From positions 672,001 to 736,000 of the forward strand of contig CAWCUS010000001.1 of the NCBI GenBank assembly GCA_963798845.1: a DNA stretch of 64,000 bases, written 5' to 3'. Of the stretch, positions 1-64,000 are shown in pieces. Every line of letters starts with the position of its first letter. Position 1 is the first letter of the stretch. The notes below the pieces were generated by a model. The model did not search any database. It saw only the letters and a list, made by a program, of their open reading frames with translations, and was not told where the DNA came from. Source of the DNA: an uncultured Gemmatimonadales bacterium (lineage in GTDB: Bacteria; Gemmatimonadota; Gemmatimonadetes; Longimicrobiales; RSA9). Made by a program: the position numbers and the translations under genes.

Positions 1-16
1 GTAGTCACGACGACCA

Positions 17-87
17 GGCGGGGCGGCGCACGCCGCCCCGCCGCTGCCCGTGTGCCCGGCGCGAGCATCGGCTTGTGCCGGGCACGC
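17..87. terminator. Two consecutive GC-rich hairpins (17-42 and 50-87), probable terminator or RNA structure after an upstream gene
   Basis: GGCGGGGCGGCG-CA-CGCCGCCCCGCC perfect inverted repeat, then GTGTGCCCGGCGCGAGC-ATCG-GCTTGTGCCGGGCACGC with G:U pairs; no clear U-tract. Confidence 0.45.
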
Positions 88-179
88 TGTCTTTCCAGGG
101 CGGTTTGCGGCTGGTATCTCGTCTCACGGCCGCCGGCCGTCCAACCCGAGCTCACGTCTGCAGCGTCATGGAGGCGCCC

Positions 180-2228
180 ATGCACCGCGCTCCGTTGTTC
201 GCCCTGGCCGCCGCGCTGGCGGCCACCGCCTTTCCCCGCCCCGCTGCCGCGCAGCAGCAAGACGGGCGGCTCCAGCTGGCATCCTTTCTCGAGTGGGAGA
301 CCGTTTCGGGCCCCCGGCTCTCGCCCGATGGCCGGCAGGTCCTCTTCACCCGCCGGCACGTGGACAAGATGAACGATCGTTGGACCGGAGCGCTCTGGCT
401 CATCAACACGGACGGTTCGAAGCTCCGGTTCCTCACCAATGGCGGCGACGCCGAGTGGTCGCCGGACGGCACGCGCACGGCATACACCGCCAGCGGGGCA
501 CCGGACGGGACCCAGGTCTTCGTACGCTGGATGGACGCGGAGGGGGCGACCACGCAGGTGACCCACGTCACCGAGGCTCCCTCCAACCTCGCCTGGAGCC
601 CGGACGGGACGTGGATCGCCTTCTCGATGCTGGTGCCGAAGGCGGACAGCTGGAAGATCGCAATGCCGGCGAAGCCCGAGGGGGCGAAGTGGACGGAGAC
701 GCCCCGCATCGTCCAGAGCGTGGACTACCGCCAGGACCGCCGCGGCTTCAATGAGGAAGGGCACAGGCATATCTTCGTGGTCCCCGCCACGGGCGGGACA
801 CCGAGGCAGATCACGAGTGGCGACTGGGACCATACGAGCCCGGAATGGACGCCCGACGGCCGCGCCATCCTCTTCTCCACCCTTCGCACCGAGGACTCCG
901 AATACGCCTGGCGCGAGTCGGAGGTCTACCGCGTGGACGTGGAGACAGGTGAAATCTCGCAGCTCACGCACCGCCGCGGGCCCGACTACGCTCCGCGCGT
1001 CTCCCCGGACGGCCGTCGCATCGCCTACGTGGGCTACGACTGGAGCAATGACACGTTCCAGGAGTCCATGCTTTACGTCATGGACGCCGACGGCTCCAAC
1101 CCGCGGGCGCTGACCGCTTCGCTGGACCGCTCGCCGAGCGGCCACATGTGGGCGCCGGACGGGAGCGGCGTCTATTTCAACGTGAGCCGGGAAGGCGTGC
1201 GCGATCTCTACTTCGTCTCACTGGACGGGAGCGTCCGCCGGGTCACGGAGGGGAGCCACGTGCTGGACGTGGCGGACATACGAGGGCGGACAGCGGTGGG
1301 CGTGCGGGCGGAACCGCAGGCGCCGGGCGACATCGTCGCCTTCGACCTCCGTCGCCCGGCGGAGATGCGCCAGCTGACCGCAGTCAACGCCAATGTGCTA
1401 CACGGCGTGGAGCTGGGCGAAGTGGAGGAGATCTGGTACCCGTCGCTGGACGGGTTCCGGATCCAGGGCTGGGTCATCAAGCCCCCGGATTTCGACCCGA
1501 CGCGCAAGTACCCGCTCATGCTCACCATCCACGGCGGTCCGCACGCCATGTACGACGCGGGCTTCAACTTCGCCTGGCAGGAACACGCGGCCCACGGGTA
1601 CGTGGTGCTCTACCTCAACCCTCGGGGCAGCTCCGGCTATGGCAGCGCGTTCGGGAACGCCATCAAGAACGACTACCCGAACAAGGACTACAACGACCTG
1701 ATGACCGGCGTGGACACGGTCATCAACCGCGGCTACATCGACAGCGACAACATGTTCGTGTACGGGTGCAGCGGCGGCGGCGTGCTCACGGCCTGGACGG
1801 TGGGTCATACCGACCGCTTCCGCGCGGCGTCGGCCAACTGCGCGGTCATCGACTGGATCAGCTTCGTGGGGAATACGGACTCGCCCAACTGGTACCGCAA
1901 CTTCGCGCACTATCCCTGGGAGGACCCGAGCGAGCATCTGCGCCGCTCGCCGCTGATGTACGCGGGCAACGTGAAGACGCCCACCATGCTCATGACGGGC
2001 GTCCTGGACCTGCGCACGCCCATCCCCCAGACCGAGGAGTTCTACGAGGCGCTCAAGGTGCTGAAGGTCCCCACGGCCATGGTCCGTTTCAACAACGAGT
2101 GGCACGGGACCAGCTCCACACCGTCGAACTTCCTGCGCACGCAGCTCTACCTGCGCTACTGGTTCGAGAAATGGGGCACGCACGACGAGCACGCGTCCGG
2201 CCCGGTGGCCGGTCATGCCAACCATTGA
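180..2228 (+). CDS. S9 family peptidase (dipeptidyl/acylaminoacyl peptidase) with beta-propeller, secreted
   Basis: Signal peptide, repeated WSPDG propeller motifs, IHGGPH, nucleophile GCSGGG, D(L)R and terminal H (EWHG); start could be ATG 168 or 180. Confidence 0.93.
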   Translation: MHRAPLFALAAALAATAFPRPAAAQQQDGRLQLASFLEWETVSGPRLSPDGRQVLFTRRHVDKMNDRWTGALWLINTDGSKLRFLTNGGDAEWSPDGTRTAYTASGAPDGTQVFVRWMDAEGATTQVTHVTEAPSNLAWSPDGTWIAFSMLVPKADSWKIAMPAKPEGAKWTETPRIVQSVDYRQDRRGFNEEGHRHIFVVPATGGTPRQITSGDWDHTSPEWTPDGRAILFSTLRTEDSEYAWRESEVYRVDVETGEISQLTHRRGPDYAPRVSPDGRRIAYVGYDWSNDTFQESMLYVMDADGSNPRALTASLDRSPSGHMWAPDGSGVYFNVSREGVRDLYFVSLDGSVRRVTEGSHVLDVADIRGRTAVGVRAEPQAPGDIVAFDLRRPAEMRQLTAVNANVLHGVELGEVEEIWYPSLDGFRIQGWVIKPPDFDPTRKYPLMLTIHGGPHAMYDAGFNFAWQEHAAHGYVVLYLNPRGSSGYGSAFGNAIKNDYPNKDYNDLMTGVDTVINRGYIDSDNMFVYGCSGGGVLTAWTVGHTDRFRAASANCAVIDWISFVGNTDSPNWYRNFAHYPWEDPSEHLRRSPLMYAGNVKTPTMLMTGVLDLRTPIPQTEEFYEALKVLKVPTAMVRFNNEWHGTSSTPSNFLRTQLYLRYWFEKWGTHDEHASGPVAGHANH

Positions 2229-2265
2229 GCCCGGCGCCGCACACCGGATTCCACGAGGAGGTTCG

Positions 2266-2670
2266 ATGAAGAAGATGATGCTGGGGCTGGCCCTCGCGCT
2301 CGCGTTCACCGGCGCCTGCGCCACGGCCGGCACCTCCGGCGGACCGGCCGGGTCCTCGCGCGACACGCTGGAGCGCGACGAGATCGCGGCGGAAGGCGGG
2401 CAGATCCGCACGGCCTACGACGCAGTGGAGCAGCTCCGGCCGCAGTTCCTCCGCAACCGCCCGAACGCGACGGTGGGCGTCGGCGCGGCCACGGTGGAGC
2501 CCGTGGTGGTCTATGTGGACGGGATCCAGCGGGGCGGCGTGGCCGAGCTCAGGAACATCCCGATCGAGCGCGTGCTGCGGATCCACTACGTGCGCCCGAC
2601 GGACGCCCAGACCCGCTACGGGATCGGCCACGGCAGCGGGGTCATCGAGGTGACAACCATCACCGGCTGA
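2266..2670 (+). CDS. Small lipoprotein with TonB-plug-like domain, no barrel
   Basis: GAGGAGG RBS; lipobox FTGAC; VYVDG...L.NIP...RYG..HGSGVIEVTT resembles the end of a plug domain. Confidence 0.7.
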   Translation: MKKMMLGLALALAFTGACATAGTSGGPAGSSRDTLERDEIAAEGGQIRTAYDAVEQLRPQFLRNRPNATVGVGAATVEPVVVYVDGIQRGGVAELRNIPIERVLRIHYVRPTDAQTRYGIGHGSGVIEVTTITG

Positions 2671-2674
2671 CCCA

Positions 2675-4291
2675 TCACGGGCCACCGCCCCGCTTCGAGT
2701 CGAGGTAGGGGCCGCGGCCACGGCTCCAGATCACGAGCGCGCCGTTCAGCGCGGCGCGCTCGCCCCACCGGAACGCGCTCATCGGCGGCAGGAACTCGAT
2801 GCTCTCGATCTGCCACACCCCCATCGTGTTCAACATCTCGGCCCCGCGCACCGTGGCCACGCCGTCGATCACGATCGCGAGCATCTCGCACCAGGGGAGC
2901 GTGGTCTCCTGCTCGGGCACGACGAACCGCTGGAGGGCACGGCTGCTCTGCACGCAGACGCCATACTCCACTCCGTCCGAAGTCTCGAACCGCCCCTCCT
3001 GCACGCGCAAGCTCGGGATCTGGCTCAGCAGCTCCGTGACCGACGCCGCCCTCAGGTCGGCGAGGCGCATGTCCGCACCCGCGACCACGTGCGGCGCCTG
3101 CGTGGCGGCGCGCGCGGACCGGGTCTCGGCTGTCGTCGCCCGCACCACGAGGGCGTCGAGGGTGATGGCGCGTGGCGCCGTCCGGAGCTCCACCACCACG
3201 CTGGCCCCGGCCGGCACGCCCACCGGTTGCGACGCGCGGTCGTAGCCCAGCCGCTCCACCTGGAACACGTACGACCCTTTCTGAAGGTCGTCGAAGCGGA
3301 AATTCCCCGCGTCGTCGGTCAGCGTTTCCCGCCCCCGCACCCGCACCACGGCGCCCGGGACCGGTGCGTCCGTGTCGGCGTCCAGGAGCCGCCCCAGCAC
3401 CGTGGAGAGCGAATCGGGTCGCATCAGCGGCGAGGACTCCACCACCCGGACCGACGACGGCCTTCCCACCTCCAGCCCGAGGTCCATGCGCGCCAGCGCG
3501 CCGGGATGCACGCGCACGTCCGATTGCCGCGGCCCGATCCGGCCGAGCGCCGTCAGCCATACCGTCAGCGGGACATCCGCGGCAACATCGCACAGCACGA
3601 ACCGGCCTGCCGCGTCGGTCCTCGCCTCCGCCTGTGTGCGCCGCCCCCCCGCCACCTCCCACTCCGCCACCACCGTGGCCGCCGGAAGACGCACCGACGT
3701 GGCCGGGTCGAACGCCACGCCCGCCAGCACTCCGCGCGACCCTGCCGCCGCGCTCCCCGGATCCTGCGTCGGCGAACCGTCCGCCCGCGGCAGCGCGCAC
3801 GCGCGTGCGCGGTCGTACAGCTCCGACGGGATGGTCAGGATGAGCGGATCCGGGGGAGCATCGGCCCCGATCACGATCGGCCCCGCCACTGAGCTGCTCG
3901 CCCCTCCGAGCCTCGCCTGCACGTGGTAGCGACCCGGCTTCAGCTGCGAAAAGGCGAAGCCCCCGTCCTCGCCCAATGCCGTCGCACCCACGACCGCCAT
4001 TGCCTCGCTGAGCAGCTCGACGCTCGCCCCCGCCACCGGCTCCTGCCATCCCGCCATGACCACCCGCCCGTGCACTGCCACCTGCCCGGCGCACCGGGAA
4101 GCGGCGACCGGGAGTGGCCCGAACAGCGCCACCAGAGCCAGCACCGTGGCCGCGGCTCCGGGGCCAGTCCGCCCTGGCCTGCCGCAGGCAATGCCGTGCC
4201 GCCAGCGAACCCGCGGAGGAAGTGGCGCACTCCAGGCGTGCGTCACACGTGGGGCGTCCGGGACGTGGGGCGGAATGGCGGGATCGGACAT
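2675..4291 (-). CDS. Protein with three carboxypeptidase-regulatory-like (prealbumin-fold) repeats and a C-terminal plug-like domain
   Basis: GGAGGT RBS before ATG 4291; repeats PVAGASV...DGGF, LPAATV..TDAAGRF, PVPGAVV..TDDAGNF; ending IVIDG...IESIEFL...NGALVIWSR. Confidence 0.75.
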   Translation of the reverse strand: MSDPAIPPHVPDAPRVTHAWSAPLPPRVRWRHGIACGRPGRTGPGAAATVLALVALFGPLPVAASRCAGQVAVHGRVVMAGWQEPVAGASVELLSEAMAVVGATALGEDGGFAFSQLKPGRYHVQARLGGASSSVAGPIVIGADAPPDPLILTIPSELYDRARACALPRADGSPTQDPGSAAAGSRGVLAGVAFDPATSVRLPAATVVAEWEVAGGRRTQAEARTDAAGRFVLCDVAADVPLTVWLTALGRIGPRQSDVRVHPGALARMDLGLEVGRPSSVRVVESSPLMRPDSLSTVLGRLLDADTDAPVPGAVVRVRGRETLTDDAGNFRFDDLQKGSYVFQVERLGYDRASQPVGVPAGASVVVELRTAPRAITLDALVVRATTAETRSARAATQAPHVVAGADMRLADLRAASVTELLSQIPSLRVQEGRFETSDGVEYGVCVQSSRALQRFVVPEQETTLPWCEMLAIVIDGVATVRGAEMLNTMGVWQIESIEFLPPMSAFRWGERAALNGALVIWSRGRGPYLDSKRGGGP

Positions 4292-4407
4292 GGTACCTCC
4301 GCGGGGCGTGCCGTGGCCCCGGCACGAGTCTCCTGCCAATGTACATCCGGAAGCCGCCGTGCGGCAAGGACCTCGGCGTCACGGCTTCAACGTTTTCCCC
4401 GCCGGGA

Positions 4408-6960
4408 TCAGGACGGCGGGGGGGAGCCGGCCCGCTCGGGCACCGGAACGGAGTCCTGGAACGGCGTCGAGTCCGGCACCGAATCCGGGCCCACTGCCGA
4501 ATCCGGCACCGGGGTCGAATCCGGCCCCGGGGTCGGGGCCGGCATGAGCCGGGAGTCCGGCAGTCGCACGGAATCCGGGAGAGGCAGCGAGTCGGGAGCC
4601 GGGATCGAATCCGTGACCAGCACGGTGTCGGGCTCCGGCAGCGAATCCGGGAAGGGGAAGGAGTCCACGGGGATGCCCAGCGGTGCGGTGTCGGGCGGGC
4701 TCACCCCCTGTCCCTCGCGCGGGAGACGCGGCCGTCCGAGGTAGCGCTCCTGCTGCCGCTCCCGTTCCTCCTCGCCCTGGCCGAAGAGCCCTGCGACGAA
4801 GTGCCCCAGGCGGGCGAACGCGTGACGGATCCCCTGGATGAGGCGCCCGAAGAAGCCGCGCTCGGCCTCGCCGGCGGGACAAATGGTGGCCGGCACATCG
4901 GACTTGAGGAAGAGTTCGGTGCGCGCCTTCCCCTTCTCGGGGCGACACCCGTCCGCCAGGACGAGACCGCTGCCGGGGTCGATCCGCCGTTCCACCACGG
5001 ACGAGGGCCGTTCCCAGGCGTCGGGTCTGTCCCGCCTCCGGTAGGCGGCGCGGACGATCCGCCCCCAGACCGGCGCGGCCAGCTCGCCCCCGGTCGCGCC
5101 GGCGGCGATCGGCTGCGGCCTGTCGAGGCCGATCCACACGCCCCCCGCCAGGTCCGGCGTGTACCCCACGAACCACGCGTCGAAGCCCTCGTTGGTGGTC
5201 CCCGTCTTCCCCGCGGCCGGTGCGCGCACGCCGGCCTCCCGGACGGCGTGACCGGTGCCCCGGTCCACGACGTCGCGCAGCAGGCTCGTCACCAGGTAGG
5301 CGACGCCGGGCGAGAACGCCCGGTGCCGCTTCGGCCGTGCCCGCCAGACCACCTTTCCGGTGGTGTCCTCCACGCTCGTCACCAGGCGCGGCCGCACGGC
5401 CCGGCCCTCCGCGGAGAACGCGGTGTAGGCCGCGGTCAGATCAATGAGCGGAATGCCAATGGCGCCCAGGGCCAGCGACGGCAGGATCACCATCTGCTCC
5501 TGGACCCCGGCGTCCTTCGCCGCCCGCACCACGTCGTCCAGACCCACCGCGAGGGCGAGCCGAGCGGTAGCGATGTTGACGGAGTGGACTGCCGCTTCCC
5601 GCATGGTCACGTCCCCGCCGGAGCGGCCGCTGAAGTTCTGCGGCTCCCACACCTCGCCACCCGGGAGCTTCACCACCAGCGGCTCGTCACTCAGCCGCTG
5701 GCTGGGCGCGTAGCCGTTGCGCAGCGCGGCGGCGAAGACGAACGGCTTGAACGCGCTGCCCACCTGACGCCTCGCCTGGGTGGCGCGGTCGTACGGGGAG
5801 TCGTCGAAGTCGCGGCCACCCACCAGCGCCAGCACATCCCCGCTGTCCGACCGCATGACCACGGCCGCCCCCTGCAGGTAGCGCGTCCCGGCCGAGTCCA
5901 CCGCGTCCGCTTCCCCGTAGCGCTTCTCCCCGCGATAGCGGCCGTACGCCCCTCTCTCGATCGACGCCAGCTGCCGCCTGACCTCCCGCTCGGCCGCGCG
6001 CTGGAGCGCCGGGTCCAGCGTGGTGTGGATGCGGAGCGGGCCGGCGTACAGCCCGTCGCCCAGCTGCCGCTCCAGCAGGCGGCGCACCGCCCGAATGAAG
6101 TAGGGAGCCGGCCCTGGCTTCTCGTCCGGCAGCGGTCGCTCACGGACGACGCGGAGCCGCGTCGATTTCGCCTCGTCCGCCGAGTCCCCCGACACCCGCC
6201 CCTGTGCCGCCATGAGCGAAAGCACCAGGTCACGCCGCTCCTTCGCGCGATCGGGATGCTCGCGCGGATCGTAGCTGTTGGGCGCTTTCGGCATGGCCGC
6301 CAGCGTGGCCGCCTGCGCCAGCGTCAGCTCCTCGGCCGGGCGGCCGAAGTAGGCCCTCGCTGCCCTCTCGATGCCGTAGACCGCCCCGCCGAAGTAGATG
6401 TGGTTGAGATACAGCTCCAGGATGTCGTGCTTGCTGAAGCGGTCCTCGATCTCCCCGGCCACGCGCATCTCCAGCAGCTTTCGCGTCAGCGTCTGCTCCT
6501 GCCCCGGCAGCCGGCCCGGAAAGACGTTCCTCGCCAGCTGCATCGTGATCGTGCTGCCGCCCTGTGCCGCGCCGCCCGCGCGCACGTCCGCCAGAAACGA
6601 TCCCGCCATGCGACGCCAGTCCACCCCGCCGTGCTCGTAATATCGGCGGTCCTCCACCGCCACGAACGCTGCCGGGACGTAGCCCGGGAGCGAGTCCAGC
6701 GCCACCAGCGCGCGAGACACGGGGGCCAGTCGCGCCACCTCGTCTCCGTTGCGGTCCAGGACCACGGGCGCTCCGCCGGGCTGCAGCGCCGCCAGCCGCT
6801 CCACTGCCGGGCAGCCGCGCAGCCCGCACGTCTGCCACGTCAGCCAGGCGAACAGCACTGACACGCCCGCGGCCACCAGCACCCAGCGCAGCGGTGGCGG
6901 CCAGTGCAGACCGCCGCCGCGCCAAATGGTAGGGTCGCGCCGCCACAGCGCGCCCAGCAT
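4408..6960 (-). CDS. Class A penicillin-binding protein (transglycosylase/transpeptidase) with Pro/Asp/Ser-rich tail
   Basis: EDRRYYEHGGVD, GGSTITMQLARN, RKLLE, YLNHIYFG; transpeptidase SAFK, SVN, KTGT; start uncertain (6960-7038). Confidence 0.95.
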   Translation of the reverse strand: MLGALWRRDPTIWRGGGLHWPPPLRWVLVAAGVSVLFAWLTWQTCGLRGCPAVERLAALQPGGAPVVLDRNGDEVARLAPVSRALVALDSLPGYVPAAFVAVEDRRYYEHGGVDWRRMAGSFLADVRAGGAAQGGSTITMQLARNVFPGRLPGQEQTLTRKLLEMRVAGEIEDRFSKHDILELYLNHIYFGGAVYGIERAARAYFGRPAEELTLAQAATLAAMPKAPNSYDPREHPDRAKERRDLVLSLMAAQGRVSGDSADEAKSTRLRVVRERPLPDEKPGPAPYFIRAVRRLLERQLGDGLYAGPLRIHTTLDPALQRAAEREVRRQLASIERGAYGRYRGEKRYGEADAVDSAGTRYLQGAAVVMRSDSGDVLALVGGRDFDDSPYDRATQARRQVGSAFKPFVFAAALRNGYAPSQRLSDEPLVVKLPGGEVWEPQNFSGRSGGDVTMREAAVHSVNIATARLALAVGLDDVVRAAKDAGVQEQMVILPSLALGAIGIPLIDLTAAYTAFSAEGRAVRPRLVTSVEDTTGKVVWRARPKRHRAFSPGVAYLVTSLLRDVVDRGTGHAVREAGVRAPAAGKTGTTNEGFDAWFVGYTPDLAGGVWIGLDRPQPIAAGATGGELAAPVWGRIVRAAYRRRDRPDAWERPSSVVERRIDPGSGLVLADGCRPEKGKARTELFLKSDVPATICPAGEAERGFFGRLIQGIRHAFARLGHFVAGLFGQGEEERERQQERYLGRPRLPREGQGVSPPDTAPLGIPVDSFPFPDSLPEPDTVLVTDSIPAPDSLPLPDSVRLPDSRLMPAPTPGPDSTPVPDSAVGPDSVPDSTPFQDSVPVPERAGSPPPS

Positions 6961-7032
6961 CCGACGCAGCCGCCCGGGAATGGTTCGTGCACTCGTTTGC
7001 ATTCGACTCATGCCAAACAGGGAGTCGGAAAT

Positions 7033-7404
7033 ATGCACAAACTATGCAGCGTTCGCGCCGGCACGCTCGTCGCCCTCCTCGCCGCCGTCGCCCTGAGCGC
7101 CTGCGGCATGTTCGGCGGCAGCAATCAGCCCGAGCCCGCCTTCGCCACCGTCACGATCAACAACGACAGTCCCACGACCGTCACCGCCTATGCCGTCCGC
7201 TCCAGCGGCGTGCGGTATCGCCTCGGCACCGTGCCGGGCCTGACGGAAAAGGACTTCGACCTGCGCTCCGACATGGTCGGCCCCACGGGCGAGATGCAGC
7301 TGGTTGTGGACGTTCTCGGAACTTCCCGCATCTACTCGTCCGATCAGGTCTTCATCGAGCAGGGCGACAGCGTCGAGTTCACGGTCAGCCACATGGTGCG
7401 GTAG
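7033..7404 (+). CDS. Small lipoprotein, beta-rich
   Basis: GGAG RBS; hydrophobic signal with lipobox LSAC; RLGTVPG motif. Confidence 0.7.
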   Translation: MHKLCSVRAGTLVALLAAVALSACGMFGGSNQPEPAFATVTINNDSPTTVTAYAVRSSGVRYRLGTVPGLTEKDFDLRSDMVGPTGEMQLVVDVLGTSRIYSSDQVFIEQGDSVEFTVSHMVR

Positions 7405-7765
7405 AGCCGGCCTGCCTGTCCGGCTTCCCGGCCTGCCGCTTCCATCGCTTTATTACCCCCCGTAACATATCTTCAGCGAACCGGGGGCATCCGTCTCCCG
7501 GCTCGGCCGCGGGACGCGGCAGGAGAGGCATCGTGGCTACGCAGGGAGGCCGTTTCACGCGGTCGCTTCCTGGCAAGCGGTCGCCGTGCGGCGTTGCACA
7601 CCACGAGCCGGGGCATGCCCCGACCTACGGGGCGCCCCAGTTCCCTGCCCTATCCCACAGACGCGGCCGACGCGCGTTCCCAGTCCTTCGAGACCGACCT
7701 GATCCGTCTCCGGCTCGCAACCGGGGAACGCGCGCGTACCCATTCCATCCCGGGGAGAGATCGTA

Positions 7766-8383
7766 ATGCCGACGCAGACAAAGGAGCGGGATTCCACGCT
7801 GATGAAGATCCCACAGGACCTCATCGAGCGGGGCCGCGGACTCGCGGGCATGGGGCACGACGTATGGCTTGCCGGCCTCGGCGCCTTCGCGGCGGTCGAG
7901 GAGGAGGGAAGCGCGCTGTACGACAGACTGGTGAAGCGGGGTCGGACCGTGGAGAAGAGCGGGCGCAAGCGCGTCGAGGAGATGCGCGAGGAGATGGAGG
8001 ACCGGCAGCAGAAGGTGACGCACGGGCTCGAGGAGAGGGTGTACGACCCGATCATGAACGCGCTCCGCTCGTTCGGTGTGCCGACCCGTCGCGAGATCCG
8101 GGAGCTGACGGGGAAGGTGGACGCGTTGACCCGTCAGGTGCAGGTGCTGGTCAGCCAGATGCCGGGCGCCGCGCCGGGAGAGTACGAAACGTACTACGTC
8201 ATGGCGCGCGAGGACACGTGGATCGTGGGGCGGGAGGGCGCCGACGAGCCGCTGTTCGTCGAGCCGACCAAGGAGCTGGCGCTGGAGCGGGCCAGGCAGG
8301 TGGTGCACAGCCAGGCGCCGAGCCGCCTGCACGTGTACCGCCGTGACGGCAGCATCCAGGACACGTTCACGTACGAAGAGTGA
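7766..8383 (+). CDS. Phasin (PhaF/PhaI-like granule-associated) domain fused to a C-terminal DUF2188-like domain
   Basis: VWLAGLGAF...EEGSALYDRLVKRG and GVPTRREIRELTGKVDAL (phasin_2 type); YYVMAREDTWIV..TKELALERAR...LHVYRRDGSIQ (DUF2188 type). Confidence 0.82.
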   Translation: MPTQTKERDSTLMKIPQDLIERGRGLAGMGHDVWLAGLGAFAAVEEEGSALYDRLVKRGRTVEKSGRKRVEEMREEMEDRQQKVTHGLEERVYDPIMNALRSFGVPTRREIRELTGKVDALTRQVQVLVSQMPGAAPGEYETYYVMAREDTWIVGREGADEPLFVEPTKELALERARQVVHSQAPSRLHVYRRDGSIQDTFTYEE

Positions 8384-8386
8384 CCC

Positions 8387-9634
8387 GTGGCCGCCAGCCG
8401 CGTCGGCTTGGCGTGCGCGGGCGGCGTCGTCGAGGGGGCGTTCTACGAGATCGGGGTCCTGTGCGCCCTCGATGAGGCCGTCGAGGGGCTCGATCTGACC
8501 GCGCTCGACGTCTACGTGGGCGTCAGCGCGGGCGCCATCCTCACGGCGTGCCTGGCCAACGGGATCCCACCCCGGGACGTGGCCCGGGCGATGCTCTCGG
8601 TGGAGGCATCCCCGGACGCCCTCGCTCCCGAGGCGGTGTTCCGCCCGGCGCTGGCCACCTACGCCGCCCGCGCGGCGGGAGTGCCCGTGCGCGTCCTGGG
8701 CGCCATCGCCCGCTACGCTGCGGACCCCCGCGACATCTCGCTCTTCGGCTCGCTCCTGGAGCTGGCCACGGCGCTGCCGGTGGGGCTGTTCGACAACCGG
8801 CCGCTGGAGCAGCACCTCGCACGCGTGTTCTCCGCCGAGGGCCGCACCAACGACTTCCGGGAGCTCCCCGCCACGCTGCGCATCGTGGCGGTCAATCTGG
8901 ACACGGCGGAGCTGGTGGCCTTCGGCGACGACGCCACCGCCCACGTCCCCATCTCCCGGGCTGTCCAGGCCAGCTCCGCGCTCCCGCTGATGTATCTCCC
9001 CGTTGAAATCGACGGGGAGTATTACATCGACGGAGTGGCGAGGCGGACGCTGAACGCGAGCCAGGCGCTCCAGGCGGGCGTGGACCTGCTTCTGTGCGTG
9101 AACCCCATCGTCCCTCTGGACCTGCGCATTCCGGGCGACGACGGCGTGCGCCATCCCAGCCTCGTCCACAGCGGGCTCCCTGCCGTGCTCTCGCAGACGT
9201 TTCGGACCATGATCCATTCGCGGATGGTGACGGGGTTCCGGAACTACGCGTTTCTGTACCCCGACGCCGACGTCGTGCTGCTGGAGCCCGAGGCCGGCGA
9301 CCGGACGATGTTCTTCACGAACATCTTCAGCTTCTCCCACCGCCACGAGGTGATGCACCACGGCTACGCGACGGCGCGCGGCTGGCTGCTGCGCAACGCC
9401 GGCCGTCTGGAGCCCGTGTTCCGCCGCCACGGCATGCGCCTGCGGGAGAGCGTGCTGACGGAGGACCGGCGCCTGGCGGTGGAGCGGCGACCGCTGCCCG
9501 GCGCGCGCGAGCTCGTGGGCCGCGCCAGCGCTGCGCTGGACGAGCTCTCGAGTGCCCTCGATCGGCTCCGCGCGAGGGGGGGCGGCACGAGCCGGAGGGG
9601 CGGTGCGGTCGGCTCCCCGCGGCGGCGCGGGTGA
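8387..9634 (+). CDS. Patatin-like phospholipase/esterase
   Basis: AGGVVEG oxyanion loop, GVSAG nucleophile, ASSALP, YIDG catalytic Asp. Confidence 0.9.
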   Translation: MAASRVGLACAGGVVEGAFYEIGVLCALDEAVEGLDLTALDVYVGVSAGAILTACLANGIPPRDVARAMLSVEASPDALAPEAVFRPALATYAARAAGVPVRVLGAIARYAADPRDISLFGSLLELATALPVGLFDNRPLEQHLARVFSAEGRTNDFRELPATLRIVAVNLDTAELVAFGDDATAHVPISRAVQASSALPLMYLPVEIDGEYYIDGVARRTLNASQALQAGVDLLLCVNPIVPLDLRIPGDDGVRHPSLVHSGLPAVLSQTFRTMIHSRMVTGFRNYAFLYPDADVVLLEPEAGDRTMFFTNIFSFSHRHEVMHHGYATARGWLLRNAGRLEPVFRRHGMRLRESVLTEDRRLAVERRPLPGARELVGRASAALDELSSALDRLRARGGGTSRRGGAVGSPRRRG

Positions 9635-9645
9635 GGAGGCGAGGC

Positions 9646-10842
9646 ATGGCATCGCGCACGCGGATCCTCCTGTTCACCGGCAAGGGCGGTGTGGGAAAGA
9701 CCACGTGCGCGGCGGCCACGGCCGTTCGCGCCGCGGAGCTGGGGCACCGGACGCTGGTGCTTTCGTCGGACCCGGCGCACTCGCTGGCGGACGCGCTGGA
9801 CCTGCCGCTCGGCCCGGAGCCCACGGAAGTGTTCCCGGGTCTGCACGCGCAGGAGCTCGACCTCTACTACTCCATGAACAAGCACTGGGGCAACATCCGG
9901 GAGCTGCTGCTGGTGATGTTCAAGTGGCAGGGCGTCGAGCGGGTGGCGGCCGAGGAGATGGCGGCGCTGCCCGGGATGAGCGAGGGGGCCGCGCTCCTCT
10001 GGATCGACCAGCTGCACGGCTCGGGCGACTATGACCTCATCGTCGTGGACAGCGCGCCGACGGGCGAGACGCTCACCCTCCTCACCCTGCCCCAGGTCAC
10101 GGAGTGGTGGGTGAAGCGGGCGCTCCCATTCCAGCGCTTCGCCGTGAAGACGGCCGGCTTCGCCATGCGAAAGGCGGCGGGGATCCCGCTGGACCGTGCG
10201 TACGCGGAGCTGGAGTCGCTGGTGACCCACCTGGAAGCGGTACGGGACCTCCTGACGGACCCCGACACATCGTCGATCCGGCTGGTGCTCAACCCGGAAC
10301 GGATGGTGATCCAGGAAGGGCGGCGCGCCTTCGCATACCTCCAGCTGTACGGCTACAACATCGACGCCGCGCTGGTGAATCGGATCCTGCCGGAGGAGGG
10401 AGTCGGCGACGCGCTCCAGGGCTACCTGGACGCCCAGCGCGGCTACCTGACCGAGATCCAGGAGGCGTTCGCGCCACTCCCGATCCTGCACGCCCCGCAC
10501 CGCGGCCGGGAGGTGTTCGGGGTGGACATGCTCCGCCGCCTGGGGACGGAGCTCTACGGTGACCGCGATCCGACGTACGTCTTCTACCGCGGCGAGCCGT
10601 ACCGTCTGGTGAGCGAGGACGGCGGCTACCGGCTCGACCTTCGGCTCCCCGAGAGCGCGGCCGGGCAGGTCACGGCCCGGCACGCGGGCGACGAAGTGGT
10701 CCTCCAGCTCGGAAACCAGCGCCGCAACTATTCGCTCCCCCGATTCCTCGCCTACTACACCCTGACCGGCACCCGCTTCGAGCAGGGATGGTTCCGCATC
10801 CGGTTCGAGCCCGTGGCGGGCCGCGCGAAGGAGGCAGAATGA
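9646..10842 (+). CDS. ArsA/GET3-family ATPase with C-terminal HSP20-like domain (Get3d-like)
   Basis: GKGGVGKTT, SSDPAHSL, DSAPTGE, LVLNPERMVIQE, C-terminal beta-rich YRLDLRLP...GNQRRNYSLP; single ATPase unit. Confidence 0.9.
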   Translation: MASRTRILLFTGKGGVGKTTCAAATAVRAAELGHRTLVLSSDPAHSLADALDLPLGPEPTEVFPGLHAQELDLYYSMNKHWGNIRELLLVMFKWQGVERVAAEEMAALPGMSEGAALLWIDQLHGSGDYDLIVVDSAPTGETLTLLTLPQVTEWWVKRALPFQRFAVKTAGFAMRKAAGIPLDRAYAELESLVTHLEAVRDLLTDPDTSSIRLVLNPERMVIQEGRRAFAYLQLYGYNIDAALVNRILPEEGVGDALQGYLDAQRGYLTEIQEAFAPLPILHAPHRGREVFGVDMLRRLGTELYGDRDPTYVFYRGEPYRLVSEDGGYRLDLRLPESAAGQVTARHAGDEVVLQLGNQRRNYSLPRFLAYYTLTGTRFEQGWFRIRFEPVAGRAKEAE

Positions 10843-12134
10843 CCGCGCCCACGACCACCGCCCAATCCCCAGGGACGACGCCGTCCGCCGCCGCAGCGCT
10901 GGACTCGCCGACGAGATCCCGTGCGGTGCGCCGTCCGGCCCAGGTCCCGCTGCCCCCGCCGTCGCGGCCCACGCGCATCCCGCGCGAGAACGACGACTAC
11001 GGCCCCAATGCCATCGCCCGGAGGCGTGCCTTCATCGAAGCGTCGAGCGGGGTGAGGCTCGAGCACGTCTCCGCCTGCTCCTTCGACCCGCGGCTGGCGG
11101 CGGGCAACTGCGAACACTTCACCGGCGTGGCCCAGGTGCCGCTCGGGTTCGCCGGACCGCTCCTGGTGCGCGGGGAGCACGCGGACGGCGAGTACCTGAT
11201 CCCGCTCGCCACGTCGGAAGGGACGCTCGTCGCCTCGTACAACCGCGGCATCCATACCCTCAACGCCGCCGGCGGCGTGCGGACCACGATCCTCGACGAC
11301 GGCATGCAGCGCGCGCCTGCGTTCGTCCTGGCCGACGCCCGGGAAGGGCGCGACTTCGCTGCCTGGGTGGCCGACAACATCCCCGGCATCCGCACGGCCG
11401 CGGAAGCCACCTCGCGGGTGGCCAGGCTGCTTCACGTGGAGCCGTTCCTGGCCAGCCGGTTCGTGTTTCTTCGATTCAGCTTCGAGACGGGCGACGCGGC
11501 GGGGCAGAACATGGTCACGCGGGCTACAGCGGCCGCGTGCCAGTGGATCGTCCAGCAGTGCGGCGGGGTGGAGCGCTTCTTCCTGGAATCGAACCTCGCC
11601 TCCGACAAGAAGACGTCGCACGTGAACATGCTGCGTGGACGGGGGAAGCGGGTGACGGCCGAGGCGGTGGTGCCGCGGACGGTGCTGGAGGAGCGGATGC
11701 GGGCGTCGCCCGACACGCTGGTCGCGCACTACCACGCCAGCTCGGTGGGCGCATTCCTGGCCGGTCCCAGCAACAACGGCCTTCACACGGCCAACGCGCT
11801 CGCGGCCATGTTCATCGCGACAGGCCAGGACGCAGCCAGCGTGGGCGAGTGCTCCGCGGGGATCATCCACGTGGAGCTCGCCGGTCCCGACCGCGAGGAC
11901 CTGTATGTGTCCATCACGCTCCCCTCCCTCATCGTGGCCACCCATGGGGGCGGGACGGGGCTGCCCACCCAGCGCGAGTGCCTGGAGGTCATGGGGTGCT
12001 ATGGCCGGGGGAAGGTTCGGATGCTGGCGGAGATCGTGGCCGCCGTGGTGCTGGCGGGCGAGCTGTCGCTGGCCTGCGCGATCGCCTCCAACGAGTGGGT
12101 GGAAGCCCACGAACGCATGGGGAGGAACCGATGA
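10839..12134 (+). CDS. hmgA: Hydroxymethylglutaryl-CoA reductase, class I (archaeal/eukaryotic type)
   Basis: PLATSEGTLVASYNRG, TGDAAGQNM, SNLASDKK, GRGKRVTAE, ATGQDAA, GGGTGLPTQ, LAGELSL, C-terminal catalytic His; ATGA overlap with the upstream gene. Confidence 0.92.
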   Translation: MTAPTTTAQSPGTTPSAAAALDSPTRSRAVRRPAQVPLPPPSRPTRIPRENDDYGPNAIARRRAFIEASSGVRLEHVSACSFDPRLAAGNCEHFTGVAQVPLGFAGPLLVRGEHADGEYLIPLATSEGTLVASYNRGIHTLNAAGGVRTTILDDGMQRAPAFVLADAREGRDFAAWVADNIPGIRTAAEATSRVARLLHVEPFLASRFVFLRFSFETGDAAGQNMVTRATAAACQWIVQQCGGVERFFLESNLASDKKTSHVNMLRGRGKRVTAEAVVPRTVLEERMRASPDTLVAHYHASSVGAFLAGPSNNGLHTANALAAMFIATGQDAASVGECSAGIIHVELAGPDREDLYVSITLPSLIVATHGGGTGLPTQRECLEVMGCYGRGKVRMLAEIVAAVVLAGELSLACAIASNEWVEAHERMGRNR

Positions 12135-13501
12135 CGTGGACCTCGCCGCCGCCGGGCGGCCGCCGGTTCTCCGGCGCGGACAGCTCCTGGTGGCACATGG
12201 AGGAGCCCACCAATCAGATGGCCATCACCGTGGTCCTGACGTTCGATGGCCCGATCGACGAGGACCGTCTCCACGCCGTGCTCCGCGATCGGCTCCTGCG
12301 CCACGACCGCTTCCGGCAAATGGTGGTGGAGTCTCCGCTCGGGTTCGGCCGCCCTCAATGGGTGGAGGACCCGGGGTTCTCCCTGGAGCGGCACCTGAGC
12401 CGGATCCGCCTGCACGACGGCGGCGGGAAGGCGGAGCTCCAGCGGGTCGCAGGGCTGGAGATGAGCCGCCCTCTCCACCCGGACCGCCCCCTGTGGCGCA
12501 TGGTCTACGTCGACGGCTTCGAAGGCGGCTCCGCCCTCGTGATCCGCATCCACCACTGCATCGCCGATGGCCTCGCCCTCGTACGGGTCCTCATGACCCT
12601 CGGCGATCCTACGGACGGTGCGTGCGGCGAGCGGGCGAGCCCGGCCGTCCTCGACCCCGCCACGTACGCCTCGCCTTCGGTCACGATGACGGCGGGAGAG
12701 GCGGCGGAGCGCGACTTCGTCCGAGCCCTGGCGCTGGGCACCCGCGCTGCGGGGTCGCTCGGCCGCCTCGTGGGGCTGCGCCCGGACCCGCGGACCGCGC
12801 TGCGCGGGCCGCTGTGCCGGGAGAAGCGCGCGGCGTGGTCGCGTCCAATGTCGCTGCGGCGGCTCCGGGCCGCCTCTCGCGCCGCCGGCGCCACGCTCAA
12901 CGACGTGGTGGTCGCCGCCGTGGCGGGCGGACTGGGGCGCTTCCTGGCGGAGAAGGGAGAGCAGCTCACGCGTGAAGTCCGCGCGGTGGTCCCCGTGAAC
13001 CTGCGCCGCAACGGCGACGAAGAAGCGCTGGGCAACCGCTTCGGGCTGATCTTCGCTCCGTTGCCGCTGGGCATCCCGAATCCTCTCGAGCGTCTCGGCG
13101 CGGTGCACGCTACCCTGAGCCGGCTCAAGCGCTCGCCCCAGCCGATGGTGATCTACGGCCTGCTGGAGCTCCTCGGCCGTACGCCGCGCGCCGCCCTCGA
13201 CCTGGCCGTCTGGCTCCTCGGCAGCAAGGGCTCGCTGGTTCTCACGAACGTGCCGGGTCCCCGTCGCAGGATTCGCATCTGCGACCGTGAGCTCCTGTCT
13301 GTCGTCGGCTGGGTTCCCCAGTCCGGCCGATTGGGGCTCGGTGTCAGCATCCTCAGCTACGCGGACGAGATCCGGCTGGGCGTCGCCACGGATGCCGCGA
13401 TCCTCCCGTGCCCGGACCACCTGGTGGGCGCCATCCAGGATGCTGCCGACCAGATCCTCGACACCGTTCGCCCGCCCCGGGTGGCGGAGGTGGTGGCATG
13501 A
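12131..13501 (+). CDS. Wax ester synthase/diacylglycerol acyltransferase (WS/DGAT)
   Basis: HHCIADG catalytic motif, PLHPDRPLW, TLNDVV, VPVNLR, TNVPGP, SILSY; ATGA overlap. Confidence 0.93.
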   Translation: MTWTSPPPGGRRFSGADSSWWHMEEPTNQMAITVVLTFDGPIDEDRLHAVLRDRLLRHDRFRQMVVESPLGFGRPQWVEDPGFSLERHLSRIRLHDGGGKAELQRVAGLEMSRPLHPDRPLWRMVYVDGFEGGSALVIRIHHCIADGLALVRVLMTLGDPTDGACGERASPAVLDPATYASPSVTMTAGEAAERDFVRALALGTRAAGSLGRLVGLRPDPRTALRGPLCREKRAAWSRPMSLRRLRAASRAAGATLNDVVVAAVAGGLGRFLAEKGEQLTREVRAVVPVNLRRNGDEEALGNRFGLIFAPLPLGIPNPLERLGAVHATLSRLKRSPQPMVIYGLLELLGRTPRAALDLAVWLLGSKGSLVLTNVPGPRRRIRICDRELLSVVGWVPQSGRLGLGVSILSYADEIRLGVATDAAILPCPDHLVGAIQDAADQILDTVRPPRVAEVVA

Positions 13502-15402
13502 GCACCGCAGCTCGGGATCCGGACGCCCGTCCGCTCGCCCTGGTCCGCGGCGAAACGGGCAGCGACGCGCCCCCGGCACCCCCCGCGCCTCCGGCGGAGG
13601 AAGCGGCGCTGGAGGGGGCGCCAGCGGAGTCGGCGCTGGCCGGGCTCGTCCCGCGCACCGCGCCGCACCTCCACGCCACCTATCGGAGCGTCATCGGTCG
13701 CTTCTTCGGCGTGCACCGGCACGTCCTGGGTCTGCTGGTGGGGGCGAGGGTCGCGAGGGCGGACGGGCTGCCGCCGGACCAGCGCCGCCGCTTCCGGTCG
13801 CTTCCACTGCGCGCGTCCGCCGCGGTGCTGCGCCCGCTCCTGCTCCGAGAGCTGCGCCACGCTCCCTTCCCGGAGCAGCTGCGCCGTCGCCTGGAGCTGC
13901 TCGGTCCCACGTACGTGAAGCTCGGCCAGATCATGGCCATCCGTGAGGACCTGCTCCCCGCCCCCGTCTGCCGGGCGCTCCAGGTGCTCTTCGACCACGT
14001 GCCGCCGGTGCCGTTCGAGACCGTGCGCCTGACCCTCGAGCGGGAGCTGGGCCGCCCGATACACCAGGCGTTCCGCTGGGTAGACGAGGAACCGCTCGGC
14101 TCGGCGTCCATCGCGCAGGTGCACCAGGCCGAGACCGTCACCGGCGACGCCGTGGTCGTGAAGGTCATGAAGCCCGGAATCCGCCGCTCGATCGAGACCG
14201 ACCTGCGCCTGCTCCGCTGGCTCGGCGCGCTTCTCCAGCACGTGCTGCCGCGCTACCAGCCGCGCCGGATCATCGACGAGTTCGGCACCTACACGCTTCG
14301 AGAGCTCGACTTCACCGCCGAGGCGGACAACGCCGAGACGTTCGCCGCCAACTTCCACGACACCCCGGAAGTGTGCTTCCCGCGCATCTACCGCGAGCTC
14401 ACCACGCCCTCGCTCCTCACCATGGAGCTGCTGCGGGGGTTCAAGCCATCCGATCCCCGGGCACGCGCCCTCTCCGCCGACGACCGCGAGCGCCTCACCG
14501 ACCTCGGCGCCGGCGCCATCATCCGCATGCTGTACCGCGACGGCTTCTTCCACGCCGATCTCCATCCGGCCAACCTCCTCATCCTCGGCCGTGAGACGGT
14601 TCGCGCCGCGGGGGCTGGAGTCGGCGGGGGGGGCGCGTGGGGCGCCGCGGGCAGCGCGGCGGCAGCCTCGAAGGCCGCCCATGCAGCCGACCACAGCGAT
14701 CGCGACACGCTCCGTGTGGGCTTCGTGGACCTCGGGATGGTGGGACGCTTCGAGGACCGGATGCGCCGTCGCATGCTCTACTACTACCACGCGCTGGTCA
14801 CCCGCGACGTGGAAGGGGCGGCCAAGTTCCTCGGCCAGATGGCCGAGCTCGGCCGTGGCGCCGACCCCGTCGCCTTCCGGCGCGCCGTCGTGGACCTCTC
14901 GCGTCGCTTCGTCACCCGCGCCGAGCGCGGCGAGTTCAGCATCGCCCAGCTCATCCTCGAGTCCATCGGCCTCGGCGCCCGCTACCGCGTCTACTTCCCC
15001 GTGGAGATGACGCTCATGGTCAAGGCGCTGGTCACGTTCGAGGGCGTCGGTCGCATGCTCGACCCCCACCTCGACGTCACGGCGATCTCACGCCGTCACG
15101 TCAGCCGCATCCTCCAGCGACAGTTCACGCTCGAGCGGGTCAGCCGCGAGGTGCTGCGCGAAGCCCCCGAGCTGATCGAGCTCGCCGTCGGTCTCCCCCA
15201 GCTGCTGGTCAGCGGCAGCCGCTTCCTCGAGGAGAGCTTCGACCGACGCCCTCCCCGCGACCCCGCCACGGGCCTCCGCTCCGCGGTGCTCGCCGGCGCA
15301 TGCCTCATCGGCGGCGTTCTCACCCTCACCGCGGCCGGACCGCCCGCGCTCTGGATCCCCCTCTTCGGCCTCGCCGCCGTCATGGCGGTGTGGCGGGGCT
15401 AG
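13498..15402 (+). CDS. ABC1/UbiB/AarF family atypical kinase
   Basis: LGPTYVKLGQ (KxGQ), SASIAQVH, VVKV, ELDF..EA, FFHADLHPAN, FVDLGMVG, two C-terminal TM helices; ATGA overlap. Confidence 0.93.
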   Translation: MSTAARDPDARPLALVRGETGSDAPPAPPAPPAEEAALEGAPAESALAGLVPRTAPHLHATYRSVIGRFFGVHRHVLGLLVGARVARADGLPPDQRRRFRSLPLRASAAVLRPLLLRELRHAPFPEQLRRRLELLGPTYVKLGQIMAIREDLLPAPVCRALQVLFDHVPPVPFETVRLTLERELGRPIHQAFRWVDEEPLGSASIAQVHQAETVTGDAVVVKVMKPGIRRSIETDLRLLRWLGALLQHVLPRYQPRRIIDEFGTYTLRELDFTAEADNAETFAANFHDTPEVCFPRIYRELTTPSLLTMELLRGFKPSDPRARALSADDRERLTDLGAGAIIRMLYRDGFFHADLHPANLLILGRETVRAAGAGVGGGGAWGAAGSAAAASKAAHAADHSDRDTLRVGFVDLGMVGRFEDRMRRRMLYYYHALVTRDVEGAAKFLGQMAELGRGADPVAFRRAVVDLSRRFVTRAERGEFSIAQLILESIGLGARYRVYFPVEMTLMVKALVTFEGVGRMLDPHLDVTAISRRHVSRILQRQFTLERVSREVLREAPELIELAVGLPQLLVSGSRFLEESFDRRPPRDPATGLRSAVLAGACLIGGVLTLTAAGPPALWIPLFGLAAVMAVWRG

Positions 15403-15487
15403 CGACGCCCTTGCCCTGGTTGCCGGACGCGACGGGACGGCCGACACTACGGGTAGACGCCTGCACCCTACCACCCCGACACCCGCG

Positions 15488-16039
15488 ATGATGAGTGAAA
15501 TCGAGAACGACGCCTCGACCCCGCCCACGACGCCCGCCGGGCCGCCGGCGCCGCCTCCGCCCCTGGACCTTCGCGTGGCGGAGGTGACGGAAGCGGACGA
15601 GCATCCGAACGCGGACCGGCTGCTGATCCTCCGGGTCGACCTGGGAGACGAGCGCCGCCAGCTGGTAGCGGGGCTGGCGGGGATCTACGACCCGGCGGAG
15701 CTGGTGGGGAAGCGGATCGTCGTCGTGGCGAACCTGAAGCCGGCACGTCTGCGCGGGGAGGCGAGCCAGGGAATGCTGCTCGCCGCCCACGGCGACGGGA
15801 AGGTCGGCGTGCTCCTCGCTCCGGACGCGGTGCCGGGCACGCCGCTCGAGACCGGGGCCCGCGCGGACACCGGAACCTCGCAAGCAGCCCCGCCCGCCGA
15901 AACGCCGCCGCAGATCACGATCGACGACTTCGGCCGCCACACGATCATCGCCTCGGCCGAAGGTGTGAGCCTGGACGGAACGCGGGTCGAGCGGCCCCGG
16001 CTGGTGGTCGACCGAGAAGCCTGGGGTCCGGTGAAGTAG
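15488..16039 (+). CDS. Stand-alone tRNA-binding OB-fold protein (Trbp111/CsaA/MetRS C-terminal-like)
   Basis: LDLRVAEV..HPNADRLL..VDLG..RQLVAGL...NLKPARLRGEASQGMLLAA. Confidence 0.88.
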   Translation: MMSEIENDASTPPTTPAGPPAPPPPLDLRVAEVTEADEHPNADRLLILRVDLGDERRQLVAGLAGIYDPAELVGKRIVVVANLKPARLRGEASQGMLLAAHGDGKVGVLLAPDAVPGTPLETGARADTGTSQAAPPAETPPQITIDDFGRHTIIASAEGVSLDGTRVERPRLVVDREAWGPVK

Positions 16040-16170
16040 GTGGGCGGGAAGGGGGCTGGCGTACCCCCCGGGCGAGCCCACCGCGCGACCCTTGCCGGCG
16101 GCGCCGTTCGTCGCCATTGAAGAGGAGCGGCGTACACACGCACGACGGGCGGCGCGCCCGGGAGGTCGGC

Positions 16171-16485
16171 ATGGCAGCAGCGACAATGGACCGGATGATC
16201 GCCTTCTGCGGGTCGGACTGCGACGCCTGCCCGATCTATCTGGCCACGCCCGATACGGGGGACACCGGCTCGGTCGCGCGGGCGATCACGGACTGCGACG
16301 GCTGCCGCGCGGGCGCTCGTCTGTTCGCGGAGTGCGAGGAGTGCGAGATCCGGAAGTGCGCCCTGGCACGGGGGCTCGAAGGCTGCGCCCGCTGCGACGA
16401 CTTCCCGTGCGACGTCCTCCGCCCCCACCTCGCCTACGATCCCTGCGCGAGAACGCAGCTGGAGTCGCTGCGCGCGCGGTCGTAG
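16171..16485 (+). CDS. Cys-rich DUF3795-like protein
   Basis: IAFCGSDCDACP...CDGC...CEIRKCA...CARCDDFPC; GGAGG RBS. Confidence 0.8.
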   Translation: MAAATMDRMIAFCGSDCDACPIYLATPDTGDTGSVARAITDCDGCRAGARLFAECEECEIRKCALARGLEGCARCDDFPCDVLRPHLAYDPCARTQLESLRARS

Positions 16486-16498
16486 GCCAGGCGGCGGA

Positions 16499-16897
16499 TC
16501 AGGGGCCGAAGAGCGCGACCAGGGCGAAGCAGGCGGCGAGGACCAGCGTCGCCGGCGACATGACGAGCCGCTCGACCCGCGATTTCGACGCCAGGTTCCC
16601 GAAGAAGTTGACAGCGAAGAACGCCGCCGACACCCACGTGGCCGCGTGCACCGAGGCCGGCTCCGGTCCGGGCGGCGCCAGCCCCGCGCGCGCCAGCACC
16701 ACCCACCCCGCCACGGCGAGGATGAGCGCGGCCAGTGCGCTGCCGAGCCGGAGCCGGGGCGGTAGCACCGGGTAGGCGCCTCCCCACGCGGCTCGCCCGA
16801 GCGGCAACCCTGCGGCGAGCAGGAGCTGGAGGACGGCCACGGCGGCGAGCACCGACGCGGCCACGAGGGCGGCGATCCGGGAGAGCGTCATCGGCAT
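16499..16897 (-). CDS. Small 4-TM membrane protein
   Basis: Four hydrophobic segments; GLPLGRAAWGG and NLASKSRVER motifs. Confidence 0.72.
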   Translation of the reverse strand: MPMTLSRIAALVAASVLAAVAVLQLLLAAGLPLGRAAWGGAYPVLPPRLRLGSALAALILAVAGWVVLARAGLAPPGPEPASVHAATWVSAAFFAVNFFGNLASKSRVERLVMSPATLVLAACFALVALFGP

Positions 16898-17276
16898 CTG
16901 GGTTCCGGCCGGAACATAGGCTGCTCGCGGCTCCGCTGCACCCGGGCGAGCGGACGCCGCTGACCGGAGTGTACCAGGAGCGCCGACACCAAGCCGCTCC
17001 ATTCGCCGGCCCGGCCGATTCGCTTGCCTTCGCCGGCTCCCCGGGGCATTTTGTGATGGACGTGGCGGCTCTCGCCCTGCCGAACCCCCTCTGCGATTCG
17101 CCGTTCGCGTAACGGGTGCCCCCACCCGGACACAGTGACCTCCCAACACAGCACGGACCCGACGTCGGGACGGGCCACCGCGCGCGCCGCCTGACCATGG
17201 CGTCGGGCGTCGCCGTTGGTGCGATGGCGGGTCGGTCGTGAGGAACGGGCCCAGGTCCAGGCTGAATCCTGAGGGG

Positions 17277-17924
17277 ATGAGCATGAAGGATGGCACCGGC
17301 CGACGGAGGTACCCCGGGGTCCCGGGACGGCGCCCCCGCGCGCTCCCCATCGCCCACGCGCTGGCGTCACAGGCGGTCGGCACCGAGCGGCTGAGGGTCC
17401 GCGTCCCGTGGAGCGTTCCCGAGCTCGTCCGGTCGACGCTGGCCCTCGCCTGGCACGGTGGCGCCCCGCGCCCCGCCGCCATCGTCAGTCTCCTCTTGGT
17501 GGTATGCGCTGCGGCGGTCGCAGCGATGGTCCAGTGGGCGCGCGGAGGCTGGGACGCGGTGGATGCGCTGGCACTCGCCGTCATCGTGGTGCCGCCGCTC
17601 CTGGTGGTCTTCCTCGGCATGCCCGCGTCCGCGTTCTGGCACACGTGGCCCGTCCTGCGCCACGCCTCGGTCGCCGGCCACTGGGAAGTTCGCCTCGGCG
17701 ACGGCGGATTCGCCCTCCTCGCCGCCGCCAGCGCCGCCGGGACACCCTGGCAGCGAGTGGAGCGCGTGGTGGAGACGGATGGGTTCTTCCTCTTCTTCGT
17801 GGATCGCGCCGCGCTGGCGCTCCCCCGTCCCGCGCTCACGCCGGGGGATACGCGCGTCCTCCGGGCGTTGCTGTGGGCGAAGCTCGGCGAACGGTTCATC
17901 CTTCGACACGGCCAGGCGGCCTGA
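17277..17924 (+). CDS. YcxB-like membrane protein
   Basis: Two TM helices then PWQRVERVVETDGFFLFFV...LPRPAL; start uncertain. Confidence 0.6.
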   Translation: MSMKDGTGRRRYPGVPGRRPRALPIAHALASQAVGTERLRVRVPWSVPELVRSTLALAWHGGAPRPAAIVSLLLVVCAAAVAAMVQWARGGWDAVDALALAVIVVPPLLVVFLGMPASAFWHTWPVLRHASVAGHWEVRLGDGGFALLAAASAAGTPWQRVERVVETDGFFLFFVDRAALALPRPALTPGDTRVLRALLWAKLGERFILRHGQAA

Positions 17925-18073
17925 GGATCCTGGACGACACGCCGGCGGTGGATCCGGCCCGGCACGTTCCTTCCTCCCGGGGCCCGACCGTTCGGCAGGG
18001 CACCCCGGGCAGCGCCGGCAGGCAGCACGAGCGCGCCTTAGATTCGGCAGCGGACCCGATTCACGGAGCGGTG

Positions 18074-20263
18074 ATGTTCATGCACGCAACGTCTCCCCTT
18101 TTTCCCTGGCTGCTCGCGGCCACGGCGTTCGCCGCGGCGTCTGGAGGGTGCTCGGACGCCTCCGTGACGGCCCCGCCCGACAATGGGGGCGAGCCGCTTC
18201 CCTCGCAGGATGGGCATCGCTTCACCTACTCGCCGCCACCGCAGGCGCCTCCGATCGCCGACATCAGCGTCCGGGGGAGCTTCAACGGGTGGGAAGAGAA
18301 GCCGATGGCGAAGGGCACGAGTGGGGTCTGGCAGGTCGTCGTCGACCTCCCGGACGGGACGCATCAGTACAAGTTCTACGTGAACGGTGCGTGGGTGAAC
18401 GACATGTGCTACGACCCCACGTGGGGCGATCCGGACAACGGGTATGTCGTGGACCCGGCAGCGACCGGATGCGTGTCGGACGGAAACAGCGGCGCGAACG
18501 CGGTGCTGGCGCTGGGCGCGCTGCAGCTGGACTTCCGCCACCAGCCCGGCGGGGCCGCGTACGTGTCGGAGGCCGGGGGTCGCCTGTCGGTGCGGTTCAG
18601 GGCGCGCGCCGGGGTGGTGACGACGGCCGCCGTGGCCGCCGGGGACTCGACCTTCCCGATGCACCTGCAGCTGGTGGACGGGATCACGGAGGTGTGGCGA
18701 GCGTCGTTGCCGGACGCGACGACCGGCTACGCGATTGACGTCGCCACGGTGGACAGCACGGCGCACTTCGGGCCGTACCAGGTGCCGGCGAGCCTGTTCC
18801 GCTCGATTCGGTGGGTGGAGGACGCCGTCGGCTACCAGATCTTTCCGGAGCGCTTCTGGAACGGAGACCGTGGCAACGACCACTGGACAATGGACACGGA
18901 CGAGATCCACTTCCGGGACCCGTCGCTCCCGCCGTGGGACACGGTGTTCACCGACGACTGGAGCGGTCCGGCCACCGGATGGCTCCCCTCGCACCAGTAC
19001 TTCGGCGGGGACCTCCAGGGCATCATCGACCGTCTGGGACACCTGGATTCCCTCGGGGTGAGCGCGGTCTACCTCAACCCGGTCTTCCTGGCCGGCTCCG
19101 CACACGGGTACGACACGTACGACTACCTGAAGGTGGCGCCGAACCTCGGGGACAGCACGCTGCTCCGATCGTTCCTCGACGCCGCGCACGCGCGGGGAAT
19201 CCGCGTGATCTGGGATTTCGTTCCGAACCACGTGGGTATCGGCCACTGGGCGTTCCAGGATGCCCTGGCGAAGGGAGAGGCGAGCGAGTACTGGGACTGG
19301 TTCACCTTCAAGGTGCCCGCGGACTCCGTCCAGGCCGGGGACGACGATGACTACGAGAGCTGGGGAGGTAGCGGTTCGCTTCCGGAGCTCCGGACGGACA
19401 ACCCGGAGGTGATGGACCACCTCCTGGACGTCACCCGCCACTGGACGACCTTCGGCTTTGACGGCATCCGCGTGGACGTCCCGTTCGACATCGGCAACCG
19501 CAGCACGTTCTTCCCGGCGTTCCGCGCCGCGGCGAAGGCGATCGACCCCGAGGCGTATCTCGTGGGCGAGATCTGGAACCAGGTGCCAAGCTGGCTGCGG
19601 GGGGGCGAGTTCGACGCACTCATGAACTACGCCCTCGGCCAGCGCATGGTGGAAGCGTTCGCCGACGGCGACATCAGCGGTGTAGCGGCGGCCCGACGGA
19701 TGGCGTCCATGTACACCGAGTACCCGGAGGCGGCCGTGGCCATGATGTTCAACGTCATCGCGTCCCACGATACCGACCGGCTGCTCACCATGCTCGGCGG
19801 TGGCCACTACGGGGCGACCCCCGGCCCCGAACCGCTCGCCCGACAGCGGCTCGCCTCCGCGCTGCTCTATGCGCTCCCCGGCATGCCCGTCACGTTTCAG
19901 GGCGACGAGTGCGCCCAGCTCGGCGCCAAGTCGAGGAGCGACATGGAGCGTTACCCGGTGCAATGGAGCCAGTGCGACCGGGAGATGGTGGGGCACTACG
20001 TCCGGCTGGCCGGGCTGAAGCACGGGCTGGCGGCCCTCGGGTCTCCCGTGGTTCGGGCGGGTGAGGCTTCGCCGACCCTGCTCTCGTTCCACCGGGGCGA
20101 GCCGGGCCCGGGTGAGGTGCTGGCCGTGTTCAACAACGGCTCCGGTGAGGCAACGCTCGCGCTCCCGCCCGGCATCTGGAGCGACGCGGAGACCGGCGAG
20201 GCGGTGAATGGGAGCGTGGCCATGGAGGGACTCGGCTGGCGCTACCTGGTCCGGGGCGACTGA
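18074..20263 (+). CDS. GH13 alpha-amylase/neopullulanase-like lipoprotein with N-terminal CBM48/AMPK-type glycogen-binding domain
   Basis: Signal peptide ending SGGC; GSFNGW...YKFYVNG; YQIFPERF, GGDLQGI, HGYD, DFVPNH, GIRVDV, GEIW, SHD catalytic regions. Confidence 0.92.
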   Translation: MFMHATSPLFPWLLAATAFAAASGGCSDASVTAPPDNGGEPLPSQDGHRFTYSPPPQAPPIADISVRGSFNGWEEKPMAKGTSGVWQVVVDLPDGTHQYKFYVNGAWVNDMCYDPTWGDPDNGYVVDPAATGCVSDGNSGANAVLALGALQLDFRHQPGGAAYVSEAGGRLSVRFRARAGVVTTAAVAAGDSTFPMHLQLVDGITEVWRASLPDATTGYAIDVATVDSTAHFGPYQVPASLFRSIRWVEDAVGYQIFPERFWNGDRGNDHWTMDTDEIHFRDPSLPPWDTVFTDDWSGPATGWLPSHQYFGGDLQGIIDRLGHLDSLGVSAVYLNPVFLAGSAHGYDTYDYLKVAPNLGDSTLLRSFLDAAHARGIRVIWDFVPNHVGIGHWAFQDALAKGEASEYWDWFTFKVPADSVQAGDDDDYESWGGSGSLPELRTDNPEVMDHLLDVTRHWTTFGFDGIRVDVPFDIGNRSTFFPAFRAAAKAIDPEAYLVGEIWNQVPSWLRGGEFDALMNYALGQRMVEAFADGDISGVAAARRMASMYTEYPEAAVAMMFNVIASHDTDRLLTMLGGGHYGATPGPEPLARQRLASALLYALPGMPVTFQGDECAQLGAKSRSDMERYPVQWSQCDREMVGHYVRLAGLKHGLAALGSPVVRAGEASPTLLSFHRGEPGPGEVLAVFNNGSGEATLALPPGIWSDAETGEAVNGSVAMEGLGWRYLVRGD

Positions 20264-20343
20264 GCCGTGGCGCGCCAGCCCATGCGCCGATCGGGCGGAG
20301 TCCGGATGCGGGCGGCGTCGGCGGCGGCCGCCGGGGCGGTCGC

Positions 20344-20775
20344 GTGGTGATCCGGTTCGTCGTCTACGGTCTGCTCGGCTGGGCGGTGGAGATCGTGTTC
20401 ACCGCGGCCAAGCGGCTGCGGGACCCCGGCCGATGGCGGCTCGAGGGGAGAACCTACGTCTGGATGTTCTTCATCTATGGCCTCATCGCCCCGCTGTACG
20501 AGCCGCTCCACGACGCCATCCGTGTCTGGCCGCTGCCGGCCCGCGCGCTGCTGTACGGCGCCGGGTTCCTGCTGGTGGAGTACCTCTCCGGTTGGGTGCT
20601 GCGGCGGCTCACGGGCGCGTGCCCATGGGACTACACGAAGCGGGCGCGCTGGCACCTGCACGGGCTCATCCGCTGGGACTACGCCCCGCTGTGGATGCTG
20701 CTCGGTCTGGCACTCGAGCCGGTTCACGATTTCCTGGTGAGGCTCACGCCCGCCATCCGCGACGCCCTCGGGTAG
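20344..20775 (+). CDS. Membrane protein of the putative ABC permease CmpB/DUF1113/TMEM229 type
   Basis: YGLLGWAVE, WMFFIYG, EYLSGW..CPWDY, LIRWDYAPLW. Confidence 0.78.
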   Translation: MVIRFVVYGLLGWAVEIVFTAAKRLRDPGRWRLEGRTYVWMFFIYGLIAPLYEPLHDAIRVWPLPARALLYGAGFLLVEYLSGWVLRRLTGACPWDYTKRARWHLHGLIRWDYAPLWMLLGLALEPVHDFLVRLTPAIRDALG

Positions 20776-20907
20776 GCCGTCCCGCCGTCCCCGCGCGCAT
20801 CGCGCACCCGCCTTGCGCGACGGGGGACGCTCGGCTTGCTCGCCGCACCGCCGAACCGCTAGCGTGCTGGGCTCACCCACGACCACAGGGGGACGGCGGG
20901 AGATGTA

Positions 20908-21525
20908 GTGGACGCGCTCACCGTACGCGGATTGACCCGGAGCTTCGGCCCGCTCCGGGTGCTGGATGCCATCGATTTCACGGTCCCGCGCGGCCGGGTG
21001 GCCGTGCTGCTGGGGCCGAACGGCGCGGGCAAGACGACGCTGCTGCGCTGCGTGGTGGGCGCGGAGCGCCCGGACGCGGGGGAGGTGGTGCTCGAGGGGC
21101 ACCGCATGGACGAAACCGACCCGTGGGTCCGGGCGGCGGTCGCGGCAGTCCTGGATGACATGGATTTCTTCCCGGACCTCTCGGTCCTCGAGCACCTCCA
21201 GCTGCTCGCGCTGGCACACGGCGGGGACCCGGCAAACGTCCCGGAGGTGGTGACGGAGCTGGGGCTCGATCCCGCCCGCGACCAGCTACCGGCGACGCTT
21301 TCGAGTGGCCAGCGACGCCGGCTGGCGCTGGCTTCCTGCTTCGTCCGTCCGCGTCGTCTGCTCGTGCTGGACGAGCCCGAGCAGCGGCTGGACGTGCGAG
21401 GCCGCGCGTGGCTCGCCCGGCGGCTGAAGCGTGAGAAGGCGGACGGCACCACCGTGCTCATGGCGTCCCACGATTCCGAGCTGGTCGACGCCGTGGCCGA
21501 CCTCCGGATCGAGCTGGGCGCGTGA
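20908..21525 (+). CDS. ABC transporter ATP-binding protein
   Basis: GPNGAGKTT, LSSGQ, LLVLDEP, SHD. Confidence 0.93.
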   Translation: MDALTVRGLTRSFGPLRVLDAIDFTVPRGRVAVLLGPNGAGKTTLLRCVVGAERPDAGEVVLEGHRMDETDPWVRAAVAAVLDDMDFFPDLSVLEHLQLLALAHGGDPANVPEVVTELGLDPARDQLPATLSSGQRRRLALASCFVRPRRLLVLDEPEQRLDVRGRAWLARRLKREKADGTTVLMASHDSELVDAVADLRIELGA

Positions 21526-21613
21526 GCCGACGCGCCACACCCGCCACCACCCCGTGCTGCGGCGACGCCCACCGGGTCGGGCGGGCGCACGCGGAAGGCG
21601 GGGGCGGGGCCAC

Positions 21614-23053
21614 GTGAGTGCGACGCTCGCTGCCGCGCCCCACCGCATCCCGCGCCCGTCGACGTGGCGGGGCGCGCTGAAGCGCGCGCGCCGCAGACAC
21701 CACGCGCGCTCCACGGGCGATGTCCTCACCGACCTGTACATGCTGCTCTGGGTGCTGGTGGTATACGGCGGCGCACTGGTGTCCACGGTACGGGAGCACC
21801 TGCGCACGCCGCCGGGAGTGGCGGGCCTGGCGGCGGAGCGGGTTTGGATCGCCGCCGCCGTCATCCTGGCGGGGTCGGGGCTGCTGTGGCAGGGGGTCCG
21901 GGCCGTGGGCCCCCTCGTGGCGTCGCCCGCGGAGCAGTCGTGGGGCGTCTCCTCGCCCATGGACCGGCGACGCTGGCTCCTCCCCCGCTTCGTCGCCCTC
22001 CTCCTCGCCGGACTCGTGGGCGGGGCGGCGTCCGCCGGCATGGTGGTGATCCTCGGCCTCCGGGGGCATGGCTTCGGCGCGGCGCTGGCGGCGGGCGGGG
22101 TGTGGGGCCTTGGCGCCATGGCCGCCGCGGTGGCAGCCCAGGGCGCGCGCACGCGGCGCGGGCGGATCACCCTCCTTCCGGCCCGCATCGCCGGGCCAGC
22201 GCTCACGGCCGCCGGGACGCTCGCCGCCGCGGCGGTCGTGGCCGCCCACTATGGCGGCCGAGGCCTCCCCCTCCCCGACGCCCCGGTTGCGAAGTGGCTG
22301 GTGGCCGGCGGCGGCGCGCTGGCGCTCGGGGCCTGCGTCCTCGCGACGCGCGCGCTGCGCCAGGTGGACCGGGCAGCGCTGGGTGCCGGAGCGGAGATCG
22401 CTGCGGCCGCGCTGAGCGCGACCGTGTGGACGGATCCCTCGCTCCTGTCCCGCGTCCTGGAAGTGCGCCGCTGGCGACGCGTCGGCCGGGTTCGGAGCCG
22501 ACACTTCTTCGGCGCGGTGCCGGGCGTGTCGCCCCGGGCGTGGTCGCTCCTGCAGGGAGAGGTGCGGCGGGTGGCGCGTCGCCCGATGTCCCTGGTGGTC
22601 TGGGCTGCGCTCGGTCTGGCGCAGTACGCCATAGCCGTCGTGGCGCCCTCGGTGGCCGGCGTGGCCCACGTCATCGGCGCGTACATGGCGGCAGGGCGCC
22701 TCACGGGCGGGCTGCGCGCGATCGCCGGATCGGCGGGGCTGAGGCGCGCGGTGGGCGGCGGGGAGCTGGAGCTGCGCCTCATCCACGTCGTGGTCCCCGC
22801 CGTCGGGACCGCGCTCTGGTGGGTCCTGACGGCGCCGGCCGGGGGGCCACCGCTGGGCTCGGGCGAGGTGTTCCTGGTGCTGGGCGTGGTGGCGGCGGCG
22901 TACCGCTCCGCCACCCGCCCACCCATGACCTACGGCGGCTCCGCCATGGACAGTCCGGTCGGCCTATTCCCTACGGACCTCCTGCTCCAGCTGGCGCGCG
23001 GCCCGGACCTGCTGGGCGTGGTGCTGATCGTTCGCCTGATCCTGGGCCACTGA
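21614..23053 (+). CDS. Multi-pass membrane protein, probable ABC permease (DUF6297-like)
   Basis: About 12 hydrophobic segments; GPLVASPAEQSW..SSPMDRR; follows the ABC ATPase; start uncertain. Confidence 0.7.
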   Translation: MSATLAAAPHRIPRPSTWRGALKRARRRHHARSTGDVLTDLYMLLWVLVVYGGALVSTVREHLRTPPGVAGLAAERVWIAAAVILAGSGLLWQGVRAVGPLVASPAEQSWGVSSPMDRRRWLLPRFVALLLAGLVGGAASAGMVVILGLRGHGFGAALAAGGVWGLGAMAAAVAAQGARTRRGRITLLPARIAGPALTAAGTLAAAAVVAAHYGGRGLPLPDAPVAKWLVAGGGALALGACVLATRALRQVDRAALGAGAEIAAAALSATVWTDPSLLSRVLEVRRWRRVGRVRSRHFFGAVPGVSPRAWSLLQGEVRRVARRPMSLVVWAALGLAQYAIAVVAPSVAGVAHVIGAYMAAGRLTGGLRAIAGSAGLRRAVGGGELELRLIHVVVPAVGTALWWVLTAPAGGPPLGSGEVFLVLGVVAAAYRSATRPPMTYGGSAMDSPVGLFPTDLLLQLARGPDLLGVVLIVRLILGH

Positions 23054-23071
23054 GGCGGTGCGGCGACGTCT

Positions 23072-23848
23072 TCAGCCGCCTCCCAGCGCCTCCAGCCGCT
23101 CCTTCGCCCGCCGGTTCTCCGGGTCCCGCTGCAGCACGGTCCGGTACGACGCGATGGCGTCCGAGGTCCGCCCCATCCGCTCGTACACCTGCCCCAGCTC
23201 GAACGGGATGGAGGCCGACTCCGGGTGGTACTCCCCGTTCAGCTTCAGGAAGGCGACGGCCGCGTCGGTCCGCCCTTCCCCCGCCAGCCCCATCGCCGCA
23301 TCCGTGAGGGCCCCCTCCCGGAAGTCGTAGGCCCCCGCCTCCATCATCGTCGTGCGCAGCTCCCGGTAGCGCGCGAGGGCAGCGTCGAGCCCGTCCTTCT
23401 CGAGAACGCGGTGCAACTCCTGGTCGAGGAGGTACGGCTTCTCCAGACCGCGGTGGCACGTCTTGCAGCGAACGGGGAGCGTCGGGCCTTCCTGGTGCGG
23501 GAGGTCGGGAAGGATCTCCGTGTTGAGCCGGTGGACCATGTGCATCATGAAGCGCGCCCGGTCCTTGGTCGGCTTGTCGTCCAGGTCGAAGCGGGCTCCG
23601 CGGAACGAGTCGTCCGGGCCCATCACGTGGCAGAACTCGCAATGGACGCCGAGGGCGTTGGCGAACCCGCGCATGGCGGCGAGAAGCTGATCGTGCGGGA
23701 TGTCCGGGGGGAACACCTCGAGGTTGGTGAACGAATCCGGCACCTGCGCCGAGGCCGGTCGAGCACCAGCCGTCGCGGCGAGGATGGCGGAAACGACCAG
23801 AGCGGTCAGGACCGTGGGGGCGGTGCTGCGGATCACTCGCGTTCTCAT
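23072..23848 (-). CDS. Exported diheme c-type cytochrome (reaction-centre-cytochrome-like fold) with C-terminal TPR
   Basis: Signal peptide, NLEVF, M...LGVHCEFCH, KDRARFMMHMV..LN, CKTCHRG, then a TPR (FELGQVY...AIASYRTVLQRDPEN). Confidence 0.85.
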   Translation of the reverse strand: MRTRVIRSTAPTVLTALVVSAILAATAGARPASAQVPDSFTNLEVFPPDIPHDQLLAAMRGFANALGVHCEFCHVMGPDDSFRGARFDLDDKPTKDRARFMMHMVHRLNTEILPDLPHQEGPTLPVRCKTCHRGLEKPYLLDQELHRVLEKDGLDAALARYRELRTTMMEAGAYDFREGALTDAAMGLAGEGRTDAAVAFLKLNGEYHPESASIPFELGQVYERMGRTSDAIASYRTVLQRDPENRRAKERLEALGGG

Positions 23849-24054
23849 GGGGGCGAACCAGGTCCGGAGGGAACGGGCAGGCTTCGACATGCGGTACTAT
23901 GAGGCGCTCGCGCTCACGCCGCCACCCGGAAACCCGGCGCTCGCCGTGCCGCCGGTCCAACCATTGCGACGCCACGACCTCTCCGCCACTCTACCGGTGT
24001 CCGCAGGGATATGCGGGCACCGACCGTTCCCAGCGAATCCCACGGAGGCCGGAG

Positions 24055-24966
24055 ATGAAGCGGTGGCTGCCGGCGGTTCTCGCGGGCGGCGTGGCTCTGG
24101 CTGCCGCGTGCGACGACACGGCCGCCCCGGGCAGCAACGAGCTGCTGGGGGAGTACACCGCCGTGGAAGCGGATGGCGGCTCGCTCCCGATCGATTGGGC
24201 GCCAGCCGTCCAGCTCACGGGCGCGCTCCTCGCCCTGGGCGCCTCGCCCGAGCAGCGCTTCACCCTCACCTACCTGCTCGCCGTCCGCGACACCACACCC
24301 CCGCCACCCGACAGCACCGGCACGCCACCCGACAGCACCGGCACGCCACCGGACAGCACCGGCACGCCACCGGACAGCACCGGCACTCCACCCGACAGCA
24401 CCGGCACGCCGCCGGACAGCACCGGCACGCCGCCCGACACCACCAGCTCGGGCGGGCTGCGCGCGGCCGCGGCGGACAGCGTGAGCGCCGACACCTGCGA
24501 GGTGCTCGGGGATTGGGCCATGAGCGGGGACTCGCTCGTGGCTGTGGACAGCACCATCACGGTCTCCGGCAGCGGATGCGGCGCCGAGGTCGGCCTCGGC
24601 ATCGCGGCAGGGGGGACGGCGATCCTGGTTCAGGCGGACGCGGCGGACGCGGAAGAAGGTCCCTTCCACGCCCTCCGGTTCGAGCGGCGGATCGTGGACC
24701 GCCTCGCCGCCGAGCCGGACACTCTCCTCATCGCCGGGCTGGGGCAGGAGCGTTCGCTGCACGTGGTCCTGGCCGACCAGGCGGGCGTCGCGTACGACGT
24801 CCGCACCGATCTCCGGATCGGGCTCCAGGGCGCGTCGGTGGTGGAGCTGGTGGAGAGCGCCGCGCCGGACTCGCTGGTCCTGCGCTCCGTCCTCGCGGGA
24901 CAGGCGCAGCTGATTCTCCTGGCGGGGTCGCGCGCGGACACGGTGAGGATCACGGTGACCCGGTAG
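24055..24966 (+). CDS. Lipoprotein with PPDSTGT tandem repeats
   Basis: GGAG RBS, lipobox LAAAC, repeat linker, beta-rich C-terminus. Confidence 0.75.
   Translation: MKRWLPAVLAGGVALAAACDDTAAPGSNELLGEYTAVEADGGSLPIDWAPAVQLTGALLALGASPEQRFTLTYLLAVRDTTPPPPDSTGTPPDSTGTPPDSTGTPPDSTGTPPDSTGTPPDSTGTPPDTTSSGGLRAAAADSVSADTCEVLGDWAMSGDSLVAVDSTITVSGSGCGAEVGLGIAAGGTAILVQADAADAEEGPFHALRFERRIVDRLAAEPDTLLIAGLGQERSLHVVLADQAGVAYDVRTDLRIGLQGASVVELVESAAPDSLVLRSVLAGQAQLILLAGSRADTVRITVTR
24304..24444 (+). repeat. Coding 21-bp tandem repeat, 6 copies plus 1 partial (PPDSTGT)
   Basis: CCRCCSGACAGCACCGGCACK units that vary only at synonymous positions. Confidence 0.95.
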
Positions 24967-25096
24967 GCACAGAGCGCAGGAAGGCGCGCCCCTCGCCCTC
25001 CTCCCATGGCGGCCTGGACGCCCCTTCCCTCCCACACCGGCCCCCCCCATGTTCCCCACGTTTCAACTCCAACCCGGATCGGGACGCACAGACACG

Positions 25097-26014
25097 ATGA
25101 AGCACATACGGACGGTGGGCGTGGCGCTGGCCTTCACCATGACGGCGGCAGGGACGGCGGCCGCGGCGATGTGGGGAGCGACGGGTCACGAGATCGTGGG
25201 CGAGGTGGCGGCGGCGTCGCTGCCAACGGACATGCCCGCGTTCTTCCGGGACGCCGCGCCGCAGCTGCGCTGGCTCGACCCCGAGCCCGACCGCTGGCGG
25301 GACAGGGACGCACCGGCCATGGACGAGGCGTTCAAGTACGACCACTACATCGACCTGGAGAACGTGCCGGCAGGGGCGCTGGACGCCCGGGACCGCTTCA
25401 CGTACCTGGAAGCCCTTTTCGCGGCGGGGCTGAAGAAGCCGCAGCAGACCGCAGGCTTCCTCCCGTACCGGATCCTCGAGATGCAGGAGCGGGTGACCAA
25501 CGGCTTCGCCCGGTGGCGGCGGGCGGAGGGAGAGCAGGAGCGGCGCTGGATCGAGGCGAGGATCATCAACGACGCCGGCATCCTCGGGCACTACGTCGCC
25601 GATGGCTCGAACCCGCACCACACCACGATCCACTTCAACGGCTGGGCCAAGGGGGCGGCGAACCCACGCGGCTTTGCCACGGCGCACGATATCCACTGGC
25701 GCTTCGAGAGCCTGTTCGTCGACGCGCACGTGACCGTTTCCGATGTGGCCGCCGCCGTCCCCCCCGGCACCGAGGCGATCCCGGATGTGCGCCAGGGGAT
25801 CATGGCCTATCTCCAGGCCACGCACGCACAGGTGGTCCCGCTCTACCAGATCGAGCAGAAGGTCGGCTTCCCTGGCGACTCGGCCGCCGCCGCGCCCGCG
25901 GCCAAGGCTTTCGTCGTGGACCGCCTCGCCGCCGGCGCCGAGATGCTGCGGGCTCTCTGGTACACCGCCTGGGTGGACAGCGAAGCCGTGGCCCGGCGGA
26001 GCGAAAGACGATGA
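25097..26014 (+). CDS. S1/P1 nuclease / Zn-dependent phospholipase C-like secreted protein
   Basis: Signal peptide then WGATGH, HYID, GHYVADGSNPHH, IHWRFES Zn ligands. Confidence 0.85.
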   Translation: MKHIRTVGVALAFTMTAAGTAAAAMWGATGHEIVGEVAAASLPTDMPAFFRDAAPQLRWLDPEPDRWRDRDAPAMDEAFKYDHYIDLENVPAGALDARDRFTYLEALFAAGLKKPQQTAGFLPYRILEMQERVTNGFARWRRAEGEQERRWIEARIINDAGILGHYVADGSNPHHTTIHFNGWAKGAANPRGFATAHDIHWRFESLFVDAHVTVSDVAAAVPPGTEAIPDVRQGIMAYLQATHAQVVPLYQIEQKVGFPGDSAAAAPAAKAFVVDRLAAGAEMLRALWYTAWVDSEAVARRSERR

Positions 26015-27264
26015 TCGACAGGATACGGGCGCAGTTTCCGGCGCTGGACCGGGAGGTGAACGGGGAGCGCGTCGCCTACTTCGACGGGCCGGGCGGGACG
26101 CAGGTGCCGGCCGCGGTGGCAGACGCAGTCCGAGCGTACCTCCTGGAGCACAACGCGAACGAGGGGTGGAACTACCCGACCAGCCACGAGACGGACGCAC
26201 TGCTCGCAGCGGGGCGCGCCGCGATCGCGGACCTCTTCGGCGCCCGGTCGGACGAGATCGCGTTCGGTCAGAACATGACCACGCTCACGCTCCGTCTGTC
26301 GCGCGCTCTCGGGCGCGAGATCGAGCCGGGGGACCGGGTGGTGGTGACGGAGCTGGACCACCATGCCAACGTGGACCCGTGGAAGGCGCTGGCGGATGAA
26401 CGCGGGGCGGAGATCCGGGTCGTGCGGATGGAGCCGTCGTCGGGAACGCTCGACCTGGACGATCTCCACGACGCGCTGAGCGGCCCCACCCGCATCCTCG
26501 CCATCGGCGCAGCCTCCAACGCCCTGGGGACCATTTCCGACGTGGCGGATGCCGCGGCGCGAGCCCGTGCGGCGGGGGCCACGGTGTTCGTGGACGCGGT
26601 GCACTACGCGCCCCACGAGCTGGTGGACGTGCGCGCGCTGGGCGCCGACTTCGTGGCCGCGTCCCCGTACAAGTTCTACGGGCCGCACCTGGGCGTGCTG
26701 TGGGGACCGTCCGACGCGATGGAAGCACTGCGGCTTCCGCGCGTGGCCTCGGCCCCGAACCACGCCCCGGAGCGGTTCGAGACCGGGACGATCAGCTTCG
26801 AAGCGGTGGCAGGGGCCACGGCCGCGGTGGACTTCATGGCGTCGCTGGGCGGGGAGGGCGCTGGCGACGAGGGCGACGGGCGACGGGCTCGGCTACGCGC
26901 GGCCTACGGGTGGCTGCACGGTCGGGGCGAGGCGCTCTTCCTTGCGCTGTGGGAAGGCATGAACGCCATCCCCGGGGTCCGCACCTTCGGACCGGCTCCG
27001 GGCGCGCCACGGACCCCGACTCTCGGCTTCGCGATCGCCGGCGTCGATCCGCGCGAGGCCGTGGCCGCCTACGCCGAGAGTGCGCTGTTCGTGACCCACG
27101 GCGACTTCTACGCCACGAGCGTCATCGAGCGGCTGGGGTATCGCGGGCGGGGAATCCTGCGGGCGGGGTGCGTGGCCTACACGTCGGAGGAGGAGGTCCG
27201 CCGGCTCGTGGACGCCACCGCGCGCGTCGCTGCCCGCTCCGGTGCCCGCGCGACGGCGGGCTGA
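26011..27264 (+). CDS. Cysteine desulfurase-like class V aminotransferase (VC1184-type)
   Basis: IRAQFPAL, YFDGPGGTQVP, LDHHANVDPW, DAVHYAPH, SPYKFYGPH, ETGT; ATGA overlap. Confidence 0.9.
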   Translation: MIDRIRAQFPALDREVNGERVAYFDGPGGTQVPAAVADAVRAYLLEHNANEGWNYPTSHETDALLAAGRAAIADLFGARSDEIAFGQNMTTLTLRLSRALGREIEPGDRVVVTELDHHANVDPWKALADERGAEIRVVRMEPSSGTLDLDDLHDALSGPTRILAIGAASNALGTISDVADAAARARAAGATVFVDAVHYAPHELVDVRALGADFVAASPYKFYGPHLGVLWGPSDAMEALRLPRVASAPNHAPERFETGTISFEAVAGATAAVDFMASLGGEGAGDEGDGRRARLRAAYGWLHGRGEALFLALWEGMNAIPGVRTFGPAPGAPRTPTLGFAIAGVDPREAVAAYAESALFVTHGDFYATSVIERLGYRGRGILRAGCVAYTSEEEVRRLVDATARVAARSGARATAG

Positions 27265-27304
27265 CCGTTCATCGGCGTCGGGGGCAGTCGGACCGTCGTC
27301 CACG

Positions 27305-28396
27305 CTACCCGGCACGCTTCGCCCGTGCGGGCCGCCCGGAACGCAGCCACGCCTCGAGCTGCTCGGCTCGCCGCTCCTTCGTGTGCTCGGCCAGCACGCG
27401 CTCCCGCGCGGCGAGGCCGATGGCGCGCCGGTCGTCCGGGTGCATGTCGAGCGCCGACAGCACGTCATCCGGGCCATCGGGAAGCAGGATCTCGCGCCCG
27501 GGGGCGAACAGCTCGTCGAGCCCCTCCCACCGGTCGGAGAGCATGGGCGCGCCGCACGCCGCGGCTTCAAACAGCCGTACGGAGGGCGACCACCCGGCCC
27601 GCTTCATATCGGCCCGCGTCAGATTGAGCTGCCACAGAGAGCTGGCGTAGAACGACGCGTGGCGCCCGGGCGGGACGTGGTCGATGTGTCGGACGTTCTC
27701 GGGCCAGCTCCCGGCCGCAGGATACTGCGGCCCGGCCACGAGGAACCGCCCGCCTCCTCGCCGCCGAGCCGGCTCCAGCAGCAGCCGCTCCATTCCCGGG
27801 GCCCGGTCCTGGCTGTACGTCCCCATGTACGCCAGGTCCGCGGCCAGCTTCGGGTCCGGCGCCACCGGCCGGTAGCGCTCGGTGTCGACGGAGCAGAAGA
27901 GCGGCTTCGCGTCAGCCGCTCGCAGCTCGCCTTCCAGGACCTCGGAGAGGAACGGCCCACCGGTGAAGGAGAAGTAGCGAGTGAAGAGCGGCACCTGGTC
28001 CGGCCGCAGCGACACCGGCTCGCCTCCCCGCAGCTGCCCCACGGTGACCGGCGTGTCGATGTCGTAGAAGAAGAGCGGCTCGACGCCCGCGCCGGCCAGG
28101 TCGTCGATGACCCGCGGCCCCTCGTGCACGTACGACCCGACCAGAGCCGCGTCCGCCTCGCGCGCTTCGGCGATCACCCGCCCGCGGACGGCGTCCCACG
28201 AGGGATAGAGATCCAGGCGGCAGAAGTCGGGGTCCGGGAGGTCGCGGTGCTCTCCCCGGTACCAGGGCGCATCCCACTCGTGAAAGGTGACATCGTGGCC
28301 CCGGGCCGCGAACGCGCGCAGAAGCGCACGGTAGGTGGTCGCGTGGCCGTTCCCCCAGCTGGAGCTCAGCGACAGCCCCACCACCACGAGCTTCAA
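27305..28396 (-). CDS. CgeB-family glycosyltransferase
   Basis: GLSLSSSWGNGHATTYR, YDIDTP, YMGTYSQDR, SPSVRLFEAAACG; TTG start overlapping the upstream stop. Confidence 0.87.
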   Translation of the reverse strand: MKLVVVGLSLSSSWGNGHATTYRALLRAFAARGHDVTFHEWDAPWYRGEHRDLPDPDFCRLDLYPSWDAVRGRVIAEAREADAALVGSYVHEGPRVIDDLAGAGVEPLFFYDIDTPVTVGQLRGGEPVSLRPDQVPLFTRYFSFTGGPFLSEVLEGELRAADAKPLFCSVDTERYRPVAPDPKLAADLAYMGTYSQDRAPGMERLLLEPARRRGGGRFLVAGPQYPAAGSWPENVRHIDHVPPGRHASFYASSLWQLNLTRADMKRAGWSPSVRLFEAAACGAPMLSDRWEGLDELFAPGREILLPDGPDDVLSALDMHPDDRRAIGLAARERVLAEHTKERRAEQLEAWLRSGRPARAKRAG

Positions 28397-29553
28397 GCCG
28401 CGGCTCCACGGAGGACGGCGTCCACCTCTTCGGCGCGGCTGGCGTACGTGTGATCGCGGAGCGCACGGCGCCGCGCGGCCTGCCCGATCTCCCTCGCCCG
28501 CTCCGGCTGGACCTCGCGCACCAGCTCCGCCAGCGCGTCCGGATCGCGAGCCACCAGGATCTCGCGATCGGGCGCGAAGAACTCCTCGATCCCCGTCCAT
28601 GCGTCGCTCACCTGGCACGCCGCGGCGCCCGCGGCCTCGAACATCCGGGTGGCGGGCGAGTAGCCGTTCTCCACCATCGACTCCCGGTGGATGTTGAGCA
28701 CCAGCCGGGCCGCCCCGTTCAGCTCGTTGTGCCTCGCCGTGGGAACGTGGCCGAGGTGCTCCACGTTGGGCGGCATGGCGCGGTCGTCCCAGCCGTTGCC
28801 ACCCAGCGCGAACGCGTGGTCCGGGCACGCCGCGGCCACATCGAAGAAGAACGCGTCCACCCGGGCCTCCCGGTCCGGCAGCCGGTTGCCCATGAAGAAC
28901 GCGTCCCAGCGCGGCGGCCCGCCGCTCCGCTCCGGGTAGTGCTCCGCCGGGTCGAGTCCGTTGTAGATGGGCGTGCAGCCACGCGCCCCGAGCCGCTCGT
29001 ACGCTTCCACCACGGGAGGACCGCCGCCGTACGTGAAGACGTGGTCGAAGCGGGCGAGGTCCCGGTGGAACGGGTCCCCCGGGTCGCAGCGAAGCCGGGT
29101 CAGCGTGGCGGGCGCATCCACGTCCCAGAACGCCGTCCTGGCGACGCCGGGCGCCGTCTCAGCGCCCCGCCCCGGCCGGCCCGGGCTCCCCGGCACCGCG
29201 GAGCCGCCAGCGGCCACGCCGGCCCGCGCGGCTGCCCGTCCGCCCGCGGAGATGGCGCGCTCCAGCTCGCGGTCCCACACGCCCACGCCGCTGCACTTGA
29301 TGACCCAGTCGCTCTCGCGCAGCGCCGCCCCGACGAGCCGGTCCCGCTGCTCGGCGCTGTCGTACACGACCACGCGGGCATACTCGGGATCCTCTTCCAG
29401 GTCCCGGTTCGCCTGCCGGTCGAACGCGTCCGGCTCGCAGAACGTGATGTCGAAGCCGCGCTCCGCCAGGGCGCGGAGCAGCCCCCGGTAGTAGGTCGCT
29501 GCGCCGTTCCAGTAGGCCGACACGAGCGACGACCCGAAGAATGTGAGCTTCAT
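28393..29553 (-). CDS. CgeB-family glycosyltransferase
   Basis: FFGSSLVSAYWNGAATYYRG, FWDVDAP, GNRLPDREARV, SPATRMFEAAGA. Confidence 0.88.
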   Translation of the reverse strand: MKLTFFGSSLVSAYWNGAATYYRGLLRALAERGFDITFCEPDAFDRQANRDLEEDPEYARVVVYDSAEQRDRLVGAALRESDWVIKCSGVGVWDRELERAISAGGRAAARAGVAAGGSAVPGSPGRPGRGAETAPGVARTAFWDVDAPATLTRLRCDPGDPFHRDLARFDHVFTYGGGPPVVEAYERLGARGCTPIYNGLDPAEHYPERSGGPPRWDAFFMGNRLPDREARVDAFFFDVAAACPDHAFALGGNGWDDRAMPPNVEHLGHVPTARHNELNGAARLVLNIHRESMVENGYSPATRMFEAAGAAACQVSDAWTGIEEFFAPDREILVARDPDALAELVREVQPERAREIGQAARRRALRDHTYASRAEEVDAVLRGAAA

Positions 29554-29566
29554 CGCCTGCTCCGCT

Positions 29567-30691
29567 CTAGGATGCCGCGTTCAGGGTGGCCGCCCGGGGG
29601 CGATGACGGCCGCCATGGTCCGTGATCTCCCGGTAGAGCGCCTCGTAGCGGTCCACCATGCGAGCGGCGGTGTAGTCGCTGCGCGCCCGGATCCGGGCCT
29701 GCCACGCCTGCTCGTTCAGCTGCTGCGGGTCCTCGAGCAGGTTCCGCAGCCGGACGGCCAGGTCGGCCGCGCTGCCCGGCTCGAAGAACGAGGCCGCGTC
29801 CGTCCACAGCTCCCGGAAGGAGCCAATGCCGCTCAGCAGCAGGGCACACCCGTGCGCCGCCGCCTCGAGCGGAGTGAGCCCGAACGGCTCGTAGAGCGAC
29901 GCTCCAATGTAGACGCGGGTGTTCTGATAGAACCGGTCCATGGCGCTGCCGGGCACCTCCCCGTGTGCCACCAGACGGTGGACCCGGGCAATCTCCCCCG
30001 CCGGCCCTTCCAGCGGGCCGACGAGGTGGATGGACGGAGCATCCTCGCCCATGTGCTCCAGCGCCTCCTCGACCACCGACACGCCCTTCGCTTCATCCCA
30101 GGCGCGGCCTGCCAGGAGCACCAGCGGACGTTGCGCCGCCCGGACCTCCTCCGGGGGGACGGGCGGCGGCTCGATGCCGTTGTGGATCACCCGCGCCGCC
30201 GTCCGGCCGTAGTGCTGCGCCAGCCGGCCCGACTGGTACGCCGTAGGCGCCACCACGGCCGCCGCCGCGTGCAGCCCGGCGCGCACGATGTCACTGTAGG
30301 CGTCCCACCCGGCGGGCGGCTCCACGCCGCGCACGTCCGCGTACCAGGAGCGCACGTCGCTGTGCGCGACCACCAGCACGGGAGCAGCGTACCGCCCGCG
30401 CGCGTAGGCGAACTGGTTGAGGTGGATGACGTCCGGACCCCACGCCACGGCAAGGCGCTCGAGCCATTCGGTGCCCCGCTCGAGGTCCTGGGCCGCGCCC
30501 GGCATCCACTCCAGCGCCAGGTCACGGGTCGCCACACCCACTTCCGGCGGAAGCGAACTCGCGCGCTCATCCGAGAGCGATCCGAAGACGGCGAGCATGA
30601 TCTCGTGCCCGCGCTCCACCAGCTCTCTCAGCAGCGTTTGGCTGTACTGCCAGACGCCGCCGACCGTGTCCGTCGTGAGCAGGATCCTCAT
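29567..30691 (-). CDS. GT4 family glycosyltransferase
   Basis: MRILLTTDTVGGVWQY, GRAWDEAKG, YEPFGLTPLEAA. Confidence 0.88.
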   Translation of the reverse strand: MRILLTTDTVGGVWQYSQTLLRELVERGHEIMLAVFGSLSDERASSLPPEVGVATRDLALEWMPGAAQDLERGTEWLERLAVAWGPDVIHLNQFAYARGRYAAPVLVVAHSDVRSWYADVRGVEPPAGWDAYSDIVRAGLHAAAAVVAPTAYQSGRLAQHYGRTAARVIHNGIEPPPVPPEEVRAAQRPLVLLAGRAWDEAKGVSVVEEALEHMGEDAPSIHLVGPLEGPAGEIARVHRLVAHGEVPGSAMDRFYQNTRVYIGASLYEPFGLTPLEAAAHGCALLLSGIGSFRELWTDAASFFEPGSAADLAVRLRNLLEDPQQLNEQAWQARIRARSDYTAARMVDRYEALYREITDHGGRHRPRAATLNAAS

Positions 30692-31845
30692 CGTCCGTAT
30701 ATGCGGTCCAACACCTCCGCGACGGTGACCAGCTCCTCCGCCGCGTCGTCGAACGATACATCTTCCCACATCCGGCGCGCCCACGCCAGCGCGGCCCGGC
30801 CGCCCCACGCGTCCGGCGGCTCGATCAGCGTCTCCGCAACTGTTCCATGGTACAGCTCGGCACGGAAATCGTAAAACGAGCCGTCAACATTGAGCACCGC
30901 CGCGCCGCCTTCCGTTCCGTGGAAGCGCGCTTCGATGACCGCGTCCCGCCCGGCGTGCAGGTTCCATGAGCAGGTGAGTCGAGCGGTGCGCCCGCCTTCC
31001 AGGTCGAGCCGGATATCGGCGTAGTCCTCCACGGGTGGCGCCGCCCGGCCACCGGTGACCGCTCCGGCGCCGGCATCCGCCGCTCCGGCGCCGGCATCCG
31101 CCGCTCCGGCGCCGGCATCCGCCGCTCCGGCGCCGGCATCCGCCGCATCGCTGCCGGCATCCGCCGCGGCGTCCAGCCGCCGTCCGCCCGCGAAGAGCGC
31201 AGCCGCGACCCGCTCCACCGGGCCGCCCATCATCCACAGCGCCAGGTCCACCAGGTGGATGCCAAGGTCCATGACGCACCCGCCACCGGAGCGCGCCGGG
31301 TCGTAGAACCACTCCTTGTCCGGACCGTACGCGTTGTGGAACTTCAGCTCCGCAGCGTAAACGTCGCCGATGTCGCCGGCGCCGATCCGCTCTCTCAGGG
31401 CCAGCATGGCCGCCGTCTGGCGGTACGACATGTCCACGCCGAGCAGCCGGTCCGCCGCCCGCGCCGCGTCGACCACGCCCCGGACCTCGGCGGCGGTGCG
31501 GCCCAGCGGTTTCTGGCAGAACACCGGCAGCCCGCGGTCCAGCGCCGCGCGTGCCTGCTCCGCGTGGAGCGCGCTCGGCGACGCGATCACGACGCCGTCG
31601 AGGTCGGCAGCCAGCAGGTCGGGGAGCGTCGTTCCGAACGTGGCATCCGGATAACGGCTCCGCAGCGAGGCGAGCGCCTCTTCGGATGGGTCCGCCACGG
31701 CGGCGACCGTGGCCACGCCGCGCTCCACGAGCGCATCCAGACGGCTGCGGCCGATCCACCCCACGCCGACGAAGCCGAGGGCGGGCCGTCTGGAGGACGG
31801 CCGGGGCGGGCTGGACTCGGGGTGCCTGGATGTCGTGGTCGTCAT
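30688..31845 (-). CDS. Gfo/Idh/MocA oxidoreductase
   Basis: GFVGVGWIG, VFCQKPL, SGGGCVMDLGIH. Confidence 0.9.
   Translation of the reverse strand: MTTTTSRHPESSPPRPSSRRPALGFVGVGWIGRSRLDALVERGVATVAAVADPSEEALASLRSRYPDATFGTTLPDLLAADLDGVVIASPSALHAEQARAALDRGLPVFCQKPLGRTAAEVRGVVDAARAADRLLGVDMSYRQTAAMLALRERIGAGDIGDVYAAELKFHNAYGPDKEWFYDPARSGGGCVMDLGIHLVDLALWMMGGPVERVAAALFAGGRRLDAAADAGSDAADAGAGAADAGAGAADAGAGAADAGAGAVTGGRAAPPVEDYADIRLDLEGGRTARLTCSWNLHAGRDAVIEARFHGTEGGAAVLNVDGSFYDFRAELYHGTVAETLIEPPDAWGGRAALAWARRMWEDVSFDDAAEELVTVAEVLDRIYGR
31059..31163 (-). repeat. Coding 21-bp tandem repeat, 4 perfect plus 1 variant (AADAGAG)
   Basis: CCGCTCCGGCGCCGGCATCCG x4 on the + strand, in frame within the oxidoreductase. 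Confidence 0.93.
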
Positions 31846-32825
31846 GGGCGGACGATGGCCTTGAGGAACCCGTCCGGTCGGTCGCGCGTGGCGTTCAGCG
31901 CATCGCCCAGCCGCTCCAGCGGGAACGCGTGTGTGATGAGCGGCTCCGGGTCCAGCCGCCCGTCCACCGTGGCCTCCACCGCCTGGCGGACTCCGCCCAG
32001 GTACTGCGCGGGATCGCGCTCATGGGCGTTGATCACGTCCAGCCCCCGCCAGTTCCAGAGCTGCATGTCCACCTGCCGGGGCCCATCCTGGTGGTAGCCC
32101 GCGATGATCAGGCGGCCCCGGACCCGGGTCAGCCGCGCGGCCAGGTCCAGCGGTGCCTGCTTGCCCGTGGCCTCCACCACCACGTCGCACAGCGCGCCTC
32201 CCGTCTCCTCCTCCACGGCCGCCACGGCAGAGTCCGGGGCCGACGCGTCCAGCGTCCGGAACGCGCCCACGCGCTCGGCCACGTCCCTGGCGTACTGCCG
32301 CCTCGAGATCCCGATGACGCGCGCGCCCACGGATACCGCGAGCTGCGTCACCAGCGCACCCAGGAATCCGACTCCCACCACCGCCACGGTGCGACCCTCC
32401 TCGATGCCACTGCGCTGGAACACGTTCATGGCGCACCCCAGCGGCTCGCCCGGGAAAGGCAGCGCGTCCAGCTCGGGAGGGAGTGGCACGACATCGGCCG
32501 CCGGCACGGTGATCTCACCTGCGAACGCGTGGTCTCCAAGCGTCGCCACACGATCGCCTTTCCGCACGATCCGCACCTCGCGGCCCACGGCGACCACCAC
32601 GCCCCAACCCTCGTGTCCGGGCTTCCCGGGCTCGAACGGGTAGTCGAACCACGGCGCACCTTCCCATGGGGCCAGGTTCGAGCCGCACACACCGCACCCC
32701 TCGAGCCGGATCACCACGTCCCGCGGGCCCGGAGCCGGGAGCACGACGTCCTCCATCTCGACTCGCCCCGGCTCCACCAGCACCGCCGCACGCGTCACCG
32801 ATGGCGCAGACCGCTCCATCTTCAT
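31842..32825 (-). CDS. Zinc-binding alcohol dehydrogenase (MDR) family protein
   Basis: CGVCGSN, GHEGWG, EPLGCA, GVGFLG, VEATG; alternative GTG start at 32843. Confidence 0.88.
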   Translation of the reverse strand: MKMERSAPSVTRAAVLVEPGRVEMEDVVLPAPGPRDVVIRLEGCGVCGSNLAPWEGAPWFDYPFEPGKPGHEGWGVVVAVGREVRIVRKGDRVATLGDHAFAGEITVPAADVVPLPPELDALPFPGEPLGCAMNVFQRSGIEEGRTVAVVGVGFLGALVTQLAVSVGARVIGISRRQYARDVAERVGAFRTLDASAPDSAVAAVEEETGGALCDVVVEATGKQAPLDLAARLTRVRGRLIIAGYHQDGPRQVDMQLWNWRGLDVINAHERDPAQYLGGVRQAVEATVDGRLDPEPLITHAFPLERLGDALNATRDRPDGFLKAIVRP

Positions 32826-32839
32826 GGCGACACCCGCCC

Positions 32840-33916
32840 TCACGACACCGCCTTCAGACGCCCCGTCCGCCGCAATGCCGGCGCCCGCGGCGCGTCGGAG
32901 GCCTCCGACGACTCCAGCCACGCCACCAGCCGCTCCAGCCCCTCGTTGACGCTCACCCGGGGCCGCCATCCGAGCCGGTTACGGATCTTGTGCGTGTCCG
33001 ACACGTAGACGCGCTGGTCGCCCGGGCGCCAGGCTGCCGTGCGGAGCGGGACCTGCCGGCCCGTGATCTGCCCGAGGCGATCCACGACTTCGCGCACCGA
33101 AACGGCGTTCCTCGGTCCGCCGCCCACGTTGAAGATCTCCCCCGCCGTAGTGTCGGCGCGGTCGAGGGCTGAGCGCATGGCCCGGACCAGATCTCCCACC
33201 CAGAGCACGTCCCGGACCTGGTCCCCATCACCGTAGATGGTGATCGGCTCGTCACCCAGGATCGCGCGCGCGAAGTGCGCCACCCACCCCTGGTCTTCCG
33301 TCCCCCACTGACGGTGACCGAAGATGCAGCTCATGCGGAAGACCACGGTGGGCACGTCATAGATGCGCGCGTAGTCTCGGACGTACTGGTCGGCCGCGCC
33401 CTTGGAGCAGCCGTACGGAGAGTGGAAGTCCAGCGGGGCGTCCTCGCCCACGCCCTTGCGCCCGCCCGCGAAGATGTAGCGGTCGCCGTCGTGTTCGACG
33501 CCGAACCCCTCCAGCGCGCCGTAGACCTTGTTCGTGGACGTGAACAGGATGGCCGGCGGCCGCTCCATCTTCCGGGCGGCTTCCAGGATGTTGAACGTCC
33601 CGCCCAGGTTCGTCCGGAAGTCCTCGACCGGGTCTTCCAGCGAGGTGGTCACGGCCACCTGCGCGGCCAGGTGGAAGACGCGGCGGGCGCCGCGCACCAG
33701 CCGTTCCACCAGATCCGAGTCGCCCACGTCCCCCACTTCCAGCCGGGCGGCGCCGTCGTAGCGGCGTTTCAGCCATTCCGCGTTCCGGACCACACCCGGC
33801 CGCGACAGGTTGTCGAGGAGCACGACATCCTCACCATCCCGCAGGTGCGCGTCGGCCAGGTTCGAGCCGATGAAGCCGGCACCACCCGTGATCAACGTGT
33901 ATCCTTTCCCGTTCAT
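32840..33916 (-). CDS. NAD-dependent epimerase/dehydratase (CDP-paratose 2-epimerase-like)
   Basis: TGGAGFIG, HLAAQVAVTTS, STNKVYG, PYGCSK, EDQGWVAHF. Confidence 0.9.
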   Translation of the reverse strand: MNGKGYTLITGGAGFIGSNLADAHLRDGEDVVLLDNLSRPGVVRNAEWLKRRYDGAARLEVGDVGDSDLVERLVRGARRVFHLAAQVAVTTSLEDPVEDFRTNLGGTFNILEAARKMERPPAILFTSTNKVYGALEGFGVEHDGDRYIFAGGRKGVGEDAPLDFHSPYGCSKGAADQYVRDYARIYDVPTVVFRMSCIFGHRQWGTEDQGWVAHFARAILGDEPITIYGDGDQVRDVLWVGDLVRAMRSALDRADTTAGEIFNVGGGPRNAVSVREVVDRLGQITGRQVPLRTAAWRPGDQRVYVSDTHKIRNRLGWRPRVSVNEGLERLVAWLESSEASDAPRAPALRRTGRLKAVS

Positions 33917-33925
33917 GCTTTCCTC

Positions 33926-35050
33926 TCAGAATGCGAGACCGCGAGCGGCCAGGTCGGCCACGTGCTCGCCCGCCTTCGACTGGGGAGGCTCCTGCTCCCG
34001 CAGCCATCCCATCAGCTCCGTCATCCCTTCCTCCAGCGACACCTGCGGGGCGTAGCCGAGCAGCTCCCTGGCCCGCGTGATGTCCGCCGTGCAGTGGCGG
34101 ACATCGCCCACGCGGTAACGGCCCGTGACCTCCGGCTCGATGTCCACGTCCAGTACATCTGCCAGCATCCGAGCCACCCCCAGGATCGTGACCGGGGAGC
34201 CCGAGCCGACGTTCAGCACCTCACCAACCGCCTCCTCCCGCTCCGCCGCCAGCAGGAGCGCCCGCACGATGTCGTGAACGGAGACGAAGTCCCGCTGCTG
34301 GGCTCCGTCCTCGTAGATCAGCGGGGGCTCGCCGTTCAGCAGCCGCGACGAGAAGATCGCCACCACGCCGGTATACGGGTTGGACAGGGCCTGGCGGGGC
34401 CCGTAGATGTTGAAGAAGCGGAGCGCCGTGACGGGGATGTCGTACGCCTCGCCGATGATCAGCGACGCCTGCTCCTGGTCCTTCTTGGTGAGCGCGTAGA
34501 TCGAGGTGGGGTCCAGCGGCTTTCCCTCATCCGTAGGCACGGGGTAGAGCTCCGTGCCGTCCGCGTCGCGCAGCTCCCACCGGTGCCGCTTCAGCTCCTC
34601 GGGCCGCCGACGGCGGGTCAGCGGCTCGCGCCCGTCCGGCCGGCGGTAGCGGCCTTCCCCGTAGATCGACATGGAGCTGGCCACCACGAGCCGCGGATCC
34701 AACTTCCGGTCCACCAGCGTCTGGAGCAGGTTGGCGGTACCCTGGGTGTTCGTCTCCGTGTAGTCCGCCACCTGGTACATGGACTGTCCGACCCCCACCG
34801 CCGCGGCCAGGTGGTAGACGACCTCGACGCCGCCGTCCAGCGCAGCTTCCCAGGCCGAGCGGTCCCGCACGTCCCCTCGAACCAGCTCCGCGTCCGGCGA
34901 CAGCCAGGCAGGCGGCTGCCGGTCGGGCCCGTGCACCTGCGGGTCCAGGCTGTCCAGCACGCGCACTCGATCGCCTCGCGCCACCAGCGCGTCCACCAGG
35001 TGGCTGCCGACGAACCCGGCGCCTCCCGTGACCAGCACGTGCCGGCTCAC
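33926..35050 (-). CDS. NAD-dependent epimerase/dehydratase (extended SDR)
   Basis: TGGAGFVG, AVGVGQSMY, SSMSIYGEG, YALTK, NPYTGV; GTGA overlap. Confidence 0.9.
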   Translation of the reverse strand: MSRHVLVTGGAGFVGSHLVDALVARGDRVRVLDSLDPQVHGPDRQPPAWLSPDAELVRGDVRDRSAWEAALDGGVEVVYHLAAAVGVGQSMYQVADYTETNTQGTANLLQTLVDRKLDPRLVVASSMSIYGEGRYRRPDGREPLTRRRRPEELKRHRWELRDADGTELYPVPTDEGKPLDPTSIYALTKKDQEQASLIIGEAYDIPVTALRFFNIYGPRQALSNPYTGVVAIFSSRLLNGEPPLIYEDGAQQRDFVSVHDIVRALLLAAEREEAVGEVLNVGSGSPVTILGVARMLADVLDVDIEPEVTGRYRVGDVRHCTADITRARELLGYAPQVSLEEGMTELMGWLREQEPPQSKAGEHVADLAARGLAF

Positions 35051-35853
35051 CGGAAGCCTCCCCCTAGCCGTGACGGCCCCGGCGGCTCGGCTCCGCCCGG
35101 CCCCGGCGCGCAGAAGTAGATGCCGGGGCCGGGGTGCGCCTCGATGCGGAAGTCCGCCGCGCGGAGGAGGGCGGCCGCCGCCGAGTCGTTGGCGACCCAC
35201 CAGTTCGTCGGGTCGTCCGCGTACCGGTGCTCGATGAAATGGAGACGGGGGAAGCGCGGGTCGTCGAAGACGTCGGTCTCCTCGAACGGGTAGTCGGCGG
35301 CGGGCTCCATGGTGTCGGTCTCTCCGCGCACGAGCGTCTGAAAGACCAGTCGCTCGCCGACGACCCGACGCACCCGGTCCAGCCCCAGCAGCGGATGCCG
35401 GAGGTGGTACAGGACGCCCATGAACACGACGTAGTCGAAAGTGCGCGCGAGATCGGGCACGTCGTACGCGTCCATCTCCACGAACTCGACGGCCCCGTGC
35501 CCCAGGACCTCGGCGGCATAGCGCGCCTGCGCCAGGTAGCGCGGGTTGTGGTCCACCCCGGTCACGTCCGCGCCCCGCGCGGCCAGCTGGAACGAGTAGA
35601 ACCCGGCGTTGCACCCTACATCCAGCACGCTCTTCCCCCGCATGTCCTCGGGGAACGCGGGCGAAACCGTGGCCCAGAGGTCCCTCAGGAAGTTGCCCAG
35701 CGGGTGTCCCGGCGCCGTCCGGACGCCGGAGAGGTCCAGGTCATGGAACCAGGGCCCCAGCGCCTCCACCTCGCCCCTGATCCGCTGGCGCGTCCGGGCG
35801 CTCTCCACCGCCTCCCGCCCTCCTCGTTCCACTCTCACGACATCGCCGGCCAT
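35047..35853 (-). CDS. SAM-dependent methyltransferase, TIGR04290-like
   Basis: LGPWFHDLDL.GVRTAP.H.LG, VLDVGCNAGFYS, GVLYHLRHPL, YADDPTNWW; clusters with CgeB glycosyltransferases. Confidence 0.85.
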   Translation of the reverse strand: MAGDVVRVERGGREAVESARTRQRIRGEVEALGPWFHDLDLSGVRTAPGHPLGNFLRDLWATVSPAFPEDMRGKSVLDVGCNAGFYSFQLAARGADVTGVDHNPRYLAQARYAAEVLGHGAVEFVEMDAYDVPDLARTFDYVVFMGVLYHLRHPLLGLDRVRRVVGERLVFQTLVRGETDTMEPAADYPFEETDVFDDPRFPRLHFIEHRYADDPTNWWVANDSAAAALLRAADFRIEAHPGPGIYFCAPGPGGAEPPGPSRLGGGFR

Positions 35854-36018
35854 TCGCTCCCCGTCCTCGATGAAACCGAGCCGCGACCGGGGCTGGCGGC
35901 ATCGCTCATGGACGTAAAAATGCGAGCCTCGGCCCAGCTGCCACCGTGGCTCGTTTGTTCAAAACCGCGGTGCGGCCCGCTGCGTCAGCAGCTACCGCCC
36001 GTGTGCTGAAAACCTCAA

Positions 36019-36035
36019 CGCAAAGTCTCTGCCAA
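36019..36035 (-). promoter_or_regulatory. Sigma54 (-24/-12) promoter candidate for the methyltransferase-glycosyltransferase operon
   Basis: Minus strand TTGGCAGAGACTTTGCG, GG-N10-GC, close to consensus YTGGCACGNNNTTGCW, in an AT-richer intergenic region about 165 bp upstream. Confidence 0.62.
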
Positions 36036-36154
36036 CAACGCAGAACGCGTATGTAGATGGCTGATCGGCCTGTGATTCCGGTGCAGAACGGGGCTCGCCA
36101 GGGTGCTATGATCGGCTGACGGCGGTGTGAAACGGAGGGTGTGGCCGGATGGCC

Positions 36155-36475
36155 TCAGGCGACCTGCGTGCCCTCGTGGGTGGAGGCTTCCTCGCCCGCG
36201 GCTCCGGCACCGTCACCGGCGTCGAGGTCCGTCTCCGGCTCGTCGGGGAGGACGCGGCCGTCGCTCCCGAGGTGCCGGGCTGCAACAGGGTGAAGCTCCT
36301 TGAGCTTCCCCTGGACGTGCTCGAGATGCGGGAGAATGTGCGCGCGGTAGCAGGCCGGGCAGAGATAGAAATAGCCGTGGCCGGGGCGCAGGTCAATGAA
36401 GGGGCCGAACCACAGCGTCATGAGCCCGATCATCTTTCGCGGGTTCGAGGACCCGCACCGCTGGCACAGCGGCAT
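36155..36475 (-). CDS. Small putative Zn-finger protein
   Basis: GGAGGTG RBS; CQRC...CPAC pair; acidic tail. Confidence 0.55.
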   Translation of the reverse strand: MPLCQRCGSSNPRKMIGLMTLWFGPFIDLRPGHGYFYLCPACYRAHILPHLEHVQGKLKELHPVAARHLGSDGRVLPDEPETDLDAGDGAGAAGEEASTHEGTQVA

Positions 36476-36595
36476 CGCCACACCCACCTCCCGGCGAAGG
36501 ACCATCCCTCAATTTCGCCGGTTGCTGCCCGGAGCAAAAGACTGGCGGGGCGGGCGCCGGTGGGGTCGCGGCGCGTTGGCGGCGCTTTGGCTCGC

Positions 36596-38272
36596 TCAGC
36601 GCCCGCTCACCACCAGGATCTCGCCTTCGCGCAGCGGGCGCGCCTGGCCCAGGGAATTCCACCGCACGAGGTCGGCGATCTCGACCCCGTACCGGCGTGC
36701 GATGGACGTCAGCGTCTCGCCCCGCGCGACCTTGTGGCGCTCCGGCCCCGGCGGCAGAGTGCGGATCACTTCTCCGGCCTTCAGCGGGCGAGGTTCCGAC
36801 ATGCCGTTCCAGCGGACCAGGTCGTCCAGGGCCACTCCCAGCGACTGGGCCAGCTCGCTCATGGTGTCACCGGACCGAACCCGGTAGCGCTCCTCCCCCG
36901 CGAGCCGCTTCGGCGCCGCAGTGGGCGGCGTCGCGGTAGCCGGGATCGCGGTGGCGGCGGGCGAGCCGCCGGAGCGGCCCGGCACCGAGGGACGGCTCGC
37001 GACGGCAAGCTCGGAGTCCGTGACGACGCGGCGCTCGACCAGCAGCCGCTTGCCGGGCCGAATGACGTCCCGGACGCCCGGGTTCAGGGCGCGCAGCTGC
37101 TTGACCGTGATCCCGTGCGCGTGCGCGATGCGCCAGAGCGAGTCTCCGCTCTTCACCACCACCCACGCCTCCCGGTATTCGGGCAGGATGCGGTCTTCCA
37201 GCGGTAGCGCCGCCAGCCGCTGTGCGAACTCCGGCGCGAGTGCGCCCACGGGAACGCGCACCGGGTACTCGGGCCCGGGAGGGGCGGCGCCCCTGATCAG
37301 GTGCGGGTTCAATGCCTTGATCTCGTCCGCGTCCGCCCCCGCCGCGCGCGCCACGGCGCTCAACCGCGTCCGGCCGGGCACCATGACGGTGTCGAACGCC
37401 AGCGGCGCCTCGTCCTCGATGTCGGCGAAGCCGTACCGCTCCCGGTTCCTCGCGACGTGCGCGGCGGCGAGGATCAGGGGCACGTATCGGCGGGTCTCCG
37501 GCGGGAGGCGCCCCGCGCGAACGAGGTCGAAGTACCCGGCGCCGGAGCCGTCCTGGGCGCGTCGCACACGGCCGAGCCCCGCGTTGTACGCCGCGGCGGC
37601 GAGCGCCCAGTCGCCCAGCTCCCGGTGCAGCACCCCCAGGTGCACGACTGCTGCGCGCGTGGCCGCCACGGGATCTCTCCGCTCGTCCACCCAGTCATCG
37701 ATGCGCAGTCCGGAGAGGCGCCCGGTGCTCCGCATGAACTGCCACAGCCCCACGGCCTTCGCCCGCGATACGACGGTGGCGGAGAACCCGCTCTCCAGCA
37801 TGGCCAGGTACAGCAGCTCCTCCGGCAGCCCCGCCGACCGCAGCTCCCCCACGATCAGATCGCGGTAGCGGGATTCACGCGCCAGCCACTTGCCGAAATT
37901 CTCCCGCGCCCTGCCGGCGTGGAAAAGCTCGACATCCTGGCGCACTTCCTCCTCCACCTCCGGCGGCAACGCTCCGGCCTCCCCCGTGAACAGCCCGTTC
38001 AGGGTCAGCGCTTCCGCCGCCGCGTCCTCATCCAGCCCGGCGTCCGCGACGGACGCGTCGTCGGGCATCGCGTCCGCCAGCTCCTCCAGACCGGCCGGGT
38101 TTCCCGTGCCGTCCACGGAGCCGTCGAGGAACGGCGCCTCTTCCACGTCCGTCGTCTCCCCGCTGGCCGGCTCGGGCACCGGACCCGCCATTCGCACGCC
38201 CCCGCAGCCGGCGAGCGCGAGGCTGAGCACCAGCGTGAGCGGGGGACTGCGTCGTCCTTCGAATGCAGGCAT
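36596..38272 (-). CDS. Lytic transglycosylase with three LysM domains (MltD-like lipoprotein)
   Basis: Lipobox LAGC; MLES, AVGLWQFM, AAYNAG, PPETRRYV; GDSLWRIA, GDTMSELA, GETLTSIA LysM starts. Confidence 0.92.
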   Translation of the reverse strand: MPAFEGRRSPPLTLVLSLALAGCGGVRMAGPVPEPASGETTDVEEAPFLDGSVDGTGNPAGLEELADAMPDDASVADAGLDEDAAAEALTLNGLFTGEAGALPPEVEEEVRQDVELFHAGRARENFGKWLARESRYRDLIVGELRSAGLPEELLYLAMLESGFSATVVSRAKAVGLWQFMRSTGRLSGLRIDDWVDERRDPVAATRAAVVHLGVLHRELGDWALAAAAYNAGLGRVRRAQDGSGAGYFDLVRAGRLPPETRRYVPLILAAAHVARNRERYGFADIEDEAPLAFDTVMVPGRTRLSAVARAAGADADEIKALNPHLIRGAAPPGPEYPVRVPVGALAPEFAQRLAALPLEDRILPEYREAWVVVKSGDSLWRIAHAHGITVKQLRALNPGVRDVIRPGKRLLVERRVVTDSELAVASRPSVPGRSGGSPAATAIPATATPPTAAPKRLAGEERYRVRSGDTMSELAQSLGVALDDLVRWNGMSEPRPLKAGEVIRTLPPGPERHKVARGETLTSIARRYGVEIADLVRWNSLGQARPLREGEILVVSGR

Positions 38273-38459
38273 GGGCAATCGGGTTCGGGCTGCGCGACCG
38301 GAAAGAACAAACATCTCGGCGGCACCCCGCTCCACCGCAAGTACCACGGGCCACACCGTGGTCGGCCGGCCGGAAACTGCCGCGGCGAGCGCAGGCGCAC
38401 TCCACCCGGACCGACGCGGCCGGTCGGGCAGCCGGACGGCGTGGCCAGCCGGGGCCGTC

Positions 38460-41270
38460 TCAGACGCCGGAGTCCGGGTCGCTCAGGTAGCCCACCGCCT
38501 CGTCCTGGTCGCCGTTCATGAGGACGCGGAGGATGCGCCCGTTGGCCACGGCGCGAACGTCGATGACGCGCAGCGCAGAGGCAACGTGGTCGAACTCGGG
38601 CAGCAGCTCGGAGAGCACACTGGGCGAGTCCCTGAAGAACGCTTCGCTGAAGCGGTTTTCCGGTTCATCGGGGTAGAGCGGCAGGTAGCGGATGTCCGCC
38701 TCCACCAGGTCCTGGAAGAAGTGGGTGCCGAACGAGAGGTCGGGGACGTAGCTCCCCTTCCGCCGGGCGATCTCGGCGAGCATGGCCGTGTTGTTGATGT
38801 CGGCGTACGTCACGCTGACGCCCAGGTGGATGTCGCCGCGGCTCCCCCAGCGTCCGGGCCCCATGAGGATGAAGCGGCGCCGGGGCAGGAGCTTGTTGAG
38901 GCGGCCCACGGCGCGCCCGACATCGAGGAGGTGCTTGCGCTCGGTCAGCTCGGCGTAGCCGTCGGGGTCTACATAGACCACGTGGGTGAGCTCCGGCGCG
39001 CTGCCGTTGGAGATGTGCCGGTGGGCAGTAAAAAGGACGCGCTCGTCGGCCAGGTCGCGCGGGATGAGCGCGCCGATCGCGCTCCCCGGCGTGGACTGGG
39101 GGCGACACTGGAGGAGGTAGAAGTTGTCGCCGTCGGAGGCGAACTCCAGGTCCACCGGCATGCCGAGGCGGGTCCCGAGCACGTCCAGGAGCGTGGCCAC
39201 CTGCGCCATGAACGGGGAGTCGGCGGTCAACCCCTCGAACGTGACCACGGCGTCCTCCTTCTCGAAGTCCACGCTCAGCCCGCGTGGCCGGCGGAGGCGG
39301 CCGTGCTCCAGGATCGACACCATCTTCTTCACCTGCGGCAGCGAGCGGCCGCACTCGCGAAGCAGGCGCTCCACGGGCACCGTCTCCAACTCGTTGGACT
39401 CGAGGTTGATGACGTCCATGAAGCGCGGCGCATAGCGAACCATCTCGTCCACCGTGGTGTTCACCCGCAGCCCCGGCTGGCGCGGCGCGAGCAGGACGGA
39501 GTAGTCGTCGCTGGTGCGGTCGACGGCGCGCGTGCCGAGTCCCGGGACCAGCCGCACCAGCCCGTCGTCCCGCCGGATCCGCGGCGACCACCGGAACTCG
39601 TTGTGGCTCAGCGCCACCCCGGAGTACACGGGGAGGAAGTAGGGCCCCACCCGCTTGCCCACCACCTCCTGGATCATGATCCCCATCTCCTCGTGGACGT
39701 CGAGGAGGCCGCGCGCCGCGCGGTACTCGATCGGGTCCGGGGCGAAAATGGAGGCGTACACCTCGGCGACGGCGTCCTGGAGCGCGCTCAGCCGCTCCGC
39801 CTTGCTCCCCTGGTTGGCCAGGAACAGGCTCTTGTATTTGCCGCTGAACGCCGACCCGGTCCGGTCCTCGAGCAGGCTCGAGCTACGCACGATGAGGGGC
39901 ACATCGCCCAGATCGTCCAGCGCCGCGGACAGCCCTTTCTCCAGCTCGGCCGGGAACGCCGCGCTCTTGAACACCTGCACCACGTGCGGATACTGCTGCC
40001 GCACCTGGTCGATTTCGAGGTACTTGTGGTCGTAGATGTCGTCCAGGTTGTTGTACCGGACGAAGGCCAGGACGGCGTCCGAGGCGACGTACCAGGTGCG
40101 CGGCACGCGCACGTTCGCCAGCACGCTCTGGAACTCGGGTGAGCTCTCCACCACGCGCTGCGCCAGGAACACGCCCGCGCTCTTCCCGCCGAGCCGGCCG
40201 TGGCTGCCGTGGGGGGCGAGGAGGTGACGGGCAAGGCGGTGGAAGTCGGCCACGTTCACGAGACCGCGCGCGGTGTTGATGAAGCCGATCTGGTCCGTGA
40301 AGAAGCGGCGCAGCAGCGCCACGCGCAGCATGATCTGCACCGAGTGCGGGAGCTCCGCCTCCTCGACGCCCAGCGCCTGGAAGCGCTCCAGCGCTTCCGT
40401 GATCGCCCCCAGCGACGATCCCTGGTCCTCGAGCAGATGGATCAGGAAGCTCGCTTTGTCCTGGCTGATCCACATCTGGATATGCCCGAGGATCTCGTCC
40501 TCCGGCAGGTGCTCCGCCGCCACCCGGAACACCTCGTCCGTCGGCGGCGATGCCGACCCGGGCGTCACCCGCGACAGCGGTCGGTTCTCGTCCAGATCCG
40601 GGTCAGGCGCCTCCTCCTTCGCCGCCCCGGGCACCAGCGCGTCCGCCTTCGCCACGCCCCGCCAGCGGAGGTGGTTCAGCATCTTGCGCGTGATCCACTC
40701 CACGAGCGCCGGGTCCGTGCGACGCAGGAAATCCACGATCACCCGCCACTTCGCCCGCCGCTCCTGCCCGAACCACTCCACGGTCCGGCTCCGGCGCAGC
40801 TCTCTGGCCTCCGCCATCTCGCGCCGGATCATGAAGAAGGCGAAGCGCTCGGCCAGCGCTCGGAGCAGCTGTTGCTCCTCTTTCAGGAAGGGCCCGTCGT
40901 CGGCCTCCGGGCGAGGCTCCGTGTAGAAGACGCTCAGCTCGCCCACGGTCTCGTCCCCGATCACGATCGGGGCGCGCTGGACCCACTGCGTCTCCCTTGA
41001 GCCGGGCGCGCGGAACTCACGGCCGCGCACCGTCAGCGTCGGCTGCATGACCTCCGGATGCTGCCAGCCCTCGGGGAGGGCCTCGAGCGCCCGTCGGAAC
41101 AGCTCGTCCTCGGGCTCGTTCCGGCTCAGGATGTCGTCCACCCGATAGAGACAGCTCAGCTCCTTCGCACGCTCCCGGAGCGCGCCGACGGACGAATCGT
41201 CCGTGACTCCGTCGCGGTCGTCGCCCTTCTGCGCCTCCGTCTCGCCGGAACGATGCTGCTCTTGGCTCAT
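38460..41270 (-). CDS. PEP/pyruvate-binding (PEP-synthase N-terminal ATP-grasp) protein with N-terminal GAF-like region
   Basis: LRERAKELSCLY..PEGWQHP; LGGKSAG, IVRSSSLLED..FSGKYKS, GLGTRAV, DLEFA, GRWGS, SFGTHFF; no PEP-binding barrel. Confidence 0.87.
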   Translation of the reverse strand: MSQEQHRSGETEAQKGDDRDGVTDDSSVGALRERAKELSCLYRVDDILSRNEPEDELFRRALEALPEGWQHPEVMQPTLTVRGREFRAPGSRETQWVQRAPIVIGDETVGELSVFYTEPRPEADDGPFLKEEQQLLRALAERFAFFMIRREMAEARELRRSRTVEWFGQERRAKWRVIVDFLRRTDPALVEWITRKMLNHLRWRGVAKADALVPGAAKEEAPDPDLDENRPLSRVTPGSASPPTDEVFRVAAEHLPEDEILGHIQMWISQDKASFLIHLLEDQGSSLGAITEALERFQALGVEEAELPHSVQIMLRVALLRRFFTDQIGFINTARGLVNVADFHRLARHLLAPHGSHGRLGGKSAGVFLAQRVVESSPEFQSVLANVRVPRTWYVASDAVLAFVRYNNLDDIYDHKYLEIDQVRQQYPHVVQVFKSAAFPAELEKGLSAALDDLGDVPLIVRSSSLLEDRTGSAFSGKYKSLFLANQGSKAERLSALQDAVAEVYASIFAPDPIEYRAARGLLDVHEEMGIMIQEVVGKRVGPYFLPVYSGVALSHNEFRWSPRIRRDDGLVRLVPGLGTRAVDRTSDDYSVLLAPRQPGLRVNTTVDEMVRYAPRFMDVINLESNELETVPVERLLRECGRSLPQVKKMVSILEHGRLRRPRGLSVDFEKEDAVVTFEGLTADSPFMAQVATLLDVLGTRLGMPVDLEFASDGDNFYLLQCRPQSTPGSAIGALIPRDLADERVLFTAHRHISNGSAPELTHVVYVDPDGYAELTERKHLLDVGRAVGRLNKLLPRRRFILMGPGRWGSRGDIHLGVSVTYADINNTAMLAEIARRKGSYVPDLSFGTHFFQDLVEADIRYLPLYPDEPENRFSEAFFRDSPSVLSELLPEFDHVASALRVIDVRAVANGRILRVLMNGDQDEAVGYLSDPDSGV

Positions 41271-43018
41271 CCTGCGCCTTTCTGCTCCACCACGGGCCGA
41301 CGTACCACACCCCGCCTCGCCCGCCCATCCACCCGTACGCGGAGTGGCGCCGCCAGGCGCACGTGGCGCACGTGCTCGGTCTCTCGCACCACCGGCTGCC
41401 GCGCCAGCCATCCCCAGTCGATGGGGCGGCCGAGGGCGTGGCGCACCGTGAAGTACAGTACCCCGAAGCTGGAGAGGTTGTGAAAGAAGTGCGACCCCTG
41501 GCTCGGCTCCACGTCCATGTCGGGGAGCGTCGCCTCGACCAGGACCCGGGCGGAAGACACGTGGCTCCAGGACACGGGGATGCCGAGCCAGGGGTCCGAG
41601 CTGCCCCACCGCCCGAAGCCGATGAGCAGGCACTGCCGCCCCTCGTCGAGCAGCGCCGCGTTCGCCGCCGCCACCTCGCCCGCGATGAGCGACGTCCGCC
41701 TGGTCTCGAACCGGTCCGGCCGCACGTACACCACGTCCCGCAAGTCCTCGCGAACGCCGTTCCCCATCGCCGCCGTGGAGGCCAGCACGACGTCGTCGCC
41801 CTCCAGCTCGCCCACGTCCACCAACACCGCCTCACCCGGTGCGACCATCCGCCGGAGCTGCACCAGCCCGACGCGCATCCCTGGCGAGTTCGGGGTCGGC
41901 ATCGTCGCGGCCAGCTCGATCTCCACCGGCCCCTGCAGCGCCCGCCCGGACACGTCCAGCAGCCCCCGGATCACGGCGTTGAGCGGCCGCTCTCCCAGCT
42001 CCAGCAACGGCGCGAAAGTGAGCACCCTCGGGCCGTCCCGTCCGGTGCCCGCCCTCAGGCGGTCGGCGTCCGCGTCATACGTGGAGGCGAGATAGCGGAG
42101 GGAGCCGTCGGCTTCGGCGTCGGCGAGCGAGCCCTCCACCAGGTACTCCGTCTCCGCCAGCGGGTCGTACGCGGGCGGGCGACCCATGTTCACTGCCCAG
42201 AAGCGCGTCTGCGTCTCGGCCATGAGGCGCCGCACGGAAGCGAACGGCGCCGGCGCCTTCGGATGGCGAGGAGAGTACGTCCACACCACGCCGCCGTCGA
42301 CGATGGTCTTGCCCAGTCCCAGCGCCAGGTCCGCGACCCCGTCCTCCGGGCTGGCCTTCCCGATCGGATAGTAGCTGTACGACCTCGCCACGGCGGACAG
42401 CTCCGGATAGAACCGGGGGCCGTGGCGCGTCCCGACGATCTCCTGGATCATCACCGCCATCGACTCATCGCGGTCCGCCACTCCGATGGCGCGGCGGTAC
42501 GTGCGAGCGGCGGAGAAGTAGGTGGACGCGTACACGAACTTCACGGCCTCCGCCAGGCGCTGGAACCGGGCCCGGGGGTCCAGCTCCAGGTTCGGGATCA
42601 TCTTGGTCTCGTAGATCCCGGCGAACGGCTGGCCGAGCGCGTCCTCCAGCCGGCTGGACGAGCGGATGGCGAGCGGCCGGGTGGCCTCCTCCGCGACCGA
42701 CACCAGGTCTCCCAGGACCTCGCCCGGGAGGTTCGCCTGCTGGAACGCGTGCGCCACGCGTCGGTCGGAGAGCCCCGCGAGGGCCGCGGGGTCCAGATGA
42801 TTGCGCTCGAGGAAGGCGTCGAAGGAATCCGTCGCCAGCACCACCAGCCGGGGGATGGCGACCACGACCCCGGGGTAGGCGTCTTTCAGGTCGCCGGCGC
42901 CGGCCGCATGGGCGCGCAGCAGACCTTCCGCCTTCCCACCCAGGCCGCCTCCACCGATCCGGGAGAAAACATCCCCGGATCGGAAGAAGCGGCGATCGAA
43001 TGCGGGGACCAGCCCCAT
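41267..43018 (-). CDS. Second PEP/pyruvate-binding ATP-grasp protein
   Basis: LGGKAEGL, AIRSSSRLED..PFAGIYET, GLGKTIV, VEIELA, GRWGSSDPWLGIPV, SQGSHFFHNL; ATGA overlap with the downstream paralogue. Confidence 0.87.
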   Translation of the reverse strand: MGLVPAFDRRFFRSGDVFSRIGGGGLGGKAEGLLRAHAAGAGDLKDAYPGVVVAIPRLVVLATDSFDAFLERNHLDPAALAGLSDRRVAHAFQQANLPGEVLGDLVSVAEEATRPLAIRSSSRLEDALGQPFAGIYETKMIPNLELDPRARFQRLAEAVKFVYASTYFSAARTYRRAIGVADRDESMAVMIQEIVGTRHGPRFYPELSAVARSYSYYPIGKASPEDGVADLALGLGKTIVDGGVVWTYSPRHPKAPAPFASVRRLMAETQTRFWAVNMGRPPAYDPLAETEYLVEGSLADAEADGSLRYLASTYDADADRLRAGTGRDGPRVLTFAPLLELGERPLNAVIRGLLDVSGRALQGPVEIELAATMPTPNSPGMRVGLVQLRRMVAPGEAVLVDVGELEGDDVVLASTAAMGNGVREDLRDVVYVRPDRFETRRTSLIAGEVAAANAALLDEGRQCLLIGFGRWGSSDPWLGIPVSWSHVSSARVLVEATLPDMDVEPSQGSHFFHNLSSFGVLYFTVRHALGRPIDWGWLARQPVVRETEHVRHVRLAAPLRVRVDGRARRGVVRRPVVEQKGAG

Positions 43019-43043
43019 GGGCGCTTCCGCGCGGGGTTGAAGC

Positions 43044-44360
43044 CTAGACCCAGCCGCGATCCCGGCAGGCCTGTGCCACGCGGTCCACGGCGATGACGTA
43101 GGCCGCGTCGCGCGTGGTCAGGTTCTGCTGCTTCGCCACCTCGCTCACGGCAATGAACGCGGAGGTCATCTTCACATCCAGCTTGCCCAGGACCTCGTCG
43201 CGCTCCCAGAAGTAGTTCATGTTGCTCTGCACCTGCTCGAAATAGCTGGTGGTCACACCACCCGCGTTGGCCAGCAGGTCGGGGATCACGAACACCCCGC
43301 GCTCGTGGAGCACCTGGTCCGCCTCCGGGCTGGTCGGCCCGTTCGCTCCCTCGGCAATGATCTTCACCCGCGACGGGATCAGACCCACGTTGTCGGCGTG
43401 GATCTGGTTCTCGAGCGCCGCCGGGATCAGAATGTCCACGTCCTGCGCCAGCCATTCGTCCCCGTCCAGCACCTCGTAGCCCAGCTCCTTCGCCTTCGCC
43501 TTGTCGATCCCGCCGAAGCGGTCGGCGATTCCCTGCAACTCCGCCAGATCCACCCCGCTCTCACGGCGGAAGGCGTAGCTGACCTGGTCCGCCTGGTCCC
43601 ACGAGCTCACGCAGATCACCTTGCCGCCCAGCTGCGTGTAGAGCTCGATGGCGTACTGAGCCACGTTGCCGAAGCCCTGCAGGCTCGCCACCGTGCCTTC
43701 CGCCTCCTTCCCGAGCTCCCGCAGCGCTTCCCGGATCGTGAAGATGACGCCGTACCCCGTGGCCTCCTTCCGACCCAGGCTCCCGCCCAGTCCCACCGGC
43801 TTCCCCGTGATGAAACCGGGCAGCCGCTGACCGTGGATCACCTCGAACTCGTCCAGCATCCAGAGCATGTGCTGCGGCGTGGTCATCACATCCGGCGCCG
43901 GCACGTCCTGCGTCGGGCCCACGTCCCGGGCGATCTGCCGAACCCAGCCGCGCGAGATCAGCTCCTGCTCCCGCATGCTCAGGTCGTGCGGATCGCAGAT
44001 CACTCCGCCCTTCCCCCCGCCAAGCGGGATGTCCACCACCGCGCACTTCCACGTCATCCACATTGCCAGCGCACGGACCGTGTCCAGGCTCTCCTGTGGA
44101 TGGAACCGGATGCCTCCCTTGCTCGGGCCGCGCGCGTCGTTGTGCTGCACGCGGAATCCGCGGAACACGCGGACGCTGCCGTCGTCCATGCGGACCGGAA
44201 TCGCGAAAATGTGCTCCCGAAGCGGCCATCGGAGCAGATCCCGCGTGCTCGCCTCCAGCTCCAGGAGGTCCGCAATGCGGTCGAACTGCGCCTGAGCCAT
44301 CTCGAACGAGTTGTAGGCTCGAGTGCTCTTCTTCATATATAGAGTCTTCGGCGTGCTCAT
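43044..44360 (-). CDS. gdhA: Glu/Leu/Phe/Val dehydrogenase (glutamate dehydrogenase)
   Basis: RVQHNDARGPSKGGIRFHP, MTWKC, GGGKGG, DVPAPD, ATGYG, QGFGNV, EGANGP, NAGGVTTSYFE; start 44336 or 44360. Confidence 0.93.
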   Translation of the reverse strand: MSTPKTLYMKKSTRAYNSFEMAQAQFDRIADLLELEASTRDLLRWPLREHIFAIPVRMDDGSVRVFRGFRVQHNDARGPSKGGIRFHPQESLDTVRALAMWMTWKCAVVDIPLGGGKGGVICDPHDLSMREQELISRGWVRQIARDVGPTQDVPAPDVMTTPQHMLWMLDEFEVIHGQRLPGFITGKPVGLGGSLGRKEATGYGVIFTIREALRELGKEAEGTVASLQGFGNVAQYAIELYTQLGGKVICVSSWDQADQVSYAFRRESGVDLAELQGIADRFGGIDKAKAKELGYEVLDGDEWLAQDVDILIPAALENQIHADNVGLIPSRVKIIAEGANGPTSPEADQVLHERGVFVIPDLLANAGGVTTSYFEQVQSNMNYFWERDEVLGKLDVKMTSAFIAVSEVAKQQNLTTRDAAYVIAVDRVAQACRDRGWV

Positions 44361-44766
44361 GAGTTGTGTTGTCCCCTCCCCCTCCGCCCAGCCCGTTGCA
44401 AAATAGCCCGACCCCCCGGGGCCGCATAGTAGGGAAATCCCCACATTCATGCTCGAACCCCAATGCCCCCGAGCCGCAGCCTCGGCCGCCCGGGCCGGGG
44501 CCTGCCACGCGTGTCCCGCGTTTTCTCTCCACCCGGAGAGATCGCGGGCTGCCGCGTATTGGCTTAACTCGTTGCATCACAAGATCTTAGGCCACAGGAT
44601 ACTGCAACGTGATCTCTCCAGGTGGAGAGACTTTCGGACCCGCGGCCCGGTCCCGGCCCCGCGTCGGCCCGCGCATCGTGCCGGGGCTTGCAAGTCCCGC
44701 CCGAGCACGCCCATCCTTCCGGGACGCTCCTCGCGGGGCGCGACGAACCCCGACCCGGAGGTACCC

Positions 44767-45069
44767 ATCGACGGCCTGAGCTCGAAGCAACGTGCGCACC
44801 TGCGCGCCCTGGCGCACCACCTGAAGCCAGTGCTCCAGGTGGGGGCCGACGGCGTCACCGAGGCAGTGGCGGACGCGGTGCGGGACGCGCTGAACACGCG
44901 CGAGCTGCTGAAGGTGAAGGTGCTCGAGAGCTCGCCGCTCGACGCGCGCGCCGCGGCGGAGGAGCTGACCGGGCGAATCGACGGCGCGCACGTGCCGCAG
45001 GTGATCGGACGCACGGTGGTTCTCTACCGCCGTCACCCTGAGTCTCCGGAGATCCGGCTCCCGGACTGA
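44767..45069 (+). CDS. yhbY: YhbY/CRM RNA-binding protein, apparently with non-canonical ATC start
   Basis: LSSKQRAHLRALAHHLKPVLQVG..G, ELLKVKV, QVIGRTVVLYR; GGAGGT RBS 4 nt before in-frame ATC. Confidence 0.88.
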   Translation: MDGLSSKQRAHLRALAHHLKPVLQVGADGVTEAVADAVRDALNTRELLKVKVLESSPLDARAAAEELTGRIDGAHVPQVIGRTVVLYRRHPESPEIRLPD

Positions 45070-45188
45070 CCACCCGCGGGCGTCCCGCGGGCACGGCTCC
45101 TGCCTCCCGCTTCGGCCGCACACCGCGTTGCGGCCCGCCCGGTCATGCGATTCCGCAGCGCGCGAGACGGTTCAACGAAGCGGAGTCC

Positions 45189-47876
45189 ATGACAGTCAAG
45201 CAGATCGCCGGCGCGCTGGCCGCGCTCCTTTTCACGGCCGGGGTCCCGGTCGGGGCGGCGGCTCAGGGTCGTGTCCGGCCACCGCCCGCTCCGACCCAGG
45301 ACACGGTGGTGGCCGCGCCGGGGCCGCGCTACGCTGCCGGCGGGCTGCATCGTCTGCTGCTGGGGGACGATTGGCGGGAGCTGTGGCGGACGCCTCTGAC
45401 GCTGCCGGTGCTGGACATCGAAACGTTCGCCGGAGGGCTGAAGCCGGAGGAGGAGGGCGGCGGCAACCAGTCGATCACGCTGCACATGGAGGACGGGAGG
45501 GGCCGGGAATGGATCTTCCGCTCCGTGGACAAGTATCCGGGCGAGAAGCTGGAGACGGGCGGTCTGGTCCGGTGGGTCGCGTCCGACCAGGTCAGCGCAC
45601 TCCATCCCGCGGGGCAGCTGGTGGTGCCCACGCTGCTCGACGCGCTCGACCTCCTCCACGTCGTGCCGACCTTTTACGTCATGCCCGATGACCCCGGTCT
45701 GGGGAAGTTCCGCGAACGCTTCGCCGGCATGATCGGCGCGCTCGAGCTGGTCCCGAACGAGGGCGAGGACGACTCGCCCGGCTTCGCGGGATCGAAGAAG
45801 ATCGCGAAGACGCGGACGCTCCTGGACCACATGCGGGAGAGTCCGCTCCACAGGGTGGACGAGCGCGAGCTGTTCCGCGCCCGTCTCCTCGACTTCATCA
45901 TCGGCGACACGGACCGTGGCACCGACCAGTGGCGCTGGGCCCGGTTCCCGGACCCGTCCCGCGCGAACGGCTACCTGTGGCGCCCGATTCCACGCGACCG
46001 AGACTGGGCGTTCGTCTCCGGCGACGGCCTGGTCGGTCCCGCCCTCGCCCTCATCTACCCGAAGCACGTCCGCTACGGGGCCGGCTACGCCGACCTCTCC
46101 GCCTACACCTTCACCTCCCACGTCATGGACCGTCGCGTCCTGACCTCCCTCACCCGCGCCGACGCGGAAGCGGAGGTGGCCCGTGTGGAGGCTGCGCTCA
46201 CCGACTCCGTGATCAAAGCCGCCGTCGCCCACCTCCCGTCGCGCTATCCGGCGTCGCATCGAGGACGGTTGATCCGGACCATGGAGGTGCGACGGGACCG
46301 GCTCCCCCGCATTGCCGAGGCTTACTACGACTGGCTCGCCGCCGCCGTCGACGTGCGCAGCACCGACCAGCCGGACCTTGCCGAGGCGGTACGGCGCGAC
46401 GACGGGAGTGTCGAGCTGAGCCTCTACCTCCGCACGGGGGCCGAGGACGCCGGCCGCGCGGCGGAGCCGTATTACCACCGTGTCTTCGACCCCGCCGACA
46501 CCCGGGAGGTGCGCGTCCACCTCCGCGCAGGAGACGACCGTGCAGTCGTACGCGGGCCTTCGGAGGACGACATCGCCCTCCGCTTCATGGGCGACGCCGG
46601 CGATGACATCCTCGTCGACTCCACGGGCGGCGACGCCGTCCACTTCTACGACGCCCGCGGCGAGAACCGGTTTCGGACGGCGCCCGAGACCACCGTCAGC
46701 ACGAAGCACTGGTATCCGCCGCCGATCCCCGAAGGCGTGCGCCTCGGCAGCGACTGGTCGCCCGACTTCGGTCAGACGCTCGGCTGGAGACCTGACGCCG
46801 ACTACGGCGAGCACGCCGGCGTGATCATCGGGTTCGGTCCACGCTGGACGAAGTACGGGTTCCGCCGCCTCCCCCACGAGTGGCAGGTGGGCGGCACAGC
46901 GCTGTTCGCCCTCGGCGACCTCCGCCCCGGCGCTCGCGCCTTCGTCGACTGGCGCCCGGAGAACTCCCTCAACTCCGTCCACGTCGACGCGCGCTGGAGC
47001 GCCTTCGACGCCATCCGCTGGTTCGGCCCCGGCAACGACAGTCGCAAGCTCGACGACGATCTGTCCCTCGTCCCCCTTCGACGCGTCACCGTTCGCCCCG
47101 ACCTCGTGCTTCGCTGGGGGACCTGGCGCGCGGAGACCGACCCGGACTCCCTCGTCATCAACGAGGCAGCCATCACCGACGAGACGCCGCCCGGGTTCCG
47201 CGCCTCCCTCGCCCTCGGTCCCCTGATCTCCTTCACCGACCCAGCACCCCGCTCACCCGGCACCGGCTCCGACGACGTCATCCCCGGCGGCGCACCCTTC
47301 GACAACGGCGACCCCATCGGCTCCGACCCCGTGTACCAGGCCGGCGCCAGCGCCCGCTTCGACATCCGTCGCACCGACCGCGACTTCGCTCCCCGCAGCG
47401 GCTACGACCTCTCCGCTACCGCGGAAGGCTTCCCCGGCATCGGCTCGGGCGGCGCTTCCGCTCACGCCGCGGCCGTCCTCCGCGCCTATCTCCCGGCCGG
47501 CCCCGTCGTCCTCGCGTCACGCGTCGGCGCCGCACGCGCGCTGGGCGACTTCACAGCCTGGAACGCCGCCGCAATCGGAGGCCGCGCCACCCTCCGCGGC
47601 CACCGCTTCATGCGTTTCGCCGGCGACGCAGCCGCCTACGGCAGCGTCGAGCTCCGCCTCCCCCTCGCCACCATCCCCTTCATCGTCCGCGGCGACCTCG
47701 GCATCCTCGGACTCGCCGATGCCGGCCGCGTCTGGGACCACGGCCACTCCCCCGGCGGCTTCCACACCGCCGTCGGCGGCGGAATCTGGTTCGCCGGAGC
47801 CGGCCAGGCCGTCTCCCTGTACTATGCCCACGGCGAGCGCGGCAGCCTCTACCTCTCCCTCGGCATGCCCTTCTGA
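45189..47876 (+). CDS. Omp85 (BamA/TamA-like) outer-membrane protein with large N-terminal kinase-like domain
   Basis: Signal peptide; C-terminal barrel with LRGHRFMRFAGD, DAGRVW, terminal Phe; N-domain GGGNQS..IFRS...DFIIGDTDR..PIPRDRD. Confidence 0.82.
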   Translation: MTVKQIAGALAALLFTAGVPVGAAAQGRVRPPPAPTQDTVVAAPGPRYAAGGLHRLLLGDDWRELWRTPLTLPVLDIETFAGGLKPEEEGGGNQSITLHMEDGRGREWIFRSVDKYPGEKLETGGLVRWVASDQVSALHPAGQLVVPTLLDALDLLHVVPTFYVMPDDPGLGKFRERFAGMIGALELVPNEGEDDSPGFAGSKKIAKTRTLLDHMRESPLHRVDERELFRARLLDFIIGDTDRGTDQWRWARFPDPSRANGYLWRPIPRDRDWAFVSGDGLVGPALALIYPKHVRYGAGYADLSAYTFTSHVMDRRVLTSLTRADAEAEVARVEAALTDSVIKAAVAHLPSRYPASHRGRLIRTMEVRRDRLPRIAEAYYDWLAAAVDVRSTDQPDLAEAVRRDDGSVELSLYLRTGAEDAGRAAEPYYHRVFDPADTREVRVHLRAGDDRAVVRGPSEDDIALRFMGDAGDDILVDSTGGDAVHFYDARGENRFRTAPETTVSTKHWYPPPIPEGVRLGSDWSPDFGQTLGWRPDADYGEHAGVIIGFGPRWTKYGFRRLPHEWQVGGTALFALGDLRPGARAFVDWRPENSLNSVHVDARWSAFDAIRWFGPGNDSRKLDDDLSLVPLRRVTVRPDLVLRWGTWRAETDPDSLVINEAAITDETPPGFRASLALGPLISFTDPAPRSPGTGSDDVIPGGAPFDNGDPIGSDPVYQAGASARFDIRRTDRDFAPRSGYDLSATAEGFPGIGSGGASAHAAAVLRAYLPAGPVVLASRVGAARALGDFTAWNAAAIGGRATLRGHRFMRFAGDAAAYGSVELRLPLATIPFIVRGDLGILGLADAGRVWDHGHSPGGFHTAVGGGIWFAGAGQAVSLYYAHGERGSLYLSLGMPF

Positions 47877-48060
47877 CCCCTCTGCGAGGGCGAAGCCCGA
47901 CCCCCTCTGCGAGGCCGAATGGCCGAGCCCCTCTGCGAGGCCGAATGGCCGAGCCCCTCTGCGAGGCCGAATGGCCGAGCCCCTCTGCGAGGGCGAAGCC
48001 CGAGCCCCTCTGCGAGGCCGAATGGCCGAGCCCCTCTGCGAGGCCGAATGGCCGAGCCCC
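47877..48060 (+). repeat. Intergenic tandem array A: 7 units of 25-26 nt (core CCCCTCTGCGA + hairpin + GAG)
   Basis: Hairpins GGGC-GAA-GCCC (units 1, 5) or GGCC-GAAT-GGCC (units 2-4, 6, 7); starts immediately after the TGA. Confidence 0.96.
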
Positions 48061-48141
48061 GTGGAACCTTTCCCGCCCCCAGTGTACTACTCCCCCGTTA
48101 TACAACGGCCGGTCAACCAGTCATATGCCGGGGGGGAAGAC

Positions 48142-48477
48142 ATGGCGGAGAACGTGATGGAGCTCGAGGACGCGCAGTTCGCCGACGAAGTCGAGACGGG
48201 CGAGGGCGTGGTGGTGGTGGATTTCTGGGCGCCGTGGTGCGCACCTTGCCGGTTGGTGGCGCCGGTGATCGAGGCGCTGGCGGCGGAATACGAGGGCCGG
48301 GTGCGGTTCGCGAAGGTCAACGTGGACGAGAGTCCGTCGGTTGCATCGCGATACGGGATCCGGTCGATCCCGACGATCGGGATCTTCAAGGACGGCGAGG
48401 CGGTGAACGGGGTTGTGGGTGCGGTGCCGAAGCAGGTGCTGATCCAGGCCATCGAGGAGGTGCTGAGCGCGAACTGA
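48142..48477 (+). CDS. trxA: Thioredoxin
   Basis: VVDFWAPWCAPC, KVNVDE, IRSIPT. Confidence 0.95.
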   Translation: MAENVMELEDAQFADEVETGEGVVVVDFWAPWCAPCRLVAPVIEALAAEYEGRVRFAKVNVDESPSVASRYGIRSIPTIGIFKDGEAVNGVVGAVPKQVLIQAIEEVLSAN

Positions 48478-48500
48478 GCGTCGGCTCGTCGACCGGAAGA

Positions 48501-48533
48501 AGAGGGGCGCCCGCAGGTCGCGGGCGCCCTTCT
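48501..48533 (+). terminator. Probable intrinsic terminator after trxA
   Basis: AGAGGGGCGCCCGC-AGGTC-GCGGGCGCCCTTCT, 14-bp stem with one G:U. Confidence 0.65.
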
Positions 48534-48558
48534 CATTGCGCGAGGACGGTGAGGCGGC

Positions 48559-48975
48559 GTGGCGAACCCGACGTTCGGGATCGAGGAGGAATACCAGCTC
48601 GTGGATCCGGGTACGGGAGGGCTGCCCAGCGGGGCCGTTCACGTGCTCCGCTCCTCGTGGACCGACGACCCGTCCTGCCGCTCGGTGATCCAGCGGCGCC
48701 TCCCGCTCACGGGACCGCCGCCGGCGCCCGCTTCCGGCGCCGAATACGAAGCGCTCGTGGAAGGCCTCATTGACGCCGGCGTGCTGCCGGACGCCCACAC
48801 CGTGTACTGGAGCGTCCGCCTCAGCCCCGTCCACCCGACCGTCGTGGGCCGCGGGAACGCGGCGGACCGGCAGCGTGAGCTCCGGTCGGGTGGCCGGGAC
48901 ATGCGGGGGCTGGTAGACTGGCTGCGGGCGGAGAGCCAGCTCGGCCTCAGCTCGGTTTCCGATGGCCCCACCTGA
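48559..48975 (+). pseudogene. Internally deleted carboxylate-amine ligase (YbdK/GCS2-like) remnant, still in frame
   Basis: N-terminal TFGIEEEYQLVDP, middle EYEALVEGL...YWSVRLSPVHPTV and C-terminal GNAADRQR..LVDWL in only 138 aa; family members are far longer. Confidence 0.72.
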
Positions 48976-49006
48976 ACACGCGCCGCGACAGCGGGTACTG
49001 CGACGA

Positions 49007-50103
49007 ATGTCGAGCGAACCGACGGGCGAAGGGTTGAGCGGAGCCGGGCGCAAGCGGTGGAACTGGCGCAGCCGCATCCACATCCTGCCCGTTCTCTCCC
49101 TCGCGCTGGGGATCGGCGTGGCCGCCGTGGTGGCGGCGCGCGCCGGCGCCAGCGTCGCCGACGTGATGCGGGCGCTCCCCGCCAACGCTCACATCCTGGC
49201 GCTCGCGGTGATGGCGGTGGAGCTCGGCGCCCGGGGCACCCGGTGGGTGCTCCTGGCCCGAGGGGTAGGCGTTCGGCTCCCCTTCAGGACGTCGATCCTG
49301 GCCCAGCTCGCGGGCGAGGCGGCCGGCGCGGTGACGCCGTCGCGCATGGGGACGGAGCCCGCCAAGATCGCCATAGCGACGCGCAACTCCATCACGGTTG
49401 CGGGCGTGAGCGCCATCCTGGCCGGCGAGCTGCTGGCGGAAGCGTCCATGCTCATGCTGACCGTGCTGGCGCTGAGCACGGTCGTGCCCGCGGGAGAGCG
49501 CCTGCCGGTGCTGGGCGTCCTGCTCTACGCGTCCCTGATGGCGACCGGGGCGCTGAGCGTGGTGCTGCTGGCCCGCGCGAGGCCCGGGCGCGAGACACCG
49601 GGCTGGTGGACCCGCCTCCACCTCTCGGAGCGACGGTGGCGCCAGCTGCGCGTCACGTCGCACCACCTCCGCTACCGCGTGAAGCGGCTCCGCCGGCTGT
49701 CGGGAACGGCCATCGCGGGCGTTCTGCTGGTCACTGCCGTCCACATCGGGGCGCGAGTGGCGGTCCTGCCGGCCATGGCCAGCACGGTCGAGACGCCCAC
49801 CTCCGTGCTCCCGCTCGTCACCTGGCCGCTCTTCTTCTTCTACGCCGGGACCCTCGTGCCCAGCCCGGGGGGGGCGGCACCATCGAGCTCGGCTTCGCCC
49901 ACATGCTCGGCGGGTTCCTCACCGCCCGCTCCATGGTCGGGCTCCTGGTCTGGTGGCGCTTCTATACCTTCTATCTCGGCGCCATGATCGGCGGGATCGC
50001 GGTGGCCGTGACCGGGCTGCGCGGTCGCGCGCGCCGGCGCCGCGCCCGGGCCCTCGCCCGTGCGCTGGAGAACGCCGAAGACCCGGCGGGCGAGCTCGCC
50101 TAG
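49007..50103 (+). pseudogene. Lysylphosphatidylglycerol-synthase-TM/UPF0104 flippase-like membrane protein, frameshifted at a G8 run
   Basis: RW..L, VTPSRMGTEP in one frame; PGGGGTIE..VWWRFYTFY in the next; adding one G at 49867-49874 fuses them. Confidence 0.78.
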
Positions 50104-50109
50104 CGCCTC

Positions 50110-50604
50110 CTAGCGGACCACCGGCGGCGCGTAGGCCTCGCCCACCGGCAGCTTCCCCGTCGCGCCCAGGATCCAGCGGAAGCAGCGGTGCGCCACGTCG
50201 ACGGGCTCCAGGAACATCATCGGGCAGCCGCCGTCGAGGAGCGCGAGCCCCCGCTCACGGGCGACCGCGACGGCATCGTCGGCAACGCTCCCGGCGCCGA
50301 ACGAGCGGTGCAGCCAGACACGGGGGATACCCCGGTCGGCGCACGCGGCGACCACCTCGGCGGCGGCGGCCGGGTGCGTCGCGACGACGACACCCTCGAC
50401 CCCGTCCGGCAGGTCGTCGATGGATCGGTAGCAGCGCTCCCCCTCCACCTCGTCGGCGTTCGGGTTTACCGGGAAGACCTCGTAGCCCTCCTTCCTCAAG
50501 CGTCGCCAGATGATGGTCGCGGCGGTGTCGCCCGAGCGGGAGACTCCGGCCACGGCCAGTCTGCGGTGGGAGAGGAACTCCGCTGCGGCCTCCTTCAGCT
50601 TCAT
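50110..50604 (-). CDS. CoA-binding protein (YccU-like)
   Basis: LAVAGVSR, YEVFPVNP, CYRSIDDLP, VWLH, GGCPMM. Confidence 0.87.
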   Translation of the reverse strand: MKLKEAAAEFLSHRRLAVAGVSRSGDTAATIIWRRLRKEGYEVFPVNPNADEVEGERCYRSIDDLPDGVEGVVVATHPAAAAEVVAACADRGIPRVWLHRSFGAGSVADDAVAVARERGLALLDGGCPMMFLEPVDVAHRCFRWILGATGKLPVGEAYAPPVVR

Positions 50605-50778
50605 CACGGCTCCTTCGCTGACGCGGATCGGGCCGGGGCTTCGCCCGGATGGTGGGCGCCCGTCGGGGGACGCCGCAAGGACGGCGATTCCGCCCTGCCG
50701 CGTCGCCGGCCTTGATCGGCGCGTGCATCGGCACGACCTTCCGCCAGCGAGCCCCATCACGCCACACCTGGAGCCATC

Positions 50779-51489
50779 ATGCGGAGCCGCACACCCGTCC
50801 TCCTCATCACCGTGGGGCTGGGCCTCGCCGGCTGCCGTCCTGCCAGCGACGCCGAGGCCGCCGAGCCCGCGGTCACAAGCGCGGCCAAGGCGCCGGGCCC
50901 CGCCGCGAAGGGCGGCGCGCCGGCGCAGGCAGCGTCCACCGTGCAGGAGCCCGAAGCCCCGGGACACCGGGTCGGGCGGGCCGATGCGCCCATCGTCGTG
51001 GTGGAGTTCAGCGACTTCGGCTGCCCGTACTGCGCGCGCTTCGCACGCACGACCTTTCCGGAGCTGCGCGACGACGTGGTGAAGAGCGGCATGGTCCGTT
51101 GGCGCTACGTCCCCGTGACGTTCGGCTTCCCGGGCGGCCGGCTCATGGCCGCTGCGGCGGAGTGCGCCGCCGAGATCGGCGGAGAGCAGGCCTTCTGGCG
51201 CATGCACGACATGCTGTACCGGAACCAGCCCCTCTTCCGGGAGGACGACGGCCCCGCCCGCCTCCTGGCGAAGGTCGACTCTCTCGGCCTCGAGCGGCGT
51301 CGGATGGAAACGTGCCTCCAGTCCCCCACCGTGGCCGGCCGGCTCCAGGCCAACAACCTGGCCGCCCAGGAGTGGCTCGTTCGCGGCACCCCCACGTTCA
51401 TCATCAACGGCGTCCCCACCAGCGGCGCCATGCCGACCGCCTTCTTCCACAAGATGTTCAGCACGCTGCTCGATCCCGGCTCGCTCTGA
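50779..51489 (+). CDS. DsbA-family thioredoxin-fold lipoprotein
   Basis: Lipobox LAGC, EFSDFGCPYC, RGTPTFIING. Confidence 0.9.
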   Translation: MRSRTPVLLITVGLGLAGCRPASDAEAAEPAVTSAAKAPGPAAKGGAPAQAASTVQEPEAPGHRVGRADAPIVVVEFSDFGCPYCARFARTTFPELRDDVVKSGMVRWRYVPVTFGFPGGRLMAAAAECAAEIGGEQAFWRMHDMLYRNQPLFREDDGPARLLAKVDSLGLERRRMETCLQSPTVAGRLQANNLAAQEWLVRGTPTFIINGVPTSGAMPTAFFHKMFSTLLDPGSL

Positions 51490-51612
51490 TCGCGCGGAGG
51501 CTGGGAGGGCGCGGCGAACACCTTTCCCGCCCCGCGTGCCCGCCCTACCTTACCCGCGCCCCTTCCCGGCGCACCCTCTCCTGTCCCATGGACTGGCAAA
51601 AGGAGATGGCAG

Positions 51613-53397
51613 GTGCACACGCCCCCCTGGCTCGAGCACTACGACGAGGGTGTGCCCCGTTCGCTCACCCCGTACCCGGACCGCACGCTGCTGGACTACA
51701 TAAGGGAGGCCGCGGAGCGAGGGCCCGACCGGCCGGCCGTACTCTTCCGCGGCGCCGCTCTGAGCAACCGCCGGCTGGAGCGGGAGAGCGACGCCCTGGC
51801 CGCGGCGCTGGTGGCGGCCGGGCTCCGGAAGGGAGATCGGGTCGCGCTGGTGTTGCCGAACTGTCCACAGTTCCTCGTCGCCGAAATCGGCATCTGGAAA
51901 GCCGGCGGCGTCGTGGCGCCGCTCAACCCGATCTACACGGAGCATGAGCTGCGCGACGCCATGGCCCAGAGCCGCCCGCGCATGGCGGTGGTGCTGACGC
52001 GCTTCTACGGCCACGTGAAGGCGCTCCAGCCGGACAGCACGCTGGAGCGCGTCATCGCCACGAACATCAAGGAGTACCTGCCGCCACTGCTGCGCGTCCT
52101 GTACACGCTCCTGCGAGAAAGGAAGGAGGGGGACCGCATCCGGCTCCAGCCGGGCGACGCCTGGCTCGGCGACCTGATCCGCGAGCACGCCGCCGCACCG
52201 CCTCCCGCCCTGAACGTCGGCCCGGACGACCCCGCGCTCCTCCTCATGAGCGGCGGGACGACGGGAACGCCCAAAGCGGCGCTCGGGCGCCACCGCTCCC
52301 TCGTCATGAGCGGCATTCAGCTGCGCACCTGGCTCCACCCGATCCTGGGCGAGTGGGACGACCTCGTCATGCTCCCGCTCCCGCTCTTCCACGTGTACGG
52401 CAACGCGGGCGTGCAGAGCTTCGCGCTCATCGGCCACAACCCCCTGGTTCTGCCGCCGAACCCGCGTGACCTGGACGATCTCATCCACTCCGTCGACCGC
52501 CTCCGCCCCACCATCTTCGCGGGCGTCCCCGCCCTTTTCTCCGCCATGCTGGAGCACCCGAAAGTGAAGGCCCGGAAGGTGGACATGAGCTCCATCGCAG
52601 GCTGTTTCTCGGGCGCTTCGCCGCTCCTGGCCGAGACCAAGCGCCGCTTCGAGGAGCTGACGGGCGGCGTCATCGTCGAGGGGTACTCGCTCACGGAATC
52701 GATGATGGCGTGCTGCGTGAACCCGGTCCGGGGCGAGAAGAAGGTGGGCTCGGTCGGGATGCCGGTGACGGACGTGGAAGTCCGCGTCGTCGATTCCGAG
52801 GACGGGGACCGCACGCTCCCGCCCGGCGAGATCGGCGAGCTGCTCCTGAGGGCGCCGCAGCTCATGGACGGCTATTGGGAGAGCCCGGCCGAGACCGAAC
52901 TCACGCTCTGCTCCCACGGCGAAGGCGGCCCATGGCTTCACACCGGGGACCTCGCCACCCTTGACGACGACGGCTATGTGCGCATCGTCGACCGGAAGAA
53001 GGACCTGATCAAGGTCAGCGGGATGCAGGTCTGGCCGCGGGAGGTCGAGGAGGTCATTGCCACCCACTCCGCCGTCGCTGACGTGGGGTGCGCCGGCGTC
53101 CCCCACCCGCGCAAGGGCGAGGTCGTGAAGGCGTGGGTGGTGCTGCGCGCGGGCGCGTCGGCGACCGAGGACGAGATCCGCGACCACTGCCGCGACACCC
53201 TGGCCCCGTTCAAGGTTCCGAAGGCCGTGGAGTTCTGGGACGAGCTCCCGCGCAACATGATGGGCAAGGTGCTCCGCCGATCGCTGCGCCAGCGAGCGGC
53301 CCACGACGCCGGCGCCGAGCCGTCGGAGGAGTTTGCCACCGCCGCGGCCGTCGTCGCGGACAGCGTTTCACCCGATTCGGAAGACGTGACACCATGA
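51613..53397 (+). CDS. fadD: Long-chain fatty acid-CoA ligase
   Basis: SGGTTGTPK, LPLFHVYG, EGYSLTE, LHTGD, DRKKDLI, GKVLRR. Confidence 0.9.
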   Translation: MHTPPWLEHYDEGVPRSLTPYPDRTLLDYIREAAERGPDRPAVLFRGAALSNRRLERESDALAAALVAAGLRKGDRVALVLPNCPQFLVAEIGIWKAGGVVAPLNPIYTEHELRDAMAQSRPRMAVVLTRFYGHVKALQPDSTLERVIATNIKEYLPPLLRVLYTLLRERKEGDRIRLQPGDAWLGDLIREHAAAPPPALNVGPDDPALLLMSGGTTGTPKAALGRHRSLVMSGIQLRTWLHPILGEWDDLVMLPLPLFHVYGNAGVQSFALIGHNPLVLPPNPRDLDDLIHSVDRLRPTIFAGVPALFSAMLEHPKVKARKVDMSSIAGCFSGASPLLAETKRRFEELTGGVIVEGYSLTESMMACCVNPVRGEKKVGSVGMPVTDVEVRVVDSEDGDRTLPPGEIGELLLRAPQLMDGYWESPAETELTLCSHGEGGPWLHTGDLATLDDDGYVRIVDRKKDLIKVSGMQVWPREVEEVIATHSAVADVGCAGVPHPRKGEVVKAWVVLRAGASATEDEIRDHCRDTLAPFKVPKAVEFWDELPRNMMGKVLRRSLRQRAAHDAGAEPSEEFATAAAVVADSVSPDSEDVTP

Positions 53398-55013
53398 GCA
53401 TCGGACGGATCGCCGCACTGCTGACGTCGGCCGTGCTGGGCGCGACAGCGTGCGCCCCGCAGCACGAGGAACCGATCACCGCCGACGGCATCATGAGCGA
53501 TGTCCTGGTCCTCTCCGCCGACAGCATGGAGGGGCGCGCCCCCGGCTCGATCGGCGAACAGCGCGCCACGGACTATGTCGCCAGCCGCTTCCAGGCCATG
53601 GGCCTCCGGCCGGCCGGCGACGACTACATCCTCCCCGTGGAGCTGGTGGGGATGACCCGCGACGCGGAGCGCTCCACGCTCGAGCTCGCCGGCCCCGGCG
53701 GCGCGCTGCCGATCCGCGACGGCGAGAACTTCACGTTCTGGTCCACCGCCGAGCAGCCCGAGGTGGATGTCCGCGACGTCCCGGTGGTCTTCGTCGGCTA
53801 CGGCGTCGAGGCGCCGGAGCACGAATGGGACGACTTCAAGGGCGAGGACGTGCGCGGGAAGATGCTCCTCTTCCTCAACGACGACCCGCAGGTCGAGGAG
53901 GACGGCGACTCCCTCTTCGGCGGCCCCGCGCGCACGTACTACGGCCGCTGGACCTACAAGTTCGAGCAGGCGCAGAAGCACGGCGCCGTCGGTGCGATCG
54001 TGGTCCACACCACCAGGTCGGCCAGCTACGGCTTCAGCGTCATCGGCAACACCGGCGACCGCCAGGTCTGGCAGCGCAGCTACCGCGTGCCGGTGCTCGC
54101 CTGGATGGACTCCACCCTGTCCGAGCAGGTGGCCCACGCCATGGGCACCGACCTGGCCGGGCTCGTCGACCGGGCCAACCACCGCGACTTCCACCCGGTG
54201 GACACTGGCTTTCGCCTCGCCGCCCACGTCCTGACCGGTATCCAGCGGGTGCAGGCCCGCAACGTGGCCGCCGTCGTGCGCGGCACCGACCCCGACCTCG
54301 CCGACCAGTACGTCGTCTTCACGGCCCACCACGACCACCTGGGCATCGCGCCCGCCGGCGACGACTCCACCGCCGACCGCATCTACAACGGGGCCGCCGA
54401 CAACGCGCTCGGCGTCTCCGCCATGCTCGCCGCCGCGCGCGCCTTCGTCGACACGCCGGCGCGCCGCTCGGTCATGTTCGTCTCCGTGACGGCCGAGGAG
54501 GGGGGGTTGCTCGGGAGCGAGGCGTTCGTCGCCGGTCCGCCGGTCCCGCTCCGCCAGATCGTCGCCAACTTCAACGTGGATTCGCCCCAGATGTTCGGGC
54601 CAACGCAGGACGTGGCCGCCATCGGCATCGACCTGAGCTCCCTCGGTGACGCCTTCGCCAGCGTCGTGGACGGCCTGGGGCTCACCCCGGTCGGCGACCC
54701 GAACCCCGCGGCCGGGAGCTTCTATCGGTCGGACCAGGTCAGCTTCGCAAAGATGGGCGTCCCGGCGCTCTACCTGCAGGCCGGTCGCGAGTACATGGAC
54801 TCACTGGCGTTCGATCCGGAGGCGTACCACGCCGGACGCTACCACCAGGTCACCGACGAGGTCTCCGACGCGTGGAACCTGACCGGGACCGAGCGCGACA
54901 TGCGCATCCTCGTCGATGCCGCTCGCCACGTCGCCGACGCCGACCAGGCGCCGCGCTGGCACCCCGGCAGCGAGTTCGAGGCGGAGTGGGAGGCGCTCTA
55001 CGGGAGCCGCTGA
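53394..55013 (+). CDS. M28 family metallopeptidase lipoprotein with PA domain
   Basis: ATAC lipobox, EGRAPG, VFVGYGV, YYGRWTYKFE, AHHDHLG, GAADNALG, AEEGGLLGS, RSDQ, YHQVTD. Confidence 0.92.
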   Translation: MSIGRIAALLTSAVLGATACAPQHEEPITADGIMSDVLVLSADSMEGRAPGSIGEQRATDYVASRFQAMGLRPAGDDYILPVELVGMTRDAERSTLELAGPGGALPIRDGENFTFWSTAEQPEVDVRDVPVVFVGYGVEAPEHEWDDFKGEDVRGKMLLFLNDDPQVEEDGDSLFGGPARTYYGRWTYKFEQAQKHGAVGAIVVHTTRSASYGFSVIGNTGDRQVWQRSYRVPVLAWMDSTLSEQVAHAMGTDLAGLVDRANHRDFHPVDTGFRLAAHVLTGIQRVQARNVAAVVRGTDPDLADQYVVFTAHHDHLGIAPAGDDSTADRIYNGAADNALGVSAMLAAARAFVDTPARRSVMFVSVTAEEGGLLGSEAFVAGPPVPLRQIVANFNVDSPQMFGPTQDVAAIGIDLSSLGDAFASVVDGLGLTPVGDPNPAAGSFYRSDQVSFAKMGVPALYLQAGREYMDSLAFDPEAYHAGRYHQVTDEVSDAWNLTGTERDMRILVDAARHVADADQAPRWHPGSEFEAEWEALYGSR

Positions 55014-55078
55014 CCGGGAGCCGCTGGCCGGAAGCCGTTGACCGGGAGCCGCTGACCGGGAGCCGTAGACCGGAGCCG
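55001..55078 (+). repeat. 14-bp (2 x heptamer) tandem repeat, 5 copies plus partial, between convergent genes
   Basis: CGGGAGCCGCTGAC, CGGGAGCCGCTGGC, CGGAAGCCGTTGAC, CGGGAGCCGCTGAC, CGGGAGCCGTAGAC. Confidence 0.9.
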
Positions 55079-55093
55079 GTCGCCCGCTCCCCG

Positions 55094-55456
55094 TTATTCC
55101 TCCAGCAGCGTGTCGAGGGCGCGGGTGCGGGTGACCGCGTCCTCGATGTCGTCGAGCACGGCGAAAAGGCGGGCCATGGCCTCGTCGGTCTTGGCCGGGA
55201 GGTTGTCCAGCTCCCAGATCGCCTCCATCAGGGCGTGCCCGATCTCCTCGTGCATCGCCTGGAGTTTGCCGCACTCGCTGGAACGGGCGAGGGCGAGACG
55301 GCGTCCCGCAGGGGTGTCGGTGAGTCGGATCTTCAGCCCGTCCGTCGTGCAGCCCGGACAGCAGGTGCCGCACTCGGGGCACTGGAGCGTGCGGGCGTCG
55401 AGCTCGGCGTCGCAGACACGGCAGCGGGTCAGGGACGAGATCTTGGTTTTCGGCAT
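55094..55456 (-). CDS. Small Zn-ribbon plus helical-hairpin protein
   Basis: CRVC..CPEC..CPGC followed by amphipathic heptad helices; GGAGAA RBS. Confidence 0.6.
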   Translation of the reverse strand: MPKTKISSLTRCRVCDAELDARTLQCPECGTCCPGCTTDGLKIRLTDTPAGRRLALARSSECGKLQAMHEEIGHALMEAIWELDNLPAKTDEAMARLFAVLDDIEDAVTRTRALDTLLEE

Positions 55457-55649
55457 ATGGACTTCTCCGCCATCATCGACCGTTGGCTAGGCGGGGCTCC
55501 GTCCGTCCTTTCAGCATATGCGTCCGGACCGCCCGGTGCCAGAGCGGCGTCGCCGCTCAGCCGACCCGTCCGGCGAGCCCTGGTGTCGAGCGAACGCTCA
55601 CCGCACCTTCCAACCCAATGCGTACACCGATTTTCCGGCAGCCGGGCTC

Positions 55650-56537
55650 GTGAGCGCTGCGCCAGATCGCCGAACCGGCGTCCAGGTGGCCCTGCTCGGG
55701 CTCGGCGTCAACGCCGTCCTGGTACTGGTCAAGGTGACCGCCGGCGTCCTGGGGAACTCCTACGCCCTGATCGCCGACGGGGTGGAGTCGAGCCTCGACG
55801 TCTTCTCTTCCATCATCGTCTGGCGAGGCCTCACCGTGGCCGGCCGCGCCGCCGACGAGCGCTATCATTTCGGGTACGCCAAGGCCGAGTCGGTCGCCGG
55901 CGCCACCGTCGCCGCCATGCTCGTGGTCGCCGCGATCGGCATCTCGATCGAGGCTGTGCGCGAGATCCTCACCCCTCACCACTCCCCGGCCCCGTTCACG
56001 CTGGCCGTCCTCGCCGTCGTCGTCCTCGGCAAGGGACTCCTCGCCCGCACCGTCTTCCGCGTCAGCGACGGGATCGGCAGCGTCGCCCTGCAGGCCGACG
56101 CATGGCATCACCGCTCCGATGCCCTCACCTCCGCCGCTGCAGCGGTCGGCATCGCCGTCGCCATCGTGGGCGGCGAAGGCTTCGCCCCCGCGGACGACGT
56201 CGCCGCCCTCGTCGCATCCGGCATCATCGTATACAACGGAATCCGCCTCCTTCGTCCCGCGCTCGGAGACCTCATGGACCGCGCGCCCGATCCGGACGTC
56301 ATCGACCGGGTCCGCGCCAGCGCCGCCACCGTTTCCGGCGCGCTCGCCGTCGAGAAGGTGTTGGCGCGGCGGGCCGGTCTCGGCTACTTCGTCGCCCTCC
56401 ACGTCGAAGCCGATCCTGCCATGTCCCTCGAGGACGCCCACGAGCTCGGACATGCCGTCAAGGAAGCCGTCATCGAGGAGGTACCCCACGTCCTCGACGT
56501 CATCGTCCACATGGAGCCGCATCACTCCGCCCATTGA
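55650..56537 (+). CDS. Cation diffusion facilitator family transporter (FieF-like)
   Basis: SYALIADGVES..D, YHFGYAKAE, ADAWHHRSD, SLEDAH, VIVHMEP. Confidence 0.92.
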   Translation: MSAAPDRRTGVQVALLGLGVNAVLVLVKVTAGVLGNSYALIADGVESSLDVFSSIIVWRGLTVAGRAADERYHFGYAKAESVAGATVAAMLVVAAIGISIEAVREILTPHHSPAPFTLAVLAVVVLGKGLLARTVFRVSDGIGSVALQADAWHHRSDALTSAAAAVGIAVAIVGGEGFAPADDVAALVASGIIVYNGIRLLRPALGDLMDRAPDPDVIDRVRASAATVSGALAVEKVLARRAGLGYFVALHVEADPAMSLEDAHELGHAVKEAVIEEVPHVLDVIVHMEPHHSAH

Positions 56538-56544
56538 CCCGGCG

Positions 56545-56640
56545 CCCCCACCCCCCGCCCCCCTCCCCCTCCCACCCTCGCACATACCGCCCTCCCGCCC
56601 TCCGACCCTCCGACCTCCCGCCCGCCGGCCGTTCCGCCCC
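56545..56640 (+). repeat. C-rich low-complexity tract (G-quadruplex potential on the minus strand)
   Basis: CCCCCACCCCCCGCCCCCCTCCCCCTCCCACCC followed by CCCTCCGA-like short repeats. Confidence 0.6.
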
Positions 56641-56688
56641 GCAGCCCGTGGCGGCGAAACGCACCGATGAGGCGGTGCGGGCGCGGCC

Positions 56689-56704
56689 CGGAACACCCCT
56701 TGCT
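56689..56704 (+). promoter_or_regulatory. Sigma54 (-24/-12) promoter candidate
   Basis: CGGAACACCCCTTGCT, GG-N10-GC, about 40 bp upstream of ATG 56743 with GAGGAGG RBS. Confidence 0.5.
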
Positions 56705-56742
56705 ACAGATGTTTGGCGAACTCCAACGCGAGGAGGATCGCA

Positions 56743-57420
56743 ATGGCTGATATGGAGCTCGAACGGAGGCCGCGGCGGGGCCGCGGCGGAAACTGGGTCT
56801 GGTGGATCGTGGGCGCGCTGGTGATCGTCCTGCTCATCTGGTGGTGGGTCGGCGACTGGGGCGGGGACAATGACAACGGGTACGCGGCGAACGACGAGAC
56901 CGCGGACCAGGTGGCGCCCGCGCCGGTGACGTCACCGGCGCCGGTGACGACGACGTCGGCGATCCCGATTGCGGATATCGTGTCCAACCCGCAGACATAC
57001 GTGGGGCAGAGCTACAGCGGCGATGTACTGGTGACGGAGTCGCCCACGCCGCGCGGGTTCTGGGCGCAGGACGACGCGAGCGGCCAGCGCATCTTCGTGG
57101 TGGTGACGGAGGAGCCGAGCGGGCAGCCCCTGTCAGTGACGACGGACCAGCGCTACACGCTGCGGGATGCGACGGTGAGCGACGCTTCCACACTGGGCAG
57201 CATGGGCGGTGAGCCGCTGGACCAGCAGACGCAGGACATCGCGCAGCAGCAGCCGGTGGTGCTGACGGTTTCGGCGATGAACGTGCAGCCGTCCACCGGA
57301 ACGGCGGGCACCCAGAACGGCACCGGGATGAACGCCCCGCCGAACGGCGGCGGCACCCCGGGTGGCGTGAACCAGCCCGCCGACGTGGGTGGCGGAAACA
57401 ACGACGAGGGCGGCAGGTAG
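56743..57420 (+). CDS. Membrane-anchored hypothetical protein (Trp-rich N-terminal TM)
   Basis: NWVWWIVGALVIVLLIWWW, Pro/Thr linker, OB-fold-like segment (RGFWA...IFVVV). Confidence 0.7.
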   Translation: MADMELERRPRRGRGGNWVWWIVGALVIVLLIWWWVGDWGGDNDNGYAANDETADQVAPAPVTSPAPVTTTSAIPIADIVSNPQTYVGQSYSGDVLVTESPTPRGFWAQDDASGQRIFVVVTEEPSGQPLSVTTDQRYTLRDATVSDASTLGSMGGEPLDQQTQDIAQQQPVVLTVSAMNVQPSTGTAGTQNGTGMNAPPNGGGTPGGVNQPADVGGGNNDEGGR

Positions 57421-57445
57421 CCAGCCGTTCCCTCACGAGGGCACG

Positions 57446-57484
57446 ACGCCCGCCGCGGTTCCGCCGTGGCGGGCGTTCGTGTGT
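57446..57484 (+). terminator. Probable intrinsic terminator
   Basis: ACGCCCGCCGCGG-TTCCG-CCGTGGCGGGCGT followed by TCGTGTGT. Confidence 0.6.
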
Positions 57485-57609
57485 CCGGGCGGGGGAGCGT
57501 GGTCACCGCGGGCGGCGGCCGCGGGAACGGCGGCGTCGCGCCGGGCGCTCCCATGTTTGCCCGGACCTTGCATATTGAGGCGATCGCAGCTCCCACGACA
57601 GCGTGAAAG

Positions 57610-58500
57610 GTGACCGTGCATCGATCGATCGAAGCCCTCCTGGTGGAGGCGCGTGAGCAGGAACGCTCGCTCCCGGACGTGGTGCTCCGTGCAGAGGCGG
57701 CGGAGAGCGGGCGAGGCGAGGACGAGATCCGCGGCCGGGTTCGGAAGACGCTGCGGGTGATGCGCGAGGCGATCGACGAGGGCCTGAAGGGGGACGTCCG
57801 CTCTCCGTCCGGCCTCACGGGAGGGCGCGCCGCTCGCCTGCACGCCGACGGCCCCCGCCTCCTGGGCGACCGTGTCACGACCATGCTCTCCCGCGCCATC
57901 GCGACGCTCGAGGTGAATGCGGCCATGGGGCTGATCGTGGCGGCGCCCACCGCCGGCGCGGCGGGGGTGCTCCCGGCGATCCTGACGTCGGCGGGCGAGA
58001 TCCTCGATGCGGACGAGGAGCGCCTCGTCGACGCGATGTTGGTCGCGGGCGGGGTGGGGGGCGTCATCGCCCATCGCGCCTCCCTGGCGGGCGCGGCGGG
58101 CGGCTGCCAGGCGGAAACCGGCTCGGCCGCCGCCATGGGCGCGGCTGCCGTCACGTGGCTGGCGGGGGGGAGCGACGACCAGGTGGCCACCTCCGTCGCG
58201 CTGGCGCTGCAGGGGATGCTCGGCCTCATCTGCGACCCCATCGGAGGGCTGGTCGAGATCCCGTGCATCTACCGCAACGCGACCGCAGCCATGCAGGCGC
58301 TGGCCGCGGCCGAGATGGCGCTCGCCGGCCTCGACTTCCCCGTCCCCGCCGACGAGGTCATCGACGTCATGGGCGAGGTGGGCCGGAAGATGCCCATCGC
58401 GTATCGCGAGACGGCCCAGGGCGGCCTGGCCGCCACGCCTTCCGCCCGCCGCCTGGTCCAGATCCAGCCGTCCCGACGCCCTGCGGGGATCAGCGCCTAG
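57610..58500 (+). CDS. sdaAA: L-serine dehydratase, Fe-S dependent, alpha subunit
   Basis: EVNAAMG.IVAAPTAGAAG, GGCQAE, LGLICDPIGGLVEIPC..RN, RETAQGGLA. Confidence 0.95.
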   Translation: MTVHRSIEALLVEAREQERSLPDVVLRAEAAESGRGEDEIRGRVRKTLRVMREAIDEGLKGDVRSPSGLTGGRAARLHADGPRLLGDRVTTMLSRAIATLEVNAAMGLIVAAPTAGAAGVLPAILTSAGEILDADEERLVDAMLVAGGVGGVIAHRASLAGAAGGCQAETGSAAAMGAAAVTWLAGGSDDQVATSVALALQGMLGLICDPIGGLVEIPCIYRNATAAMQALAAAEMALAGLDFPVPADEVIDVMGEVGRKMPIAYRETAQGGLAATPSARRLVQIQPSRRPAGISA

Positions 58501-58509
58501 GAGGCGATC

Positions 58510-59175
58510 ATGGTCGGACTCTTCGACATCCTCGGCCCCGTGATGGTCGGGCCGTCCTCGTCCCACACCGCCGGCGCGTGCCGCCTGGGGCTGCTCGCCC
58601 GCGCCATTTTCGGCGGCACTCCCGAGCGGGCCACCATCCGCCTCCACGGCTCCTTCGCCGCCACGGGCGAGGGGCACGGCACGCAGCGCGCCATCGTCGG
58701 CGGACTGCTCGGCGTTCCGCCCGACGACCTCCGCCTCCGCTCCGCGTTCGAGGATGCCGACGCCGCCGGCCTCGACTACCGCTTCGAGACCGTCGACCTC
58801 GGCGACGATGCCCACCCCAACACCGCCGTCCTGGAGATCGAGGGCGGGGACGAGAGGCTCCACGTCCGCGGCGCGTCCGTGGGCGGCGGCCGCGTCCGGA
58901 TCACCGAGATCGACGAGTTCCCCGTCGACCTCGGCGGCGACTACCACACCCTCGTCCTGGCAGCCGAGGACCGCCCCGGCACCATTGCTGCCATCAGCAG
59001 CCTCTTCGCGGAGGAGGGCGTCAATCTGGCCACCATGCGCGTGGACCGCACCGGACGGCACCAGGAGGCGCTGATGACCATCGAGGTCGACGCGGCCATC
59101 AGCGACGCGGTCCTCGCGCGGATCCGGGCGTTCGACTGGGTTCTCTGGGCGCGCCGAATCGAGCAGATCGCCTGA
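58510..59175 (+). CDS. sdaAB: L-serine dehydratase beta subunit (with ACT domain)
   Basis: FDILGPVMVGPSSSHTAGA, GSFAATGEGHGT, HPNT, SVGGG, DRPGTI..NLATM. Confidence 0.95.
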   Translation: MVGLFDILGPVMVGPSSSHTAGACRLGLLARAIFGGTPERATIRLHGSFAATGEGHGTQRAIVGGLLGVPPDDLRLRSAFEDADAAGLDYRFETVDLGDDAHPNTAVLEIEGGDERLHVRGASVGGGRVRITEIDEFPVDLGGDYHTLVLAAEDRPGTIAAISSLFAEEGVNLATMRVDRTGRHQEALMTIEVDAAISDAVLARIRAFDWVLWARRIEQIA

Positions 59176-59325
59176 CGGCAGCCGGCGCCACGATATCCTA
59201 CCATCCCGGGGCGATCCGCCCTATCGTGGAATCGCTGCACGCATCATCCCCCCGCCGCCGCAGGCGGCCGGCTCCACCAGGACCGCGCGGCGGCCAGCCC
59301 GCAACAGCCAGCCGGAGAGACATCA

Positions 59326-59802
59326 ATGGGAGGGACGGTCATCACCATCGAGTTCGATGGCAGGGAGGTATCCGTGACGCCATCCTCGACCTGCCCGGCG
59401 AAGAACGCCCCGGACGCGGCGTGCGCGGTCCACGGGTCGTTCGTGGACTGGGAGGAGAAGCCGAGGAACACGTTCCACTGGGCCGTGATCGTACTGGGGG
59501 ATGCGCCGTTCAAAAAGCAGGTCTTTTCCAACACCCGCGGCTGCGCCACGGGCGGCTACGTGGACACCGGCGAGGACGGAGAAGAGGTGGAGTACGTGGT
59601 GGTGGCGTGGAACGACTACGGCGCCCACAAGGTTCTCGACCCGGTGCTGGTGATCAAGGACCAGCCGCACCCGCCGACCACCTCCGCCTTCTACTCGATC
59701 CTGGACGGGATCCAGAGCCAGGCTCAGACGCTGTCGGAGGACCTCCAGCAGCTGGAAGCGATCGCTCGTCAGATCATTCCCGAGGAGGAGACGGCGTCGT
59801 AG
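59326..59802 (+). CDS. Hypothetical protein
   Basis: GGAG RBS, typical codon use, beta-rich core (EYVVV..LDPVLVI) and a helical tail; overlaps the convergent gene by 29 bp. Confidence 0.6.
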   Translation: MGGTVITIEFDGREVSVTPSSTCPAKNAPDAACAVHGSFVDWEEKPRNTFHWAVIVLGDAPFKKQVFSNTRGCATGGYVDTGEDGEEVEYVVVAWNDYGAHKVLDPVLVIKDQPHPPTTSAFYSILDGIQSQAQTLSEDLQQLEAIARQIIPEEETAS

Positions 59803-61711
59803 AGGCGGTCTCGGTTCCGAGGCCTACCAGGCGGAGGAACGCCGGGTCCGTGTGCAGCCCGTCGAACACCCAGTCCCGGGCCACCACGGCGGTGTCGGGA
59901 AGCTGGACCGCCAGCGCCATCCGGAGCAACCGGACTGCGCTGGCGCGGTCGTCCATCAGCAGTGCGACCTGCGCCTCGTCGTAGGCCAGCCCCGGCTGCG
60001 GCTCCGGGCCGCGTGCGCGGATAACGATCGCCCGGGCGCTGTCCGCCAGCCCGGCCCTCGCCGCCACCTTGGCCACCTGCATGATCGCCCACGCGCGGTA
60101 CGGCTGGCGCTGCGACGACGGCACCGTCGCCACCAGCGAGTCGACCAGCGCCCAGGCGCGGTCCACGTCGGGAGCCACCTGGGGGAAGGTCCCGAGCACG
60201 GTGAGGTCCAGCTGGATGAACCCGGAGTTGTCCGGGAACCGTGACCGGCCCTCGGCGACCTGCGTGATGATGGCGTCGTCAGGGCCGAACTGCAGCCCGC
60301 TGTAAGCGGCGGCGAAAAGCGCGTTCTCCTCCAGGTCGAGGAACTCGTCGGCGGCGATTGCGTGGTCGGCCGCGAGCTTCGCTTCCTCGAAGCGGCCCTG
60401 GTCCGTGAGCAGCTCGCTGAGGGCCTGCCACGCCCGGGCACTGCGGTCGTCGCGCTCCACGGCCAGCCGAAGGTCGGCCTCCGCCCTGGAACGGAGCGAG
60501 GCAAGCTCCGACCCCGAGGCACCCGTCGCCTGCGCCATCCGGACGAGCCCCCGCAGCTCCAGCGCCGCGGCGGTGTCCACAGATACGGCCAGCGCTCGCT
60601 CGGCGTGCGCCAGCGCCTGTGTGCACCAGGTCGGCGAGGGTGCCGTGGGGCTGCCCACGATGGAAGCCAGGTCGAGGGCGACGTGGCCACGCAGGAGCGC
60701 GGGCTGGTCCCAGGTGGGGTCCAGGTGCCCGGCCTTCGCCAGGAGCGTGTCGGCGCGCAGCAGCAGCGGCAGCCCGGCCTCCGCGTCCTCGCTGCGCAGG
60801 GCCCAGAAGTCCGTGTACAGGCGCTGGGCACGGCCCCAGAGCGCCCACGCCTCGTCGCTGGTGTTGCCCGCGCGCCGACGGCGGAGATCGAGCTCCCTCC
60901 CGAGGACCTTCCGGAGTGCGCGCGAGACCCCGCCCACGAGGCTGTCCTGGAGCGCGATCCAGGCGCCCACCGGCGCGTCCACGTAATCGCTGTGCAGGTG
61001 GCTCAGGTCGGAGCCGCGGATGAGCTGGAACGTGACCCGGATCTTCCCGTCCGGCCCCGGCGCAACGCTCCCTTCCACGATGCTTCCCGCCCGGAGCTCC
61101 GCCACGACCCTGTCCATGTCCACACGCTCGCCACGGAACCGCTTCACCCCGTTGCGCGAGATCACGTCCAGCGACCGGACCTGCCCGAGCTCGTGGATCA
61201 GCGCTTCGGTCAGCGCGTCGGCCAGGTACGCATATTCGCCGTTCGGCGTGTAGTCGTCGAAGTAGAGCACGGCCACGCGCGCGGGGTCGAGCGACACCGG
61301 GGCGATCACCGCCGCCGCATTCCCGGCGGAGGCCGCTTCCGACGTGCGCGGCCCCCAGACCTGCCAGCCGGTCACGCCCAGCGCCACGCTCAGCAGCACC
61401 ACGAGCAGCACGGCCAGCACGCGCCCACCGACCCCCAGCAGCTCTGAAAACCCCCGCCCCCGGTCCGCTCTAACCCCCTCGGTGGTGACCTGGAGCGCCC
61501 ACGCGAGGACCACGACGATCGGGAATCCCACGGCCGAGACCACCACCAGCAACGGGAGCAGCCATGACGGGAACTCCAGCGCCGACACCAGGATCGTGTC
61601 CACGAACTGGAGCACCGCGTACGCCCCGACCAGGTACAGGATGACCATCCTGGAAACGCGGCGGCGGCGCAGCTCGTCGAGAAATGACCGAAGACCCGAT
61701 CCAATGGGCAT
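59774..61711 (-). CDS. Membrane protein with 3 N-terminal TM helices, TolB-like domain and TPR repeats
   Basis: FLDELRRRRV..YLV..GFP...AW, VAVLYF..LADALTEALI..LDVISR, IVEGSV, TPR helices. Confidence 0.85.
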   Translation of the reverse strand: MPIGSGLRSFLDELRRRRVSRMVILYLVGAYAVLQFVDTILVSALEFPSWLLPLLVVVSAVGFPIVVVLAWALQVTTEGVRADRGRGFSELLGVGGRVLAVLLVVLLSVALGVTGWQVWGPRTSEAASAGNAAAVIAPVSLDPARVAVLYFDDYTPNGEYAYLADALTEALIHELGQVRSLDVISRNGVKRFRGERVDMDRVVAELRAGSIVEGSVAPGPDGKIRVTFQLIRGSDLSHLHSDYVDAPVGAWIALQDSLVGGVSRALRKVLGRELDLRRRRAGNTSDEAWALWGRAQRLYTDFWALRSEDAEAGLPLLLRADTLLAKAGHLDPTWDQPALLRGHVALDLASIVGSPTAPSPTWCTQALAHAERALAVSVDTAAALELRGLVRMAQATGASGSELASLRSRAEADLRLAVERDDRSARAWQALSELLTDQGRFEEAKLAADHAIAADEFLDLEENALFAAAYSGLQFGPDDAIITQVAEGRSRFPDNSGFIQLDLTVLGTFPQVAPDVDRAWALVDSLVATVPSSQRQPYRAWAIMQVAKVAARAGLADSARAIVIRARGPEPQPGLAYDEAQVALLMDDRASAVRLLRMALAVQLPDTAVVARDWVFDGLHTDPAFLRLVGLGTETASTTPSPPRE

Positions 61712-61797
61712 GGGGAGTCGTCTTCGGGTAGGGGGAAGCCATGGCGCCCGTATGCACTATGTCGGGGGAGGGGGTGCGGGGACAAGGGGGGTCTTGG

Positions 61798-61990
61798 CTC
61801 GGGCTTCGCCCTCGCAGAGGGGCTCGGCCCCTGCGGGGCCTCGCAGAGGGGCTCAGCCCCTGCGGGGGCTTCGCAGAGGGGCTCGGGCTTCGCCCTCGCA
61901 GAGGGGCTCGGCCCCTGCGGGGCCTCGCAGAGGGGCTCGGGCTTCGCCCTCGCAGAGGGGCTCAGCCCCTGCGGGGGCTTCGCAGAGGGG
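61798..61990 (-). repeat. Tandem array B: 7 units of 25-30 nt, same family as arrays A and C, on the minus strand
   Basis: + strand CTC-[GGGCTTCGCCC | GGCCCCTGCGGGGCC | AGCCCCTGCGGGGGCT]-TCGCAGAGGGG; unit order 25,29,30,25,29,25,30 nt. Confidence 0.96.
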
Positions 61991-62372
61991 CGGGGCCGGG
62001 CAGGTGGGGGGGGGAGCGGGTGAAGGCGTTGATCAGGCGGCGCAGGTCCAGCTTCACGTCCTTCAGGAGGCGGAGCGCGCAGAGGAGATCCTCGTTGGCG
62101 ACGGCGCCGACCGCCGTGAGGCTGCGGAGGGCGTGCTCGCATTCCACGGCCGAGCGGTGAGCATAACGATAGAGGCGGACCTTGTCGCCGGTGCTCATCT
62201 CGCCCAGGCCCTCGCCCACGTTGGTCACGACCGACGCCGCCGAGCGTTGCAGGTGATCGTTCGCCGGCTGCCTTGCCACCGCCGCCCGCCCTCCGAGCGA
62301 CTCCGCCATTCGGAGGACCTTTCGCGCCAGCCTGGCCACCCGCGGCTCCCGCGACCGCCCGCTTCTCACCAT
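61962..62372 (-). CDS. Four helix bundle protein (23S rRNA IVP / bAvd-like family)
   Basis: DHLQRSAASVVTNVGEG...DKVRLYRYAHRSAVEC...LRRLI matches the family pattern DQL.RAA.S...NIAEG...F..IA.GS..E; GGAG RBS. Confidence 0.82.
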   Translation of the reverse strand: MVRSGRSREPRVARLARKVLRMAESLGGRAAVARQPANDHLQRSAASVVTNVGEGLGEMSTGDKVRLYRYAHRSAVECEHALRSLTAVGAVANEDLLCALRLLKDVKLDLRRLINAFTRSPPHLPGPAPLRSPRRG

Positions 62373-62419
62373 GCTCCCACTCTACCCCTCCCCCCCGGCC
62401 ACAGCCATGGCTCGATGCG

Positions 62420-62642
62420 CCTCTGCGAGGCGAAGCCCGAACCCCTCTGCGAGGCGAAGCCCGAGCCCCTCTGCGAGGGCGAAGCCCGAGCCCCTCTGCG
62501 AGGCGAAGCCCGAGCCCCTCTGCGAGGGCAAAGCCCGAGCCCCTCTGCGAGGGCAAAGCCCGAGCCCCTCTGCGAGGGCGAAGCCCGAGCCCCTCTGCGA
62601 GGGCGTAGCCCGAGCCCCTCTGCGAGGGCGAAGCCCGAGCCC
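62420..62642 (+). repeat. Tandem array C: 9 units of about 24-25 nt
   Basis: CCCCTCTGCGA-(G)GGC-[GAA/AAA/GTA]-GCCC-GAG repeated; inverted relative to array B. Confidence 0.96.
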
Positions 62643-62774
62643 ACCCACCCCCCACCCCTTTCCCCGCCCCGCCCCCGCGCCCATCATCGAGGCGCCCCGC
62701 TCGCCATTGACCCGAGATGAACAGTTGCGCCCGCCGGCGGTCCGGGGGGGCGCCGCAGGAGCGACCGAAGGCCG

Positions 62775-64000
62775 ATGCCCGACCAGGATGAACGATACGG
62801 GGCGGTCCGCCCGCCGGAGGAGCTGAATCCTCGGCGGGAGGCGGCGCTCGACTTTCGCCAGCGAGCGCTCGGCGACATGACGCCGGCCGACTATGACGCC
62901 ATCGGCTTCCTCGCCGGGCTCGAGGTCCACCAGCAGCTTCTGACCACTTCGAAGCTCTTCTGCCGATGCCCTGCAGGCCGGCGTTTCGAGCACGCCGATG
63001 CCGAGGTGCTGCGCCACATGCGGCCCACGCTCAGCGAGCTGGGCGAGTACGACGGCACGGCGCTGATGGAGTTCAAGACGCGCAAGGAGATCGTCTACCT
63101 GCTGGAGCGGCGCACCGTCTGCACGTACGAGATGGACGACACGCCGCCGTTCCCGGTGGACGAGGAAGCGGTCCGCATCGCGGTCGAGCTGGCCATGCTC
63201 TTCGACCTGAAGCTGGTCTCGGAGCTCCACGTCATGCGCAAGCAGTATCTGGACGGCTCGATCCCCACGGGTTTCCAGCGCACGGCCATGGTCGGGCTCG
63301 GCGGCAGCGTCCCGTTCCGGGTCCCCGAGCTCGGCGTGGACCGGCCGCTCACCATCCGGCAGCTCTCGCTGGAGGAGGACTCCTGCCGCGAGGTCAGCGA
63401 CGTGGGCCACCGCATCGTGTTCCGCGCCGACCGCCTGGGCGTCCCCCTCACCGAGGTGGTCACGGAGCCCGAGCTGCGCACGCCCTGGGAGCTTCAGGCC
63501 GCAGGCCGCCTCATCGCAAGCGCCGCCCGTGCCACCGGCCACGTCCGCCGCGGCCCCGGCGCCGCCCGTCAGGACGTGAACGTCTCGGTCGCCGGCGGCA
63601 GGCGGGTGGAGATCAAGGGCGTGCCGCGCCACCGCGGGCTCCCGCTCCTCGTCCACATCGAGGCATTCCGGCAGCTCGCCCTGCTGCGCGTGCAGGCCGA
63701 GCTGGAGCGACGCGGCGTCACCACCGCCCTGCTCCCGCTGCCCGGCGACGATGCGCCGGCGTGGGAATCGTCGACGCTGGTGGCGGACGCGTCCGGCACC
63801 CTCGCCCGCACCGGCCACACCCCGCTGCGCAGTGCGCTGGACCGGGGCGAGACCGCCGTGGCCGTGCGGCTCCCGGGCTTCGCCGGACTGCTCGACCAGC
63901 CGACGCAGACGGGCATCCCCTTCGGTCGTGAGCTGGCGGAGCGGGTGCAGGTCATCGCGTGCCCGGTCCACCGTCCGTTCATGGCTTGGAACGGCAGTGC
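62775..64000 (+). CDS. gatE: Glu-tRNA(Gln) amidotransferase subunit GatE (archaeal type), truncated by the window end
   Basis: Manual translation: DYDAIGFLAGLEVHQQL..KLFCRCP, RPTLSELGEYD, MRKQYLDGSIPTGFQRT, LEEDSCR, DRLGVPLTE, RRGPGAARQDVNVS, VEIKGV; no stop seen before 64000. Confidence 0.88.
   Translation, partial: MPDQDERYGAVRPPEELNPRREAALDFRQRALGDMTPADYDAIGFLAGLEVHQQLLTTSKLFCRCPAGRRFEHADAEVLRHMRPTLSELGEYDGTALMEFKTRKEIVYLLERRTVCTYEMDDTPPFPVDEEAVRIAVELAMLFDLKLVSELHVMRKQYLDGSIPTGFQRTAMVGLGGSVPFRVPELGVDRPLTIRQLSLEEDSCREVSDVGHRIVFRADRLGVPLTEVVTEPELRTPWELQAAGRLIASAARATGHVRRGPGAARQDVNVSVAGGRRVEIKGVPRHRGLPLLVHIEAFRQLALLRVQAELERRGVTTALLPLPGDDAPAWESSTLVADASGTLARTGHTPLRSALDRGETAVAVRLPGFAGLLDQPTQTGIPFGRELAERVQVIACPVHRPFMAWNGS

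Follow-up and report, generated by a model that had tools for sequence, protein, structure and literature searches.

An FcrA-type reductase within a six-gene cassette, a candidate wax-ester body operon of an uncultured Gemmatimonadales bacterium

Six genes, all on the + strand, occupy positions 7766-15402 of the window, as we term the 64-kb stretch of DNA whose sequence and open reading frames were analysed. Genes 1 and 2 are separated by 3 nt (8384-8386) and genes 2 and 3 by 11 nt (9635-9645), and each of the remaining junctions is an ATGA start/stop overlap (10839-10842, 12131-12134 and 13498-13501). Co-transcription of the six is predicted from this spacing alone; no promoter or terminator was recognised for the cassette. 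A first-pass annotation had described the same arrangement, which the sequence confirms, and had assigned the products to the phasin, patatin, Get3-like ATPase, HMG-CoA reductase (HMGR), WS/DGAT and ABC1 families, all six of which were recovered by profile searches.

The fourth gene (10839-12134, +) matches the HMG-CoA reductase profile PF00368 strongly (414 bits, E 6e-124) and encodes a class I HMGR homologue without the N-terminal Lad domain. Aligned with the solved class I enzymes 6hr7 and human 2q1l, it retains the catalytic tetrad (E127, K257, D331 and H424) as well as the equivalents of Arg590, Asn686, Asp690, Lys692 and Asn755, and carries E250, A300 and W420 at the positions of Ser684, Lys735 and Leu862, respectively. 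These replacements recur throughout its clade, which is monophyletic (tree support 0.979) and shares 59-79% identity with the window protein, as against 38-46% for other HMGR types. Glu fills the Ser684 column in 80 of 84 aligned clade rows, the Lys735 column holds Val in 61, Ile in 19 and Ala in the window protein, and Trp occupies the Leu862 column in at least 90% of 83 members. Exactly this combination, a conserved tetrad with Ser684 changed to Glu, Lys735 to a small residue and Leu862 to Trp, is reported to mark FcrA, an HMGR-derived fatty acyl-CoA reductase (Grossi et al., ISME J 2025; PMC11948995). Pb-FcrA is described as reducing acyl-CoA of C14 and longer but not HMG-CoA (PMC11948995), and Lys735 as forming a salt bridge with the HMG carboxylate (PMC9500038). 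With all diagnostic marks present, gene 4 is classified from its residues as an FcrA-type fatty acyl-CoA reductase of predicted activity. It differs from the characterised FcrA (PMC11948995) in having neither a Lad (PF25653) nor an ACP domain; a search for Lad elsewhere in the source genome found none, but its control matched nowhere either. The NCBIfam equivalog cut-off for HMGR fails to discriminate between the types, since the canonical copy in this genome also falls below it (416 vs 442 bits).

The first-pass annotation had taken gene 4 for an HMG-CoA reductase and had suggested isoprenoid esters as the stored lipid. On such a reading, mevalonate or isoprenoid alcohols would be fed to WS/DGAT, and the plastoglobule-like body would contain prenyl or isoprenoid esters. 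The strong PF00368 match and intact tetrad would be explained, a mevalonate pathway in the source genome could consume the product, and plants and cyanobacteria provide examples of ABC1 kinases associated with prenyl-lipid bodies (PMC12223511). Nevertheless, the two residues responsible for holding the HMG carboxylate have both been substituted, in addition to the change at Leu862, and a relative bearing these marks is reported to be unable to reduce HMG-CoA (PMC11948995). The canonical HMGR, in which Ser684 and Lys735 are both retained, lies elsewhere (C4:466834-467988), in a mevalonate/hopanoid cluster with squalene-hopene cyclase, HpnH, IDI-2, a GHMP kinase, MVD and a squalene synthase-like gene. 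Gene 4 is thus rejected as the mevalonate HMG-CoA reductase. The wider distribution of the clade points the same way, with the proviso that most of the genomes are MAGs, their completeness unknown, and that a gene not found in them is not proven absent: among 41 genomes searched (40 relatives and the source genome), MVD was detected only in the source genome (G000), G001 and G011, and IspH in 38, and MVD was not found in G021, which carries the cassette; of 50 other clade-carrying genomes, 30 had no detected MVD, and in 23 of these FcrA was the sole PF00368 match. All 20 clade genomes that do bear MVD have a second PF00368 gene, situated within about 3.5 kb of MVD in 10, and a further five of five large genomes hold two copies each. 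We consider an isoprenoid-ester product very improbable; because gene 4 is of the FcrA type and the canonical HMGR resides elsewhere, wax esters are the predicted product instead.

The adjoining fifth gene (12131-13501, +), joined to fcrA by an ATGA overlap, matches WS_DGAT_cat and WS_DGAT_C (PF03007 and PF06974), exceeds the TIGR02946 cut-off (363 bits, cut-off 310) and displays the active-site motif HHCIADG at residue 141. It is the only PF03007 match in the source genome. A WS/DGAT above cut-off was confined, among the 41 genomes, to G000 and G021, the two with an FcrA-type reductase; of the 50 clade-bearing genomes, 38 have a WS/DGAT gene. Independence from mevalonate and co-occurrence with WS/DGAT are features held in common with the published FcrA pathway, in which fcrA directly adjoins WS/DGAT in Halovenus and in one Holophagaceae contig (PMC11948995). 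A search directed at FarA-type fatty acyl-CoA reductases, as distinct from AcrB-type (PRK07201) and Acr1-type enzymes, turned up no convincing candidate in the source genome, the best NAD_binding_4 match being HpnA-like (83 bits). In 12 of the 50 FcrA genomes, among them 4 of the 11 with phasin, PhaR or patatin beside fcrA, no WS/DGAT was found, so sets of FcrA, ABC1 and phasin need not always imply wax esters.

Those 12 genomes lend weight to an alternative in which the fatty alcohols furnished by FcrA would serve lipids of the membrane or envelope (alkyl ether lipids, or the alcohols in free form) and not a storage body, with the phasin-like, patatin and ABC1 proteins engaged in membrane-lipid remodelling. 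ABC1/UbiB proteins are indeed membrane-lipid associated, and fcrA is reported often to occur without WS/DGAT and, in some bacteria, beside ether-lipid genes (PMC11948995). At this locus, however, the translational overlap of fcrA with WS/DGAT, the enclosure of the genome's sole WS/DGAT and sole phasin in one cassette, and the finding of no PlsC-like or AGPS gene within it argue otherwise, as does the membership of phasin and PhaR in families of inclusion-body proteins. We judge a membrane-lipid role distinctly unlikely.

The putative coat protein is encoded by gene 1 (7766-8383, +), in which a phasin-like segment (residues 27-128) is fused to DUF2188 (residues 143-203). It matches PF05597 well above cut-off (83 bits, cut-off 28.8; E 1.9e-23) and PF09954 at 43.6 bits, and falls below the NCBIfam phasin cut-off (TIGR01837, 75 bits vs 94.7). 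No second phasin copy occurs in the source genome, and the G021 counterpart is 62% identical, with the same DUF2188 fusion. Gene 2 (8387-9634, +; PF01734, 93 bits, E 2.8e-26) bears a GVSAG nucleophile elbow at residue 45 and a DGV Asp motif at residue 215, as a patatin-like serine hydrolase for which we propose a wax-ester/acylglycerol esterase role. Of 58 genome loci that offered 12 kb of flank or more, 15 have a patatin relative (44-52% identity) in the vicinity of fcrA; phasins, and likewise PhaR-like genes, were each found in 15 of the 58. The observation that the window has no PHA synthase holds for the entire 4.26-Mb genome (96.3% complete), where neither PhaC_N (PF07167) nor the class III profile (TIGR01836) gave any match. 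Production of a PHA-like polyester, with WS/DGAT or a patatin-fold polymerase, for example, as the non-canonical synthase, would account for phasin and PhaR-like genes, whose families are classically PHA-specific and which lie side by side in 15 of the 58 loci. Yet no PHA synthase above cut-off was present in any of 17 genomes with phasin or PhaR beside fcrA, PhaR was not found in the source genome, and FcrA chemistry would yield alcohols rather than hydroxyacyl monomers; a polyester product therefore seems to us scarcely credible.

Comparison with relatives indicates that the six genes behave as a unit. In G021, a member of a different genus, the same genes occur in the same order at 59-75% protein identity, preceded directly, on the same strand, by a GMC oxidoreductase of the alcohol-oxidase family. 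In G001, of the same genus as the source, DNA homology extends over window positions 4555-7404 and resumes at about 15418/15508, and the proteins flanking the cassette are contiguous. DNA and protein comparison agree that what is missing there is exactly the interval of about 7405-15417, comprising a 361-nt leader and the six genes (+ strand). The cassette is thus an indel relative to G001, with no direct or inverted flanking repeats above noise, and its distribution is patchy (2 of the 41 genomes searched). Because G021 preserves the order and G001 lacks precisely this segment, these comparisons argue that the arrangement exceeds chance. The association is likewise upheld outside the immediate relatives: in other phyla, five of the six families again occur around this reductase.

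The most extensive such linkage involves gene 6 (13498-15402, +), which matches ABC1 (PF03109, 207 bits, E 3.8e-61) and scores below cut-off against the UbiB model TIGR01982 (314 bits, cut-off 488). The motifs KLGQ (residue 141) and HADLHPAN (residue 352) are accompanied by an insert rich in Gly and Ala and by two hydrophobic stretches at the C-terminal end, with a hydrophobic tail at residues 595-632. It is a third, distinct ABC1 paralogue in the source genome; in other phyla, genes downstream of fcrA encode relatives that are 43-57% identical to it. In a survey of 160 FcrA loci from several phyla, counting those that have 2 kb or more of sequence downstream, an ABC1 gene followed within 2.6 kb on the same strand in 44 of 121 (30 of 73 genome and 14 of 48 metagenome loci). 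The linkage is prominent in Thermoanaerobaculia (15 of 18) and Gemmatimonadota (6 of 6) and was seen in 0 of 14 Chloroflexota and 0 of 8 Terriglobia loci; none of 16 loci with other HMGR types (L003-L013, L100-L104) had ABC1 within flanks of about 1.5 kb. The ABC1 kinase-like gene is a widely conserved partner of fcrA.

The role of the Get3-like ATPase encoded by gene 3 (9646-10842, +) is uncertain. It comprises a single ArsA/Get3-family domain (PF02374, 267 bits, E 2.8e-79; TIGR00345, 232 bits, cut-off 135) with a C-terminal HSP20-like domain (PF17886, ArsA_HSP20, 54.6 bits). It resembles Get3/TRC40 ATPases and Nostoc All4481/NosAFP in its single ArsA-type domain and deviant Walker A (GKGGVGKT), but differs in lacking the CxxC zinc motif. 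The closest solved chains are archaeal Get3-like 3zq6 and 3ug6; All4481 (3igf), which has the HSP20-like domain as well, aligns over the full length (residues 7-387), although the score against its family model NF050088 (131 bits) is far under the cut-off of 325. Unlike those systems, gene 3 has a genomic tie to fcrA, confined to three lineages (the window, G021 and locus L043). ArsA homologues exist in 16 of the 50 FcrA genomes, adjoining fcrA in one of the 16. This sparse linkage, the taxonomic limits of the ABC1 association and the patchiness of the cassette would all suit a scenario in which fcrA and WS/DGAT, perhaps with phasin and patatin, form the sole functional unit, and the ArsA/Get3-HSP20 gene, ABC1 or both travel as passengers, with unrelated roles, on a segment that moves laterally. 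Against this, ATGA overlaps join arsA to fcrA and WS/DGAT to ABC1, the fcrA-ABC1 order is repeated in Acidobacteriota, Gemmatimonadota, Balneolales and Multivoradales, and a Rhodothermaceae MAG repeats the order arsA-fcrA-WS/DGAT with an ArsA of 70% identity. Passenger status strikes us as unlikely.

Overall, the cassette is probably a wax-ester (neutral-lipid) body operon whose products would make, coat and break down wax-ester droplets. Confidence is high for the FcrA/WS/DGAT wax-ester core, and evenly poised on whether all six genes act jointly on one inclusion. As predicted from family membership, FcrA would reduce long-chain fatty acyl-CoA, yielding fatty alcohol in an NADPH-driven four-electron step, and WS/DGAT, whose gene overlaps that of FcrA, would join this alcohol to another acyl-CoA as wax ester, possibly making TAG also. 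The phasin-like protein may coat the inclusion, as suggested by its family, its single-copy status and the lack of a PHA synthase, and the patatin-like hydrolase would liberate acid and alcohol as the store is drawn on. ABC1 is probably attached to the droplet or membrane by the hydrophobic hairpin at its C terminus and could, by a mechanism at which we can only guess, regulate or service lipid flux. The weakest link is the ATPase, which may act as chaperone to some hydrophobic client, for example the tail of ABC1 or proteins of the lipid body. The earlier proposal of a dedicated module for a neutral-lipid, non-PHA inclusion gains support from the presence or absence of the cassette as a unit and its possession of the genome's only WS/DGAT and phasin.

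The first-pass annotation also regarded the combination as undescribed. In part it is not, the FcrA and WS/DGAT pathway having been published (PMC11948995); the extension by phasin-like, patatin, Get3-like and ABC1 genes into a six-gene cassette was not found in the literature searched, and neither ABC1, UbiB, phasin, patatin nor Gemmatimonad occurs in the main text of that report. The pathway at the core is already known; the extended gene set appears to be new. Cyanoglobules and plastoglobules also tie an ABC1-family protein to a neutral-lipid body with an acyltransferase; the droplet proteome of Synechocystis includes a DGAT2-like protein as well as three ABC1Ks. In those bodies the association comes from proteomics, prenylquinones and carotenoids are abundant among the lipids, and fibrillin or PG18 forms the coat (PMC12223511). 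The cassette offers instead a genetic link, through operon structure or adjacency, with a predicted fatty wax ester, a phasin-like coat and a distribution in non-photosynthetic phyla.

PHA carbonosome gene sets comprise the synthase PhaC, the phasin PhaP, the regulator PhaR and the depolymerase PhaZ. They resemble the present system in encoding coat, regulator and hydrolase together, and share phasin PF05597 with the cassette and PhaR-like PF07879 with related fcrA loci. The cassette differs in its FcrA and WS/DGAT biosynthesis and in a patatin-fold hydrolase that takes the place of PhaZ, with no PhaC in the genomes tested and no PhaR here. Among wax-ester and TAG bodies, Acinetobacter pairs AtfA with Acr1, Marinobacter employs FarA/AcrB, and Rhodococcus has TadA/MLDS coats; we know of no part played by ABC1 or Get3-like genes in these actinobacterial and gammaproteobacterial systems. 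They have in common with the cassette a final WS/DGAT step, a dedicated acyl-CoA reductase that supplies the alcohol, and small coat proteins, whereas the reductase of the cassette is HMGR-derived rather than of SDR/FAR type and its coat belongs to a different family.

The six genes at window positions 7766-15402, all on the + strand, form a compact cassette in which the first two junctions are gaps of 3 and 11 nt and the remaining three are ATGA start/stop overlaps. Every family named for these genes in the first-pass annotation was recovered by Pfam and NCBIfam profiles, with active-site motifs intact. The cassette opens with a phasin-like gene (PF05597, 83 bits against a cut-off of 28.8) fused to a DUF2188 domain (7766-8383), a single-copy gene in this genome whose score for the TIGR01837 subfamily, 75 bits, lies below the cut-off of 94.7. 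There follow a patatin (8387-9634; PF01734, 93 bits) with both motifs of the Ser-Asp dyad, GVSAG (residue 45) and DGV (residue 215); an ArsA/Get3 ATPase carrying an HSP20-like domain at its C terminus (9646-10842); an HMG-CoA reductase domain gene (10839-12134), here called gene 4; a WS/DGAT with both of its domains, PF03007 and PF06974 (12131-13501; TIGR02946, 363 bits against a cut-off of 310; HHCIADG at residue 141), which is the sole copy in the genome; and an ABC1 gene (13498-15402). A PBP1A gene on the - strand (4408-7038) flanks the cassette on the left and a tRNA-binding-domain gene (15488-16039) on the right, in a window of approximately 71% G+C. A scan for promoters and terminators, uninformative for an organism of such high GC content, returned no promoter-like site and no + strand terminator, and Rfam gave no match in window 6500-16500. 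Some 2 kb downstream of the cassette (17408-20263, + strand) lies the gene for a protein of the alpha-amylase family that bears a glycogen-binding AMPK1_CBM module; the proximity of this storage-polymer gene may be coincidental.

The "HMG-CoA reductase" of this operon is, by predicted activity, a fatty acyl-CoA reductase of the FcrA type, the HMGR-derived family described by Grossi et al. (ISME J 2025, PMC11948995). Gene 4 matches PF00368 with 414 bits, and alignment to solved class I HMG-CoA reductases (the methanogen enzyme 6hr7 and that of human) places its E127, K257, D331 and H424 at the catalytic Glu559, Lys691, Asp767 and His866, with Arg590, Asn686, Asp690, Lys692 and Asn755 also kept. 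In canonical enzymes Lys735 forms a salt bridge with the HMG carboxylate and Ser684 provides a polar contact (PMC9500038); gene 4 has Glu at position 684 (E250, in the motif FLESNL) and Ala at position 735 (A300). Among 84 aligned rows of its clade, Glu occupies the Ser684 column in 80, and the Lys735 column holds Val in 61 and Ile in 19; the HMGR copy on contig C4 of the same genome retains both Ser684 and Lys735. On the C-terminal helix, Leu862 is replaced by Trp (W420, in NEWVEAH), a residue shared by 90% or more of 83 clade members, as against Leu in five canonical copies. A comparison of classes revealed further changes in the clade, from DAMGMN to DAAGQN, from Gly685 to Ser, and from Tyr749-Asn750-Ala751 to Asn-Gly-Leu. 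The text of PMC11948995 names three marks of FcrA, namely Glu in place of Ser684, absence of the Lys that binds the carboxylate (Lys735, printed there as Lys795) and Trp in place of Leu862, and the window protein carries all three. The enzyme of 'Ca. Promineifilum breve' (Pb-FcrA) is reported in the same text to be NADPH-dependent and to convert acyl-CoA of C14 and longer to fatty alcohol; HMG-CoA is not reduced, and simvastatin has no inhibitory effect. From the FcrA-clade substitutions we infer a corresponding acyl-CoA-to-alcohol activity for gene 4.

In a FastTree analysis of 44 sequences, a set without that of Pb-FcrA, the window protein and 30 sampled relatives formed a monophyletic group of 31 (support 0.979), and gene 4 shares 61% identity with its counterpart in a 'Ca. 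Promineifilaceae' MAG (locus L039). The N-terminal Lad beta domain (PF25653), described as specific to certain FcrA (PMC11948995), was absent by profile search from gene 4 and from the whole genome; residues 1-55 of gene 4 are rich in Pro, Ala and Arg, and its closest relatives (P0002-P0011) are likewise short and devoid of the domain. Assignment as a canonical class I HMG-CoA reductase (EC 1.1.1.34) was rejected because both HMG-carboxylate contacts are lost; moreover, the genomic coupling to mevalonate kinase and mevalonate diphosphate decarboxylase (MVD) belongs to the contig-C4 copy, and a genome of a different genus (G021) carries the cassette with no MVD. The NCBIfam HMGR equivalog was set aside as a discriminator: the cut-off of 442 bits is missed by the canonical copy, at 416, as well as by proteins of the FcrA type, at 342-346. 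A 3-hydroxyacyl-CoA or 3-hydroxybutyryl-CoA substrate, yielding 1,3-diols, had been suspected from the PhaR and phasin neighbours and was dropped in view of the action of Pb-FcrA on acyl-CoA of C14 and longer (PMC11948995).

The embedded reductase had earlier prompted the suggestion that isoprenoid esters may be the stored product. This is not supported, given the FcrA marks, the independence of the gene from the mevalonate pathway and its link to WS/DGAT. The genome (4.26 Mb in 6 contigs, 96% complete) contains a second PF00368 gene, 45% identical to the operon copy, on contig C4, where its neighbours encode a squalene-hopene cyclase, an HpnH-like radical SAM protein, an epimerase, IDI-2, a GHMP kinase, MVD and a squalene synthase-like protein; this copy is the housekeeping mevalonate enzyme. 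We surveyed 41 genomes, comprising 40 relatives and the window's own (G000), for the marks of both isoprenoid pathways, IspH being that of the MEP pathway. IspH was present in 38, and MVD in only three (G000, G011 and G001, the last of the same genus as the window's genome), which also hold the three best matches to mevalonate kinase. HMGR-like genes occurred in 11 of the 41: canonical copies solely in the three mevalonate genomes, the FcrA type solely in G000 and G021, and a third type with similar substitutions in eight MEP-only genomes. The only two of the 41 with a WS/DGAT above its cut-off were likewise G000 and G021. Among fifty further genomes bearing members of the clade, MVD was found in 20 (18 over the cut-off, two fragmented), all of which possess a second PF00368 gene, within approximately 3.5 kb of MVD in 10; it was not found in the other 30, and in 23 of those the FcrA-type gene is the sole PF00368 match. 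Five more large clade genomes have two PF00368 copies each, and WS/DGAT is present in 38 of the 50. (G016, G017, G020, G026 and G062 enter the counts over 41 and over 50 as single rows only.) A search of the window's genome for fatty acyl-CoA reductases of the FarA type, with AcrB- and Acr1-type enzymes outside its scope, gave no convincing match. The core chemistry of the cassette is thus predicted to run from acyl-CoA through fatty alcohol to wax ester. As a separate observation, G000 has IspH (C6:357140-358183) in addition to its mevalonate cluster, which is joined to hopanoid genes outside the window (C4:460853-473425, locus L014; SHC, HpnH-like, epimerase, IDI-2, canonical HMGR, GHMP kinase, MVD, SQS-like), and the MVD-bearing G011 has no IspH; the G000 lineage looks like one in transition between isoprenoid pathways.

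Two comparisons indicate that the cassette behaves as a unit. In G001, the flanking genes are contiguous by DNA comparison (identities of 92% for an S9 peptidase, 77% for PBP1A and 67% for the tRNA-binding protein) and the segment corresponding to window ~7405-15417 is missing, the gap beginning directly after the stop codon of a conserved 166-codon ORF (6904-7404) and ending just past the stop of ABC1. No flanking repeats or att-like sites above noise were detected at the cassette borders. In G021, the sole close cassette relative examined, all six genes occur in the order seen in the window, with protein identities of 62% (phasin-DUF2188), 59% (patatin), 75% (ArsA), 69% (FcrA), 61% (WS/DGAT, cut by the contig end) and 64% (ABC1, on a small contig). 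Directly upstream of the G021 cassette, on the same strand, lies a gene for a GMC oxidoreductase, a family that includes fatty alcohol oxidases and that recurs in nine fcrA genome loci, such as L049. The 166-codon ORF (+ strand), conserved in G001 up to its stop codon, has no Pfam match and runs into the 5' end annotated for the PBP1A ORF on the - strand. Also missing from G001 is the gene for a CarboxypepD_reg-repeat protein (2675-4339, - strand); the counterparts of window 2000-2670 and 4555-7404 are almost adjacent there, so that the cassette has another indel near it.

Using tblastn and all-against-all clustering, we compared the neighbourhoods of fcrA in other lineages at 80 loci each from genomes and metagenomes, the metagenome scan giving relatives at 59-65% identity only, with known relatives at 70-79% lying outside it. 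Of the loci whose downstream sequence extends for 2 kb or more, 30 of 73 from genomes and 14 of 48 from metagenomes have an ABC1 gene (43-57% identity) on the strand of fcrA and no more than 2.6 kb downstream of it. The arrangement is markedly lineage-dependent, being found at 15 of 18 loci in Thermoanaerobaculia, all six in Gemmatimonadota, six of eight in Vicinamibacteria and unclassified Acidobacteriota, and the single loci of Multivoradales and Balneolales, and at none of 14 in Chloroflexota or eight in Terriglobia. None of 16 loci of other HMGR types showed an ABC1 gene within their short flanks of ~1.5 kb. Where at least 12 kb of flank was available (58 fcrA genome loci), phasin, patatin and PhaR-like (PF07879) genes each occurred at 15, WS/DGAT at 12, GMC oxidoreductase at nine, acyl-CoA synthetase at five and ArsA-like genes at three. 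Other arrangements were also encountered. The Terriglobia/Bryobacterales loci have a conserved layout of their own: upstream of fcrA in L019, L046 and L049 are a divergent WS/DGAT on the opposite strand (28-30% identical) and then a distant ABC1-like gene (23-26%), and in L070 of the same group the divergent WS/DGAT stands alone. A deltaproteobacterial MAG (L064) carries a tandem fcrA duplication (7014-8174 and 10001-11131), and a KSB1 MAG (L024) a fragmented second copy beside an intact one (10001-11152 and 13437-14285).

The ABC1 protein (PF03109, 207 bits), a third and distinct paralogue in its genome, carries the motifs KLGQ (residue 141) and HADLHPAN (residue 352), and scores below the cut-offs of the UbiB equivalogs (314 versus 488 bits for TIGR01982, 245 versus 667 for NF003404). 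It ends in two hydrophobic stretches (residues 595-632) and is the only protein of the operon with a C-terminal hydrophobic tail; a Gly/Ala-rich low-complexity insert (window 14590-14710, residues ~366-405) separates HADLHPAN from the DLG motif. ABC1 proteins are among the least understood of conserved "kinases". The association with FcrA constitutes a cross-phylum genetic link to one member of the ABC1/UbiB family, and a pair of bacterial genes tied to a defined lipid pathway would be a simple system in which to ask what such proteins do. Its nearest analogy is with the ABC1K proteins described from lipid droplets of cyanobacteria and plastids (PMC12223511). The ArsA/Get3 protein (TIGR00345, 232 bits against a cut-off of 135; deviant Walker A GKGGVGKT at residue 12) is more narrowly distributed: ArsA-HSP20 homologues occur in 16 of 50 FcrA genomes, and a Rhodothermaceae MAG, with the order arsA-fcrA-WS/DGAT, is the only one of these in which the gene lies next to fcrA; its ArsA is 70% identical to that of the window.

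Phasins and PhaR would ordinarily direct attention to polyester granules. The window had been seen to encode no PHA synthase, and this extends to the genome, where PF07167 and TIGR01836 both gave zero matches. Among 17 genomes with phasin or PhaR beside fcrA, PhaC_N was likewise found in none and class III PhaC exceeded its cut-off in none, one giving a partial match of 22 bits. The occurrence of phasin and PhaR-like genes in genomes with no detectable PHA synthase suggests that neither family is confined to polyester granules.

Taken together, the cassette is best viewed as a probable wax-ester body operon, in which FcrA and WS/DGAT would produce the lipid, the phasin-like protein would coat the resulting body and the patatin-like hydrolase would mobilise its contents; the ABC1 protein would be a conserved, mechanistically unexplained partner and the Get3-like ATPase a lineage-specific addition. 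Several points weigh against so simple a wax-ester reading: the absence of Lad; the failure to find WS/DGAT in 12 of 50 FcrA genomes, including four of 11 with phasin, PhaR or patatin beside fcrA; the ether-lipid roles suggested for some FcrA members (PMC11948995); and the preponderance of MAGs among the comparison genomes. On the wax-ester reading, the compact cassette appears to encode the full life cycle of the body, from synthesis through coat to mobilisation, and may have practical interest as a portable module. The surprising feature, an orphan HMG-CoA reductase set among lipid genes, is accounted for by a family published in 2025, which amounts to confirmation and re-annotation, and many "HMG-CoA reductases" of MEP-pathway bacteria would by the same token be fatty-alcohol-forming FcrA enzymes. 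To our knowledge, lipid droplets are essentially unstudied in the phyla concerned. A broader and distinctly tentative proposal is that fcrA, ABC1, phasin/PhaR-like and patatin genes together specify a widespread, unrecognised lipid-droplet system in Acidobacteriota, Gemmatimonadota and their neighbours, with ABC1 as the obligate partner of FcrA. In such a system the atypical kinase ABC1 might gate or service acyl/alcohol flux at the droplet surface, as a non-photosynthetic counterpart of plastoglobule and cyanoglobule ABC1Ks; the PhaR/phasin pair would have been taken over from polyester granules to serve wax-ester bodies; and in the window's lineage the Get3-like ATPase, with its HSP20 domain, would bring proteins with hydrophobic tails, for example ABC1, to the droplet. 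The first-pass annotation had regarded the full combination as undescribed, which holds only in part. The pairing of FcrA with WS/DGAT is already published (PMC11948995), whereas associations with ABC1, phasin, PhaR, patatin and Get3 were not found in print: the words ABC1, UbiB, phasin, patatin and Gemmatimonad do not appear in the main text of that paper, a literature search for FcrA returned that paper only, and searches on the wider gene combination returned nothing relevant.

The third HMGR-like type ("type C"; loci L003-L009, L012 and L105-L108, in genomes G012, G021, G028, G032, G034, G036, G038 and G040, all with IspH and no MVD) shares 40-46% identity with the window protein, has Glu, Val/Met and Phe at positions 684, 735 and 862, respectively, and may correspond to the "putative FcrA" mentioned in the text of PMC11948995. 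Its neighbours are variable: in G040 a patatin gene lies two genes upstream, and in G012 there is a DUF3419 gene. In G045, a highly divergent PF00368 gene (C1:1757280-1758383, L103/L109) has none of Arg590, Ser684, Asn686 and Asp690, and is followed within a few kb downstream by genes for a ketosynthase and an AMP-binding enzyme.

Follow-up and report, generated by a model that had tools for sequence, protein, structure and literature searches.

A gene at positions 61962-62372 (minus strand) of the window, i.e., the complete 64,000-nt stretch of DNA analyzed here, encodes a predicted four-helix-bundle protein and is enclosed by two inverted arrays of a hairpin repeat that occupies intergenic loci throughout the genome holding the window (termed G000). 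With a probability of roughly 0.55, we propose a REPtron-like maintenance function for the protein, in which it binds its own repeat as folded single-stranded DNA and keeps about 30 arrays growing from one end. That the protein likely keeps the repeats growing is suggested by the repeat filling intergenic gaps in carriers of genes from the same protein clade and having withered in a gene-less relative. The initial annotation had already suggested a REPtron-like unit. Clade-specific arms, co-occurrence of gene and repeat and decay of the arrays without the gene favor that suggestion, while the absence of the gene from 24 of the 25 array loci and the aged appearance of the arrays do not fit it in its original form.

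The 136-aa open reading frame was confirmed in its position between array B (seven units, minus strand) and array C (nine units, plus strand), and its assignment to the IVP/Avd-like family held with scores above the curated cut-offs for Pfam PF05635 (39.9 bits, cut-off 33.8) and TIGR02436 (39.2 bits, cut-off 24), the core spanning approximately residues 11-117. An AlphaFold2 model of residues 1-118 comprises four long helices (H11-30, H35-55, H61-87, H93-117; pLDDT 92.7), and a profile of the 15 closest sequences matches PDB 2GSC (Xcc0516) at E 2.7e-9; the four-helix fold is predicted from this match together with the model. The protein is basic (K+R 25, D+E 12). PF05635 is present in 41 of the 61 genomes examined; to our knowledge, the family has no assigned function outside Avd, and we know of no catalytic site in the four-helix-bundle fold. 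As noted earlier, the stop codon (TCA at 61962-61964 on the plus strand) falls into a repeat unit of array B, which harbors the last 18 residues. This looks incidental and is probably a read-through accident, since the proteins end 0-5 residues past the last helix in the seven clade relatives listed.

With regard to homologs, a word search of a set of 5.8 billion proteins returned one hit out of 38 candidates, the query itself, while a full HMMER scan gave 279 hits, the best relatives sharing 41-49% identity. Single-protein locus scans yielded two weak matches in genome_contigs and none in metagenome_contigs, and the tandem DNA pattern had 0 metagenome matches. Short-read contigs matching positions 62237-62387 (0 differences) and 62162-62380 (1 difference) stem from two runs of one study and possibly from the source sample itself. 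Selection on the protein appears mixed, with a dN/dS of 0.46 in the closest pair and values of 0.29-1.16 in other pairs that are near saturation. Upstream of the gene, a one-mismatch copy of the motif GC[CT]AT-N6-GC[CG]C (62397-62411, minus strand) is followed, at a distance of six bases from the ATG, by a -10-like hexamer (62379-62384), and the two elements form a putative promoter. The motif precedes 27 of 78 bundle genes, with about 39 nt to the ATG, vs. 0 of 78 when the opposite strand is searched; read on the opposite strand, it presumably resembles a sigma-54 -24/-12 site.

The downstream arm, array B, extends from 61796 to 61990 on the minus strand, and the upstream arm, array C, from 62420 to 62642 on the plus strand, with a truncated innermost unit. 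The arms are thus arrays of some 200 nt with units of 21-30 nt, each unit composed of the constant linker CCCCTCTG and a variable mini-hairpin running from an initial C to a final G. The C-rich strands of both arrays point away from the gene. The cassette had been described as symmetric and built from a single repeat family; this is correct insofar as the arms are up to 100% complementary across 42 nt, but they have only one hairpin type in common, and the cassette is not a perfect palindrome, its symmetry being one of repeat family only. A CRISPR array was dismissed, since the variable parts are recurring hairpins of 13-22 nt and the neighbors are housekeeping genes.

Throughout G000, 235 inserts between linkers were parsed. 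They represent 65 distinct types with stems varying on both sides, and 198 of the 235 carry GA opposite GA at the closing. Loops of the form C-GNA-G (151) and C-GNNA-G (30) account for 181 of the inserts, compared with 14 and 0 on the other strand. DNA mini-hairpins of the sequences GCGNAGC and GCGNNAGC are described as extraordinarily stable and nuclease-resistant, one tested pair as poorly bound by SSB, and triloop mini-hairpins as far less stable in RNA form (PMC13037366), while CGAG blocks with sheared G:A pairs constitute a described DNA motif (PMC10085684). Since the loops and GA/GA closings of the repeat correspond to such documented stable DNA folds, we infer that its fold matters as single-stranded DNA. 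Folding programs revealed no clear preference of the units for DNA over RNA or for one strand. A GCA hairpin that the G000 units could alternatively form on their G-rich strand is missing from the linker of the related genome G381 and was set aside as incidental. A search of the cassette against Rfam produced chance miRNA matches only, none near the gathering score.

The repeats might also be GC-rich minisatellites that arose by slippage and bear no relation to the gene. Many arrays are indeed homogeneous internally, but slippage accounts neither for compensating stem changes over 65 insert types and strand-specific loops nor for one linker at 25 loci and the match of arms and repeat counts with the protein clade, and we regard this explanation as highly improbable.

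The layout of the cassette also recalls RNA-level elements like the intervening sequence (IVS) of 23S rRNA, in which case the arms would pair, RNase III would excise the element, the protein would bind RNA and spread would proceed via an RNA intermediate. The whole cassette is predicted to fold as one long stem (z -27, 20 shuffles), the Coxiella IVS combines inverted repeats at its termini and heptamer repeats with an S23p ORF (PMC4990558), and Avd is described to bind RNA together with a reverse transcriptase (PMC6182149). On the other hand, 20 of the 30 arrays in G000 are solo and therefore unable to form a long stem, triloop mini-hairpins are much weaker as RNA (PMC13037366), and the cassette resides between divergent genes outside rRNA. 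In addition, RVT_1 was not matched in G000 (96% complete), the sister genome G001, G381 or the complete genome G052, two matches in G005 being the only ones. An RNA-level element therefore appears improbable to us.

Regarding distribution, the recommended scan of the genome and its relatives returned 198 occurrences of GAGCCCCTCTGCG in G000, one for the reversed-pattern control and at most two in each of 60 relatives. In G000, 30 arrays of at least two units, 261 units in total, occupy 25 intergenic loci. Besides the 20 solo arrays there are five divergent pairs, one of which encloses the bundle gene, while the arrays of the four gene-less pairs are separated by 71-165 nt. As 24 of the 25 loci lack a bundle gene, the link between repeat and gene is genome-wide rather than local. 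All arrays are located between genes, the single apparent overlap being the tolQ-tolR gap, and most follow directly 3' of stop codons of housekeeping genes. An example in the window is a solo gene-less array of seven units of the same family (47877-48060, plus strand), which is situated right after a stop codon and before a thioredoxin gene; its orthologous site in G001 contains no relic above threshold. Among solo arrays in co-directional gaps, the strand behind the stop codon is the C-strand in eight cases and the G-strand in five. Replichore bias of the arrays was not assignable, the GC skew of G000 being too irregular. Of the 51 array neighbors scanned, none encodes a transposase or small nuclease; they are ordinary genes or lack a Pfam match. 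Together with the RVT_1 scans, this agrees with the earlier statement that transposase and reverse transcriptase are absent in cis.

Several observations concern the surroundings of these and similar arrays. The cassette is bordered by genes for a membrane/TPR protein (59774-61711, minus strand) and a GatB/GatE-family amidotransferase (62775-64000, plus strand, running off the window), both of which are host flanks outside the element and syntenic in G001. The amidotransferase scores higher on archaeal-type GatE models than on GatB, and an archaeal-type GatE is unusual in a bacterium. At G000:C2:829042-830343, tolQ is apparently frameshifted before the array pair, possibly by an assembly error, and the frame reads through the arrays. 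At G000:C5:380553-380730 there is a 25-copy heptamer array (GGGCTGA), with no bundle gene found alongside. G000 contains three bundle genes, namely that of the cassette, one in a slot at metH and one 3' of uvrB with degenerate arms; a fourth was not found in this genome. The metH-slot gene (G000:C6:1183340-1186190) has inverted arms from another hairpin family, whose repeat also occurs in frame at two places within the upstream metH gene and has a constant part that we take to resemble the tRNA T-loop words TTCGAATCC and TTCGACTCC. In relatives, the metH slot features bundle genes with arms of 6-7-mers.

When the 73 genomes of the family were searched with a profile, 13 matches turned up in 11 of them. 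Nine proteins from eight genomes group as one clade (SH-aLRT 96) in a phylogeny of 81 bundle proteins that is based on a short alignment and has many open forks. Hairpin arms with a TG|C foot accompany nine of nine clade proteins vs. none of the 72 other bundle proteins. Outside the clade, hairpin arms of other kinds flank nine proteins, and 6-9-mer arms of the same strand polarity accompany many of those left. Using a pattern designed from the clade's own arms, the eight of 73 family genomes that contain a clade gene took ranks 1-8 (213, 138, 82, 78, 73, 56, 45 and 32 matches), the other genomes having at most 29 with a median of 8. The two lowest clade counts (45 and 32) are near background, because the reversed control reaches up to 39 in some genomes. 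All four within-genus contrasts point in the same direction (213 vs. 6; 73 vs. 5; 45 vs. 29; 32-138 vs. 14 and 12), the eight clade genomes being kin from four genera and two gene-negative g5 genomes being 72-74% complete.

The arm motifs appear private to their genomes: that of G381 was counted 124 times vs. at most once in four other genomes, that of G005 60 times vs. 0 in four others and that of G036 68 times vs. at most three times in each of 60 others. The complete genome G052, with one bundle gene, contains 219 overlapping trimer matches, and in G033, 11 of 14 motif copies are located at the gene and three in a satellite 13 kb off. A slot beside one ABC transporter gene holds five clade members and is vacant in G000, and neither G000 nor G001 retains a bundle remnant at this ancestral position; the clade gene has moved to a new slot with its matching arms retained. 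Two loci without a bundle gene between the arrays were noted separately. In G001, a gene-less divergent pair (L138, C1:1171784-1172210) is present in a slot that holds a clade bundle gene in other genera, and its repeat resembles one adjoining a GxxExxY gene of G001. In G036, an ordinary small gene is bracketed by divergent arrays of the G036 hairpin family (L090, C7:291600-292600) at a distance of 2-4 kb from two bundle genes, which suggests local spread of these arrays.

The sister genome G001, a member of the same genus, offers a case of loss. Its locus corresponding to the window is syntenic, with some 90 nt of unrelated filler where the cassette would be, and it contains no clade gene. 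The comparison covered about 0.72 of 4.1 Mb, and two G000 loci (C2:273k and C6:889k) are without an orthologous pair in that portion; the other 23 of 25 were paired (21 plus two more), and intact arrays are found at 0 of them. Relics were detected at eight of 21 orthologous sites vs. five of 314 control gaps (p 6e-8), and at none of the remaining 13. The exact GAGCCCCTCTGCG motif occurs once in G001 vs. 198 times in G000. The orthologous sites are short and about 80% diverged, and no target-site duplication is evident by eye. G001 also lacks the metH-slot bundle gene, a 23-nt gap taking its place, and the respective motif is present twice as compared to 30 times in G000. Array loss in G001 is not an assembly artefact, because arrays particular to this genome persist there (18 matches in 0.72 Mb vs. 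four in the whole of G000), the direction of change resting on this one sister genome. REPINs are likewise described to decay once the RAYT is lost (10.1101/2021.07.10.451892).

Array loci were furthermore examined in G381 (11) and G005 (17). Among the 18 arrays syntenic with G000, seven are strictly at G000 array sites, as compared to a chance expectation of about 25 in 2373 gaps, and two more have one flank in common with a G000 site; the tolQ-tolR gap holds arrays in all three genomes. Sites common to different genera could be hot spots instead of inherited positions. The current linkers differ, being CCCCTCTG in G000, CCA(C/T)(C/A)CTG in G381 and CCTGTTG in G005, and a CCCCCTG linker is common to old units of G000 and G381 and still current in G463. 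Non-canonical linkers are unequally distributed between the 5' (inner) and 3' halves of arrays, with 34 of 127 vs. 0 of 127 in G000, 20 vs. 4 of 69 in G381 and 48 vs. 7 of 76 in G005 according to a first parse that can over-count the first unit, and with 28 vs. 6 of 111 (11 arrays to 1) according to a stricter parse, in which the 3' calls are mis-parsed hairpin interiors. The clustering of old linkers at the 5' end argues for one-sided growth; arrays would have been extended at the 3' end while the preferred linker changed genome-wide. The hairpin type at a given site is not conserved to a significant degree (mean rank 10.5 of 25, nine pairs, p 0.15), and given this value we do not claim that hairpins were kept while only linkers were swapped. 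The arrays give the impression of long-standing residents at conserved positions, rewritten and extended where they are, and not of freshly spread copies.

The position of the arrays, intergenic and mostly directly after housekeeping stop codons, and the conservation of sites across genera would also suit a host-useful binding protein that serves chromosome organization or acts at transcript ends, slippage-born arrays being kept and homogenized by selection for binding sites. The constant linker next to varied hairpins inside single G005 arrays can be read in the same way. Selection alone, however, would not lead one to expect decay on one side in three genomes, and a host function fits poorly with a gene that is found in only eight of 73 family genomes and has changed its slot, or with solo arrays that face either way behind co-directional stop codons (eight C-strand, five G-strand). 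We therefore judge a host-binding role to be rather unlikely.

A further explanation places the activity in another enzyme acting in trans (Y1/HUH, GxxExxY or DUF559), with the bundle gene as cargo that co-occurs by shared ancestry. Candidates exist, as G000 encodes four intact-looking Y1_Tnp-like proteins of about 350-470 codons, GxxExxY proteins and one DUF559 match, and the G036 case demonstrates that an ordinary gene can sit between divergent arrays. None of the four Y1 genes has a unit of the cassette's repeat family within 3 kb. Y1 is present in G001 with its decayed arrays, and no Y1 match was obtained in G036 with its abundant dispersed arrays; by gene content, Y1 transposases are thus neither adjacent nor apparently necessary. 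GxxExxY nucleases, which occur in all five genomes checked, could act in trans, but their genes carry other repeats, and DUF559 and GxxExxY genes are found in gene-positive and gene-negative genomes alike, including G001. The only GIY-YIG match in G000 belongs to a 659-aa frame, and a small GIY-YIG nuclease was not found there. Since, in addition, the matching arms were retained after the bundle gene had moved slot and none of the 51 scanned neighbors is a nuclease or transposase of such kinds, we hold an enzyme in trans with the bundle gene as mere cargo to be improbable.

Apart from this argument, the Y1_Tnp-like genes (G000:C1:549796, C5:284846, C5:399263 and C2:167346) have short flanking words in common, and words resembling GC[CT]AT-N6-GC[CG]C were seen by eye upstream of them. 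GxxExxY genes with their own flanking repeats are located at G000:C6:1344700-1345560 (L181) and 1353250-1353600 (L189) and at L182 and L188 of G001; the cassettes L189 and L182 are almost the same in both genomes, with a frameshift in the G000 copy.

For maintenance by the bundle protein, the reading that we prefer, we infer binding, strand, oligomer and chemistry as follows. The protein would form a basic pentamer, as do Xcc0516 and Avd, and would recognize the linker-TG|C junction together with the GNA/GNNA-capped, CGAG-closed hairpin on the C-rich strand while this strand is unpaired during replication or transcription. Bound units may stall or re-prime host replication or repair, such that an extra unit would be added on the 3' side. 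Units with a linker fitting the current protein would be copied preferentially, and with drift of the protein the linkers of all loci would change together; with the gene absent, arrays would shrink and decay. Any strand cutting would have to come from a host enzyme or an unrecognized active site.

More tentatively, and with appreciably less confidence than for the cassette itself, IVP/Avd-like bundle proteins may be the hitherto missing drivers behind a large class of tandem repeats in bacteria, with each variant extending its own arrays 3' at dozens of fixed sites and no known type of transposase, nuclease or reverse transcriptase taking part, such that an array would constitute a time-ordered record of past specificities. 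If the protein drives array growth, its gene would join RAYT and Ssn as a third kind of gene that keeps repeats, and the first that lacks a known catalytic fold; tandem repeats of bacteria that are so far unexplained, the 6-9-mer arrays next to other family members among them, would thereby be given a cause. The locus comes with a predicted ligand, with protein-repeat pairs from three genomes that can be matched or mismatched, and with a natural instance of loss.

No literature tying the bundle family to dispersed repeats was found in a search whose coverage excluded supplements and most subscription journals, and a term search of a 2026 preprint on non-coding element mining (10.64898/2026.09.22.753630) gave 0 hits; a prior description of the link is possible. 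Among known systems, the 23S rRNA IVS (S23p/Xcc0516) shares the protein family, an ORF within complementary ends and adjoining tandem repeats (PMC4990558; PMC10053308; PDB 2GSC), the terminal inverted repeats of the cassette being predicted to form a stem around the ORF as well. It differs in that the cassette is located between protein genes, has 200-nt hairpin arrays vs. a 28-bp IVS stem (PMC4990558) and is accompanied by 24 further gene-less loci. Avd of diversity-generating retroelements is a basic protein of a related family (PMC6182149; PMC10053308), and as a positively charged pentameric barrel it provides a precedent for nucleic acid binding (PMC6182149); a homopentameric ring is known for both Xcc0516 and Avd (PMC4990558; PMC6182149). 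In contrast to these retroelements, G000 lacks an RVT_1 match, and no template/variable repeat pair was seen in it.

The RAYT/TnpA-REP system resembles the cassette in its single-copy gene flanked by inverted tagged hairpin repeats (10.1101/2021.07.10.451892; PMC8266576; PMC3733652), in the dispersal of cognate repeats in intergenic DNA, mostly vertical inheritance and the occurrence of gene-less inverted pairs, and in the decay of repeats upon gene loss, observed here in the one sister genome. However, the protein enclosed here belongs to PF05635 and has no HUH/Y1 domain, and the foot is CCCCTCTG|C, a C-rich linker ending in TG, instead of a GTAG or CGTC tag. Further differences are the head-to-tail arrangement of units whose linker is constant and whose hairpins vary, the one-sided aging of the arrays and the genome-wide linker change at conserved sites. 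With Ssn and its SRM/NTS repeats, the cassette has in common that a small gene for a single domain lies between copies of its own hairpin repeat, the 5' part of which is conserved and unpaired, that the repeat is abundant where the gene is present and that protein-repeat pairs diverge together (PMC11893778). Ssn, however, is a GIY-YIG nuclease with demonstrated single-strand cleavage (PMC11893778), whereas the protein encoded here is a predicted four-helix bundle.

Follow-up and report, generated by a model that had tools for sequence, protein, structure and literature searches.

Arrays of a constant linker and an exchangeable hairpin between bacterial genes: a candidate minisatellite family under structural constraint

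In the usual description, repeats between bacterial genes are either fixed palindromes (REPs) or simple arrays of short units. The stretch of 64,000 nucleotides analysed here, called the window, carries repeats that combine the two designs in a modular grammar of which only the linker and the fold are kept. Such a locus raises the question of what is maintained in these repeats, and in which nucleic acid. A sequence-only reading of the window had proposed that selection acts on a strand-specific single-stranded DNA structure next to a sequence-specific recognition motif, as in REP/HUH substrates. We compared the source genome (G000), that of a soil-type bacterium, with a sister species (G001) and with a member of a second genus (G005).

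Three arrays and a gene cassette in the window

The window contains 25 matches to the core CCCCTCTGCGA with at most one mismatch, where 3.4 were expected and 100 shuffles gave a maximum of 10. Nearly all of them (23 of 25) are grouped in three arrays (47877-48060, 61796-61991 and 62418-62642). The 23 units, three arrays and near-invariant core described from the sequence alone were therefore confirmed, and all six hairpins listed at that time were found as written. The arrays and the features around them are as follows.

47877 to 48060, plus strand: array A, 7 head-to-tail units of 25-26 nt, with hairpins GGGC-GAA-GCCC and GGCC-GAAT-GGCC.
61756 to 61793, plus strand: G-rich tract bordering array B on its outer side (C-rich when read on the strand of the array); left edge of an inserted block.
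61794 to 61991, minus strand: array B, 7 units of 25-30 nt.
61962 to 62372, minus strand: ORF for a 136 aa four-helix-bundle protein of the 23S-rRNA-intervening-sequence family (PF05635 / TIGR02436).
62418 to 62642, plus strand: array C, 9 units of 24-25 nt, 8 with exact cores and 1 with one mismatch.
62643 to 62700, plus strand: C-rich tract after array C, conserved in G001; right edge of the inserted block (by-eye comparison).

The first base of array A directly follows the stop codon of the ORF at 45189-47876, and the orthologous site in G001 has no units, only 71 bp of unrelated sequence. The 136 aa ORF, which matches PF05635 (E 5.4e-10, with 39.9 bits where the cut-off is 33.8) and TIGR02436 (E 6.6e-10), sits between the two inverted arrays B and C. 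No close relative of its protein was found in genome_contigs. Array B is the downstream arm of this cassette, and the reading frame of the gene extends about 30 nt into it; its hairpins are GGGC-GAA-GCCC, GGCCCC-GCA-GGGGCC and AGCCCC-CGCA-GGGGCT. Array C is the upstream (antisense) arm, and gatB begins 135 nt beyond it. Its hairpins are GGGC-GAA/AAA/GTA-GCCC and the one-base-shorter GGC-GAA-GCCC, and in two to three of its units, GGCGAAGCCC, the 5′ arm lacks one base. The earlier statement that the segment between cores is always a stem-loop holds for nearly all units and was slightly too strong for these. The two arms of the cassette are not mirror copies of each other, their matching being confined to the linkers.

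Array B, the PF05635 gene and array C form a block that is absent as a whole at the same site in G001, where about 120 bp of unrelated sequence lies between the same conserved flanks. Short, low-depth contigs from three DNA read runs contain pieces of the PF05635 gene and of both arms, and none of these contigs spans an array. When window positions 47500-63000 and 15 related loci were compared with Rfam, no match reached a gathering score and only sub-threshold plant miRNA precursors were returned.

A genome-wide family with one grammar and two linkers

The source genome as a whole carries 214 exact cores in 37 clusters, and a regular-expression parse yields about 30 intergenic arrays with 276 units of 21-30 nt, the median array having 9 units. 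Each unit consists of a pyrimidine linker (CCCTCT between hairpins) and one GC-clamped hairpin; it starts with CCCCTCTGCG and ends with GAG, and 222 of the 276 units have exactly CCCCTCT as their linker. Read from the outside inward, the hairpin begins with a G-C/C-G clamp. Next comes a tandem G·A/A·G step or, in its place, two further Watson-Crick pairs, and finally a stem of 2-9 bp that is closed by a C-G pair and capped by a loop that is mostly GNA. Among 246 non-terminal units there are 66 distinct hairpin bodies with 13 different perfect stems.

The second genus uses the same grammar with another linker, CCTGTTGC. Its arrays are heterogeneous (90 distinct bodies in 106 units), and its 82 distinct hairpins include 48 different perfect stems, across which the linker, the C-G closing pair and loop positions G1 and A3 are all retained. 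The linker is thus constant within a genome and different between genera, and the hairpin sequence is free provided that the fold is retained. The same GA-clamped GGCC-GNA-GGCC module occurs in at least 122 unrelated metagenome loci within other repeat designs. The exact double core itself found no match in 40 relatives, nor in genome_contigs or metagenome_contigs, from both of which the source genome is possibly excluded. A loose pattern of three CTGCG motifs in G001 showed no excess over a backwards control.

The core can also form an overlapping hairpin, CCTC-TGC-GAGG, which had been pointed out from the sequence. It exists in the window, but genome-wide at least 4 of its pairs are possible in only 152 of 246 units, and it cannot form in ACGAAGT and GCGC-type units or in the G005 family. 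We therefore rejected it as a conserved feature and regard it as incidental.

The arrays are intergenic, and most lie flush against stop codons. At 20 of 25 loci a gene 3′ end predicted by our own crude gene caller is no more than 43 nt away, and at C4:95059 the array occupies the entire gap between two convergent stop codons. Where two arrays form an inverted pair, the polarity of the pair is one and the same at 18 of 18 loci, a rule that any mechanism has to explain. Other aspects of orientation are less regular. Arrays between co-directional genes, read by eye, are in about 9 cases sense and in 4 antisense, and set against GC skew the orientations divide 12:6, with a further 2 unclear, a split that is not significant. 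Orientation that is free of both transcription and replication is not what a strictly strand-specific role predicts.

Array presence and copy number vary between the sister species. Six of eight orthologous sites in G001 are empty of arrays, and three of these six hold a single GC-rich hairpin. The site upstream of dnaE has 1 proto-unit in G001 and 11 units in the source genome, and the site at C1:6441 has 4 diverged units and 10 units, respectively. Head-to-tail units whose number varies between close relatives place the arrays among minisatellites (VNTRs).

Constraint on the fold and the competing explanations

Covariation of the arms and a GNA bias in a larger set of copies had been set beforehand as the test of the structural proposal, and both were found (242-276 units in the source genome, 98-106 units in G005). 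With the arms anchored at their ends, 357 of 488 cells in the source genome are Watson-Crick, 90 are G·A and 1 is G·T. Sliding the arms gave 103-175 Watson-Crick cells, and permutation gave a mean of 334 (sd 4.3), with 0 of 1000 permutations reaching 357. The corresponding values in G005 are 497 of 603 cells Watson-Crick, 66 G·A and 8 G·T, against 150-169 for slid arms and a permutation mean of 392 (sd 8.2; 0 of 1000 reaching 497). Pairing far above both controls in both genomes upholds a structural constraint beyond a by-product of slippage. The near-absence of G·T could equally reflect use of the units in both orientations rather than a role at the DNA level.

Loops in the source genome are GNA (140), GNNA (25) or GAAB (17) in 182 of 242 units, with 12 TNC loops, and loops of GNRA and UNCG type are rare. 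The 82 distinct G005 hairpins have 41 GNA and 2 TNC loops, and 52 of the 82 fall in the GNA or GNNA class. Of the 62 G005 triloops, 46 begin with G and 49 end with A, and the middle base is A in 23, C in 24 and G in 15. A C-G pair closes the loop in 56 of 62 distinct bodies in the source genome and in 70 of 82 in G005. GNA loops thus greatly outnumber TNC loops in both genomes, which makes the loops strand-asymmetric.

These preferences agree with the rules reported for DNA mini-hairpins, which of 64 possible triloops form with GNA only and melt at 70-76 °C, whereas r(GCGAAAGC) is given a Tm of 39 °C (PMC13037366). Because the repertoire of loops and pairs matches those rules and not RNA tetraloops, DNA is the more likely site of the constraint. 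Nearest-neighbour models, which have no mini-hairpin term, predict about one-fifth of the units (ACGAAGT and GCGAAGC types) to be barely stable in either chemistry. The proposal of a strand-specific single-stranded DNA structure is partly supported, by loops that are asymmetric and of DNA type, and array orientation is tied to neither transcription nor replication.

With moderate confidence, we interpret the arrays as a lineage-specific, REP/BIME-like family of hairpin minisatellites under single-strand structural constraint. The constraint would act on a single strand, more probably of DNA than of RNA. Slipped-strand or unequal exchange between identical linkers may grow and shrink the arrays, and stable hairpins would favour such exchange. 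Homogenisation of this type is evident within arrays, and the earlier phrase 'rather than simple slippage' is better put as 'in addition to' it. The same unit types occur at several distant loci (body GCGAACGAAGTGAG in 5 arrays and GCGAGGCCGCAGGCCGAG in 8), so local slippage alone cannot be their source. We saw no solitary unit in the source genome, only 9 isolated exact cores without a hairpin, and the arrival of arrays at new loci is therefore not accounted for, which counts against our interpretation. The arrays appear to have replaced single GC-rich hairpins such as those found behind the same genes in relatives, and for that reason they may serve as stacked 3′-end or intergenic hairpins. 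By analogy with REPs of E. coli, their contribution could be to termination, transcript-end protection or insulation; REP325 is reported to be a partly Rho-dependent terminator and mRNA stabiliser (bioRxiv 10.64898/2026.03.23.713779).

An unlikely alternative is that the arrays are the cis partner of PF05635 genes, the protein acting on the hairpin arrays and the repeat-armed gene being a cassette; gene-less arrays and inverted pairs would then be spread or decayed arms, or the arrays would be where such genes land. Each of the 3 PF05635 genes in the source genome does sit between inverted tandem arrays: the one in the window between arrays of the present family, the second between arrays of another hairpin family that itself has 4 gene-less arrays, and the third between hexamer runs. 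Two divergent homologues in G005 (C89 and C56) likewise lie between arms of GNA mini-hairpin units, inverted short-unit arrays accompany a PF05635 homologue at 9 of 12 loci in relatives, the array-gene-array block is missing as one unit at the G001 site, and the 18 inverted pairs all share the polarity of the gene-bearing pairs. However, only 2 of 30 arrays in the source genome flank a PF05635 gene, and G001 has family units at 3 loci yet no match to the window protein at E ≤ 1e-5. The closest homologues of that protein (35-44% identity) have hexamer or non-repeat arms, and hairpin-unit arms belong to less similar G005 genes (31-35% identity), so arm type and protein similarity do not go together here. 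No linker chain adjoins the three PF05635 genes that score best in G005.

A bolder version, which we regard as improbable, joins arrays and PF05635 genes into one undescribed single-stranded-DNA system. The genome-specific linker would be read by the protein, the exceptionally stable C(GNA)G mini-hairpins would be structural spacers that hold the strand in folded form, and the 18/18 polarity would reflect outward building of arms from a centre able to hold a gene. If true, this would provide the first functional handle on PF05635, a family unexplained since its discovery in rRNA intervening sequences. The metagenome loci with the GA-clamped module hint that such a principle may be widespread.

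The arrays could also be selfish or neutral minisatellites, in which stable hairpins and identical linkers drive their own slippage expansion with no gain to the cell and arm complementarity is maintained by template switching within the palindrome (quasipalindrome correction). Local homogenisation with higher-order ABAB periods fits this explanation, as do the unequal copy numbers at the same site in sister species and the perfect stems of all 17 of the 17 most abundant body types, with chimeric or broken units being rare. Symmetric two-arm insertions between stems (GGCC to GGCCGC or GGCCCC) are easily explained by a copying mechanism, and the near-absence of G·T intermediates fits template switching. 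Template switching inside palindromes, instead of selection, could indeed be the origin of perfect Watson-Crick arms and symmetric arm insertions. We nevertheless give this explanation a low probability: the heterogeneous G005 arrays, with linker, closing pair and G1/A3 retained, look like long-term constraint and not like recent expansion, and neither the strict 18/18 polarity nor the placement flush against stop codons is predicted by it.

A purely RNA-level element is very doubtful. C-rich single-stranded linkers spaced by hairpins could form a Rho-loading site, or inverted arms could, as they do in rRNA intervening sequences, pair into a long stem that is cut by RNase III. The 3′ UTR positions, the median of 9 units per array and the partial Rho dependence reported for REP325 (bioRxiv 10.64898/2026.03.23.713779) suit such a role. 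In the predicted folds of all 5 inverted pairs, linkers pair with linkers over long range and the hairpins are extruded, at minimum free energies of -339 to -620 kcal/mol compared with -185 to -358 kcal/mol for local pairs only. Against this, antisense orientation is seen in four arrays between co-directional genes, C is not particularly abundant in the G005 linker CCTGTTGC, 20 of 30 arrays in the source genome have no partner arm, and the loops are GNA/GYCA rather than GNRA/UNCG, with G·U avoided.

Least probable of all is that an HUH (RAYT / IS200-type) single-strand transposase uses the units as its substrates and recognises the fixed core beside the hairpin: hairpin, fixed flank and DNA-type loops would suit such an enzyme, and the genome search proposed earlier did recover three to four RAYT-like genes (best family NF047646, whole domain covered, 50-73 bits), but all score below the NF047646 cut-off of 80 bits, no array adjoins any of them, and each is flanked by its own inverted repeats, of GGAAACGTGGTCCG or GACGCCGTACCACTCGCC type, which are exact only at these genes and at one gene-less pair. 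A search of 25 related genomes found RAYT-like genes in 7, among them the three that carry units of this kind (G000, G001 and G005), a co-occurrence that is not significant given that 6 of 15 genomes of the family have such genes. The units moreover run head to tail, are never solitary and have no GTAG/CGTC tag, CGTC being seen only within the GTCA loop of one variant. The REP/HUH analogy of the sequence-only reading is thus supported neither by the candidate enzymes nor by the organisation of the repeats.

Relation to known systems

The arrays resemble the REP/BIME elements of Enterobacteria and Pseudomonas, which come with RAYT transposases and are described as short GC-rich extragenic palindromes in hundreds of copies clustered in intergenic regions, frequently at gene 3′ ends or between convergent genes, with species-specific sequence and a likely role as 3′-end hairpins (PMC2817692, PMC3733652). 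With 276 units in 30 intergenic arrays, the present family likewise comprises more than 100 short GC-rich extragenic palindromes. In REPs one end of the palindrome is reported to bear a conserved tag, GTAG or CGTC (PMC3733652), and BIMEs are reported to be clusters of REPs in alternating orientation (PMC2817692), whereas here a fixed linker takes the place of the tag, the hairpin sequence is freely exchangeable, and orientation changes at most once per locus. The RAYT-like genes differ from a REPtron in that the repeats beside them are not the dispersed array unit.

The cassette recalls 23S rRNA intervening sequences that contain a PF05635 (S23p / four-helix-bundle) ORF, the gene here lying between inverted tandem-repeat arms. 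The arm units are 21-30 nt long and each folds on itself, the site is between protein genes rather than in rRNA, and the same units form 28 further gene-less arrays. Among the arrays of this family, only 61794-61991 and 62418-62642 enclose a PF05635 gene, in a block that one sister species has and the other lacks. Through this cassette the four-helix-bundle 'intervening-sequence' genes, still little understood, are linked to a candidate nucleic-acid partner that is defined and can be tested.

The DNA mini-hairpins d(GCGNAGC) and d(GCGNNAGC) share with the units the C-G closing pair, the GNA/GNNA loop and two G-C pairs below it (PMC13037366), and CCGAAGG, GCGAAGC and GCGCAGC are present letter for letter in the units. 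The mini-hairpins described in that source are single and lie at single-strand replication signals in phage and plasmid origins; examples are the origin of phage G4 and the RSF1010 signal ssiA, with its CCGAAGG (PMC13037366). Here there are hundreds, arrayed in a chromosome. Should DNA folding be confirmed, the family would be rare chromosomal evidence that DNA mini-hairpins are important in vivo. The 48 stems of G005 and the 13 of the source genome already provide, across two genera, an unusually clean natural covariation set for a tiny hairpin.

Arrays of simple-sequence repeats of 6-9 nt, such as GGGAATC in Xanthomonas, are reported to share the intergenic location, the enrichment within 50 bp of stop codons, the variable copy number and the occurrence as a G-rich or C-rich strand (PMC4692102). 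The units described here are three times longer than those repeats, and each carries a self-folding hairpin whose arms co-vary.

Architecture of the hairpin arrays

Three tandem arrays built on the core CCCCTCTGCGA are present in the window.

47877-48060, plus strand: array A, 7 units in tandem
61794-61991, minus strand: array B, 7 units in tandem, cores from 61796
62418-62642, plus strand: array C, 9 units in tandem, the first with one mismatch in its core

At one mismatch or fewer, the window holds 25 matches to this core against 3.4 expected, and 23 of the 25 lie inside the arrays. Every hairpin listed in the sequence-only reading was found there. Its statement that each unit retains a stem-loop is correct for nearly all units, although two or three in the window are short of one base in the 5′ arm. 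In the whole assembly (G000; 4.26 Mb, 6 contigs, G+C 70.6%), of which the window is C1:672001-736000, 214 exact copies of the core fall into 37 clusters. Parsing on a pyrimidine run followed by GCG, by which some array-edge rows are mis-parsed, yields 276 units in 30 arrays (6.8 kb in total, median 9 units per array). Of the 276 units, 222 have a linker that reads exactly CCCCTCT. Hairpin bodies of 66 kinds occur among the 246 non-terminal units, and their 13 different perfect stems range from GC/GC to CGCGGCCGC/GCGGCCGCG. None of the nine isolated exact cores in G000 is followed by a hairpin, and the family therefore occurs in this genome as arrays only.

Units were examined by end-anchored pairing, wherein the base k positions past a linker is compared with the base k positions ahead of the next linker and no hairpin search is required. 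The 3′ portion of what had been described as an invariant core is part of the hairpin, and the unpaired part of the unit is CCCTCT. Most units (202 of 246) consist of GCGA, a stem-loop-stem and GAGC, such that a clamp of G-C and C-G pairs leads through a tandem G·A/A·G step into the variable stem; the remainder, with GCG and CGC at the ends, are paired throughout. At the third and fourth steps, units both of G000 and of G005, a genome from another genus of the same family, have either the tandem G·A or C-G/G-C pairs, which supports the clamp. The overlapping alternative hairpin CCTC-TGC-GAGG, also proposed from the sequence, is not conserved, as four or more pairs are possible in only 152 of the 246 units in G000.

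Covariation, loop bias and the nature of the fold

Covariation and a preference for GNA loops, whose absence from a larger set of copies had been named beforehand as refuting the structural proposal, are both present in G000 and in G005. Watson-Crick pairs fill 357 of 488 end-anchored cells in G000 (90 are G·A and 1 is G·T), and controls with the partner slid by −2, −1 and +1 give 175, 127 and 103. Because its arrays are heterogeneous, G005 provides a stronger test of covariation. There the pattern CCTGTTGC-N(9-20)-CCTGTTGC has 65 matches versus 0 for the backwards control, and parsing gives 106 units with 90 distinct bodies at 23 loci; 497 of 603 cells are Watson-Crick (66 G·A, 8 G·T), and slid controls give 150-169. 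When the 3′ halves were redealt inside length classes, the mean was 334 (sd 4.3) for G000 and 392 (sd 8.2) for G005, and the observed value was reached in 0 of 1000 permutations in each genome, counts that are not probabilities because units in one genome share descent. More convincing is the stem diversity of G005, with 48 different perfect stems among 82 distinct bodies of normal length.

The loops of 242 units in G000 comprise 140 GNA, 25 GNNA, 17 GAAB, 12 TNC and 48 others, and those of the 82 distinct bodies in G005 comprise 41 GNA, 11 GNNA, 2 TNC and 28 others. The 62 triloops of G005 favour G at the first position (46) and A at the third (49), with the second divided among A (23), C (24) and G (15). 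A C-G pair closes the loop in 56 of 62 distinct bodies in G000 and in 70 of 82 in G005. The structural inference concerning the hairpin holds, and the observation is stronger than first stated.

By analogy with known mini-hairpins, a constraint acting at the DNA level is plausible. According to a 2026 review of mini-hairpin DNA (PMC13037366), GNA is the only one of all 64 GCNNNGC triloops to give a mini-hairpin (Tm 70-76°C), the DNA form accepts GC-GC and CC-GG stems, stability is somewhat lower with GNNA and GAAB tetraloops, and r(GCGAAAGC) has a Tm of only 39°C. The loop repertoire of the arrays includes GAA, GCA, GGA, GTCA, GCCA and GAAT; GCGAAGC, GCGCAGC and CCGAAGG are literal matches in units, GNRA loops (GCAA, GCGA) are scarce, and UNCG loops are absent from the array hairpins. 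Taken with the near absence of G·T, this repertoire is more consistent with DNA than with RNA. Several points speak against the DNA reading: nearest-neighbour models assign 2-bp units hardly any stability as DNA or as RNA, pairing restricted to Watson-Crick types could also be due to use in both orientations, and the bias of array orientation relative to transcription (about 9:4, by eye) or to GC skew (12:6) is not significant.

Inverted pairs and the PF05635 cassette

A 136-aa minus-strand ORF with a PF05635/TIGR02436 four-helix-bundle domain lies between the arrays at 61794-61991 and 62418-62642. Arrays B and C are arms of a four-helix-bundle gene cassette and belong to a modular hairpin-repeat family. 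At the same intergenic site in the sister species G001 (GatB identity 87%), both flanks are kept and about 120 bp of unrelated sequence replaces array, gene and array. A C-rich tract upstream of gatB, CCCCTTTCCCCGCCCCGCCCCCGC (window 62643-62700), is conserved at G001 L018:1370-1430, and similar tracts on the linker strand follow most arrays.

Both of the two further PF05635 genes in G000 are bracketed by inverted repeats, one by inverted arrays of another hairpin-repeat family with 44-46-nt units and the other by GTCCCC-type hexamer runs. Units of this second family contain two hairpins, of the CCCCGCGCAGCGGGG and GGCGCC-NTCA-GGCGCC types, with TTCGAA at the end.

G000 C6:17351-17572: gene-less array of the second family
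G000 C6:26014-26189: gene-less array of the second family
G000 C6:490718-490901: gene-less array of the second family
G000 C6:1072581-1072810: gene-less array of the second family
Both sides of G000 C6:1185630-1186000: inverted arms of the PF05635 gene

Tandem Repeats Finder (TRF) placed inverted short-unit arrays beside the PF05635 gene at 9 of 12 relatives' loci, and one more carries a plain 19-nt inverted repeat; the unpublished genomes G017 and G020 were counted in tallies only, and no claim is based on either. In G005, the arms of divergent homologues on C89 and C56 are GNA mini-hairpin units, and no linker chain accompanies its three best-scoring PF05635 genes. The closest homologues of the window protein (35-44% identity) have other arm types. 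Arm type does not follow PF05635 protein similarity in the genomes compared.

Inverted array pairs obey a strict polarity rule. Arrays of opposite orientation are paired at five G000 loci, always in the order minus then plus, as are 13 of 13 G005 loci with both orientations (18 of 18 combined). When the five G000 pairs were folded as single strands, the predicted structures joined the linkers of one arm to those of the other and left every hairpin as a local extrusion, with minimum free energies of −339 to −620 kcal/mol versus −185 to −358 for local pairs only. Such pairing between arms would explain the uniform linker and the unmatched hairpins, an explanation that is inapplicable to the 20 partnerless arrays.

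Genomic history and relation to known repeats

With gene ends taken from a GC3-based caller (88% coverage), a gene 3′ end lies within 43 nt of the array at 20 of 25 G000 loci. The first base of array A directly follows a stop codon, and the array at G000 C4:95059 occupies the entire gap between two convergent stops. Six of the eight orthologous G001 sites compared are empty, three of these having a single GC-rich hairpin, judged by eye, at the array position. Upstream of dnaE, the 11 units of G000 correspond to a lone proto-unit in G001 that shares their ACGAAGT hairpin, and the ten units at C1:6441 to four diverged ones in G001 that all still form hairpins. The hairpin family therefore predates the split of the two species, and it both grows in place and arrives at new sites. 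Identical unit types at up to eight distant loci point to some copying between loci.

Other repeats were also observed, of which the 21-nt repeats are probably coding because their period is divisible by three.

Window 55001-55078: 14-nt tandem array CGGGAGCCGCTGAC, 5.6 copies, from an apparent gene end, with no inverted partner within 2 kb
Window 24302-24444 and 31059-31167: 21-nt tandem repeats, 6.8 and 5.2 copies, 93-95% matches
G000 C5:380470-380545: GCCCTCA heptamer run
G000 C1:625269-625394 and C5:384580-384705: two 18-nt arrays
G000 C2:566089-566266: 38-nt array

The REP/HUH mechanism suggested earlier is unsupported, since the RAYT-like genes have other flanking repeats and no array nearby. 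PF01797 matches four places in G000, three being full genes (321-375 aa) that match the REP-associated tyrosine transposase model best, at 50-73 bits (cut-off 80). They have a C-terminal extension of about 170 aa with a weak HTH match.

G000 C1:549712-550716: RAYT-like HUH gene flanked by its own inverted repeats
G000 C5:284171-285298: RAYT-like HUH gene flanked by its own inverted repeats
G000 C5:398618-399583: RAYT-like HUH gene flanked by its own inverted repeats

The flanks are inverted GGAAACGTGGTCCG-type copies at two genes and GACGCCGTACCACTCGCC at one, and exact copies are found in G000 at these genes and one gene-less pair, nowhere else. That pair (C2:265415/265555, 150 bp) looks like a miniature derivative. 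No hairpin arrays are located near the RAYT-like genes of G000, and a link between the two has no positional support in this genome. RAYT-like genes occur in 7 of the 25 related genomes searched, including G000, G001 and G005, a distribution with which such a link would be compatible.

The module TGCGA-GGCC-GNA-GGCC-GAGCC is present at 122 or more metagenome loci, counted as raw pattern matches; the repeat designs that contain it vary widely, and some of them lie in AT-rich DNA. Of 79 modules in the commonest design, 29 have an upstream partner arm with complementary flanks, and in 0 of the 29 is the inner segment the reverse complement of its partner's; here too, the pairing frame is fixed and the mini-hairpin free. 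A palindromic element, CTTCGAGGCTCG-x-CTCGCACCTCAG ... CTGAGGTGCGAG-y-CGAGCCTCGAAG, is widespread, occurring at L102, L125 and some 50 further metagenome loci; its two arms differ in their inner mini-hairpins, one carrying GCC-GNA-GGC and the second a 5-nt C-TNC-G.

The literature searched (mini-hairpin motifs in genomic repeats, Gemmatimonadota repeats and PF05635/TIGR02436) yielded no account of arrays like these or of a modular hairpin-repeat family with a polarity rule, and the main text of the RepRanger REP survey does not mention Gemmatimonadota. Comparison with known systems drew on published accounts: for the definitions of REPs, PMC2817692 and PMC3733652; for the function of REP325, bioRxiv 10.64898/2026.03.23.713779; and for the heptamer arrays of Xanthomonas, PMC4692102.
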